Of a DNA stretch of 64,000 nucleotides, positions 1 through 64,000 are shown piece after piece. This DNA comes from Pecten maximus. Lineage: Eukaryota. The stretch lies in contig NC_047019.1 of NCBI RefSeq assembly GCF_902652985.1, forward strand, positions 38,316,001 to 38,380,000, written 5' to 3'. The first letter of the stretch is position 1; the number at the start of each line of letters is the position of its first letter. The notes below the pieces were generated by a model. The model made no database searches. It was not told the DNA's origin and saw only the letters and a list, made by a program, of their open reading frames with translations. Position numbers and translations under genes: made by a program.

Positions 1-1320
1 CTTGACATGACTATCTAGTAGGGTGCCAGGGAATACATTGGCTTGACATGACTATCTAGTAGGGTGTGAGGGAATACATTGGCTTGACATGACTATCTAG
101 TAGGGTGTCAGGGAATACATTGGCTTGACATGACTAGTAGGGTGTGAGGGAATACATTGGCTTGACATGACTATCTAGTAGGGTGTGAGGGAATACATTG
201 GCTTGACATGACTATCTAGTAGGGTGTCAGGGAATACATTGGCTTGACATGACTATCTAGTAGGGTGTCAGGGAATACATTGGCTTGACATGACTATCTA
301 GTAGGGTGTCAGGGAATACATTGGCTTGACATGACTATCTAGTAGGGTGTGAGGGGAATACATTGGCTTGACATGACTATCTAGTAGGGTGTCAGGGAAT
401 ACATTGGCTTGACATGACTATCTAGTAGGGTGTCAGGGAATACATTGGCTTGACATGACTATCTAGTAGGGTGTGAGGGAATACACTGGCTTGACATGAC
501 TATCTAGTAGGGTGTGAGGGAATACATTGGCTTGACATGACTAGTAGGGTGTGAGGGAATAAACTGGCTTGACATGACTATCTAGTAGGGTGTCAGGGAA
601 TACATTGGCTTGACATGACTATCTAGTAGGGTGTCAGGGAATACATTGGCTTGACATGACTAGTAGGGTGTGAGGGAATACATTGGCTTGACATGTCTAT
701 CTAGTAGGGTGTAAGGGAATACATTGGCTTGACATGACTAGTAGGGTGTGAGGGAATACACTGGCTTGACATGACTATCTAGTAGGGTGTGAGGGAATAC
801 ACTGGCTTGACATGACTATCTAGTAGGGTGTGAGGGAATACATTGGCTTGACATGACTATCTAGTAGGGTGTCAGGGAATACATTGGCTTGACTTGACTA
901 TCTAGTAGGGTGTCAGGGAATACATTGGCTTGACTTGACTATCTAGTAGGGTGTAAGGGAATACATTGGCTTGACATGACAATCTAGTAGGTTGTCGGGG
1001 AATACATTGGCTTGACATGACAATCTAGTAGGTTGTCGGGGAATACATTGGCTTGACATGACTATCTAGTAGGTTGTCAGGGAATACTTTGGCTTGACAT
1101 GACTAGTAGGGTGTGAGGGAATACATTGGCTTGACATGACTATCTATAAGGGTGTGAGGGAATACATTGGCTTGACATGTCTATCTAGTAGGTTGTCAGG
1201 GAATACATTGGCTTGACATGACTATCTAGTAGGGTGTCAGGGAATACATTGGCTTGACATGACTATCTATAAGGGTGTGAGGGAATACATTGGCTTGACA
1301 TGTCTATCTAGTAGGGTGTC
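1..1320. repeat. Minisatellite, 41-bp unit (cttgacatgactatctagtagggtgtcagggaatacattgg), about 32 copies, runs off the window start
   Basis: Direct periodicity. Confidence 0.97.
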
Positions 1321-1949
1321 AACCTATAGCATACATGTATGTAGCATCCATAGCCTTAATTATCACAGATAATAATTAATAGGTCACATGTTACATCATA
1401 TGTCTAATCACAGATTACAACTACATTTGTATTGGTGATAGGTCACCTGTAACATCAAACCCTCCAACCTGTTCTAGCTTCTTACAACTTTCTCATGGCA
1501 GGTAGAGCTACAGGTAAGTTGTCCCACCTCTATCTCCCATAAAACATGTCAATTAGACCCCTCTTAAGTAAATTTAATTCCATGTAGGATAAGGTAGTTT
1601 GTATATACTCCTGCACTTTGCAAAGTTGAATAAATAAGAAGCCAAAACCATTTCTAAATACCTTTGATTTGGGCAAATTGGACCTTTTATATGTAATCCT
1701 GCACCTTGCAAAGTTAAATAAATTAGAAGCCAAAACTATGTCTAAATATCTCTGATTCAGGCCATTTGGACCTTTTGTTAAAGTTAGATTTTATTCTCTG
1801 TAGAGTTTAACTTAAAATTTTCTCACCTTATCACCTCTATCCAATAGTGTCATCCATTTGCTTTTAAGAATAAAAAATGTGAGAAGCCACATTAAAAAAA
1901 ATGGCCACAGCCGCCAGAATTGATCCGAAGAGATTAAACCCGCTCGTTT

Positions 1950-2145
1950 GTCTATAGATATAGAGCCTGTGAGTACATAGACATTTTATCCAGCTCTGTC
2001 TATATATATAGAGCCTGTGAGTACATTTTATCCAGCTGTCTATATATATTGAGCCTGTGAGTACATAGACATTTTATCCAGCCCTGTCTATATATATAGA
2101 GCCTGTGATCGAGTACATAGACATTTTATCCAGCTCTGTCTATAA
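1950..2145. repeat. Short tandem repeat, ~45-bp unit (gagcctgtgagtacatagacattttatccagctctgtctatata), about 4 copies
   Basis: Direct periodicity. Confidence 0.85.
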
Positions 2146-2884
2146 AATATGCATTTCACCTTAAATAAAGTTAATATTCCAAAGTACAAAATGACACCTT
2201 GGTGTTATCCCAATTTTTTTAACTAAATGTTTTGTTTATTTTGAACATACAAATGAAAAAATTCTATAAAATGTAGGCTCCTCAATGCCAGGATTAAATA
2301 TCAATTTCCATTGTAAATCATGGTTTCCTGGTTTGAATTTAAGTATAGGCTGCTGGAATATATTCGTATTGAATTCCCTAGTTTCTGTATCACGTCTGTA
2401 TAACCAGAGCAAGTTCCAGAATTTGGCACGAAATTAAGCTTAATCATTCATATATATATAAAAAAAAAATGGCTTCTGTGGTTCCAAGAGTCTATAGACA
2501 TTTCTATCTGACACGATTGTCTAAAGCTAAAACTGACATAAAAACACAGCATTCACGCAGTTGTGGGGAAAAGATTTGTAGAAAATAGAGCCTGCGTTAC
2601 AGGTCCCAGCTATCAATGTGTGCTGTATGCCTTCTGGCAGATGTTGTAGTCATATTCACAATTAAGATAGTGAATGTGTCAGTGATATATGTAATCTGGA
2701 CAATAAGCAATTCATTTTTTATCTCCCTTTAAGTGGTATAATGCGAAAATGCTATACTGATGACATGCCTTTTCATTTCCTGAAGCAATTAACACGGTGA
2801 AAACTGCAACAGATGTGTGCACACAAAGATAAGATATACAATGTACGTTATCATGTGGTGACCGCCTCATACTGCAAATGTCCT

Positions 2885-3278
2885 ATAGTCCAAAGGCCCA
2901 TAAGTCATAAGGCCCAATATTCCAAAGGCACATTAGTCCTAAGGCCCAATAGTCCAAAGGCCCATTAGACCTAAGGCCCAATATTCCGAAGGCCCATAAG
3001 TCATAAGGCCCAATAGTCCAAAGGCCCATACATCATAAGGCCCAATAGTCCAAAGGCCAATTAGACCTAAGGCCAAATAGTCCAAAGGCCCATTAGTCCT
3101 AAGGCCCAATAGTCTAAAGGCCCATACGTCATAAGGCTCAATAGTCTAAAGGCCCATACGTCATAAGGCTCAATAGTCCAAAGGCCAATTAGACCTAAGG
3201 CCAAATAGTCCGAAGGTCCAAAAGTCTGAATGCCCTTAAGTCTGAAGGCCCATTAGTCCTAAGGCTCAATAGTCCAAA
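2885..3278. repeat. Minisatellite, 16-bp unit (aaggcccaatagtcca variants)
   Basis: Direct periodicity. Confidence 0.9.
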
Positions 3279-3745
3279 AATAGGTAATATTTTAACGTGG
3301 ATAAATGGTTATATACATGTATGAAAGGTTTCTCACTGTGTATATAACATGTGTATCAAGAGTATGACAGAATATGTATGTATGAAAAAATCAAATCTCA
3401 AACCGAAAGAAAAAATCTTTGTGCCAAAAAGTGAGGGGATCAGTAGTATAATCTTTGCCATGGTGTCATTGCAATGTTATGCTTCAAAACACGGCACTAT
3501 TTTGAATGACCTGGTCTCTGATAAAAAAGAACTGCCTCCAAGTGTATAAAAATGAATATGGATATAAAGCAACTAACCATATGTTCTACCATTGCTTTCT
3601 GTGCATGCCAAGCATGATTTTTCTCATTTTGTTTGTGCCATTTCTGTTGATTTTTCTGTTCCAAGTCTTTATCTATGAATCATTTGACATTGAATCTCTA
3701 ATAAACTAATAACTGATTTTTAAAAATAAGAATGTACATTATTTC

Positions 3746-5340
3746 TATGTAATCTCCCTCTGACCAAGCTCTGTCTGTGTAACCTCCCAATGGTCCAGCT
3801 CTGTCTGTGTAGCCTCTCAATAATCCAGCTCGGTCTGTGTAGCCTCCCAATGATCCAGCTCTGTCTGTGTAGCCTCCCAATGATCCAGCTCTGTCTATGT
3901 TACCTCTCAATGATCCAGCTCTGTCTGTGTAACCTCTCAATGATCCAGATCTGTATGTATAACCTCCCAATGATCCAGCTCTGTCTTTGTAACCTCCCAA
4001 TGATCCAGCTCTGTCTATGTAACCTCCCAATGATCCAGCTCTGTCTATGTAACCTCCCAATAATCCAACTCTGTCTGTGTAACCTCCCAATGATCCAGCT
4101 CTGTCTGTGTAACCTCCCAATGATCCAGCTCTGTCTGTGTAACCTCCCAATGATCCAGCTCGGTCTGTGTAACCTCCCAATGATCCAGCTCTGTCTGTGT
4201 AACCTCCCAATGATCCAGTTCTGTCTGTGTAACCTCTCAATGATCCAGCTCTGTCTGTGTAACCTCCCTATGATCCAGCTCTGTCTGTGTAACCTCCCAA
4301 TGATCCAGCTCTGTCTGTGTAACCTCCCAATGATCCAGCTCTGTCTGTGTAATCTCCCTATGATCCAGCTCTGTCTGTGTAACCTCTCAATGATCCAGAT
4401 CTGTCTGTGTAACCTCCCAATGATCCAGCTCTGTCTGTGTAACCTCCTAATGATCCAGCTGTCTGTGTAACCTCCCAATGATCCAGCTCTGTCTGTGTAA
4501 CCTCCTAATGATCCAGCTGTCTGTGTAACCTCCCAATGATCCAGCTGTCTGTGTAACCTCCCAATGATCCAGCTCTGTCTGTGTAACCTCCCAATGATCC
4601 AGCTCTGTCTGTGTAACCTCCCAATGATCCAGCTCTGTCTATGTAACCTCCCAATGATCCAGCTCTGTCTGTGTAACCTCCCAATGATCCAGCTCTGTCT
4701 GTGTAACCTCCCAATGATCCAGCTCTGTCTGTGTAACCTCCCAATGATCCAGCTGTCTGTGTAACCTCCCAATGATCCAGTTCTGTCTGTGTAACCTCCC
4801 AATGATCCAGCTCTGTCTGTGTAACCTCCCAATGATCCAGCTCTGTCTGTGTAACCTCCCAATGATCCAGCTCTGTCTGTGTTACCTCCCAATCATCCAG
4901 CTCTGTCTGTGTAACCTCTCAATGATCCAGCTCTGTCTGTGTAACCTCTCAATGATCCAGCTCTGTCTGTGTAACCTCTCAATGATCCAGCTCTGTCTGT
5001 ATAAACTCCCAATGATCCAGCTCTGTCTGTGTAACCTCCCAATGATCCAGCTCTGTCTGTATAACCCCCCAATGATCCAGCTCTGTCTGTGTAACCCCTC
5101 AATGATCCAGATCTGTCTGTGTAACCCCTCAATGATCCAGCTCTGTCCGTGTAACCTCTCAATGATCCAGCTCTGTCTGTGTAACCTCTCAATGATCCAG
5201 CTCTGTCTGTGTAACCTCCCAATGATCCAGCTCTGTCTGTGTAACCTCCCAATGATCCAGATCTGTCTGTGTAACCTCCCAATGATCCAGCTTTGTCTGT
5301 ATAACCTCCCAATGATCCAGATCTGTCTGTATAACCTCCA
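3746..5340. repeat. Minisatellite, 30-bp unit (tgatccagctctgtctgtgtaacctcccaa), about 53 copies
   Basis: Direct periodicity; source of the spurious MIQLCLCNLP and GGYTDRAGSL ORFs. Confidence 0.97.
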
Positions 5341-5689
5341 AAACCTTATTCAGTAAGCCTGTGTGGTGTATAGTTTGATGGTATCTCCCAAACCAGCTGA
5401 AACTCTCACAGAAACAGTTACCAACATGTTTATGGCGTCCTGTCATGTTCACTAATTTGCCAAGCTTATCACATTCACTTTGAATTTAAAAATTCCTTTT
5501 TTGTTTCCATGGAAGCCAATTTTGGAGCAGGGTAAGAGATTTAATTGGAGAAGAAAATTATCAAATTTCGAAGTCTGGGTTTGATTGATGTAGGGCTATT
5601 ATAACCTGTGGTAATTGTCTGCCATCAGGATGAGTAAATCAAGTCCATCTGTCACAGGTTTGCTGTTGTATCTAGTATCAGTATCAGTC

Positions 5690-6075
5690 GGAGGTATTTA
5701 TTAAGTACCTGTATAAGATGTCATTAGGTATCAATTACCTGTATAAGATGTAATTAGGTATTAATTACCTGTATAAGATGTAATCAGGTATTAATTACCT
5801 GTATAAGATGTAATTAGGTATTAATTACCTGTATAAGATGTAATCAGGTATTAATTACCTGTATAAGATGTAATCAGGTATTAATTACCTGTATAAGATG
5901 TAATTAGGTATTAATTACCTGTATAAGATAATTAGTATCAATTACCTGTATAATATGTAATTACATATTAAGTACCTGTATAAGATGTAATTACATATTA
6001 AGTACCTGTATAAGATGTAATTACGTATTAAGTACCTGTATAAGATGTAATCAGGTATTAATTACCTGTATCAGA
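5690..6075. repeat. Minisatellite, 30-bp unit (taattacctgtataagatgtaattaggtat) with a near-palindromic core
   Basis: Direct periodicity. Confidence 0.93.
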
Positions 6076-7394
6076 TGAAATAAGTAATTTTTAACATCCT
6101 CAAATGACCATTATGAAATGTTTATTTGTCCATCAATGTTTGCCAGTCAAAAAACAATTGATGTATTTCTACCTGTTTGTGTATTGATCTTTAAATTGAT
6201 CGTTCAGGTGATCTCCAATAATACCTGTAGTCTATTTCCTATTGTTTGAGGAGACAATGGGGCTCCATTACATTACTTCTCCTGTCAGGTGTTATGGCTC
6301 CTGGCCATCCAGGTATGCATGTATCATGTAAATGAAGGAAAATATAACAAATTATTTCTAGTCTTTGAATGTGTTTCTAGGTATTGTAGGTACAAATTGG
6401 TACAGTGTAGATGAAGATGAAAAACAATTTGCAAGTGCATAATCCAATTAAGCGGTGCCATCACTCATATCAACAACTCCACCCTAGTACTCAATCTTCC
6501 TACAGCAGATATCTCTCTCCTTCACACTGTGAGGCACATTAACTCCAGAAATTGTCAGCCACTTTGTATGTTTTATTTTCCCAGACTTGTGTAAGTTGTG
6601 GCTTCCCAGATCTGTTCCGACCCTGTCTACCTTAAACCCAATTCTACAATCTAATTCCAGAAAACTAGTCTCTGTCTCTTTATGATGTTTCCTATTTTGA
6701 TATTTACAAGGTCCTTCAGAAATTCTGAGTGGAAGTAATTGAACCTGAGCGCAGTTATTTTTCACACCATCAAAGTTTTAGCTGTTTTTTTCAGACACCA
6801 AACGGCCAAAGCATTGAGTAAAGATGGCCCCTGAGAAGTTGTAATTAAATGTCAATGATTCTACATGTAAGACTTTAATACAACAGATATAGTGTTTAAC
6901 AAAACTGATGTGGTTAGTGTTCTGGTGTCCGATGATTCTAGTGGCTACCAAAAACATCCAGTATAGCGAGATAGAGAATCCAATCACTTGTACACTTCCC
7001 AGCAAATAAATTCCCTCTGGGTCTGGGTCTCCTTCAATTCCAATAACCACTTGTAGAGAAGCTAAAACGATATCCACATAAAGGTTTCCCCAAGTGATAA
7101 TTTGAGGGGAACTTTAGGAGTACCATTTTGTTCTCTCACTAATATATCAGATATTTCTGAGGTAGTTTGATAATATCTATTTTCTTCCTACAAACTATTT
7201 TTGGACATGTTCCACAATAGTAAAACTTTCAAATTTTACTTGTAGGCCATTTGACACCCAACAATTGCTTCACTTTCAAGATCGTCTGTGAAGTAGCTTT
7301 GTAATCCAGCAATTAGCATGCTATCATCTAATTGAGGATACTTGAATGATAATTTTGTAGTTCAAGAAAGAGCTATGCTAAGTATTGTGATTAA

Positions 7395-8090
7395 CAGATG
7401 GGTAATTTTAAAGTCCAGCTATTGTTACACTATCAAAATTACTTGTGGGGTAAAGTCCAACAATTGTTACATTTTCAATATAACTTGTGGGGTAATTTCA
7501 AAGTCCAGCCAATATATGTTACACTTTCAAGATTACTTGTGGGGTATATTTAAAGTCCAGCTATTGTTACACAAAATGTACTATCAAAACTACTTGTGGG
7601 GTAATTTTGAATTCCAACAATTGTTACACATTCAAGATTACTTGTGGGGGTAATTTTGAAGTCCAACAATTGCTACACATCCAAGATTACTTGTGGGGTA
7701 ATTTTGAAGTCCAACAATTGTTACACATTCAAGATTACTTGTGGGGTAATTTTGAAGTCCAACAATTGTTACACATCCAAGATTACTTGTGGGGTAATTT
7801 TGAAGTCCAACAATTGTTACACATCCAAGATTACTTGTGGGGTAATTTTGAAGTCCAACAATTGTTACACATTCAAGATTACTTGTGGGGTAATTTTGAA
7901 GTCCAACAATTGTTACACATTCAAGATTACTTGTGGGGTAATTTTGAAGTCCAATAATTGTTACACATTCAAGATTACTTGTGGGGTAATTTTTGAAGTC
8001 CAACAATTGTTACACATTCAAGATTACTTGTGGGGTAATTTTGAAGTCCAGTAATTATTACACTACCGAGGTTACTTGCAGGGTAATATA
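7395..8090. repeat. Minisatellite, 48-bp unit (acttgtggggtaattttgaagtccaacaattgttacacattcaagatt)
   Basis: Direct periodicity, degenerate at the 5' end. Confidence 0.95.
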
Positions 8091-8685
8091 CAATCACCTG
8101 GAAAAACCAATGAAGAAATCAAATTACAATATATTTCAATAATCCATATTCAACTACTACATGTTTTGCCAGAACAATAAAAGACATTACCTAGAATAGT
8201 TTGACCAAGTGTGTTAAGGATCATGCCAATGAGGCTTCAGAATGCCCTCTAAGAGCCAACAAAGTATAGCTTATCATTATATTTACATGTAAAAATCCTC
8301 TCCTATAAGAGAACAACTACTAGACACAATATACAATAAGCATTATAAGCAAAACTGATTTTCTGACACCTCAAATTTCTTCATTTCGCTTATCTTGAAG
8401 ATCAGTTTGACAGGATATTTCTTCAAGAAATCAAATTATCTCTCACTATCAGAATGAATGACTGGCTCCGACACTGAAGTCAGACATGCAGACAGCACTT
8501 TCTGTGCTGACTCCGACCATTTTGACCATTTTACACTTCCTCTCTTCAGTCTAGTGGACAAATGATGGAGATGGCCTCCATGGAAAGGCTGATAATTAAA
8601 ATTCTGTATTAGGGACTGCTACACAGTGACAGCATTGTACCTCCATTAATTCTATCCAACTTTAACCAAGATTCTTGTCGGACCG

Positions 8686-9030
8686 TTACCTTTCTGATTA
8701 CGTCTCTACTCCAATAGATCCCTAATACAGTTAAGTAGTTACCTGATTACGTCACTACTCCAGTAGATCCCTATACAGTTAAGTAGTTACCTGATTATGT
8801 CACTACTCCAGTAGATCCCTAATACAGATAAGTGGTTACCTGATTACGTCTCTACTCCAATAGATCCCTAATACAGTTAAGTAGTTACCTGATTACGTCA
8901 CTACTCCAGTAGATCCCTAATACAGTTAAGTAGTTACCTGATTACGTCACTACTCCAATAGACCCCTAATACAGTTAAGTAGTTACCTGATTACGTCACT
9001 ACTCCAGTAGATCCCTAATACAGTTAAGTC
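8686..9030. repeat. Minisatellite, 49-bp unit (ttacctgattacgtcactactccagtagatccctaatacagttaagtag), 7 copies
   Basis: Direct periodicity. Confidence 0.95.
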
Positions 9031-9744
9031 TAAATACTTATCCAGCTGTATAATATGCCACTTCACAAAATATCTGTGTAGGTTTATGATTTTCATTTTT
9101 ACATATTTTTTAGATTTATGGATATCTAAAGCGTATGTTAAAAATTTATGATGATGAATGTTCATATGCTAAGAAAATATTGTATTATGAAGTATTGATG
9201 TTATCAAACCTATAACAAAGTTCTAGTTGGAAGAGGACTCTGTAAGTAATGGTAGTTATGTACTACTTTATCAGTAATCGTACACGTTCCACACAGCATG
9301 ACCGAATGTCTCTAAGATTAATGTCTAATTGATATTTATTCCCATCATCCAAACAAATTTCATTTTAGCACTTGATATCAAAATGAACTTGTCCAATTTC
9401 AAAAGAATTACTATCTTAAGTGCATTCTACCAATAAGGTAACTGATATTGTGTAGACAGCTGTTGAAGACAAAACCTGCATGTTCTGCAGTTCAGCATCG
9501 ATAGATACTACCACTAATAGTGCACAAGAGAGGCCAACGTGTAGAAATTCGAGATTGTCAGGATATCTCAATAGGTAAATACTTCTTGAAGGTCAAATAA
9601 TGTCTGTTTCATGCCAATCAAGAAATTCTATAGTTAGAAATAAACTTATGATGGTGCAGCATTTGGGTGAACATAAATGTGGTTCTGGTATGATCCATTA
9701 CTTATTGAGTGAAATGGAATGATTACAAAAGTACATATTCTAAA

Positions 9745-10380
9745 CCCACAGAAGGGGGCTCTGGCACCTCAGAAGGAAGATCTGGTGCCACGGGAGGAGG
9801 CTCTGGCACCACAGGAAGGATATCTGGCACCACAGGAAGGAGATCTGGCACCACAGGAGGGAGATCTGGTGCCACAGGTAGGAGATCTGGCACCACAGAA
9901 GGGGATCTGGCACCACAGGAGGGGCTCTGGTACCACAGGAAGGATATTTCGCACTACATGAGGGGGCTCTGGTACCACAAGAGGGAGATTTGGCACCACA
10001 TGAGGGGGCTCTGGCACGGGCTCTGGCACCACATGAGGGGGCTCTGGCACCACAGGAGGGGAACTGGACCACAGGAGGGAGATCTGGCACCAACGGAGGG
10101 GGATCTAGCACCACAGGTGGGGGCTCTGGCACCTCAGGAGGGTCTCTGGCCCCACAGGAAGGGATCTGGCACCACAGGAGGGGTTCTGGTACCATAGGAT
10201 GGAGATTTGGCACTACATGAGGGGGCTCTGGTACCACAGGAGGGAGATTTGGCACCACATGATGGGGCTCTGGCACAGGCTCTGGCACCACATGAGGGGG
10301 CTCAGGCTCTGGCACCACAGGAGGGGAAACTGGACCACAGGAGGGGACACTGGCACCACAGGAGGGGACTCTGGCAGCAG
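9745..10380. repeat. Minisatellite, 20-21-bp unit (ggcaccacaggagggagatct / ggggctct variants)
   Basis: Direct periodicity with frequent indels. Confidence 0.92.
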
Positions 10381-10494
10381 ATGATTGAAAGGTGAGGTTT
10401 ATTGTGTAATATAACTGTCAGTTTTATAACAACATGAAATCACAATGTGGTGAATCAATGGTCTATTACATTCCTGATCAAAAGTCTTTACTTT

Positions 10495-10685
10495 ATGCCA
10501 AATTGATTGAGGTCAAATAAACACGGGTAAAAAAAATCAAGGTCAAAACCATCAAGGTCAAATAAACCTTGGTCAAACTAGCCAAGGTCAATCCAATCAA
10601 GATCAAACTAACTGAGGTCAAACCATTCATGGTCAAACTAACCAATGTCAAATCAATCAATGTTAAACTGACCAAGGTTAAAATG
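10495..10685. repeat. Degenerate 15-bp tandem repeat (ggtcaaactaaccaa-like)
   Basis: ggtcaa recurs every 15 bp. Confidence 0.8.
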
Positions 10686-11961
10686 AATCAGCAGCAATTG
10701 CAGGAACCCAGTCCATAGAAATATAAGCTATAAGCACATTTTTTAATACCAAATTATTGCATCACCAACACTTCAGCAGTTCAGTTTCTAAAATAAGCCA
10801 CAAAAACAATATTATCTGTTAAGTTAATTGATCAAATTGAAATTTTATTATTGGTAAATTCTGCCAGTTTAATTAAATAGTGCTCCATTGCTGGAACAGT
10901 CCAAATCTGTATCTACATTCAGTATAGAGCAATTTTAGTGGTAACACAGGTAGATTTTCTTTATGTTACTAAACATGTATCTGACATTAGCAATAGCATT
11001 AGACATTTTTGAGGTCTCTATCTCTGTGTCATTTCAGGTCAAGCATCAAAAACTGCAATTTTATCTCATGTCATGGATTTTTGTTGTTGTTCAAGTTCTT
11101 TTTACTGCTAATGACATTTACAAAGTAAAAGTTGGGGTTATTTACAAATTCAGACCTATGAAGATTGTATAAAACCAATATTCTTCAGAAGCACTTATAC
11201 TTAAAGAATAACTATGAAAGATTAAACAGAAGCACAAAGTCAGTAAAAAATAATTTATACACTCTTTATAGTGATCTTTCCTTTACACTCATGTGACCTA
11301 AATCCAAAATCAACATCACTGAGAAGCTTGAAACTTTATGGATATTGATCAAGAAACACACTGACTATTACAATGGTGCAGGGTTTAGGCTCCAGAAGGT
11401 CTTACTAGAGTTTACAGTCTATTAACAGACTGAGTAAACAATGGAGGATAGTTGTGAAAAGTTACAGCGACCTCATACACTGATGTTATACTCAAGCTGA
11501 CTCCCTGTAATGAATTTGGTTGACTGTTTGGCTTTTAGTACTAGAATGGCCGCTAAGGAATTTAGTGAAGTGGAGGTGACACATTGACCCCCATGATATA
11601 GTGCAGTGCTGCTGAAGTTGTTTCTGCTTATATGTAAAACAATTTGATGACTGCCTGACATGCTTCATAGAAATAGAGCTCAGCTGAGAGTGTTGTACTG
11701 GAGATGTCATCAATATATGTCTAATATTTGTGGTATGATTGGGATGTTAGGTTTAAGAGGAAATACCACACAGACTTTAGAACTCTAAATACAGCCACAG
11801 TTGATTGACTAATTTGTAGAAGTATTGACAACTCGTGTCTAAAGACAATATGAACTGTCTATATTGTCCATTTTGTCCTCATTACACTGAGAAAACATTA
11901 CACACTAAGGATCAATTTGTCTGTCGGACACTAATACTGTTACCAATGACAGTTATAGTCT

Positions 11962-14900
11962 TCAAACTCTGACTGTGTCTGGGCCAAGCATATATCTAGG
12001 GCCTTATACAAACACTGACTAACTCTAGACCAAACATATATCTAGGGCCTTATACAAACTCTGACTAACTCTAGACCAAACATATATCTAGGGCCTTATA
12101 CAAACACTGACTGTCTCTGGGTCAAACATATATCTAGGGCCTTATACAAACACTGACTGTCTCTGGGTCAAACATATATCTAGGGCCTTATACAAACACT
12201 GACTGTGTCTGGGCCAAACATATATCTAGGGCCTTATACAAACCCTGACTGTGTCTGGGCCAAACATATATCTAGGGCCTTATACAAACCCTCACTGTCT
12301 CTGGGCCAAACATATATCTAGGGCCTTATACAAACCCTCACTGTCTCTGGGTCAAACATACATCTAGGGCCTTATACAAACCCTCACTGTCTCTGGGCCA
12401 AACATATATCTAGGGCCTTATACAAACACAGACTGTCTCTGGGTCAAACATATATCTAGGGCCTTATACAAACCCTCACTGTCTCTGGGTCAAACATATA
12501 TCTAGGGCCTTATACAAACCCTCACTGTCTCTGGGTCAAACATATATCTAGGGCCTTATACAAACCCTCACTGTCTCTGGGTCAAACATATATCTAGGGC
12601 CTTATACAAACACAGACTGTCTCTGGGTCAAACATATATCTAGGGCCTTATACAAACACTGACTGTGTCTGGGCCAAACATATATCTAGGGCCTTATACA
12701 AACCCTCACTGTCTCTGGGTCAAACATATATCTAGGGCCTTATACAAACACAGACTGTCTCTGGGTCAAACATATATCTAGGGCCTTATACAAACCCTCA
12801 CTGTCTCTGGGTCAAACATATATCTAGGGCCTTATACAAACCCTCACTGTCTCTGGGCCAAACATATATCTAGGGCCTTATACAAACCCTCACTGTGTCT
12901 GGGCCACACATATATCTAGGGCCTTATACAAACACCGACTGTCTCTGGGTCAAACATATATCTAGGGCCTTATACAAACCCCGACTGTCTCTGGGCCAAA
13001 CATATATCTAGGGCCTTATACAAACCCTCACTGTCTCTGGGCCAAACATATATCTAGGGCCTTATACAAACACCGACTGTCTCTGGGTCAAACATATATC
13101 TAGGGCCTTATACAAACACAGACTAACTCTAGACCAAACATATATCTAGGGCCTTATACAAACCCTGACTGTGTCTGGGCCAAACATATATCTAGGGCCT
13201 TATACAAACACTGACTGTCTCTGGGCCAAACATATATCTAGGGCCTTATACAAACCCTGACTAACTCTAGACCAAACATATATCTAGGGCCTTATACAAA
13301 CCCTGACTGTGTCTGGGCCAAACATATATCTAGGGCCTTATACAAACCCTCACTGTCTCTGGGCCAAACATATATCTAGGGCCTTATACAAACCCTCACT
13401 GTCTCTGGGTCAAACATACATCTAGGGCCTTATACAAACCCTCACTGTCTCTGGGCCAAACATATATCTAGGGCCTTATACAAACACAGACTGTCTCTGG
13501 GTCAAACATATATCTAGGGCCTTATACAAACACAGACTGTCTCTGGGTCAAACATATATCTAGGGCCTTATACAAACCCTCACTGTCTCTGGGTCAAACA
13601 TATATCTAGGGCCTTATACAAACCCTCACTGTCTCTGGGTCAAACATATATCTAGGGCCTTATACAAACCCTCACTGTCTCTGGGTCAAACATATATCTA
13701 GGGCCTTATACAAACACAGACTGTCTCTGGGTCAAACATATATCTAGGGCCTTATACAAACACAGACTGTCTCTGGGTCAAACATATATCTAGGGCCTTA
13801 TACAAACCCTCACTGTCTCTGGGTCAAACATATATCTAGGGCCTTATACAAACCCTCACTGTCTCTGGGCCAAACATATATCTAGGGCCTTATACAAACC
13901 CTCACTGTGTCTGGGCCACACATATATCTAGGGCCTTATACAAACACCGACTGTCTCTGGGTCAAACATATATCTAGGGCCTTATACAAACCCCGACTGT
14001 CTCTGGGCCAAACATATATCTAGGGCCTTATACAAACCCTCACTGTCTCTGGGCCAAACATATATCTAGGGCCTTATACAAACACCGACTGTCTCTGGGT
14101 CAAACATATATCTAGGGCCTTATACAAACCCCGACTGTCTCTGGGCCAAACATATATCTAGGGCCTTATACAAACACCGACTGTCTCTGGGTCAAACATA
14201 TATCTAGGGCCTTATACAAACACAGACTGTCTCTGGGTCAAACATATATCTAGGGCCTTATACAAACCCTGACTGTCTCTGGGTCAAACATATATCTAGG
14301 GCCTTATACAAACCCTGACTGTCTCTGGGTCAAACATATATCTAGGGCCTTATACAAACCCTCACTGTCTCTGGGTCAAACATATATCTAGGGCCTGATA
14401 CAAACACCGACTGTCTCTGGGCCAAACATATATCTAGGGCCGTATACAAACCCTCACTGTCTCTGGGCCAAACATATATCTAGGGCCTTATACAAACCCT
14501 GACTGTCTCTGGGCCAAACATATATCTAGGGCCTTATACAAACCCTCACTGTCTCTGGGTCAAACATATATCTAGAGCCTTATACAAACCCTGACTGTCT
14601 CTGGGCCAAACATATATCTAGGGCCTTATACAAACACTGACTGTCTCTGGGCCAAACATATATCTAGGGCCTTATACAAACCCTCACTGTCTCTGGGTTA
14701 AACATACATCTAGGGCCTGATACAAACCCTCACTGTCTCTGGGCCAAGCATATATCTAGTGCCTTATACAAACACCGACTGTCTCTAGACCAAACATATA
14801 TCTAGGGCCTTATACAAACCCTCACTGTCTCTAGACCAAACATATATCTAGGGCCTTATACAAACTCTGACTAACTCTAGACCAAACATACATCTAGGGC

Positions 14901-16813
14901 CTTATACAAACACCGACTGTCTCTAGACCAAACATATATCTAGGGCCTTATACAAACCCTCACTGTCTCTAGACCAAACATATATCTAGGGCCTTATACA
15001 AACCCTCACTGTCTCTAGACCAAACATATATCTAGGGCCTTATACAAACTCTGACTAACTCTAGACCAAACATACATCTAGGGCCTTATACAAACACCGA
15101 CTGTCTCTAGACCAAACATATATCTAGGGCCTTATACAAACCCTCACTGTCTCTGGGCCAAACATATATCTAGGGCCTTATACAAACCCTCACTGTCTCT
15201 GGGTCAAACATATATCTAGGGCCTTATACAAACACCGACTGTCTCTAGACCAAACATATATCTAGGGCCTTATACAAACCCCGACTGTCTCTGGGTCAAA
15301 CATATATCTAGGGCCTTATACAAACCCTCACTGTCTCTGGGTCAAACATATATCTAGGGCCTTATACAAACACTGACTGTCTCTGGGTCAAACATACATC
15401 TAGGGCCTTATACAAACTCTGACTAACTCTAGACCAAACATATATCTAGGGCCTTATACAAACCCTCACTGTCTCTGGGTCAAACATATATCTAGGGCCT
15501 GATACAAACACCGACTGTCTCTGGGCCAAACATATATCTAGGGCCGTATACAAACCCTCACCGTCTCTGGGCCAAACATATATCTAGGGCCTTATACAAA
15601 CCCTGACTGTCTCTGGGCCAAACATATATCTAGGGCCTTATACAAACCCTCACTGTCTCTGGGTCAAACATATATCTAGAGCCTTATACAAACCCTGACT
15701 GTCTCTGGGCCAAACATATATCTAGGGCCTTATACAAACACTGACTAACTCGTAACCAACATATATCTAGGGCCGTATACAAACCCTAACTGTCTCTGGG
15801 TCAAACACTATCTAGGGCCTTATACAAACACTAGACTGTCTCTGGGGCCAAGCATATATCTAGGGCCTTAATACAAACACGGACGGTCTCTAGACAAACA
15901 TATATCTAGGGCCTTATACAAACACCTGACTGTCTCTGGGTCCAAACATATATCTAGGGCCTTATACAAACACGGACTACTCTAGAACAAAACATATATC
16001 TAGGGCCTTATACAACACCGACTGTCTCTGGGTCAAACATATATCTAGGGCCTTATACAACCCTCACTGTCTCTGGTCCAAACATATATCTAGGGCCTTA
16101 TACAAACCACTGACTGTCTCTGGGGCCAAACATATATCTAGGGCCTTATACAAACACTGACTGTCTCTGGGGCAAACATATCATCTAGGCCTTATACAAA
16201 ACCGACTGTCTCTAGACCAAACATATATCTAGGGCCTTATACAAACCCTCACTGTCTCTGGGCCAAACATATATCTAGGGCCTTATACAAACCCTCACTG
16301 TCTCTGGGTCAAACATATATCTAGGGCCTTATACAAACACCGACTGTCTCTAGACCAAACATATATCTAGGGCCTTATACAAACCCCGACTGTCTCTGGG
16401 TCAAACATATATCTAGGGCCTTATACAAACCCTCACTGTCTCTGGGTCAAACATATATCTAGGGCCTTATACAAACACTGACTGTCTCTGGGTCAAACAT
16501 ATATCTAGGGCCTTATACAAACTCTGACTAACTCTAGACCAAACATATATCTAGGGCCTTATACAAACCCTCACTGTCTCTGGGTCAAACATATATCTAG
16601 GGCCTTATACAAACCCTCACTGTCTCTGGGTCAAACATATATCTAGGGCCTTATACAAACCCTCACTGTCTCTGGGTCAAACATATATCTAGGGCCTTAT
16701 ACAAACCCTCACTGTCTCTGGGTCAAACATATATCTAGGGCCTTATACAAACCCTGACTGTCTCTGGGTCAAACATATATCTAGGGCCTTATACAGACAC
16801 CGACTGTCTCTGG
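11962..16813. repeat. Minisatellite, 46-bp unit (caaacatatatctagggccttatacaaaccctcactgtctctgggt), about 105 copies
   Basis: Direct periodicity. Confidence 0.98.
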
Positions 16814-17892
16814 ATGGACTTGACTTCTCTGAATCAGACAATGTAATAGTTTTATTCCAAATGAGCTAGGACTTGGCTTCTCTAAAGCAGAAGATTGGAC
16901 AATAATATTTCAAATGAGGATGAATGAACTTTCCAAACGTGTTTACAGATTTAAACTACAGTAATTAGAAAATAAATAACTTGTTCACTAGGAGATGGCT
17001 ATATCTTGATTAGTGTGATTTTCAAGGAAGTTTAACAAAAATAACCTGAACATTTCTGAGTGATGGATTATACCTTCAAGGAAAAGTGATAAAGGAGAAA
17101 AAACATTTAGCAGTTCCCTTCAAAAACATTTTAAATTTAGGATTATAGATTTCTAAAGTGGCCATGCAAACAATCTGAAATATAGGCTGTAAATAGAAGA
17201 ACAGTGTTGTATAATGGTATCTATGTAAGGGTCAAATAAGACATTAAGTCCAATATATCTCCAATGTCATCCATAAAAGCAGATACTAGATCCCAGTGTT
17301 CCAAAGTCCTGAAATATCAGGAATAATGATGAGCTTGCTCACTATCCCATTGTCAATAATTCCTACAATAAACAGCCATTAAAGTTACTATGGTGTTATC
17401 TGTTGTCTGTATCTACAGCCAACAAGGAGAGGAAAAGTAAAAGGCCCAGGTTTAATGTGGAGATCTAACAGTCACACATACATGGAGATAAGGCTTCCCC
17501 CAGATACTGAGGCTGGTCAGGGCAACATCAGCTATCATTCTGGGAATTTGATCCTCTGTCCAGCCTCTTTGTTTTATCACCCAGCACTTTGTCGGCAGTT
17601 TCCCTATTGGTTGTTTCAGACAGCACAAAAAGCCCTCACTGATTGATGTAGCTTTTAGATTTTACTTTTTTGTCTCCTAAATAATCATGTGAACTGATGA
17701 TTGTTATAGTGAGGCTGGATACATCAGCTGATATAAACACTTGATTTGGTTTTACTGTGAGTTGCATTTTATAGCTTTGCTTACATTGAAATTGTTAACA
17801 GTCCATCTATGACTGGGGTTCTACTTACATGTCCCAACAATGGAGCAATGTTCAGTATACAACTAGTAAAAAAAAAACTACCAATAAAATAT

Positions 17893-20800
17893 GGGATCCT
17901 GTCACAGCCACACACAGGAAGGGGGATCCTGTCACTGTAGCCACACACAGGAAGGAGGATCCTGTCTCTGTAGCCACACACAGGAAGGGGGATCCTGTCA
18001 CTGTAGCCACCCACAGGAAGGGGGATCCTGTCACTGTAGTCACACACAGGAAGGGGGATCCTGTCACTGTAGCCACACACAGGAATGGGGATCCTGTCAC
18101 TGTAGCCACACACAGGAAGGGGGATCCTGTCACTGTAGCCACACACAGGAAGGGGGATCCTGTCACTGTTGTCACACACAGGAAGGGGGGTCCTGTCACA
18201 GTCTTACACAGGAAGGGGGATCCTGTCACAGTCTTACACAGGAAGGGGGATCCTGTCACTGTAGCCACACACAGGAAGGGGGATCCTGTCACTGTAGCCA
18301 CACACAGGAAGGAGGATCCTGTCACTGTAGCCACACATAGGAAGGGGGATCCTGTCACTGTAGCCACACACAGGAAGGGGAATCCTGTCAGAGCCACACA
18401 CAGGAAGGAGGATCCTGTCACTGTAGTCACACACAGGAAGGAGGATCCTGTCACAGCCACACACAGGAAGGGGGATCCTGTCACTGTAGCCACACACAGG
18501 AAGGGGGATCCTGTCACTGTAGCCACAGATAGGAAGGGGGATCCTGTCACTGTAGCCACACACAGGAAGGGGGATCCTGTCACTGTAGTCACACACAGGA
18601 AGGGGGATCCTGTCACTGTAGTCACACACAGGAAGGAGGATCCTGTCACTGTAGCCACACACAGGAAGGGGAATCCTGTCACTGTAGCCACACACAGGAA
18701 GGAGGATCCTGTCACTGAAGTCACACACAGGAAAGGGGTTCCTGTCACTGTAGCCACACACAGGAAGTAGGATCCTGTCACTGTAGCCACACACAGGAAG
18801 GAGGATCCTGTCACTGAAGTCACACACAGGAAGGGGGATCCTGTCACTGTAGTCACACACAGGAAGGGGAATCCTGTCACTGTAGCCACACACAGGAAGG
18901 GGGATACTGTCACTGTTGTCACACACAGGAAGGCGAATCCTGTCACAGCCACACACAGGAAGGGGGTCCTGTCACTGTAGTCACACACAGGAAGGGGAAT
19001 CCTGTCACAGCCACACACAGGAAGGGGGTCCTGTCACTGTAGTCACACACAGGAAGGGGAATCCTGTCACAGCCACACACAGGAAGGGGGTCCTGTCACT
19101 GTAGTCACACACAGGAAGGGGAATCCTGTCACAGCCACACACAGGAAGGGGGATACTGTCACTGTTGTCACACACAGGAAGGGGAATCCTGTCACAGCCA
19201 CACACAGGAAGGGGGTCCTGTCACTGTAGTCACACACAGGAAGGGGAATCCTGTCACAGCCACACACAGGAAGGGGGTCATGTCACTGTAGTCACACACA
19301 GGAAGGGGAATCCTGTCACTGTAGCCACACACAGGAAGGGGGATACTGTCACTGTTGTCACACACAGGAAGGGGGTCCTGTCACTGTTGTCACACACAGG
19401 AAGGGGGATCCTGTCACTGTAGCCACACACAGGAAGGGGGATCCTGTCACTGTAGCCACACACAGGAAGGGTGATCCTGTCACTGTAGCCACACATAGGA
19501 AGGGGAATCCTGTCACTGTAGCCACACACAGGAAGGGGGATACTGTCACTGTTGTCACACACAGGAAGGGGGTCCTGTCACTGTTGTCACACACAGGAAG
19601 GGGGTCCTGTCACTGTAGTCACACACAGGAAGGGGGATCCTGTCACTGTAGCCACACACAGGAAGGGGGATCCTGTCACTGTAGCCACACACAGGAAGGG
19701 TGATCCTGTCACTGTAGCCACACATAGGAAGGGGAATCCTGTCACTGTAGCCACACACAGGAAGGGGGATACTGTCACTGTTGTCACACACAGGAAGGGG
19801 GTCCTGTCACTGTTGTCACACACAGGAAGGGGGATCCTGTCACTGTAGCCACACACAGGAAGGGGGATCCTGTCACTGTAGCCACACACAGGAAGGGGGT
19901 TCTGTAACAGTCACACACAGGAAGGGGGTTCTGTAACAGTCACACACAGGAAGGGGGTTCTGTAACAGTCACACACAGGAAGGGTGATCCTGTCACTGTA
20001 GCCACACACAGGAAGGGGGATCCTGTCACTGTAGCCACACACAGGAAGGGGGTTCTGTAACAGTCACACACAGGAAGGGGGTTCTGTAACAGTCACACAC
20101 AGGAAGGGTGATCCTGTCACTGTAGCCACACACAGGAAGGGGGTTCTGTAACAGTCACACACAGGAAGGGGGTTCTGTAACAGTCACACACAGGAAGGGT
20201 GATCCTGTCACTGTAGCCACACACAGGAAGGGGGATCCTGTCACTGTAGCCACACACAGGAAGGGGGATCCTGTCACTGTTGTCACACACAGGAAGGGGG
20301 GTCCTGTCACAGTCTTACACAGGAAGGGGGATCCTGTCACAGTCTTACACAGGAAGGGGGATCCTGTCACTGTAGCCACACACAGGAAGGGGGATCCTGT
20401 CACTGTAGCCACACACAGGAAGGAGGATCCTGTCACTGTAGCCACACATAGGAAGGGGGATCCTGTCACTGTAGCAACACACAGGAAGGGGAATCCTGTC
20501 AGAGCCACACACAGGAAGGGGAATCCTGTCACTGTAGTCACACACAGGAAAGGGGTTCCTGTCACTGTAGCCACACACAGGAAGGAGGATCCTGTCACTG
20601 TAGTCACACACAGGAAGGAGGATCCTGTCACAGCCACACACAGGAAGGGGGATCCTGTCACTGTAGCCACACACAGGAAGGGGGATCCTGTCACTGTAGC
20701 CACACATAGGAAGGGGGATCCTGTCACTGTAGCCACACACAGGAAGGGGGATCCTGTCACTGTAGCCACACACAGGAAGGGGGATCCTGTCACTGTAGTC

Positions 20801-22316
20801 ACACTACAGGAAAGGGGTTCCTGTCACTGTAGCCACACACAGGAAGGAGGATCCTGTCACTGTAGCCACACACAGGAAGGGGAATCCTGTCACTGTAGCC
20901 ACACACAGGAAGGAGGATCCTGTCACTGAAGTCACACACAGGAAAGGGGTTCCTGTCACTGTAGCCACACACAGGAAGGAGGATCCTGTCACTGTAGCCA
21001 CACACAGGAAGGAGGATCCTGTCACTGAAGTCACACACAGGAAGGGGGGTTCTGTCACTTTAGCCACACACAGGAAGGAGGATCCTGTCACAGCCACACA
21101 CAGGAAAGGGGTTCCTGTCACTGTAGCCACACACAGGAAGGGGAATCCTGTCATTGTAGCCACACACAGGAAGGAGGATCCTGTCACTGTAGCCACACAC
21201 AGGAAGGGGGATCCTGTCACTGTAGCCACACATAGGAAGGGGGATCCTGTCACTGTAGCCACACACAGGAAGGGGAATCCTGTCACTGTAGTCACACACA
21301 GGAAGGAGGATCCTGTCACTGTAGCCACACATAGGAAGGGGGATCCTGTCACTGTAGCCACACACAGGAAGGGGGATCCTGTCACTGTAGCCACACATAG
21401 GAAGGGGGATCCTGTCACTGTAGCCACACACAGGAAGGGGAATCCTGTCACTGTAGTCACACACAGGAAGGGGGATCCTGTCACTGTAGCCACACATAGG
21501 AAGGAGGATCCTGTCACTGTAGCCACACACAGGAAGGGGGTTCCTGTCACTGTAGCCACACACAGGAAGGGAGTTCCTGTCACAGCCACACACAGGAAGG
21601 GGGATCCTGTCACTGTAGTCACACACAGGAAGGGGGTTCCTGTCACTGTAGCCACACACAGGAAGGGGGATCCTGTCACTGTAGTCACACACAGGAAGGG
21701 GGATCCTGTCACTGTATCCACACATAGGAAGCGGAATCCTGTCACAGACACACACAGGAAGGGGGGTCCTGTCACTGTATCCACACATAGGAAGCGGAAT
21801 CCTGTCACAGACACACACAGGAAGGGGGGTCCTGTCACTGTAGCCACACACAAGAAGGGGGATCCTGTCACTGTAGCCACACACAGGAAGGGGGATCCTG
21901 TCACAGCCACACACAGGAAGGGGGCTTCTGTCACTGTAGTCACACACAGGAAGAGGGTTCCTGTCCCTGTAGTCACACACAGGAAGGAGGATCCTGTCAC
22001 TGTAGCCACACACAGGAAGGGGGATCCTGTCACTGTAGCCACACACAGGAAAGGGGAATTCTGTCACAGTCTTACACAGGAAGGGGGGTTCTGTCACAGC
22101 CACACACAGGAAGGAGGATCCTGTCATTGTAGCCACCCACAGGAAGGGGGATCCTGTCATTGTAGCCACCCACAGGAAGGAGGATCCTGTCATTGTAGCC
22201 ACCCACAGGAAGGAGGATCCTGTCATTGTAGCCACCCACAGGAAGGAGGATCCTGTCATTGTAGCCACACACAGGAAGGGGGATCCTGTCATTGTAGCCA
22301 ACCACAGGAAGGGGAA
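17893..22316. repeat. Minisatellite, 33-bp unit (ggatcctgtcactgtagccacacacaggaaggg), about 135 copies
   Basis: Direct periodicity; internal tcctgt/acagga inverted repeat. Confidence 0.98.
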
Positions 22317-23220
22317 GCCCCATACAGCAACTACATAGACATCCCCACCCTCCAGTACAAGAACTACATAGACATATCTCCCCCATACAGGAACTACATA
22401 GACATATCTCCCCCATACAGGAATTACGGTATTCAGATACAGTGTCACAAATACAAGTAATACTGGACTCATTAACACTGTCAATCAATATATCCCTATA
22501 CATCCCCATTCCCAATACAAAAACAGCAATGACAGAGAAGATGAACTGGACCTAATGCTCAACATCCTTGACCACTTGACCTTTGGAAGACTTGTCCCAA
22601 GTGTCCACTTTGGACTGACCTTTGCCAATAGGACAATATAACTGTAAGGAGGGAAGGTTAGATACTGGCCTTTGTATACCAGTCAGTCTGTTTGCTAACC
22701 TTTTACCAGGAATAGTGTAGATATAATTAATGAGACAATCTTGTAGTTATTTTGTAGTAAAGGTCAGAATGAATTTTGATGTGCATTCGTGATACATCAT
22801 GGTCTAATTCATATAAACATAAGGAATACAAATTGAGTTATTTCTCTGTATAGAAGGTTGACATTATGACTTTCTGTGTCTATTGATTAATCAGACCCTA
22901 TACTGTTATTCAGGTATTTGGTTCAATTTCTTTGGTTACAAAATGTTTTATGACAGAAAAACTTACAAGTGTAGTGTGTAGATTATATAACAGGCCAAAC
23001 ATTTCCTATGACGCATGTACCCAATTGAACCATTCTTTACCCTTATGAAACATATCCATTATATCATTTGTAATTCAGAACCACACCTCTGTTACGAAGT
23101 GTTAGCTCACAAATACACACCTTCCCGTTCTATAACACAAGTGATCAATCTCTGAGACTGACTTACATGTTGAAACTTTCTGACGAGAATAAACCTGGCA
23201 TGCAGCCGTATTTCAGCAGA

Positions 23221-25200
23221 CTATACTGATACATGTACAGGACACCCTACAGGACAACCTATACTGATACATGTACAGGACACCCTATACTGATACATGT
23301 ACAGGACACCCTATACTGATGTATGTACAGGACACCCTATACTGATGTATGTACAGGACACCCTATACTGATGTATGTACAGGACACCCTATACTGATGT
23401 ATGTACAGGACACCCTATACTGATGTATGTACAGGACACCCTATACTGATACATGTACAGGACACCCTATACTGATGTATGTACAGGACACCCTATACTG
23501 ATGTATGTACAGGACACCCTATACTGATGTATGTACAGGACACCCTATACTGATACATGTACAGGACACCCTATACTGATGTATGTACAGGACACCCTAT
23601 ACTGATGTATGTACAGGACACCCTATACTGATGTATGTACAGGACACCCTATACTGATACATGTACAGGACACCCTATACTGATATATGTACAGGACACC
23701 CTATACTGATGTATGTACAGGACACCCTATACTGATACATGTACAGGACACCCTATACTGATGTATGTACAGGACACCCTATACTGATACATGTACAGGA
23801 CACCCTATACTGATGTATGTACAGGACACCCTATACTGATACATGTACAGGACACCCTATACTGATGTATGTACAGGACACCCTATACTGATGTATGTAC
23901 AGGACACCCTATACTGATGTATGTACAGGACACCCTATACTGATACATGTACAGGACACCCTATACTGATGTATGTACAGGACACCCTATACTGATGTAT
24001 GTACAGGACACCCTATACTGATGTATGTACAGGACACCCTATACTGATACATGTACAGGACACCCTATACTGATGTATGTACAGGACACCCTATACTGAT
24101 GTATGTACAGGACACCCTATACTGATGTATGTACAGGACACCCTATACTGATGTATGTACAGGACACCCTACAGGACACCCTATACTGATGTATGTACAG
24201 GACACCCTATACTGATGTATGTACAGGACACCCTATACTGATACATGTACAGGGCACGTACCCTATACTGATGTATGTACAGGACACCCTATACTGATGT
24301 ATGTACAGGACACCCTATACTGATGTATGTACAGGACACATACTATACTGATATATGTACAGGACACCCTATACTGGTACATGTACAGGACACCCTATAC
24401 TGATGTATGTACAGGACACCCTATACTGATGTATGTACAGGACACCCTATACTGATGTATGTACAGGACACCCTATACTGATGTATGTACAGGACACCCT
24501 ATACTGATGTATGTACAGGACACCCTATACTGATGTATGTACAGGACACCCTATACTGATGTATGTACAGGACACCCTATACTGATACATGTACAGGACA
24601 CCCTATACTGATGTATGTACAGGACACCCTATACTGATGTATGTACAGGACACCCTATACTGATGTATGTACAGGACACCCTATACTGATGTATGTACAG
24701 GACACCCTATACTGATCCATATACAGGACACCATATACTGATGTATGTACAGGACACCCTATACTGATACATGTACAGGACACCCTATACTGATGTATGT
24801 ACAGGACACCCTATACTGATGTATGTACAGGACACCCAATACTGATACATGTACAGGACACCCTATACTGATGTATGTACAGGACACCCTATACTGATGT
24901 AAGTACAGGACACCCTATACTGATACATGTACAGGACACCCTATACTGATGTATGTACAGGACACCCTATACTGATGTATGTACAGGACACCCTATACTG
25001 ATGTATGTACAGGACACCCTATACTGATGTATGTACAGGACACCCTATACTGATGTATGTACAGGACACCCTATACTGATACATGTACAGGACACCCTAT
25101 ACTGATACATGTACAGAACACCCTATACTGATGTATATACAGGACACCCTATACTGATGTATGTACAGGACACCCTATACTGATGTATGTACAGGACACC
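23221..25200. repeat. Minisatellite, 26-bp unit (ctatactgatgtatgtacaggacacc), about 76 copies
   Basis: Direct periodicity. Confidence 0.98.
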
Positions 25201-25932
25201 GTGTACTACCAAACATGGCTAAATTTCATACGTCTCACTTGACATGAAACATCAAGATTCTACAATATCAATGCAATATCACCCACAAGGAAGCATTCAA
25301 ATGTAGACCGTAATTTGATGAATTAAAAGTTTCTATTACTTATTAGTCTGGTATATGTAGATGTAGTGATTGAAATGTTGTAGAGTATGTTTTCTTCAAA
25401 ATGAAAATTATTTCAAATTGAATTAAGGCTCAATGTTAAGAGTTAATCAGGTTCTCTTGTAATGTTTATCTTTCATTAAGAAAAATATACATACTGAAAC
25501 ACTATCACGAACAATAATTGTATTCTATCCCAATTCTGGAATATTGATATAACCCACAATTACTAAATACTTCACTCAATAATCTACTTGTGTCAATTCG
25601 ATTTTTGAATAACAATAAAAAAAAAAAACAATTTCAACTACATTTTTTTCCAAATAACCTAGTCTTAGTGATGTGATAAAGCATCTCATTCACAGCCATG
25701 TTGAAGACCAAGTTCCCAAGTACATGCAATCGATGGCAATTCTGTGTAGGTCTTCCTCTCCCATAGTGAACTGCCACTCTGCCCAGTCCATAAATGCCAT
25801 ATCTTGTCGAGGAGTTAATATGTACGCAACAGCTTTTATTACTATAAGGTTAGACTACTAGTGGAGATAGTATGAAATTTTAACAATAAAATTATATTAA
25901 ATTAGTTTTTTTTTTTTCTATATTTGTTCCAG

Positions 25933-26126
25933 GTCAGATAATAAGGAATATAGTACAGTTGGAGACATGTCTGATGTCTATCTCAGTACCTCACACAAAC
26001 TTGTAATTCATTACAAGAAAGATTCAATTATCTTGAATCTTGCGGGAATCGAGGTCCTGATGAAGAAGAGTCAAAACATGAATATTGATAATGGAATGGA
26101 TTATATATTTATGCATTTCATGCTAG
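25933..26126 (+). other. Candidate internal exon of an unidentified plus-strand transcript
   Basis: Long T tract then ttgttccag acceptor, tag|gtgagt donor, and one frame open for all 194 nt (SDNKEYSTVGDMSDVYLSTSHKLVIHYKKDS...MHFML). I do not recognise the product. Confidence 0.3.
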
Positions 26127-27026
26127 GTGAGTTAATACATGAATCATTTGAGACAATTGACAACATAAACAGCTATAAATTACCATTTCTGTATTTTTTA
26201 TTCAGCTACACAAGACAGAATAATATCAAATGTAAAGTACAGACAGGAGGATAATGAAGAATTCCAGAATACAGACGATAAAATCATATCAAATATAGTC
26301 TTTTTAATCCAAACAAAAGGATTACATCATGTTTATATCAAAATGTAACAAATCAATTTAGGTAAAACTGGAATGCTTCAATAAAATTGTTTGTACTGAA
26401 GAAAGAAAAATAAAACCCAGTTTGACAAAAATATTTCTGTAGCAGCTTTAGATATACAGCTTACCAATTACACAAGAAATATGCCATTATAATACATCAA
26501 TATTAGTACACCAACAACAACATCCTGTATAGAACATCACAGCAAAATACAACAAGCAATACCGATTGTTAAAACCTAGTCCTGTCATAGAACTCCAGGG
26601 AAAATGGACTCTCCTCTCTCACCATAAATAAATGCCAGCTTGCATGACAAACTCATTTAGATTCCAGAAAAGAATTGAGTTGAATAATTTCCAATTTTGA
26701 AGTTTATAGTAAGAATCTGTTCAACGTGAATGTAACCATTGATTTAGCACAGAGAGGATAAAATTACAGATTTATTTTTCTCGAAATATTTGTTGGGTTA
26801 ACAAATCAGTATCTATAATAGAATTTCAAGGAATCAAAATTAGTCATCAATTTTTAAATATCTTTATACAGTTAATATGATTTACATAGGCTCAAAGGGA
26901 TAATAAGACATATTGTATCATAAAGTAAATTTTAAAAAATAAGTAAATGTTAAATAAAAAAATAATTCAATAAAAATCTAATTGAAGAATAATACTATAT
27001 GTAAAAAAAAAAGCCTTTAAGAAGAC

Positions 27027-27032
27027 TTTATT
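27027..27032 (-). promoter_or_regulatory. Candidate polyadenylation signal (AATAAA) of the PTN/MK-like gene
   Basis: AATAAA on the minus strand is followed about 15 nt downstream by a T-rich tract. Other AATAAA hexamers lie nearer the stop, so the choice is uncertain. Confidence 0.3.
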
Positions 27033-27496
27033 GCGAGTACAACATGACAGTGGATGTAGACAAAAGAGCTCACAGCTTCAGTACACTTTGTCACAGTGAC
27101 CTACAGAACACCATTTTATACACATAGTCTATATCAGAATTTCAAATCTCCGAGTTATTTTTGTGTTTTATTTGTTTGGTCTCGAAAAACCAGCAACGTT
27201 TTGAACAGTGTTCTCACAAAAAGGATGTTTGATTTTGAAAACTTGAACCTTCCTTAAAACACTGTATGGCTACATTTACAGGGCAGAAATTTCCAATGTA
27301 CTATACATAACAAGTCCCGTTACAAAGTAACCATGCATGGTTAATATCTAAAATTTCTTCCAAAGAAAAAATATTGTATCCGATCCATTTGCACGCATGC
27401 TCTGTTTCAACAGACTTGTACGGAGTAACCATGCACATAACAAAAAGCATTCAAGTGAACATGCTTTAGTGTAGATTAGAACTGTGGGCCCATGAT

Positions 27497-27666
27497 GGCC
27501 TGTGAGGACCTTCTGTCACATGACTCTAAGTACGAACCTATAGGCCTGTGAGGACCTTCTGTCACATGACTCTAAGTACGAACCTATAGGCCTGTGAGGA
27601 CCTTCTGTCACATGACTCTAAGTACAATAATAGAACCTATAGGCCTGTGAGGACCTTCTGTCACAT
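27497..27666. repeat. ~46-bp tandem repeat (ggcctgtgaggaccttctgtcacatgactctaagtacgaacctata), about 4 copies, in the putative 3' UTR
   Basis: Direct periodicity. Confidence 0.88.
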
Positions 27667-28485
27667 ACATGTCTCTATTTTGCCCGAAAATAGAACTTTT
27701 GAGCCCACAGTGTGTGTGAACTTTCTTTGACAACAAAGCCTTTATTTCACAGAAAATAGAACAGGAAAGTCCACCGCCTGTGAGGACTATCTGTCATAGC
27801 CTTACTTAAAGTTTTCTATAATACAAAATTGGGAGAAAGAGTCCTCAGCAATGATGTGGAAGATAAAACAGCTACACACGTCACCCGACATTAAGTTACA
27901 CAATGAATATCTATGATGATGAACAGTAATCTCATTGAAAAGTCAAACCCTCAAATATAAAACTTTGACACAAAATTCAAAACGTGTTTCTAAAAAAACT
28001 CCCTGGGACTGAATTTAGCATTTCATCGGTAAGTTATAGCATATTTATTTCTTCTGTTCGCAGAAAAGTATGACATCTATAACATTTCTTCTGTTCGCAG
28101 AAAAGTATGACATCTATAACCTATCTCACAGCAGTTAGAATACACTTGGTATTTCTTTCTGATATTCTATTCCTAATCACATCGAAACAATTCAAAAGGA
28201 AATATCTTTTTGTACATCTGATCAAATATGTGTTAACCATGTTATATACAAGTAGCATACATGATATAAAGAAGCTGTGTGATATTTCCTGATCAATAAG
28301 TTTTTGGGATATGATGACACAAACAATCGACTAGAGAGGTTAGTGGGTTAACTATTTAAATCTCCAATTGACCTGGCCGTAACATTGAATTAATTTTCTA
28401 ATCTGGTTGGAAGAAACCCTTAAATCAGGAGTATTCACACAGCCTCTGATATAGTGTCACGGTGCTAAATACAAATATACACTGT

Positions 28486-28751
28486 CTATTCATTCTCATC
28501 AATGAAACCAGCACTACCTGGGCCAGCATTCTTTCGGTTCTGGCGTCTCTTTTGTTTGCGTTGCTTCTTCTTTTCCTTCTTTGTCTTTCTCTTCATTTTC
28601 TTTTCGTGTTTTCTACATTTGACTGCTATTTCTTTCGTTGGTTCACATAATGTTGGGTCTTGTCCTGGTTTAAGAGTTAGGATTCTGGTGGCATTGCCAT
28701 TTGGACATGCTGAAGTGTCCCAGTCGACAGATTTATCGTACTTACACTTGT
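28486..28751 (-). CDS. Terminal coding exon: module 4 plus polybasic tail (KCKYDKSVDWDTSACPNGNATRILTLKPGQDPTLCEPTKEIAVKCRKHEKKMKRKTKKEKKKQRKQKRRQNRKNAGPGSAGFIDENE*)
   Basis: Acceptor gggttttttcag|ac in phase 1, TAG at 28488-28486. A Lys/Arg-rich tail is typical of the PTN/MK family. Confidence 0.88.
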
Positions 28752-31700
28752 CTGAAAAAACCCACAAAATCAACTATAACACTCATCAGCAATACAAAAA
28801 CAAACAACAGTTCATATGCATAACTACATTTCACAATATTTGCTATTCTTGTATTTCCTGTCCAATATGTACCTACATATGTATTGTTTGTCCAATATAT
28901 ATCTACATATGTATTTCCTGTCCAAAATGTACCTACATTTGTATTTCCTGTCCAAAATGTACCTACATATGTATTTACCTACATATATATATTTCCTGTT
29001 CAATATATACCTACATATGTATTTCCTGTCCAATATGTACCTACATATGTCTTTCCTGTCCAATATGTACCTACATATGTATTTCTTACCTACATATATA
29101 TTTCCTGTCCAATATATTATACCTACATATGTATTTCCAAACTTACCTCTACCTACACCCAGTAATGTATAATGTTTTGTAAACTATTTATTTTGCAACA
29201 ATTGCGTAACAAGTTATATCAACATATATTAATCACTCTTGATGAAAGCACACGAGGGGTCTTACTATAGAAGGAATCAGGAAATTTGTAAATCAGCACT
29301 CACATTTCTTGACACCAGTAAATAAGTTAACAAGTTTCAAAAAAAAAAGTTACTTGGAGAGTAAAGTGATATGGCATGATATTGGAAATATTTTATCAGT
29401 TACACTGTAGATTCACAACAGCAGTCTAAATCAACATTTGACAAAAACTGGTATGAAGCCCTGATGTGTTTTGGTATATGTACACCTTTCTGTAAATATA
29501 TCTCAGATTAGTTCTAACGCTAGTGCAAAATGAGGGATCTAGCATTTGATTCTGATATATATGTACCTCCTGCATAGAGAGTTCCTGGATACTTTTTATA
29601 CCCCTACCAAAACATAAGGTAAGGTCGTGAAAGTAAACACAGTTATAATACTGTCAAGGAAAAGTCGATCATCTATCATTTAAGCAGAGATTGCATATAA
29701 GATCATACTGAAAGCTTATAAATAAAGAAAATTACTATCTGCTTACTCTTATTCTTCATTTTCCTGCACGGCTTGGTTTTGTTTTTCTCCGGACAGGCGG
29801 GGTTCTGTCCAGGAAGGAGAGGGAAACTGATAACCATTGTGTTTGTCGCCAAGTTACACTCTCCAATTACACGCTTACCATACTGGCACTTCATATTGAC
29901 TGAAACACACCAGAAATGATTTACAAGATTACAGTGCAACAAACAGACCAATCAGAAATGATTTAAAACATTATGTTAAAACAAACAGACCTGCAATCAG
30001 AAATGATTTACAAGATTACAGTACAACAAACAGACCAATCAGAAATGATTTAAAAGATTATGTTAAAACAAAATGACCAATCAGAAATAATTTACAAGAT
30101 AATATTTAAACAAACAGACCAATCATGATACTTTGACACATTCAACTCCTGCAAGGCTTTATATTTTTCCCCCTCACAGTAGTAAATTTTATGTACCTGT
30201 TGAGATTGACACACCTTTGTACAAATGTGATTGTCTACTTTACAACTGGTTAGACTCCTACATCCAGGCAGTAGACAGTTTGATAATTCAGGAAATTGAA
30301 TGGTTCTGGTAAATCCAGGATTACTGGGATATCTCTGATTTAAACATTGAGTGCTTATGTTGAAGCTTACATTTTTTGTCAGTTTTTCACAAAATGTGGT
30401 ATAGTTTTGTAAATTGTCTAATGCCAAGTATTTGACTGCTTGCCTGAAAGCAAATATAGGAACTTTGGGAAAAGAGCAAAACACATATATATACTACAGC
30501 TATAGTCACTTAGACTTGGACTTGGAAAACCTAATGTTTAAGGAGAGTTTGGACTCCTCTGACCTTGAAACTGGCCTTAGGACACAAATGAGCAAATTTG
30601 ATAGCCTGATACCATCAAACTACAATTTAAGTATGAATAATATGACTGACTGAGGATAAAATGATTACCCTAGGACATTGCTCCCTAGTGGTGTCATGGT
30701 AACGAGTGGTGGACACCAGTTTTGTGTTTCTAGTCACCAGTTAAGGACCTATGATTGGTTCATGAGATGCCAAGCAGGCAGGAGTACTGTCAGTGGGTGC
30801 AACAGATAGCATGAGGATATCTTTGAGAAAGTGCAGGTGACCTTGACCTGACCTTGGAAGCTTAAAAAATTGCAATCTTAAATGCATTGCATGAAGTTAA
30901 GTGCTATTGGCCAATATCAACAAATGGCAGAAACAACTTCCTGTTTTTAGCAAAATGGCTTAAACCTTTGAACTTCAAACATTAACTTAAACCTTCAAAC
31001 TTCAAACATAAACTTAAACCTTCGACGTCAAACATTAACTTAAACCTTCAAAGTTCAAACATTAACTTAAACCTTCGACTTCAAACATTAACTTAAACCT
31101 TCGAACTTCAAACATAAACTTAAACCTTCGAACTTCAAACATTAACTTAAACCTTCGACTTCAAACATTAACTTAAACCTTCGAACTTCAAACATAAACT
31201 TAAACCTTCGAACTTCAAACATAAACTTAAACCTTCAACTTCAAACATTAAAAGAACTGTGCACATGCTACACCTGAATAACCAACCTAGGTAGATAACA
31301 GTAACATAGTTACCTTTATTGGGCTTGCACCTTTTCGTTTTGATCTTGAATGGTTCACATTGCTGGTCGGGACCTGGAATCAGTGGTTTTCTGATTTCCA
31401 TCGTCCTGTTTATGGGGTCACATGGCCCAACAATTGCAGCTCCATACTTACATACACCTGTAACCAATAAATGTATTTATCATTAAACACTAATTTACAC
31501 CGTAAGATAGCAAAAGGATATTCACTGCATGGACTATACATACTAACCAAATACATGTATCTGTATATATACTCACAGGAGAAAACCTAAAGGGCGTTTC
31601 AAACTTGATTGACCTTACATTGGACTGGCAGTGTGAAGGCCTATGAGGGAGTTTCAGACTTGACTGACCTTACATTGGACTGGCAGTTGTGAAGGCCTAT

Positions 31701-34700
31701 GAGGGCGTTTCAGACTTGACTGACCTTACATTGGACTGGCAGTTGTGAAGGCCTATGAGGGAGTTCCAGACTTGACTGACCTTACATTGGACTGGCAGTT
31801 GTGAAGGCCTATGAGGGCGTTTCAGACTTGACTGACCTTACATTGGACTGGCAGTTGTGAAGGCCTATGAGGGAGTTTCAGACTTGACTGACCTTACATT
31901 GGACTGGCAGTTGTGAAGGCCTATGAGGGAGTTTCAGACTTGACTGACCTTACATTGGACTAGCAGTGTGAAGGCCTATCAGTCTGTCAGTTTAGAGGTC
32001 AGCTGTGAAGGACTGTATGCTATATTTGACTTGACTATGGACTGACAGTGCAGGGTCTGTGAAGTAATGCATGTTATATTTGACTTGACCTTGGACCGAC
32101 ATCGTGACGTCTGTGAAGGAATGCATGTTATATTTGACTTGACCTTGGACTGACAATGTGGAGTCTGTGAAGGAATGCATGTTATATTTGACTTGACCTT
32201 GGACTGACAGTGTGGGGTCTGTGAAGGAATGCATGATATATTTGACTTGACCTTGGACTGACAATGTGGAGTCTGTGAAGGAATGTAAAGCTCGGAAAAA
32301 GAGTTCCAGGACTGGGCCTAGGACAGATTGTCAGACAGAACAGAATGAAAACTTGGAAAACCTACTACAATCCCTTGTCTGGACTTTTGGTGCACTGCAG
32401 TCTGGTTGATTGTTGGGCTTGGGTTGAAGTGTCCTTGTCTTTGTCCTGGTTACAGGATCACAATCACTCCATCTGGCTTTCTTAGAATATCTACAGCCTG
32501 AAACAAAATACATGGACATTTAATAAAGACACACATGGATATCATTAACTACTCCCTACCATTATAGAATGTCTGTCCTCTATTCCCCTGTCGACCCACC
32601 TACTCCCTACCATTATAGAATGCCTGTCCTCTATTCCCCTGTCGACCCACCTACTCCCTACCATTATAGAATGTCTGTCCTCTATTCCCCTGTCGACCCA
32701 CCTACTCCCTACCATTATAGAATGTCTGTTCTCTATTCCCCTGTCGACCCACCTACTCCCTACCATTATAGAATGTCTGTCCTCTATTCCCCTGTCGACC
32801 CACCTACTCCCTACCATTATAGACTGTCTGTCCTCTATTCCCCTGTCGACCCACCTACTCCCTACCATTATAGAATGTCTGTCCTCTATTCCCCTGTCGA
32901 CCCACCTACTCCCTACCATTATAGAATGTCTGTCCTCTATTCCCCTGTCGTCCCACCTACTCCCTACCATTATAGACTGTCTGTCCTCTATTCCCCTGTC
33001 GTCCCACCTACTCCCTACCATTATAGACTGTCTGTCCTCTATTCCCCTGTCGTCCCACCTACTCCCTACCATTAAAGAATGTCTGTCCTCTATTCCCCTG
33101 TCGTCCCACCTACTCCCTACCATTATAGACTGTCTGTCCTCTATTCCCCTGTCGTCCCACCTACTCCCTACCATTATAGAATGTCTGTTCTCTATTCCCC
33201 TGTCGACCCACCTACTCCCTACCATTATAGAATGTCTGTCCTCTATTCCCCTGTCGACCCACCTACTCCCTACCATTATAGAATGTCTGTCCTCTATTCC
33301 CCTGTCGTCCCACCTACTCCCTACCATTATAGACTGTCTGTCCTCTATTCCTCTGTCGACCCACCTACTCCCTACCATTATAGAATGTCTGTCCTCTATT
33401 CCCCTGTCGACCCACCTACTCCCTACCATTATAGAATGTCTGTCCTCTATTCCCCTGTCGACCCACCTACTCCCTACCATTATAGACTGTCTGTCCTCTA
33501 TTCCCCTGTCGACCCACCTACTCCCTACCATTATAGAATGTCTGTCCTCTATTCCCCTGTCGACCCACCTACTCCCTACCATTATAGAATGTCTCCCTTC
33601 TATTCCCCTGTCGACCCACCTACTCCCTACCATTATAGAATGTCTGTCCTCTATTCCCCTGTCGACCCACCTACTCCCTACCATTATAGAATGCCTGCCC
33701 TCTATTCCCCTGTCGACCCACCTACTCCCTACCATTATAGAATGCCTGCCCTCTATTCCCCTGTCGACCCACCTACTCCCTACCATTATAGAATGTCTGT
33801 CCTCTATTCCCCTGTCGACCCACCTACTCCCTACCATTATAGAATGTCTGTCCTCTATTCCCCTGTCGACCCACCTACTCCCTACCATTATAGAATGTCT
33901 GTCCTCTATTCCCCTGTCGACCCACCTACTCCCTACCATTATAGAATGCCTGTCCTCTATTCCCCTGTCGATACACCTACTCCCTACCATTATAGAATGC
34001 CTGCCCTCTATTCCCCTGTTGACCCACCTACTCCCTACCATTATAGAATGTCTGTCCTCTATTCCTCTGTCAATCCTGCCTACTCCCTACCATTATAGAA
34101 TGTCTGTCCTCTATTCCCCTGTTGACCCACCTACTCCCTACCATTTAGAATGTCTGTCCTCTATTCCTCTGTCAATCCTGCCTACTCCCTACCATTATAG
34201 AATGCCTGTCCTCTATTCCCCTGTCGACCAACCTACTTCCTACCATTATAGAATGTCTGTCCTCTATTCCCCTGTCGACCCACCTACTCCCTACCATTAT
34301 AGAATGCCTGCCCTCTATTCCCCTGTCGACACACCTACTCCCTACCATTATAGAATGTCTGTCCTCTATTCCCCTGTCGACCCACCTACTCCCTACCATT
34401 ATAGAATGCCTATCCTCATTTAAAATTATTATTTGGTACAAAAAGGAACAATCACCAATGCTATTAGCCTATAGTTTATGTTTTGTTCAGAAGCCTGTTA
34501 CATTGTAATATAATCGTAGAAGAAAATGAGAAAACCCCATGTCATCAGATGATTCTGTTGATAACTGCCAAGGGGTTAGCTGGCAGGCACAAGGGGACCA
34601 GTATTTGCTTCGTTGTGTACAGCAAAAACTATGATGCTATTGTTAAACCTGATCTATAGACATTTCAATGTTAAGAATCAATACATCTCCGACTCCTGTG

Positions 34701-37700
34701 TGCAGCAACACTCTGCTGTAGGCAAATTATCCTGCCAGCAGAAAGACTGACAGATCAGCTGGACATCCAATATTATTTTGGCCTTCTGTTATGGATCATC
34801 ATTGTGAATTTGGTTAGCATTTATACAAGAGCCCGTATTTCTATATAATTATGATGACAGAAGACATCTTTGACAATCAATGAGCCTACAACAACAATCA
34901 ATCCATCAGAATGACAGACAGGCTCTAACCACACACAGCCAGATGACAGCATGTAAATACATTACATAATCTGAAGAATGGAAATTACCAACAATTCCTT
35001 GTTCAATTACTTTTTTTCTGTATAATTTTTCATTACTAAGGCATACTATAGAAAGGTTACTGTAGGAAAACCACATGTGGCATTTAGACTGGGAGTTGGA
35101 GGCTACAAGAATGTGAATGAATACGGAATCAGCTGATAATAGCTATAGTTTTATTCCTTCATTTGTCTGCTCTGTAAAATTGAAGACAATTTCTCTTGGA
35201 TATGGTAAGGGACTTGGACTTCATAGGAACCAATCAAATATACTGTAGTCCTCATTTAACAGCTAAGTGCAACAGTGAATATCATTGGTCACTAAGTGCA
35301 ACAGTGAATATCATTGGTCACTAAGTGCAAAAGTGAATATCATTGGTCACTAAGTGCAACAGTTAATACCATTGGTCATTAAGTCCAACAGTAAATATCA
35401 TTGGTCACTAAGTGCAACAGTGAATATCATTGCATGGTCCCTAAGTGCAACAGTTAATATCATTGGTCATTAAGTGCAACAGTGAATATCATTGGTCACT
35501 AAGTGCAACAGTTAATATCATTTTCAAACACATTCAATATCCAACTACAATCTGCAGAAAATATGAATGTGTATAGAAAAAATTGTTCCTTATGATTAAT
35601 GAAGGTGAAATCGAAGTTAAGGGAAAGTCTTCTTCAAATGATTAAGATTTAAATTCAAAATGAGACACGACGAGTCAGAAGTCTTAATCATTTCAGGTTG
35701 GAAGGTAAATCATTGAGAAAGTTTTCAGATGAGGTCATACATTTGACAAACACACAAGGAGCATGTCATTGGTAACTCATGAGCAGAATGTATTTAACAA
35801 ACTCACAAGGAGCATGTCATTGGTAACTCGTGAGCGGAATGTATTTAACAAATTCACAGCTGAGCATGTCATTGGTAACTCGTGAGCGGAATGTATTTAA
35901 TAAACTCACAGCTGAGCATGTCATTGGTTACTCGTGAGCAGAGTGTATGTAACAAACTCACAGCTGAGCATGTCATTGGTAACTCATGAGTGGAATGTAT
36001 TTAACAAACTTACAGTTGAGCATGTCATTGGTAACTCATGAGTGGAATGTATTTAACAAACTCACAGCTGAGCATGTCATTGGTAACTCATGAGCAGAAT
36101 GTATTTAACAAACTCACAGCTGAGCATGTCATTGGTAACTCATGAGTGGAATGTATTTAACAAACTCACAGCTGAGCATGTCATTTGTAACTCGTGAGCA
36201 GAATGCATTTAACAAACACACAAGGAGCATGTCATTGGTAACTCATGAGCAGAATGTATTTAACAAACTCACAGCTGAGCATGTCATTGGTAACTCGTGA
36301 GCGGAATGTATTTAACAAACTCACAGCTGAGCATGTCATTGGTAACTCATGAGCGGAATGTATTTAACAAACACACAAGGAGCATGTCATTGGTAACTCA
36401 TGAGCAGAATGTATTTAACAAACTCACAAGGAGCATGTCATTGGTAACTCATGAGCAGAATGTATTTAACAAACTCACAGCTGAGCATGTCATTGGTAAC
36501 TCATGAGCAGAATGTATTTAACAAACTCACAGCTGAGCATGTCATTGGTAACTCATGAGTGGAATGTATTTAACAAACTCACAGCTGAGCATGTCATTGG
36601 TTACTCGTGAGCAGAATGTATTAAATAAACTCACAGCTGAGCATGTCATTGGTAACTCGTGAACGGAATGTATTTAACAAACTCACAAGGAGCATGTCAT
36701 TGGTAACTCATGAGCAGAATGTATTTAACAAACTCACAAGGAGCATGTCATTGGTAACTCATGAGCAGAATGTATTTAACAAATTCACAAGGAGCATGTC
36801 ATTGGTAACTCATGAGCAGAATGTATGTAATAAACTCACAGCTAAGCATGTCATTGGTAACTCGTGAGCAGAATGTATTTAACAAACTCACAGCTGAGCA
36901 TGTCATTGGTAACTCGTGAGCGGAATGTATTTAACAAACTTACAGCTGAGCATGTCATTGGTAACTCATGAGTAGAAATTGACAAACTCATCAGAATTAG
37001 AAGACTAATGAATAACTAACCAGTAGAAAGTGATGGACAAACTCATTAGGGACATGTTATGGTGTACTGGTGAGCAGCATGTGATCCAGTGATTAGTGAG
37101 GGGAATGTGACCCGTATGTGATCCAGTGGCTGGTGGTGGTGGTTAAAGAGACCTTTCCGTCAGCCTTGGCCTACCATTATACATTCAGTTTCCTGACTTA
37201 ACATTTCACTGCACTGGCTGAATAATCATTCAGCATGTAAAAAACATCTTCAATTTGTGTGGCAAACATTCATCACTTTAAACTATTAGAAAACAAATTA
37301 TAAAAGACGTTCCCTTTTCACAGCAATATTTTTAAACGAATGTCAATTTTAATGTTTGAAGCGCAGTGTGCAGTACCAATTTATCCCTGAAATTAAAGAA
37401 TCCAAGCTTTACAGCCCAATGAGAAATAAATCTATATTAACATGGTAACATTCAGATGAATGGGAATGACATCCATTAAAGAATAGTGTTTACCTGAAAC
37501 TCGGATTTAACATGCAAACTCTGTGAATTATCACGTTACACGTAGAAACACTCGAGACACAGCTATCTCAGATCCATAGTGTATATCATAGAAATGAGAG
37601 GTGGAATCCAGGTGGAATCAATAGGGGCATCGAGGGGGGCATCAAAGGGGCATTGAGGGGGCATCAAGGGGGCATCGAAGGGGCATCAAGTGAGAATCTA

Positions 37701-40700
37701 GGGGGAAGCGAGGGGGAAGTGAGGTTAGGTATTAGGTATAGAGGTGGGGGATGGAGGGGTTAAGTATTAGGTAGAGAGGTGGGGGATGGAGGGGTTAAGT
37801 ATTAGGTATAGAGGTGGGGGATGGAGGGGGTAAGTATTAGGTAGAGAGGTGGGGGATGGAGGGGTTAAGTATTAGGTAGAGAGGTGGGGGATAAGAAGGG
37901 GTTAGTACTTACGGGTCTCGCGGGGTGGGCTGAGGGGTTCCGTCTTAGTCTCGCGGTTGGTGGCTGTGCGGGTCCGTCTTCTGGTCTAGCGTGTGGGGGG
38001 ATGGAGGGGTTAAGTATTAGGTATAGAGGTGAGGGATGGAGGGGTTAAGTATTAGGTATAGAGGTGGGGATGGAGGGTTAGTTATGGTTGAGGTGGGGTG
38101 GGGGTTAAGTATTAGGTATAGAGGTGGGGGATGGAGGGGTTTAAGTATTAGGTATACGACGGTGGGGGCTGTGAGGGTGTTTCGGTCTGATAGGTGGGGG
38201 ATGGGGGTTCGTCTTGGTTAGAGGTGGGGGATGGAGGGGTTAGGTATTAGGTATAGAGGTGGGGGATGGAGGTTTCGTTTGGTATCGAGGTGGGGGTGAG
38301 GGGTTGTTTCGGTCTCGGGTGGGGCTGGGGGGTACGTCTTCGGTCCAGAGTTGTGGGATGGAGGGGTTCGTATTAGGTATAGGGTGGGGGCTGGGGGGTT
38401 AAGTATTCAGGTATCGCGGTGGGGATGGGGGTTACGTCTTAGGTCTGCAGGTGGGGATGGGGGTTCAAGTATTAGGTATAGACGTGGGTGGATGGTAGTA
38501 GTCATTCGGTTAGGGTGGGGTGGAGGGGTTGTATTTAGGTACTAGGGTGGGGATGGCGGGGTTCGTTTCGGTCGGTGTGGGGCTGGCTGGGTTAGTCTTC
38601 GGTTCGGTGCGGTGGGGGCTGGGGGGTTTGTCTTCTGTACGGGGGGGGGCTGGCGGGGTTCGTCTGTCGGTCCGGTGGGGGCTGGCGGGTTCGTCTTCGG
38701 TTAGCGAGTGGGGGCTGGCGGGGTTCGGTCTTGGGTTATCGCGGTGGGGGCTGGCGGGGTTCCGTCTTCGGTCTCCGGTGGGGCTGGCGGGGAGTGTTGG
38801 TTCGGTATCGCGGTGGGGGTGGCGGGGTTCCGTCTTCGGTCGCGACGGTGGGGGTGGCATGGGTTACCGTACTTCGGTATCGCGGTGTGGGATGGGGGGT
38901 TCCGTCTTGGTATCGCGGTGGGGGTGGGGGTTCGAGTTTTGGTTCTGCGGTGGGGGACTGGGGGGTTCGTCTTAGGTTAGAGGTGGGGGATGGAGGGGTT
39001 AAGTATTAGGTATAGAGGTGGGGGATGGAGGGGTTAAGTATTAGGTATAGAGGTGGGGGATGGAGGGGTTAAGTATTAGGTATAGACGGTGGGCTGGATG
39101 GGGTAGTATTAGGTGGGTGTGGGCTGGCGGGGTTTCCGTCTTCAGGTTAGGGTGGGCTGGAGGGGTTCGTATTGGTCTGAGGTGGGGGCTGGACGGGGTT
39201 ACGTCTTCGGTCTGCGGTGGGGGCTGGAGGGGTTACGTATTCGGTTCGGTGGGGGCTGGCGGGGTTCGTCTTCGGTCTCGCGGTGGGGGCTGGGGGGTGG
39301 TACTTGGTAGGCGTGGGGGTGGAGGGGTTAAGTATTAGGTAGAGAGGTGGGGGATGGAGGGGTTAGTCTTCGGTCCCGGGTGGGGGATGGAGGGTTCGTT
39401 CAGGTACAGCGGTGGGGCTGGCGGGGTTCCGTCTTCGGTCTCGGGTGCGGGCTGGCGGGGTTGGTCTTGGGTCTCGACGGTGGGGGTGGCGGTGTTCCGT
39501 TTAGGTCTCGGGTGGGGGCTGGAGGGGGTAGGTCTTACGTCTCGGGTGGGGGATGGAGGGTTCGTCTTCGGTCGGGTGGGGGATGGCTGGGTTCACGTCT
39601 TCGGTTCTAGCGTGGGGTGGCGGGGTTCCGTCTTCGGTCAGCGGTGGGGGATGGCGGGGTTCCGTATTCGGTCGCGCGGTGGGGGATGGAGGGGTTCAGT
39701 TCTTCGTCTGGCGTGGGGTGGCGGGGTCGTTTCGGTCTCGGGTGGGGGTGGGGGGTCTCGTCTTGGTTCGCGGTTGGGGCTGCGGGGTAGTATTGGTTGC
39801 GGTGGGGGTGGCGGGGTTCCGTCTTCGGTACTTGGTGGGGGCTGGGGGTTCGTCTTGGTCTCGGGTGGGGGCTGGCGGGTTCCGTCTTGGTCAGAGGTGG
39901 GGGTGCGGGGTTAAGTCTTGTCTCGCGGTGGGGCTGGCGGGGTTAGTCTTCGGTTCGCGGTGGGGGCTGGCGGGTTCCGTCATTCGGTTCGGGTGGGGGC
40001 TGCGGGGTTCCGTCTTCGGTTCGTGGCGGTGGGGCTGGGGGGTTCGTCTTCGGTCTAGCGGTGGGGGCTGGTGGGTTCCGTCTTCGGTCTCGGGTGGGGG
40101 CTGGCGGGGTTCCTCTACGTATCGCGCTGGGGGCTGGAGGGGTTCACGTCTTAGCCTTGCGGTGGGGCTGGCGGGGTTCGGTCTTGGGTTTGGGTGGGGG
40201 CTGGGGGGTTCCGTCTTCGTGCGGTGGGGATGGCGGGGTTGATGGTCTTCGGTTCGCGTGGGGGCTGGCGTGGGTTCCGTCTTCGGTTAGCGGGTTGGGG
40301 CTGGCGGGGTTCCGTCTTCGTTCGGGTGGGGGCTGGCGGGGTCTTTCGGTCTCGAGGTGGGGGTGGCGGGGTTAGGTCTTCGGTTCGCGTGGGGGCTGGG
40401 GGTTTCGTCTTCGGTCGCGGGTTGGGGCTGGAGGGGTTGTCTTAGGTCTCGCGGTGGGGGCTGGCGGGGTTCGTCTTCGGTCTAGCGGTGGGGGTGGCGG
40501 GGTTTGGTCTTGGTCTGCGCTGGCGGGGCTGGCGGGGTTCCGTCTTCGGTCGGCGCGGTTGGGGCATGGCGGGGTTCCGTATTCGGTCTCGCGGTTGGGG
40601 GCTGGGCGGGGATTCCGATCTTACGGTCCGGCGGTGCGGGCTGGCGGGGTTCCGTCTTCGGTACTCGCGGTGGGGGCTATGCGGGGTTCGTCTTAGGTCT

Positions 40701-40870
40701 CCGCGGGGTGGGGCTGGCAGGGTTCAGTCTTTAGGTAGAGAGGTTGGGGATGGAGGGGTTAAGTATTAGGTAGGTAGGACATGGCAGTAACACATTACCT
40801 CGGTTCCTCCGGCCCCAGACACAGACACTGCCAGCACCAACAATACAGCAAATACAAATACAATCTTCAT
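28486..40870 (-). CDS. Spliced gene: secreted pleiotrophin/midkine (miple)-like heparin-binding protein with four PTN/MK C-terminal-type modules; join(40799-40870, 32366-32497, 31314-31457, 29747-29899, 28486-28751), about 255 aa if the +1 frame problem in the first exon is corrected
   Basis: Four exons each carry C-[KRQ]-Y-x(6-10)-C...C...C, are bounded by canonical splice sites and splice in frame. The module matches the PTN/MK C-domain pattern (CKY...W..CD..T..KTRT..L......C.......C). The protein has a Lys/Arg-rich C-terminus and a hydrophobic N-terminal leader exon. Confidence 0.85.
28845..29150. repeat. Intronic minisatellite, 30-bp unit (tatttcctgtccaatatgtacctacatatg)
   Basis: Direct periodicity. 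Confidence 0.9.
29747..29899 (-). CDS. PTN/MK-like module 3 exon (NMKCQYGKRVIGECNLATNTMVISFPLLPGQNPACPEKNKTKPCRKMKNK)
   Basis: Acceptor tgtgtttcag|tc, donor a|gtaagc, 153 nt, phase 1-1. CQY..GEC.L.T...C......KPC resembles the PTN C-domain. Confidence 0.88.
29910..30125. repeat. Intronic ~42-bp tandem repeat (cagaaatgatttacaagattacagtacaacaaacagaccaat)
   Basis: About 5 copies adjoining the module 3 acceptor. Confidence 0.85.
30960..31250. repeat. Intronic minisatellite, ~27-bp unit (ttaaaccttcgaacttcaaacataaac)
   Basis: Direct periodicity. Confidence 0.92.
31314..31457 (-). CDS. PTN/MK-like module 2 exon (VCKYGAAIVGPCDPINRTMEIRKPLIPGPDQQCEPFKIKTKRCKPNK)
   Basis: Acceptor ttattggttacag|gt, donor g|gtaact, 144 nt, phase 1-1. 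Same four-Cys spacing as module 1. Confidence 0.88.
31590..31980. repeat. Intronic minisatellite, 55-56-bp unit (gtttcagacttgactgaccttacattggactggcagttgtgaaggcctatgaggg)
   Basis: 7 copies. Confidence 0.93.
32000..32286. repeat. Intronic minisatellite, 54-bp unit (tgtgaaggaatgcatgttatatttgacttgaccttggactgacagtgtggggtc)
   Basis: About 5 copies. Confidence 0.9.
32366..32497 (-). CDS. PTN/MK-like module 1 exon (CRYSKKARWSDCDPVTRTKTRTLQPKPNNQPDCSAPKVQTRDC)
   Basis: Acceptor tattttgtttcag|gc, donor a|gtaggt, 132 nt, phase 1-1. Contains the canonical CRY..W..CD..T.TKTRTL motif. Confidence 0.9.
32547..34418. repeat. Intronic minisatellite, 51-bp unit (cctactccctaccattatagaatgtctgtcctctattcccctgtcgaccca), about 36 copies
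   Basis: Direct periodicity; source of the 498-aa repeat ORF. Confidence 0.98.
35262..35522. repeat. Minisatellite, 29-bp unit (ctaagtgcaacagtgaatatcattggtca), 9 copies
   Basis: Direct periodicity. Confidence 0.93.
35745..36975. repeat. Minisatellite, 51/52-bp unit (gagcatgtcattggtaactcatgagcagaatgtatttaacaaactcacagct)
   Basis: Direct periodicity. Confidence 0.97.
37722..40772. repeat. G-rich minisatellite, 35-bp unit (ggggttaagtattaggtatagaggtgggggatgga), heavily A->C altered internally
   Basis: Clean units at 37730-37880, 38980-39080 and 40740-40770. In between, units read ggggttccgtcttcggtctcgcggtgggggctggc. Confidence 0.92.
40799..40870 (-). CDS. Signal-peptide exon of the PTN/MK-like gene (MKIVFVFAVLLVLAVSVSG-A...)
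   Basis: Acceptor ttgtttattgcag lies one base before the ATG at 40870. The peptide has a basic n-region, a hydrophobic h-region and a VSG/A cleavage motif. Donor is gag|gtaatg. As written it ends in phase 0 while the next exon needs phase 1. Confidence 0.7.
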
Positions 40871-41747
40871 TCTGCAATAAACAATGGGTGGATGTTGTTG
40901 TACATTTCCAATATATAAAATAAGATAGTGTGTAAAACACAGGAAGCTGTAAGATTTACATTAGTTTTCTATAACCTCCCGTATGTTATATCTTCACTAC
41001 AATAAAACATTTACATTAAAGGGATATTTCAGACAAGTTTTAGATTTAATTTTTTTATTTATATGAAATTTGCACAAAAACATCTCAAGTTGTATGCCCC
41101 CATTTATCTAAAACAAACATAATATTCAATTGATGGTAATTCTTTGTAGATCTAGCTGTTGGCCCTGATTGCATCATAATAGATTTGTTTTGTATTAGCC
41201 AAACAGACAGTAAAACAATAGTTGTGTACATTATAAAATTGACAGGAAATAAGCCTTGTACAATGAAAATTCAATCCCAGCAGAAAGTATAATTTAACAG
41301 TGTATACACAAAATACTTCATAAAATCTATGATCCAGTGACCCTTCAGTTCCAGATTTTCTATAATGAGCTATGTCTAGTCAGTCTAATTACACACTGTA
41401 TATATTGACCAGGGGTCACCAATTTCGCTTGTCCAAATTGACCGCAGGAAATTTTTTTTAAGCTTACAGTATAGTTCTAAAAGTCTAGAGAGTGTTCTTA
41501 AATGTAGAGAACTATTACAGTAATGAAATTAAGAAAGGATCACAATATACAAAACATGTATTTATACATTTGCTCCGCATTTCCCCATTGACACAATGCT
41601 AAGAGGCAGTTGCCACCATACGCCTATAACACCCAGTGCCTCAGGCTATAACACCCAGTGGGTCATGTGACATTAAAAAAGGCAGGATTTTTTTGTTTTA
41701 GTTTAGTTTTTTTCAAAGTTGACAAAAATGGTAAGACAATGTAAATA

Positions 41748-41916
41748 TAAGTATTGAACAGTGGTTTTAATGTTGTTATAGTCGATATGGCAGCAAGATG
41801 TATGGTGGGCAAATGTAGCAGCATGGAAACCCTAACGGGTTCCCATACCATTTGCCCACCATACATCTTGTTGCCATATCGACAATAACAACATTAAAAC
41901 CACTGTTCATTGCTTA
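41748..41916. mobile_element. Palindromic (foldback) MITE-like element, about 170 bp
   Basis: Arms of about 68 bp (taagtattgaacagtggttttaatg...gggcaaatg and catttgccc...cactgttcattgctta) enclose an inner stem atggaaaccc-taac-gggttcccat. TA occurs at both ends. Confidence 0.75.
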
Positions 41917-42114
41917 AGTAAAAAGGGCTCGTTTTGTAAACGAACATTCAGTTGAAGGTTCACTCAGATTTTAGCACATTTCTACATTTTGATAGATAAG
42001 CATATTGATGAATCGCCCTCAAAATTTTTTAGAATAGAAATAATTATATGTAGAAAGTGTAATTAGCACAACTGTAATTATGAGTGATGCATTCAGCATG
42101 ACTAACTCTAAAAT

Positions 42115-42508
42115 AAGATTACCCCTAAAATATATGTACATTGACAGTATGTTATTATTTGGTTACCCCTAAAATATATGTACATTGACAGTATGTTATT
42201 ATTAGGTTACCCCTAAAATATATGTACATTGACAGTATATATGTTATTATTTGGTTACCCCTAAAATATATGTACATTGACAGTATGTTATTGTTTGGTT
42301 ACCTCTAAAATATATGTACATTGACAGTATGTTATTATTTGGTTACCCCTAAAATATATGTACATTGACAGTATGTTATTATTTGGTTACCCCTAAAATA
42401 TATGTTCATTGACAGTATCTTATTATTTGGTTACCCCTAAAATATATGTACATTGACAGTATGTTATTATTAGGTTACCCCTAAAATATATGTACATTGA
42501 CAGTATGT
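42115..42508. repeat. Minisatellite, 44-bp unit (ggttacccctaaaatatatgtacattgacagtatgttattattt), 9 copies
   Basis: Direct periodicity. Confidence 0.95.
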
Positions 42509-43304
42509 ATTTTTGAAGTATTTCTATCTGTATAGCAAGCATGTTCTTTAACTTTATGCTAAGTGGAATAATTTTGACTTACTTACATTCCAAAAATTGA
42601 TTTAAAAATGTTCAGTTCTGATAAAAAGGTAATCAAATATCAATTGATTCCAGCATTTTGCATGATTTGAGAAGGTCGTGAAATCAGATAGACATGATGG
42701 AATCAGGTGAGTCGGCAAGTCGTCAGAAATTATACTCAAAGACAGCATATCGGGATTAGCGAACAGCTGGGTGCATTCAAATGCTGCTACTGATTTCTAC
42801 CACTACTCAAGTTAACATTCCGAGTGATTTAGTTTGAGGAAGCAAATCAGAGAACCAAATTCGACATTTATTGATTTCCTTTCAAAACTGAATGCAGACT
42901 TAAGGAAGTTTAGAATAACATAAATATTGCCACTTGTCATGAATAAATAGCTCTGAAATAGTGTAAAATTAATTGAATGGATTAAGAGAAAGGAAATGGA
43001 GCCTGATTATTTTTATTCCTGACACATATTTGTAACAACATTGGTAATGGTATCACCATGTTTGTGTAAATCATGCGTATCAAACACCAAGACTAATATC
43101 ACTGCAATCAAACAATTCTCATATCATTCACTCAACCTCATGTATGCCTTGAAACTATCCCATCTGATTTTGCCAAAATTAACCACTCCATGCTTTCCAT
43201 CATCAAATACCAATGTGTAAACCACTCCATTCCCCCACCCCCACCCCAATACAAATTGAAACGAGTCAAGGCAGTAAATCTGGAAATGAATCCATGTTCC
43301 ATCA

Positions 43305-46300
43305 ACTGATAAACCACTCCATGTTGTCCCCAAGCAGATACCACTGTAAACCACTCCATGATTTCCCCACCAGATACCACTATAAACCACTCCATGATTT
43401 CCCCACCAGACACCACTACAAACCACTCCATGATTTCCCCAACTAGATATCACTATAAACCACTCCAAAACCACTCCATGATTTCCTCACCAGACACCAC
43501 TATAAACCACTCCAAAACCACTCCATGATTTCCCCACCAGACACCACTATAAACCACTCCATGATTTCCCCACCAGATACCACTATAAAACACTCCATGA
43601 TTTCCCCACCAGACACCACTATAAAACACTCCATGATTTCCCCACCAGACACCACTATAAACCACTCCATGTTGTCCCCACCAGATACCACTATAAAACA
43701 CTCCATGATTTCCCCACCAGACACCACTATAAACCACTCATGATTTCCCCACCAGACACCACTATAAACCACTCCATGATTTCCCCACAGATACCACTAT
43801 AAAACACTCCATGATTTCCCCACCAGATACCACTATAAACCACTCCATGATTTCCCCACCAGATACCACTGTAAACCACTCCATGATTTCCCCACAGATA
43901 CCACTATAAACCACTCCATGATTTCCCCACAGATACGACTATAAACCACTCCATGATTTCCCCACCAGATACCACTGTAAACCACTCCATGATTTCCCCA
44001 CCAGATACCACTGTAAACCACTCCATGATTTCCCCACCAGATACCACTATAAACCACTCCATGTTGTCCCCAAGCAGATACCACTGTAAACCACTCCATG
44101 ATTTCCCCACCAGATACCACTATAAACCACTCCATGATTTCCCCACCAGACACCACTATAAACCACTCCATGATTTCCCCACCAGACACCACTACAAACC
44201 ACTCCATGTTGTCCCCAAGCAGATACCACTATAAACCACTCCATGATTTCCCCACAGATACCACTATAAACCACTCCATGATTTCCCCATAGATACCACT
44301 GTAAACCACTCCATGATTTCCCCACCAGACGCCACTATAAACCACTCCATGATTCCCCCAATATAAACCACTCCAAAACCACTCCATGATTTCCCCACCA
44401 GATACCACTATGAACCACTCATGATTTCCATAGATACCACTATAAACCACTCCATGATTTCCCCACCAGACACCACTATAAACCACTCCAAAACCACTCC
44501 ATGATTCCCCCAATATAAACCACTCCAAAACCACTCCATGATTTCCCCACCAGATACCACTATGAACCACTCATGATTTCCATAGATACCACTATAAACC
44601 ACTCATGATTTCCCCACCAGATACCACTATAAACCACTCCATGATTTCACCACCAGACACCACTACAAACCACTCCATGATTTCCCCACCAGACACCACT
44701 ATAAACCACTCCATGATTCCCCCACTATAAACCACTCCAAAACCACTCCAAAACCACTCCATGATTTCCCCACCAGACACCACTATAAACCACTCCATGA
44801 TTTCCCCACCTGACACCACTACAAACCACTCCATGATTTCCCCACAGACACCACTATAAACCACTCCATGATTTCCCCACCAGACATCACTATAAACCAC
44901 TCCATGATTTCCCCACCAGACACCACTGTAAACCACTCCATGATTTCCCCACCAGACACCACTATAAACCACTCCATGATTTCCCCACCAGATACCACTA
45001 TAAACCACTCCATGATTTCCCCACCAGATACCACTGTAAACCACTCCATGATTTCCCCACTAGACACCACTATAAACCACTCCATGATTTCCCCACCAGT
45101 TACCACTGTAAACCACTCCATGATTTCCCCAGCAAATACCACTATAAACCACTCAGGATTTCCCCACAGATACCACTATAAACCACTCCATGATTTCCCC
45201 ACCAGACACCACTATAAACCACTCCATGATTTCCCCACCAGACACCACTCTAAATCACTCCAAAACCACTCCATGATTTCCCCACCAGATACCACTATAA
45301 ACCACTCCATGTTGTCCCCAAGCAGATACCACTGTAAACCACTCCATGATTTCCCCACCAGATACCACTATAAACCACTCCATGATTTCCCCACCAGACA
45401 CCACTATAAACCACTCCATGATTTCCCCACCAGACACCACTATAAACCACTCCATGATTTCCCCACCAGACACCACTATAAACCAATCCATGTTGTCCCC
45501 AAGCAGATACCACTATAAACCACTCCATGATTTCCCCACAGATACCACTATAAACCACTCCATGATTTCCCCATAGATACCACTGTAAACCACTCCATGA
45601 TTTCCCCACCAGACGCCACTATAAACCACTCCAAAACCACAACATGATTCCCCCAATATAAACCACTCCAAAACCACTCCATGATTTCCCCACCAGATAC
45701 CACTATGAACCACTCATGATTTCCATAGATACCACTATAAACCACTCCATGATTTCCCCACCAGACACCACTATAAACCACTCCAAAACCACTCCATGAT
45801 TCCCCCAATATAAACCACTCCAAAACCACTCCATGATTTCCCCACCAGATACCACTATGAACCACTCATGATTTCCATAGATACCACTATAAACCACTCA
45901 TGATTTCCCCACCAGATACCACTATAAACTACTCCATGATTTCACCACCAGACACCACTACAAACCACTCCATGATTTCCCCACCAGACACCTCTATAAA
46001 CCACTCCATGATTCCCCCACTATAAACCACTCCAAAACCACTCCATGATTTCCCCACCAGACACCACTATAAACCACTCCATGATTTCCCCACCAGACAC
46101 CACTACAAACCACTCCATGATTTCCCCACAGACACCACTATAAACCACTCTATGATTTCCCCACCAGACATCACTATAAACCACTCCATGATTTCCCCAC
46201 CAGATACCACTGTAAACCACTCCATGTTGTCCCCAAGCAGATACCACTATAAACCACTCCATGATTTCCCCACCAGACACCACTATAAACCACGTCATGA

Positions 46301-47275
46301 TTTCCCCACCAGATACCACTATAAACCACTCCATGATTTCCCCACCAGACACCACTATAAAACACTCCATGATTTCCCCACCAAATACCACTATAAACCA
46401 CTCCATGATTTCCCCACAGATACCACTATAAACCCACTAGACACCACTATAAACCACTCCATGATTTCCCCACCAGATACCACTATAAACCACTCCATGA
46501 TTTCCCCACAGATACCACTACAAACCACTCCATGATTTCCCCACCAGATACCACTATAAGCCACTCATGATTTCCCCACCAGACACCACTATAAACCACT
46601 CCATGATTTCCCCACCAGACACCACTATAAACCACTCCATGATTTCCCCACCAGACACCACTATAAACCACTCCATGATTTCCCCACCAGACACCACTAT
46701 AAACCACTCCATGATTTCCCCACCAGACACCACTATAAACCACTCCATGATTTCCCCACAGATACCACTATAAACCACTCCATGATTTCCCCACCAGACA
46801 CCACTATAAACCACTCCATGATTTCCCCACCAGACACCACTCTAAATCACTCAAAAACCACTCCATGATTTCCCCACCAGATACCACTATAAACCACGCC
46901 ATGATTTCCCCACAGACACCACTATAAACCACTCCATGATTTCCCCACCAGACACCACTATAAACCACGTCATGATTTCCCAACCAGATACCACTATAAA
47001 CCACTCCATGATTTCCCCACCAGACACCACTATAAACCACTCCATGATTTCCCCACCAGACACCACTATAAACCACTCCATGATTTCCCCACCAGATACC
47101 ACTATAAACCACTCCATGATTTCCCCACAGATACCACTGTAAACCACTCATGATTTCCCCACTAGACACCACTATAAACCACTCCATGATTTCCCCACCA
47201 GACACCACTATAAACCACTCCATGATTTCCCCACCAGATACCACTATAAACCACTCCATGATTTCCCCAACCACT
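43305..47275. repeat. Minisatellite, 36-bp unit (ataaaccactccatgatttccccaccagacaccact), about 110 copies
   Basis: Direct periodicity. Confidence 0.98.
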
Positions 47276-48297
47276 TTAAATGACAGCATGATCCCCCACC
47301 AAATAGGAAACCATTGCATGTCTTTCTATCAAAGATACCATGAACAATTGAACTGAATTAGAAATAATACCACGGCTTCAAGACAAGGCTTACAAATAGA
47401 ACTGTACAATTGTTCTTTGATTGTATATAATACTGATGATGGCTTCCAACTCCTTACTGCTTCCCATTTAAGGAAGAGAGTATGAGTCTAACTTTATTGA
47501 CTTCAGTATGTCTCTATTAGGGGATAACACATTTCGCAATTCGATTGATGCTTAACAAAAAAGCTATTACCAGGGAAAGAATTAGGAAATGAAAAGGTAG
47601 GGAGGGGAAGATAAACTTAACATCAGGACCATTTATACTACAATAATGTAGCAGATATATTTTAGTCACTAGCTGTCACCTGGTAAATATATATTTATAC
47701 TAGTATATATATATATATAGCAAAGGGTTCTAACTACAGTTTAACATACAGTGGGTAAAATAGATAGATTGGGGTGAGCGAACTCTTCTGTGTCTGTGTA
47801 CTAACACACATCTATTGCTAGGTAACCACTAATGTCAACAGAGTGCAGTACCTCATACAATTCTTCCCTCGTCCCTTATAAAACAATTACTGTCACAGAA
47901 TATTTGTGTAAGGCCATGCATTACCCATTACAGCACTGACTTGGATACAGAATTCCAAGAAAAACAGATTAGATTCAAACTAATGTTTCATAAAATGCTT
48001 CTCAAAGTGACTTTACTGTACCACAGACATGGTGGAACCTTGTGGTTCCTGTAGCATGTTGTGTTGGGTTTAATTTGACAATCTATTCAAACTTGGATGG
48101 ATCTACTTGAAACTGCATCAAACTTTCAAGTGAAAAGTATGGTACACTTCCAATCAAACTTTTTCATCTACCTGGTAATAAAATGTTAACTATAATAAGA
48201 ATAACTGATGGATACTAAAAATAAAAACCCCAAAACCACAAATCAAATCTACCTGTTATTCCATTCCTCTTCTGATTCTAATGTATCAATTCAATTA

Positions 48298-48565
48298 ACA
48301 CACTACAATGGGTGGTAACTTACACCCACACTACAATGGGTGGTAACTTACACCCACACTACAATGGGTGGTAACTTACACCCACACTACAATGGGCGGT
48401 AACTTACACCCACACTACAATGGGCGGTAACTTACACCCACACTACAATGGGCGGTAACTTACACCCACACTACAATGGGTGGTAACTTACACCTACACT
48501 ACAATGGGTGGTAACTTACACCCACACTACAATGGGTGGTAACTTACACCCACACTACAATGGGT
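48298..48565. repeat. Minisatellite, 28-bp unit (acactacaatgggtggtaacttacaccc)
   Basis: About 9.5 copies. Confidence 0.95.
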
Positions 48566-48677
48566 ACTGCTAGTCGATATGAACCAGATGGAATGTTCCA
48601 GTTTTATACAAAGGTCAAGAAAGTACCTAAAATGCATTTGGACATAATATTGGTGTGTAATCAGTAAACAGTACTAA

Positions 48678-49873
48678 ATCGAGTTAAAGAAGAGAATCTC
48701 TACTCAAGTTGGACATGCTCACTAAGAGGTTCCAAAGACATGCTACTGATTTGATAACTGTATGGGAAGGGGATAGTAAATTAAGTTTGATGTGTCCAAA
48801 CTCCCAGCAGTGTTGCCTACACTGATGACCATTCAGGAAGGAATCAATGATAACACATTATATGATAACATACTATTTAACAACACACTATATGACAAGA
48901 GGCCCAAAGGGCCTGCATCACTCATGTGGATGTTTCAGTAATTATGGAAAAATATTTTAAGTTACATTTCAAAAATTTTTCTACCTTAATTGCTGCATCT
49001 TCCAACCATGGTTTAAAGTTTGTTTGTTTGTTTTTTTTCTATTTTGCAACCTTCCCCTTTTAGGCCCCCTCTCTCCAGCTCTAAGGGACCCATACCCTAC
49101 ATTAGATCCCCTTAGCCCAAATATGCTTCTGGCTAAATTTCATCAAAATCCATTTAGTCATTTAGGACAAGTAGGGATTTTAACGATTTACTCCAATTTC
49201 CCCTATCGGGCCCTGCCCCTCTGGCCCTTTGGGGGTCAGACTTTTCATTAATATAGCCATATATAGTTTATGACTAATAGCGATTTAAAGCAAATGTTGA
49301 TGCACGACGGACGGACAGACAGATGCCGCACCATGGCATAAGCTCATGAGCTTAATAACACACTATACAATAACACACTATATAATAACATGTTATTTGA
49401 CAACACACTATATAATTCTCCTAGAGTGATTTGTACAGCATTAAAGAGAACAGATGACAGGGAATAGACTGCTGTCTACAAGGACCAAAATGAATGTTGC
49501 TGGGCTATAACCATGGCTGACAATTTTACATGTCGATGACACTCAATTACTGTCCAAAATCCCTCGTGATAAAGTTCAGGAGCTGGAAAATTATTTCGCT
49601 CATTTTTCACTTTGCTAGTGATGGCTTTGGGTTAAGTCATATGATGAAAGGTCTCCCAGGTTTATTCATGGCTGAATCTCACAGTATACCTAAAGTTGAT
49701 CGATTGATTTCTTCCTGAATGGTCATCAGTGTATGGAACACTGCTGGGAGTTTGGACACATCAAACTTAATTTACTATCCCCTTCCAGTACAGTTATCAA
49801 ATCAGTAGCATGTCTTTGGAACCTCTTAGTGAGCATGTCCAACTTGAGTAGAGATTCTCTTCTTTAACTCGAT
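48678..49873. repeat. Long inverted repeat: 171-bp arms (48678-48848 and 49703-49873) around an 854-bp spacer
   Basis: The arms are reverse complements with about 5 mismatches by manual alignment. Confidence 0.92.
48895..49353 (-). mobile_element. Short, decayed relative of the same HINE family
   Basis: Starts acaagaggcccaaagggcctg, contains 1-2 degenerate monomer remnants (ggggtcaga, tttatgactaatagcgattt) and a gacggacggac tract, and ends ccatggcataagctcatgagctt. Confidence 0.8.
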
Positions 49874-50348
49874 AAGCTGGATCTGTAGAACTTCCACAGG
49901 AGAGCAGTTATTATATAGTTTTGTATACATGCATTGTTCTCGGTATACAAACAAGACTTTACTAATATGGCCCGATTGCATCCAACTTTAATTACAGAAA
50001 CAGCAATAAGTTTCTGAGGCATAAAAACTAGGTCACAGTGATCAAATTTAATGTCATATATACAGGTATTGTTGATATCATGACAATACAACATGTCTAC
50101 ACCGCAATAGTGCCATCTACCTTGATACTATGGCTGATCAAGCTGCCATCACAGTAATTGTAGCAATAACTGTATTCAACCAACTACATTATAAAGTTTT
50201 GTATGCAGAATAAATAAGTCCCTTTTTCCCTGAAATTTTTAGCTAGTAGGCAAAACATATCTGTAACACAAGAATTACACATGATCATATAGTCCTGTCC
50301 AGCTTTGTCACTTTAGTAAGTTTTAAGCAGACTCCAAAATTCACAAAA

Positions 50349-52230
50349 CAAGAGGCCCATGGGGCCTGTATCGCTCACCTGGTTGGATTAGACCAAATGT
50401 TGAAATAATGTTCATATTCAAGTTGTTTTATTTGTAAAATTCTAACAATGCTATATATGGTTATAGTGTGGGAATCCCAACTGCTTTAAAGATTAATGAA
50501 GTCCAGACTCTCTAAGGTCTGAAAGACCTCAAGAATTGTTTATAGAACATGCATTCATCACTTTATGACTAGTAGCGATTTCAAGGAATTACCTCTATTT
50601 CACCTATTGGGCCCGCCCCTTTGGCCATTCCGGGGTCAGAGTCACCATTTATGCAAAATCTGTTCCCCTGTTTCTGACCAAATTTGGTTCAAATCCATTC
50701 ATAACTTGATGGCTAGTAGCAATTCAAAGGAATTACCTCTATTTCCCCCACTGGGCCCATCCCTTTTGGCCCCTTTAGGGTCAGAGCCACCATTTATGCA
50801 AAATCTGTTCCCCTTCCCCCAAGGATGTTTCTGACCAAATTGGGTTCAAATCCCTTCACAACTTTATGACTAGTAGAGATTTAGAGGAATTACCTCTATT
50901 TCCCATATTTGGCAACGCCCCTTTGGCCCCTCGGGGGTCAGAATCACCATTTATGCAAAATCTGTTCCCCTTTCCCCAAGGATGTTTCTGACCAAATTGG
51001 GTTGAAATCCATTCATAACTTTATGACTAGTAGTGATTTAAAGGAATTATCTCTATTACCCCTATTGGGCCCCGCCCCTTTAGTCCCTTTGGGGTCAGAG
51101 CCACCATTTATGCAAAATCTGTTCCCCTTCCCCCAAAGATATCTCTGACCAACTTGGGTTCAAATCCATTCATAACTTTATGACAAGTAGCGATTTAAAG
51201 GAATTACCTTAATTTCCCCTATTGGGCCCCGCCCTTTTGGCCCCTCGGGGGTCAGAGCCACCATTTATGCAAAATCTGTTCCCCTTCCCCCAAGAATGTT
51301 TCTGACCAAATTGGGTTGAAATCCATTCATAACTTTATGACTAGTAGCGATTTGAAGGAATTACCTCTATTTCCCCATTAGGCCCTGCCCCTTTGGCCCC
51401 TTGGGGGTCAGAGCCACCATTTATGCAAAATCTTTTCCCCCTTCCCCCAAGGATGTTTCTGACCAAATTGGGTTCAAATCCATTCATAACTTTATGACTA
51501 GTAGAGATTTAGAGGAATTACCTCTATTTCCCATATTTGGCCCCGCCCCTTTGGCCCCTCGGGGGTCAGAATCACCATTTATGCAAAATCTATTCCCCTT
51601 CCCCCAAGGATGTTTCTGACCAAATTGGGTTCAAATCCATTCATAACTTTATGACTAGTAGTGATTTAAAGGAATTACCTTAATTTCCCCTATTGGGCCC
51701 CGCCCCTTTGGCCCCTCGGGGGTCAGAGCCACCATTTATGCAAAATCTGTTCCCCTTTTCCCAAGGAGGTTTCTGACCAAATTGGGTTCAAATCCATTCA
51801 TAACTTTATGACAAGTAGAGATTTAGAGGAATTACCTCTATTTCCCATATTTGGCCCCGCCCCTTTGGCCCCTCGGGGGTCAGAATCACCATTTATGCAA
51901 AATCTGTTCCCCTTTCCCCAAGGATGTTTCTGACCAAATTGGGTTCAAATCCATTCATAACTTTATGACTAGTAGCGATTTAAAGGAATTACCTCTATTT
52001 CCCCTATTGGGCCCCGCCCCTTTGGCCCCTCAGGGGTCAGAGTCACCATTTATGCAAAATCTGTTCCCATTCTGCCAAGGATGTTTCTGGCCAAATTTGG
52101 TCAAAATCCAATAAGAACTTTATGACTAGTAGCGATTTGAAGCAAATGTTGACGGACGGACGGACGGACGACGGACGACGGACGGTGCGCCATGGCATAA
52201 GCTCACCGGACCTTCGGTCCAGGTGAGCTA
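50349..52230 (-). mobile_element. Non-autonomous Helentron (HINE / DINE-1 / bivalve pearl-CvA-like) element with an internal satellite array
   Basis: Subterminal inverted repeats gctcacctgg (50373-50382) and ccaggtgagc (52219-52228). Terminal stem-loop agctcaccggaccttcggtccaggtgagct (52200-52229). (GACG)n microsatellite at 52151-52185. Short palindrome aggcccatggggcct (50353-50367). Flanked by A runs (T runs on the minus strand). Confidence 0.88.
50561..52140. repeat. Ten tandem ~157-bp satellite monomers inside the HINE
   Basis: The motif ctttatgactagtag recurs at 50561, 50705, 50862, 51019, 51176, 51333, 51490, 51647, 51804, 51961 and 52118. The period is 157, and the first unit is shortened to 144. 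Confidence 0.95.
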
Positions 52231-52244
52231 AAAATCAGTATTCC

Positions 52245-52275
<31 letters not shown>

Positions 52276-52954
52276 AAAACCCAACCAGATAGTATGAAAG
52301 CACCCTGTATACATTATAGACATATGTGTAAATATTGGTGCACTGCAAAACTAATATTAAATTTCGCAAAAATCACTAATTCTCAAATTATGTAATTGTC
52401 CCCCAAACATCATTCTTTCTGAATAGCATGAATTCAATTCAATTTGACAATAAACTAATTTGTAAATAAATGAGAGAAACAATTAAGATTTTACATTAAT
52501 TTCTCAAAATCTTGGGGTTTTAATCCAAAAATACAGCAAATAATTTTAATTCCTGTAATCTGTAGGGTGTGTTGAGATGTCCACTACGAGATCTCAATAT
52601 TTACCATGTTTGGTTAATGTTGGACTTCAGATTTTTGAACAATGGATCTAAACACAAAACTTTAAAGTGAAATGTTGATGATGATGCCATTGCCATTTGT
52701 AAACATGTAGTATGTAACACCTAGTCTCACTTTGTGACTTTGTCGTAGGTGAGACAAAATAATTTGCTGATGTAATACAGATCTAGACATTAACACTGCT
52801 GATTCTGTCTATAAAGTATTTAATATCAATAAGTAAACTCCAGGTACAATGTATGTGCTATATGCACAATTTTTATTTCAGGTTTAGAGGATACGAAAAA
52901 AGATAAATCACAGTTTGATCAAGTACCACTCTGATGAGATCAACATTAAACACC

Positions 52955-55705
52955 TCCCCACCACGACAAGAGTAGGGAGTTATACCACGATGATAACCCC
53001 ACCACGACAAGAGTAGGGAGTTATACCACGATGATAACTCCATCACAACAAGAGTAGGGAGTTATACCACGATGATAACCCCACCACGACAAGAGTAGGG
53101 AGTTATACCACGATGATAACCCCACCACGACATGAGTAGGGAGTTATACCACGATGATAACCCCACCACAACAAGAGTAGGGAGTTATACCACGATGATA
53201 ACCCCACCACAACAAGAGTAGGGAGTTATACCACGATGATAACCCCATCACAACATGAGTAGGTAGTTATACCACGATGATAACCCCACCACGACAAGAG
53301 TAGGGAGTTATACCACGATGATAACCCCACCACGACAAGAGTAGGGAGTTATACCACGATGATAACCCCATCACAACATGAGTAGGTAGTTATACCACGA
53401 TGATAACCCCACCACGACAAGAGTAGGGAGTTATACCACGATGATAACCCCACCACGACAAGAGTAGGGAGTTATACCACGATGATAACCCCACCACGAC
53501 AAGAGTAGGGAGTTATACCACGATGATAACCCCACCACAACAAGAGTAGGGAGTTATACCACGATGATAACCCCACCACAACAAGAGTAGGGAGTTATAC
53601 CACGATGATAACCCCACCACGACAAGAGTAGGGAGTTATACCACGATGATAACCCTACCACAACAAGAGTAGGGAGTTATACCACGATGATAACCCCACC
53701 ACAACAAGAGTAGGGAGTTATACCACGATGATAACCCCTCCACTACAAGAGTAGGGAGTTATACCACGATGATAACCCCACCACAACAAGAGTAGGGAGT
53801 TATACCACGATGATAACCCCACCACGACAAGAGTAGGGAGTTATACCACGATGATAACCCCACCACAACAAAAGTAGGGAGTTATACCACGATGATAACC
53901 CCACCACGACAAGAGTAGGGAGTTATACCACGATGATAACCCCACCACGACAAGAGTAGGGAGTTATACCACGATGATAACCCCACTACAACAAGAGTAG
54001 GGAGTTATACCACGATGATAACCCCACCACGACAAGAGTAGGGAGTTATACCACGATGATAACCCCACCACAACAAGAGTAGGGAGTTATACCACGATGA
54101 TAACCCCACCACAACAAGAGTAGGGAGTTATACCACGATGATAACCCCACCACAACAAGAGTAGGGAGTTATACCACGATGATAACCCCACCACGACAAG
54201 AGTAGGGAGTTATACCACGATGATAACCCCACCACGACAAGAGTAGGGAGTTATACCACGATGATAACCCAACCACAACAAGAGTAGGGAGTTATACCAC
54301 GATGATAACCCCTCCACGACAAGAGTAGGGAGTTATACCACGATGATAACCCCACCACGACAAGAGTAGGGAGTTATACTACGATGATAACCCCACCACG
54401 ACAAGAGTAGGGAGTTATACCACGTTGATAACCCCACCACGACAAGAGTAGGGAGTTATACCACGATGATAACCCCACCACGACAAGAGTAGGGAGTTAT
54501 ACCACGATGATAACTTCACCACAACAAGAGTAGGGAGTTATACCACGATGATAACCCCACCACAACAAGAGTAGGGAGTTATACCACGATGATAACCCCA
54601 CCACGACAAGAGTAGGGAGTTATACCACGATGATAACCCAACCACAACAAGAGTAGGGAGTTATACCACGATGATAACCCCTCCACGACAAGAGTAGGGA
54701 GTTATACCACGATGATAACCCCACCACAACAAGAGTAGGGAGTTATACCACGATGATAACCCCACCACGACAAGAGTAGGGAGTTATACCACGATGATAA
54801 CCCCACCACGACAAGAGTAGGGAGTTATACTACGATGATAACCCCACCACGACAAGAGTAGGGAGTTATACCACGATGATAACCCCACCACGACAAGAGT
54901 AGGGAGTTATACCACGATGATAACCCCACCACGACAAGAGTAGGGAGTTATACCACGATGATAACCCCACCACAACAAGAGTAGGGAGTTATACCACGAT
55001 GATAACCCCACCACAACAAGAGTAGGGAGTTATACCACGATGATAACCCCACCACTACAAGAGTAGGGAGTTATACCACGATGATAACCCCACCACAACA
55101 AGAGTAGGGAGTTATACCACGATGATAACCCCACCACGACAAGAGTAGGGAGTTATACCATGATGATAACCCCACCACCACAACAGTAGGGAGTTATACC
55201 ACTATGATAACCCCACCACGACAAGAGTAGGGAGTTATACCATGATGATAACCCCACCACGACAAGAGTAGGGAGTTATACCACGATGATAACCCCACCA
55301 CGACAAGAGTAGGGAGCTATACCACGATGATAACCCCACCACGACAAGAGTAGGGAGTTATACCACGATGATAACCCCACCGCGACAAGAGTAGGGAGTT
55401 ATACCACGATGATAACCCCACCACGACAAGAGTAGGGAGTTATACCACGATGATAACCCCACCACGACAAGAGTAGGGAGTTATACCACGATGATAACCC
55501 CACCACAACAAGAGTAGGGAGTTATACCACGATGATAACCCCACCACGACAAGAGTAGGGAGTTATACCACGATGATAACCCCACCACGACAAGAGTAGG
55601 GAGTTATACCACGATGATAACCCCACCACAACAAGAGTAGGGAGTTATACCACGATGATAACCCCACCACAACAAGAGTAGGGAGTTATACCACGATGAT
55701 AACCT
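52955..55705. repeat. Minisatellite, 41-bp unit (ccccaccacgacaagagtagggagttataccacgatgataa), about 67 copies
   Basis: Direct periodicity. Confidence 0.98.
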
Positions 55706-56559
55706 AAGAAAGCCATTGATGGATACATCACAGATCAGTCCAAACATCAGCATTCAAATGGTGCCAACAGTTTCTATACTGCCAATCTTTCAGCAAACTC
55801 TAGGGTTGTAATTCAACACTGATCCTTTTTTTAAACAAGACATCTATCACCTCTTATAAAAGTATTAGAAAACAATTAGGCATTACAAAATCTAACTGTG
55901 AATGGATTCCAGGTGATTTTTGGTAATACTTCACAGAACAGTTTATATCTAAGTGTCCAATGTTTGGCATGGATTCAATGCATGCATATGCACTCCAAAT
56001 AAAAATTTGAATTGATAAGAAATTAAAAATATCATATAAAAACTAACTTTTTATTCTGTAAGGATATTGATAATTATGAGAAAAAGATCTAACAATATCA
56101 CATCCAAGTTTTAAGAAAATAAACATGAAATTTGAGACCCATATCATAAAGAATTAGCTGTTGATGTTACTGAAGCATTAAACCTGTCCAGGAGACGAAG
56201 CCAGACAAGGTTATGGAGTACTTGAGAGTTTTATCTAGTCCCGATACCATGGGTATGACACCACATAAAAACCTCACTTTTTAGCTGATGCCTGCCAACT
56301 CAGTAACATGGAATGATACTTTACACAGCTGAAAGCTCTCCATCACTATCGGGAGATTGATGAATCATCAGTGTGAGATGATGACCCACCATTTACCACC
56401 AACAATGATATGATGCCATTTTGGTACCTTACATGTCACCTCATTCTATTAATCACCTAAAGAGCAGCAATATTGACAATAAAAACATCTGACAACCATT
56501 CAAATGTTAATTTTTGATATGGCATAACAAAGCTTTATATATATATATTGGTTTCCTGG

Positions 56560-57175
56560 GAGACATGGTCAAGCCTTGTTGAAATGAGACATGGTCAAGC
56601 CTTGTTGTACATGAACAGTCACTATAGGGCCATGAAATGAGATATGGTTAAGCCTTGTTGAAATGAAACATGGTCAAGCCTTGTTGTACATTGACAGTCG
56701 CTAGATCCATGAAATGAGACATGGTCAAGCCTTGTTGTACATGGACAGTCACTAGGGCCATGAAATGAGACATGGTCAAGCCTTGTTGTACATGGACAGT
56801 CACTATAGGGCTATGAAATGAGACATGGTCAAGCCTTGTTGAAATGAGACATGGTCAAGACTTGTTGAAATGAAACATGGTCAAGCCTTGTTGTACATGG
56901 ACAGTCACTAGGGCCATGAAATGAGACATGGTCAAGCCTGGTTGTACATGGACAGTCACTAGGGCCATGAAATGAGACATGGTCAAGCCTTGTTGTACAT
57001 GAACAGTCACTATATGGCCATGAAATGAGACATGTTCAAGCCTTGTCGTACTTTGACAGTCAGTAGGGCCATGAAATGAGACATGGTCAAGCCTGGTTGT
57101 ACATGGACAGTCACTAGATCCATGAAATAAGACTCAAGCTTTGTTTGTACTTTGACAGTCAGTAGGGCCATGGAA
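56560..57175. repeat. Composite minisatellite with ~51-bp and 26-bp units (gaaatgagacatggtcaagccttgtt[gtacatggacagtcactagggccat])
   Basis: Direct periodicity. Confidence 0.92.
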
Positions 57176-57779
57176 TTAAACCATGTTCTTATGCTCTTTC
57201 TTATAGCAGGTTTGATAATAATAACTCAACTCACAGGGGTATACACTCGACTCAACCCCAAAACCACTGAATTCCTAATTCTTTCCTACAGATTAATTAA
57301 ATTAAATTTTGACCTGGATTTCCCCTTCTTGTTATGATATATGGGTCGCTGTAGTTTCCCTCTACAGATGTCTATGATAAAATTACAATGTAGAGGCACT
57401 GGCCAATTTACTGTACCAGCCACCTAGTACAGGCAAAGTACATCATATCAAGGCTGATTACACTATCTCTACCACAAATTATTTCCACTTTAAACAGTTA
57501 CAATATATTAATCAGGTCTCCTCCTAGATGAATTTCCCACAATATGTGAAGCAGCCTAGGCAGAAACAGGGTAATCTAATAAATGAGACGACATATAAAT
57601 CAGAAAAGAGCTTTTTCATTCTGAGCCTAAGTGGCCATGACACACTCATCTGGGTGATGAGTTGATGAATACTTTCCACTGCTACAGATCAGATATCATC
57701 CACTTAGTTAAACACTACCAATCTGCTGTTATTATTCTAGACACTTTATTCTTCAACTAGTGAAACAATTTTTTTTCAT

Positions 57780-58730
57780 GGCCATCGCTAATTCCATTAT
57801 CTGTTATCTGGCCAACATTAATCCCATTGTGTTTTCTGGTGACCACTAATCCCATTCTTTCCATCATTAATCCCATAATCTGTTATGTGGTGCTCACTAA
57901 TCCCATCCTCTGTTATCCACCACTGATACCATTGTTTTCTATCTGGCCACCACTAATCCCATCCTCTGCTATCTGGTCATCACAATAATCCCACTGTGTT
58001 TTCTGGCCTTCACTAATCCCTTCTCTGTCATCTGGCCACCACTAATCCCATTACATTGTATGTGTTATGTGGTTCCCTTTAATCCCATTCTCTATCATCA
58101 GGCCACCACTAATCTCATTGTGTTATCTGGCCACCACTTATCTCATCCTCTGTTATCTGGCCACCACTAATCCCATCCTCTGTTATCTGGCCACCACTAA
58201 TCTCATTGTGTTATCTGGCCACCACTAATCCTATCTGTTATCTGGCCACCACTAATCCTATCCTCTGTTATCTGGCCACCACTAATCCTATCCTCTGTTA
58301 TCTGGCCACCACTAATCCCATCCTCTGTTATCTGGCCACCACTAATCTCATTGTGTTATCTGGCCACTACTAATCCCATTCTTTGTTATCTGGCCACCAC
58401 TAATCCGATTGTGTTATCTGGCCACCACTAATCCCATTGTGTTATCTGGCCACCACTAATCCCATTGTGTTATCTGGCCATCATTAATCCCCTCCTCTGT
58501 TATCTGGCCACCACTAATCCCATTCGTTGCTATCTGGCAACCACTTATCTCATCCTCTATTATCATTCCACCACTAATCTCATCCTCTATTATCATTCCA
58601 CCATTAATCTCATCCTCAATTATATGGCCACCACTAATCCCATTGTGTTATCTGGCCACCACTAATCCCATTGTGTTATCTGGCCACCACTAATCCCATT
58701 TTCTGTTATCTTAAGACCACTAATCAAATT
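57780..58730. repeat. Minisatellite, 28/30-bp unit (tgtgttatctggccaccactaatcccat), block 1
   Basis: Direct periodicity, degenerate at the 5' end. Confidence 0.93.
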
Positions 58731-59094
58731 ATCTTCTCTTCACAAACTAACGACAAGTAAAGAAGTACCCCTGTCTAATCAGAGTGTTTACATTGAATTT
58801 TCAGTATTCTTGAGGCTACTAGTCATTCTAAGATGTTTGTAAACATGGCTGTCTGTACCTCCTGGGTAGGTTGTGGTGTATGTGGTAACAAAGCTGTAGG
58901 CTACACTTGGGTTAAACTTACTGGTAATGTATCTAAACCTCAGTCTATCAGGAAGCGGTTATGACATTTTTTAATGTTTGCTGCTAGAACACGTTTGGCA
59001 TATCCATTTCAAAACCACATATCATACCCTGAAAACTGAGTGTAGTTCAGATGTATATGTTTTGAAAATATTATCTAATGTCTTTTTACATGGC

Positions 59095-61660
59095 CGGCCA
59101 CCACTAATCCCATTGTGTTATCTGGCCACCACTAATCCCATTATGTTATCTGGCCACCACTAATCTCATTGTGTTATCTGGCCATCACTAATCCCATTCG
59201 TTGTTATCTGGCCACCACTAATCCGATTGTGTTATCTGGCCACCACTAATCCCATTGTGTTATCTGGCCACCACTAATCCCATTGCGTTATCTGGCTACC
59301 ACTTATCCCGTTTGATGTTATCTGGCCACCACTTACCACATTGTGTTATCTGGCAACCACTAACCACATTGTGTTATCTGGCCACCGCTAATCCTATACT
59401 CTGTTATCTGGCCACCAATTATCCCATTGTGTTATCTGGCCACCACTAATCCCATCCTCTGTTATCTGACCACCACTTATCCCATTCTGTGTTATCTGAC
59501 CACCACTAATCCCATTGTGTTATCTGGCCACCACTAATCCCATTGCGTTATCTGGCCACCACTTATCCCATTTGATGTTATCTGGCCACCACTTACCACA
59601 TTGTGTTATCTGGCAACCACTAACCACATTGTGTTATCTGGCCACCGCTAATCCTATACTCTGTTATCTGGCCACCAATTATCCCATTGTGTTATCTGGC
59701 CATCACTAATCCCATCCTCTGTTATCTGACCACCACTTATCCTATACTCTGTTATCTAGCCATCACTAATCCCATTGCGTTATCTGGCCATCACTAATCC
59801 CATTGCCTTATCCGGTCACCACTAATCCCATTATGTCATCTGGCCAATACTAATCCAATTCATTGCTATCTGGCCACCACTAATCCCATTGTGTTATCTG
59901 GCCACCACTAATCCAATCCTCTGTTATCTGGCCATCACTAATCCCATTCTCTGTTATCTGACCACCACTTATCCCATTGTGTTATCTGGCCACCACTTAT
60001 CCTATACTCTGTTATCTAGCCATCACTAATCCCATTGCGTTATCCGGTCACCACTAATCCCATTATGTTATCTGGCCAATACTAATCCAATGCATTGCTA
60101 TCTGGCCACCACTAATCCCATTGTGTTATAAGGCCACCACTAATCCCATTGTGTTATCTGGCCACCACTAATCCCATTCTCTGTTATTTGGCCACCACTT
60201 ATCCCATTCTCTGTTATCTGGTCACCACTGATCCCATTGTGTTATCTGGCCACCACTAATCCCATTGTGTTATATGGCCACCACTAATCCCATTCTCTGT
60301 TATCTGGCCATCACTAATCCCATTCTCTGTTATCTGGCCACCACTAATCCCATTGTGTTATCTGGCCACCACTAATCCCATTGTGTTATATGGCCACCAC
60401 TAATCCCATTGTGTTATATGGCCATCACTAATCCCATTCTCTGTTATCAAGCCATCACTAATCCCATTCTCTGTTATCTGGCCACCACTAATCCCATTGT
60501 GTTATCTGGCCACCACTAATCCCATTGTGTTATATGGCCACCACTAATCCCATTGTGTTATATGGCCACCACTAATCCCATTCTCTGTTATCAAGCCATC
60601 ACTAATCCCATTCTCTGTTATCTGGCCACCACTTATCCTATACTCTGTTATCTAGCCATCACTAATCCCATTGTGTTATCTGGCCACCACTAATCCCATT
60701 GTGTTATCTGGCCACCACTAATCCCATTCTCTGTTATCAAGCCATCACTAATCCCATTCTCTGTTATCTGGTCACCACTAATCCCATTGTGTTATCTGGC
60801 CACCACTAATCTCATTGTGTTATCTGGCCATCACTAATCCCATTCTCTGTTAATTGGTCACCACTAATCCCATTGTGTTATCTGGCCACCACTAATCTCA
60901 TTGTGTTATCTGGCCATCACTAATCCCATTCTCTGTTAATTGGTCACCACTAATCCCATTGTGTTATCTGGCCACCACTAATCCCATTCTCTGTTATCAA
61001 GCCATCACTAATCCCATTCTCTGTTATCTGGTCACCACTAATCCCATTGTGTTATCTGGCCACCACTAATCTCATTGTGTTATCTGGCCATCACTAATCC
61101 CATTCTCTGTTAATTGGTCACCACTAATCCCATTGTGTTATCTGGCCACCACTAATCCCATTGTGTTATCTGGCCACCACTAATCCCATTGTGTTATCTG
61201 GCCACCACTAATCCCATTGTGTTATCTGGCCACCACTAATCCCATTGTGTTATCTGGCCACCACTAATCCCATTCTCTGTTATCAAGCCATCACTGATCC
61301 TATACTTTGTTATATGGCCACCACTAATCCCATTGTGTTATCTGGCCACCACTAATCCCATTCTCTGTTATTTGGTCACCACTAATCCCATTGTGTTACA
61401 TGTATCTGGCCACCACTAATCCCATTGTGTTATCTGGCCACCACTAATCCCATTGTGTTATCTGGCCACCACTAATTCCATTGTGTTATCTGGCCATCAC
61501 CGATCCCATTCTCTGTTATTTGGCCACCACTAATCCCGTTGTGTTATCTGGCCACCACTAATCCAATCCTCTGTTATCTAGCGATCACTAATCTCATCCT
61601 CTATTATCTGGCCACCACTAATCCCATTTTCTGTTATCTTGTGACCACTAATCCAGTTGT
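59095..61660. repeat. Minisatellite, 28/30-bp unit (tgtgttatctggccaccactaatcccat), block 2
   Basis: Direct periodicity. Confidence 0.97.
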
Positions 61661-62109
61661 CTTCTCTTCACAAACCAACGACATGTCATTCTAAGATGTT
61701 TGTAAACATCTCTGTCTGTACCTCCTGGGTAGGTTGTGGTGTATGTGGTAACAACTAGTCATTCTGTAATGTTTGTAAACATGGCTGTCTGTGCCTCCTG
61801 GGTAGGTTGTGGTGTATGTGGTAACAACTACACTTGGGTTAAACTTACTGGTAATGTATCTAAACCTCAGTCTATCAGGAAGCGGTTATGACATTTTTTA
61901 ATGTTTGCTGCTAGAACACGTTTGGCATATCCATTTCAAACCACATATCATACCCTGAAAACTGAGTGTAGTTCAGATGTATATATTTTGAAAATATTAT
62001 CTAATGTAACACAAGTATGGATGTCTTAAGTCATTTTTTCCAGACTGGACATTTACACCGCAAGTTGTCATTAATTATTTAGAGGTCATATTTACTGGCT
62101 AGGTATTAA

Positions 62110-62231
62110 GGGGTCGCGGTGACCGAGTGGTTAAGGTGTCTCGACACTTTAATCACTAGCCCTCCACCTCTGGGTTGGGATTTTGAAACCCACGTGGGGC
62201 AGTTGCCTGGTACTGACTGTTGGCCGTGGTT
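62110..62231 (+). mobile_element. tRNA-derived SINE, 5' part only (3' truncated)
   Basis: Starts ggggtcgcgg, with A-box-like tgaccgagtgg (62120-62130) and a degenerate B-box (ttttgaaacc, 62181-62190), then non-tRNA body sequence. There is no intact cloverleaf. Confidence 0.7.
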
Positions 62232-62572
62232 GTTATATTTACTGTATGGTTGTTATATTTACTGTATGGTTGTTATATTTACTGTGTGGTTGTTATATTT
62301 ACTGTATGGTTGTTATCTTTACTGTGTGGTTGTTATATTTACTGTGTGGTTGTTATATTTACTGTATGGTTGTTATATTTACTGTGTGGTTGTTATATTT
62401 ACTGTATGGTTGTTATATTTACTGTATGGTTGTTATATTTACTGTATGGTTGTTATATTTACTGTGTGGTTGTTATATTTACTGTATGGTTGTTATATTT
62501 ACTGTATGGTTGTTATATTTACAGTATAGTTGTTATCTTTACTGTATGGTTGTTATATTTACTGTATGGTTG
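62226..62572. repeat. Minisatellite, 20-bp unit (ggttgttatatttactgtat), about 17 copies
   Basis: Direct periodicity. Confidence 0.96.
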
Positions 62573-63421
62573 AAACAAACCTACATTATGTTTCGCCTCA
62601 ATTGCATCAACCAGCTCAACCAGTACAGCCTTTTATGTAAGCTTATTTCTTGGAAATAACGCCAGAACCAATCAGAAGTATTCTACTTTCATTTTCATAT
62701 CAAATGTAGATACAATTGGATATTTCACTAATCAACTGCAAATTAGAAAATTTGAGACTAATACCAGTATTTGACAGGTGAGGGCTATTTTTATCATCCC
62801 AAAAGGAGACTTCCCAATGTTGCATCAAGGAGAATGTGTACAAGTTACCTCCCCTTCCACAAACCAGGCAGTAAGCATAATAATTTGCGCAGAAAATAGT
62901 TCAGAATACTTAATGATAAAACAGCTCATTGTGTATGATTTTAATGATTTATCTTTATATATAATGTATTTATCTTAAAAAGATGTCTTCAAACATATGA
63001 AAGTGGAATCATATTACTAAATCATAAATAAGTATTCTGCGGAAGGAAATAATGTGTGTTGTTAGTTTTTTTTGGGAAGAATAATTTCCGGTCCCATCCT
63101 GCACCCATCAGGATTTATCATAGAAATAAGTGATATTTTGATTCCCCAAGAGTTCTGAATGAATCTGTTCTCTTGAAAGTTGGCAATTTCAGCTGTAGGT
63201 AGCTGTGTTCCACAGCACCTAAAAAAAAATCTTTTAAATGTCAAGTTTTACGGAAGCTGTTAACAGTACAGTTACAGCATAGAGTACACAATTATACCTC
63301 GATATCACAGGATAGTAATGCTCCTGTTCATAGCTCCCCCTTGGGGAGCTTACAAAAGGACAAAAATAACATTTGTATAGAAGTAGCTGTGGAAATAATA
63401 GAAGGTGAACAAACTAAAAGT

Positions 63422-64000
63422 ACCTCTCTCTGATTAAACCCACCAGATACAACCTCTCTGATTAAACCCACCAGATACAATCTCTGATTAAACCCACCAG
63501 ATACAATCTCTGATTAAACCCACCAGATACAACCTCTCTGATTAAACCCACCAGATACAACCTCTCTGATTAAACCCACCAGATACAACCTCTCTGATTA
63601 AACCCACCAGATACAATCTCTGATTAAACCCACCAAATACAATATCTCTGATTAAACCCACCAGATACAATATCTCTGATTAAACCCACCAGATACAATA
63701 TCTCTGATTAAACCCACCAGATACAATATCTCTGATTAAACCCACCAGATACAACCTCTCTGATTAAACCCACCAGATACAACCCCTCTGATTAAACCCA
63801 CCAGATACAATCTCTGATTAAACCCACCAGATACAACCTCTCTGATTAAACCCACCAGATACAATCTCTCTGATTAAACCCACCAGATACAACCTCTCTG
63901 ATTAAACCCACCAGATACAATCTCTGATTAAACCCACCAGATACAATCTCTCTGATTAAACCCACCAGATACAATCTCTCTGATTAAACCCACCAGATAC
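63422..64000. repeat. Minisatellite, 26/28-bp unit (ctctgattaaacccaccagatacaacct), runs off the window end
   Basis: Direct periodicity. Confidence 0.96.

Follow-up and report, generated by a model that had tools for sequence, protein, structure and literature searches.

The window, that is, the whole 64,000-nucleotide stretch analysed here (Pecten maximus, NC_047019.1, positions 38,316,001 to 38,380,000), carries on its minus strand five coding exons (E1 to E5) of a real and expressed scallop gene encoding pleiotrophin/midkine C-type modules (PTN_MK_C; PF01091). The features assigned in the window are as follows.

40799..40870, minus strand: exon E1, 72 nt, with the start codon, a putative hydrophobic signal peptide and a short basic RRNR linker
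32366..32497, minus strand: exon E2, module 1 (PTN_MK_C), with a profile match over the cut-off and an RNA joint
31314..31457, minus strand: exon E3, module 2 (divergent PTN_MK_C), with a profile match under the cut-off and RNA joints
29747..29899, minus strand: exon E4, module 3 (divergent PTN_MK_C), with a profile match over the cut-off and RNA joints
28486..28751, minus strand: exon E5, whole, open to a TAG stop
28518..28751, minus strand: portion of E5 common to both isoforms, module 4 plus a Lys/Arg-rich stretch, with a profile match under the cut-off
28512..28517, minus strand: putative internal phase-1 splice donor GTAGTG in E5, from the donor sequence and its phase match to E6
28486..28517, minus strand: read-through tail of the short isoform, with the rest of a Gly codon, 9 residues with an acidic end, and TAG
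27800..28485, minus strand: 3' UTR of the short isoform, covered by RNA, at least 686 nt and extending below 27800
1..28517, minus strand: window part of the putative long-isoform intron, from the donor and the downstream exons

Exons E2 to E5 are all open, and each encodes one module with four Cys that starts with C-x-Y. E2, E3 and E4 are phase 1-1 exons with lengths that are multiples of three. RNA junctions, which the preliminary description had proposed as a check, were found in RNA contigs of four runs from four studies: the E2-E3 and E3-E4 joints are each present in 4/4 runs and the E4-E5 joint in 3/4. All RNA-supported introns are GT-AG and read CT..AC on the plus strand. The four in-frame exons and the single C-x-Y module in each are confirmed. 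The Lys/Arg tail, described as about 30 residues long, was also found, with 19 K/R among the first 30 residues that follow the final Cys of module 4 and a total length of 42 residues including an acidic end. Continuous RNA contigs cross the read-through at 28486..28517 in 4/4 runs. RNA cover of the 3' UTR reaches the edge of the examined stretch in three runs and position 27808 in the fourth (X10), and AATAAA occurs at 28049, 27746 and 27172, among others, below the short-isoform stop.

Four further exons were identified on the same contig (C5).

38299382-38299251, minus strand: exon E6, outside the window
38298284-38298126, minus strand: exon E7, outside the window
38276674-38276528, minus strand: exon E8, outside the window
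38269620-38269481, minus strand: exon E9, ending at the stop, outside the window

These exons sit 17-47 kb beyond the window, are all intact, open and phase-compatible, and share 82-88% identity with Ylistrum residues 202-395. The intron between E5 and E6 would be 45,135 nt long, and the coding span from E1 to E9 would be 87,390 nt. A six-frame profile search of C5:38256001-38380000 retrieved exactly eight module-bearing frames, with no module exon beyond these eight within 124 kb around the locus. Module-like matches on C4 and C9 are weak (E 2.8 with stops and E 0.15, respectively).

The internal donor in E5 is intact and in phase with E6. The short, four-module form, which is seen in the RNA, arises by read-through of this donor and ends in the nearby 3' UTR; in it, the signal peptide and modules 1-4 are followed by a basic tail, predicted to be helical, with an acidic tip. 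Use of the donor, which we infer for Pecten maximus and which is modelled in other scallops, would join modules 5-8 and give an eight-module form, in which the basic tail turns into a central spacer and modules 5-8 would represent the older, conserved end of the family. The E5-E6 splice was not seen in the four RNA runs, whose examined stretch stops short of E6; none of the 24 listed of 56 loose RNA ends falls at 28518, and all four runs read through. What had been taken for a whole four-module protein would instead be the short terminal isoform of a gene with eight modules.

Both lengths are represented in other scallops. Database models with eight modules were retrieved for Ylistrum, at 439 aa, and for Argopecten, at 437 aa; the Mizuhopecten long form is a partial six-module database model that crosses the same E5-E6 junction. 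The four-module form was also found in Argopecten (Logan) and Mizuhopecten, and in both genera the long and short forms diverge at the same Gly. The short-isoform tail has the same length and a nearly identical sequence in Argopecten and is similar in Mizuhopecten.

With reasonable confidence, we interpret the locus as a single gene encoding a secreted chain of small, disulfide-bonded C-type modules, one per symmetric phase 1-1 exon, without an N-domain and made in four- and eight-module lengths. Alternatively, two four-module genes could lie in tandem, with the eight-module models elsewhere being annotation fusions or rare read-through. This arrangement would agree with the presence of only the short ending in 4/4 RNA runs and with the two separate NCBI gene ids at the locus in Pecten maximus, and it would dispense with the 45-kb linking intron. 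However, the NCBI model of the downstream block is marked partial, its start falls upstream of the E6 acceptor and it lacks a signal peptide, and models in three other genera cross the same junction at the same residue. The intact, in-phase donor and the presence of module 5-8 equivalents at the end of one long chain in other molluscs also argue against tandem genes, which we consider distinctly unlikely. In the single-gene interpretation, the locus in Pecten maximus is divided into two incomplete NCBI models.

The upstream signal-peptide exon proposed in the preliminary description is joined to E2 in the RNA of two studies; as assembled, however, it is out of frame, since E1 ends in phase 0 and meets the phase-1 E2, giving a stop after 39 codons. 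In runs X7 and X8, from two studies, the loose RNA ends beyond 32499 correspond to the end of E1 plus one extra G. This G falls at GG 40811-40812 and restores the RRNRG frame, as in three other scallop genera. Since this additional base is present in RNA contigs of both studies, the assembly probably lacks one base at this GG in E1, an error that plausibly accounts for the missing start of the upstream NCBI model. That the frameshift is a true null allele of the sequenced animal is very unlikely: the site is a short G/C run some 40 bases away from a minisatellite, the eight module exons are all intact, and the extra base is present in the RNA of both studies. The copies of this minisatellite match at 70-76% with 13-15% indels, versus about 90% or more in most long arrays, which suggests poor polishing. 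Ten candidates for a hidden phase 0-to-1 exon lying between E1 and E2 were rejected as unneeded, since RNA joins E1 directly to E2 with the extra base. The N-terminal exon is hydrophobic and is kept in the three other genera, and the signal peptide was called by inspection of sequence and orthologues; together with the RNA joint, these features support the predicted secretion.

All four window modules are matched by PF01091 (E 2.3e-7, 4.1e-4, 5.7e-7 and 2.8e-4 for modules 1-4), and the gathering score is exceeded by two of them alone, modules 1 and 3. Taken whole, the four-module orthologue from Argopecten reaches 71.7 bits, the cut-off being 25.3. Among PDB sequences, the profile matches pleiotrophin/midkine chains exclusively (3/3 matches), in agreement with the relationship to the pleiotrophin/midkine C-domain first proposed. 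Module 3 is nearest to module 2 (44% identity). The model of module 1 (pLDDT 87.8) is a long hairpin whose top Foldseek match is midkine-a at a low score (E 1.4, TM 0.65). Its top VIA match is the pleiotrophin C-domain (Z 4.4, rmsd 1.5 over 41 residues), which is also low and tied with thrombospondin repeats. For the long form, AlphaFold predicts eight confident hairpin modules in no fixed arrangement (pLDDT 81.9, pTM 0.28), and the Lys/Arg stretch after module 4 is predicted as a single long helix (212-240 in the Argopecten orthologue).

Thrombospondin type-1 repeats (PF00090, PF19028) have a related fold. Their profiles score 13-19 bits, well under the cut-offs of 21.6 and 41, and the matches are weak (E 0.04-0.1 for module 1 and E 0.0013 for module 8). 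A typical thrombospondin type-1 repeat has six Cys, whereas the scallop module has four, and PF01091 scores far higher for modules 1-4.

The C-type module shares its four-Cys spacing with vertebrate midkine and pleiotrophin (PF05196 + PF01091; PDB 1mkc, 2lut, 8voi), and its predicted hairpin matches theirs at low scores. Further common features are the signal peptide and the basic tail, although the scallop counterpart of this C-terminal tail is C-terminal in the short form and would be internal in the long form. In the vertebrate proteins a single C-domain is preceded by a three-disulfide N-domain (PF05196), whereas the scallop protein would have 4 or 8 C-modules and no N-domain; the scallop gene also differs in having two lengths through alternative ending. 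PF05196 (PTN_MK_N) has no match in the scallop orthologues and none over the cut-off in the Pecten maximus genome (best E 1.62). A hidden PTN_MK_N exon was rejected on this genome search. E1 joins E2 directly in the RNA.

Drosophila miple has exactly two C-type modules. The scallop gene shares with this type the repeated C-type motifs without an N-domain, but differs from miple in its module number (4 or 8) and in its conserved terminal CFFGxW module. According to the available text of PMC3267162, miple1 and miple2 are likewise secreted and basic, with repeated midkine/pleiotrophin motifs.

The C-domain of midkine bears heparin clusters and W69, as described in the same available text (PMC3267162), and the W69 and cluster 1 positions were taken from there and from alignment to 1mkc. 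Among the four window modules, module 1 alone keeps the W69 equivalent together with the complete midkine cluster 1 (K79/R81/K102), and the term tetravalent used in the preliminary description is therefore overstated. Cluster 1 is complete in three of the eight modules of the gene (1, 6 and 7), while the assignment in module 8 hinges on the register chosen. At the W69, K79 and R81 positions, modules 2 and 3 carry hydrophobic residues in all four scallops examined, and module 2 has no Trp. Cluster 2 is not preserved as such in scallops, as read by eye from the alignments. Binding of heparin by miple1 and miple2 has been reported despite incomplete conservation of the vertebrate residues (available part of PMC4224452).

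A likely function, predicted from these comparisons, is that of a secreted, matrix-bound glycosaminoglycan ligand. The computed net charge of four scallop orthologues is +30 to +58, with a pI of 9.7-10.1. Such a strongly cationic secreted protein may bind heparan or chondroitin sulphate of proteoglycans at cell surfaces and within matrix, and could cluster or bridge the bound chains, as midkine, pleiotrophin and miple do. Isoform choice would alter avidity, since the short form offers a single complete cluster-1 site in addition to the basic tail and the long form would offer at least three such sites (modules 1, 6 and 7). Modules 2-3 are probably spacers or protein-contact surfaces rather than sugar sites. 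This natural pair of lengths from one gene makes scallops suited to testing how module number relates to glycosaminoglycan avidity.

It is unlikely, though less so than the other alternatives considered here, that the protein serves mainly as a cationic antimicrobial in mucus or haemolymph, with the tail and modules disrupting microbial membranes, perhaps after being freed at RxxR. The strongly basic protein, its 30-residue basic helix and the RxxR sites that follow the signal peptide and mark the tail end, which are kept across the scallop sequences, would suit this role, and the available text of PMC4224452 cites in vitro bactericidal activity of midkine, pleiotrophin and Miple2. However, the tail is nearly free of hydrophobic residues and hence not amphipathic, and the position-specific conservation of modules from molluscs to hemichordates fits a fixed partner better. 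An antimicrobial role is compatible with the glycosaminoglycan-ligand explanation. The least probable alternative is a structural protein cross-linking acidic polymers in the matrix of shell or byssus: the Cys-rich, secreted, beads-on-a-string build and the Cys-bearing tandem-repeat proteins of scallop byssus (PMC9117251, available text) would fit, but relatives occur in shell-less animals (nemertean, annelid, priapulid, hemichordates and Octopus), a literature search combining pleiotrophin with mantle, shell and transcriptome found nothing relevant, pleiotrophin is never named in the available main text of PMC9117251, and the Sbp5-2 repeats described there are acidic with 2 Cys each. A likeness to Sbp5-2 was rejected on this description, since its motifs are Asp/Glu-rich with 2 Cys, versus 4 Cys and a net charge of 0 to +18 per scallop exon.

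Invertebrate PTN_MK_C proteins with 3-11 modules are widespread in the databases, so that the expanded architecture first noted is present in the scallop gene but is not peculiar to it, and a four-module protein by itself is no rarity. At least 4 modules are present in 35 of the 150 listed relatives, from molluscs, annelids, brachiopods, priapulids and hemichordates. The module counts are as follows.

Gigantopelta, Potamilus 10-11; Mercenaria 9; Bradybaena 8; Mya 8; Paralvinella 7-8
Solemya, Patella, Tubulanus 6; Octopus 5-6; Lingula 5
Priapulus 4-5; Ptychodera, Saccoglossus 4; chelicerates 3

No form of more than 770 residues was found, which is weak evidence. These proteins, among them entries named 'Pleiotrophin/Midkine C-terminal domain-containing protein' and the Saccoglossus 'Pleiotrophin-like 150', have the same tandem module and, in many cases, the same terminal module. 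Lingula, Priapulus, Ptychodera and Saccoglossus also have PTN_MK_N, whereas scallops do not. Among the sequences inspected, three features are confined to scallops: the divergence of modules 2-3, the long basic helix in mid-chain and the four-module isoform made by read-through.

Long repeat forms are thus common in invertebrate databases and little described. In the searched literature midkine and pleiotrophin figure as small factors of two domains, with the invertebrates exemplified by miple, and no description of multi-module or mollusc forms was found, as judged on titles and abstract starts. The preliminary description had held that its novelty would be lost if four-module forms were the well-described norm in this lineage; the widespread multi-module proteins come close to this, although no paper describing them was found. 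A Patella 'putative midkine family protein', reportedly presented by Vanucci et al. in 2005, may already show a multi-module mollusc sequence.

In a module tree (about 45 columns, midpoint rooting), used solely for position-specific grouping of modules 5-8 and not for event order, these modules group by position with those of relatives from molluscs to hemichordates. The long tandem forms may be the older state, which would alter the account of the family origin. We tentatively propose, at somewhat less than an even chance, that the ancestral pleiotrophin/midkine gene of bilaterians encoded a long chain of an N-domain, several C-modules and a distinct terminal module, a layout still found in a brachiopod, a priapulid and hemichordates. 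Truncation would then have given rise to vertebrate midkine/pleiotrophin (N plus one C) and to insect miple, and molluscs would have re-expanded the chain via duplicated phase 1-1 exons. The conserved scallop splice-or-stop switch would tune avidity for glycosaminoglycans by giving a ligand of either four or eight modules, and the short form in scallops would illustrate, in a living animal, a way in which short forms of the vertebrate type could arise.

Five exons of one gene were located on the minus strand of the window, between long minisatellites (the repeat list of the window has 106 rows):

E1, 40870-40799, minus strand, signal-peptide-like exon
E2, 32497-32366, minus strand, module 1; phase 1-1, length divisible by three
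E3, 31457-31314, minus strand, module 2; phase 1-1, length divisible by three
E4, 29899-29747, minus strand, module 3; phase 1-1, length divisible by three
E5, 28751 to the stop at 28486, minus strand, module 4

Each of E2-E5 encodes four cysteines. All four modules match Pfam PTN_MK_C, the check proposed in the preliminary description, and two exceed the gathering score. A four-module profile had three matches among PDB sequences, namely the pleiotrophin C-domain (E 1.9e-4), the midkine C-domain (E 2.3e-3), and a midkine-related growth factor (E 0.18). AlphaFold models module 1 confidently (pLDDT 87.8), and the best structural matches of this model are midkine-a and the pleiotrophin C-domain. 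Because these structural scores are weak and tied with thrombospondin repeats, the family assignment is carried by the sequence evidence. The protein falls within the PF01091 superfamily, yet lacks the N-plus-C architecture of midkine and pleiotrophin in the strict sense; its mode of action is probably like theirs.

Four of 24 listed sequencing runs, from four studies, were aligned to window 27800-32600; X10 is recorded as RNA, and X7, X8, and X9 are presumed to be RNA. Contigs join E2-E3 and E3-E4 in all four runs and E4-E5 in three, the X9 contig being interrupted there, with GT-AG introns in minus-strand orientation throughout. Together with the Pfam matches, these joints bear out a real spliced gene for secreted pleiotrophin/midkine C-type modules. 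In all four runs the sequence extends beyond the stop, giving a 3' UTR of approximately 680 nt or more. Run contigs lose rare variants, so the absence of other endings cannot be concluded from them. Within the 3' UTR (28091-28422), the contigs deviate from the window by several substitutions and by insertions of 7 letters behind 28121 (three of four runs) and 1 letter behind 28271 (all four), which may be alleles or further assembly errors. At two short intronic stretches, 29186-29246 and 30653-30707, numerous unrelated contigs align with loose ends at either side, marking dispersed repeats that also occur in other transcripts.

The assembly puts the signal-peptide exon out of frame: E1 as assembled has 72 nt, ends in phase 0, and when spliced to E2 gives a stop after 39 codons. 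The X7 and X8 loose ends behind 32499 correspond to the terminal part of E1 but carry three G, against two in the window at 40811-40812. The extra G restores a frame of signal peptide, RRNR, G, and module 1, matching Argopecten, Mizuhopecten, and Ylistrum. The site adjoins a poorly resolved minisatellite, and the NCBI model P0005 (Pecten maximus LOC117327981, 168 aa), which includes the exact E4 and E5 sequence, starts at a Met within E3, as expected if a base error in E1 misled annotation. The missing base is likely an assembly error; that the frameshift is a genuine null allele appears improbable. The G-rich minisatellite (37723-40760, 33-35-base unit) lies about 40 bases from E1; its mid-array copies match only 70-76% with 13-15% indels, while its edges are clean, and it looks like unpolished assembly sequence. 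An acceptor-like pyrimidine run at 40871-40885 has its AG one base ahead of the ATG, and the X7 loose end is 217 letters long, compared with 73 for coding E1 sequence; a further non-coding exon upstream, or a longer 5' UTR, is therefore probable.

Genome searches identified four further module exons (E6-E9), likewise minus-strand, between 17 and 47 kb below the first base of the window. All four are open, with canonical splice sites (E6-E8 in phase 1-1), and share 82-88% identity with residues 202-395 of a Ylistrum protein; a six-frame profile search of 124 kb around the locus found eight module frames in all. A phase-1 donor inside E5, at 28518/28517, is compatible with E6 over 45,135 nt. Eight-module database models exist for Ylistrum (439 aa) and Argopecten (437 aa), and a partial Mizuhopecten model crosses the same junction. 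Four-module forms are found in Argopecten (254 aa, Logan) and Mizuhopecten (259 aa, GenBank model), where they diverge from the long form at the same glycine with tails of equal length. The Pecten maximus downstream block is a separate partial model, P0160, without signal peptide. Against an eight-module reading, the runs aligned to 27800-32600, a stretch that does not extend to E6, showed no E5-E6 joint, and no loose end at the E5 donor was present among the 24 of 56 loose ends listed. The long eight-module isoform is therefore inferred for Pecten maximus; those of other scallops are database models. The proposed four-module protein is present as RNA, but the favored reading makes it the short-ending product of a gene with eight modules, the other four of which lie beyond the window. 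The preliminary observation is therefore partly confirmed and its interpretation partly supported. With fair confidence, the best overall explanation is a secreted C-module chain from one gene with short and long endings, acting as a glycosaminoglycan ligand.

Module counts with our own profile on the best 150 of 196 cluster representatives gave 67 proteins with at least three modules, 35 with at least four, and 22 with at least five; 38 have a single module, many resembling single-exon fragments. Names were looked up for 30 proteins, about one third of them nameless; among the named are multi-module proteins of Gigantopelta, Potamilus, Mya, Solemya, Patella, Octopus, Tubulanus, Paralvinella, Lingula, Priapulus, Ptychodera, and chelicerates, and further ones come from Mercenaria, Bradybaena, and Saccoglossus. 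Invertebrate databases contain many such long tandem forms. A CFFGxW-type motif, the hallmark of module 8, occurs in 21 of 170 stored proteins, always 35-60 residues before the end. In a module tree (short alignment, branch support not considered), scallop modules 5-8 cluster with their positional counterparts in Solemya and Potamilus, and the terminal modules of Octopus, Lingula, Priapulus, Ptychodera, and Tubulanus fall with module 8. By this grouping, it is the conserved half that lies beyond the window and is missing from the short form. The Lingula, Priapulus, Ptychodera, and Saccoglossus proteins carry a PTN_MK_N domain in front, whereas the Pfam profile found none in scallop orthologues, nor any over cut-off in the Pecten maximus genome. 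An ancestral long form with a conserved scallop isoform switch is conceivable, though somewhat less likely than not. The module family is well known and multi-module proteins are already auto-labelled in databases; a literature search without most subscription journals or supplements found no description of multi-module forms, meaning not found rather than unpublished. A midkine-family protein of Patella was reportedly studied in 2005, judging from a cited title.

The three-module proteins P0008, P0010, and P0012 share their modules with tick proteins P0006, P0009, and P0011. These modules are preceded by widely differing N-terminal parts, some of them Gly/Tyr-rich and lacking a signal peptide, which may reflect alternative first exons or chimeric contigs. 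P0058, P0082, P0118, and P0154 (505-998 aa) have 2-4 modules fused to other regions.

The gene product combines a signal-like exon, tandem modules, and strong positive charge. A model of the Argopecten orthologue predicts a basic helix behind module 4 and no fixed packing among modules. Midkine binds heparin mainly via its C-domain, through cluster 1 (K79, R81, K102), cluster 2, and W69, and requires cluster 1 for PTP-zeta binding (PMC3267162). The miple proteins are secreted and heparin-binding, are dispensable for Alk signalling and viability, and influence lifespan (PMC4224452). When the midkine positions were mapped, cluster 1 and the Trp were complete in modules 1, 6, and 7, ambiguous in module 8, and partial in modules 4 and 5; modules 2 and 3 had hydrophobic replacements. 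Three other scallops keep this pattern as far as their sequences extend. The protein would bind glycosaminoglycans in the matrix and at the cell surface and cluster proteoglycans there, its avidity depending on whether the short or the long ending is used. An antimicrobial function would be compatible with this as a second role, and involvement in shell or byssus has the least support. RxxR sites flank the first half on both sides; proprotein convertases cleave at such motifs, and processing here is a guess. Ylistrum balloti isoform X2 (P0002 vs P0161) lacks exactly the module-1 exon; among the first-half modules, module 1 alone has a complete heparin cluster 1, and skipping its exon is possibly a second tuning step.

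Elsewhere in the window, at 50340-52230 and 49150-49350, 9.4 tandem copies of a 157-base unit precede a GACG microsatellite, and a related single copy is nearby; the arrangement may resemble bivalve non-autonomous elements with internal arrays.
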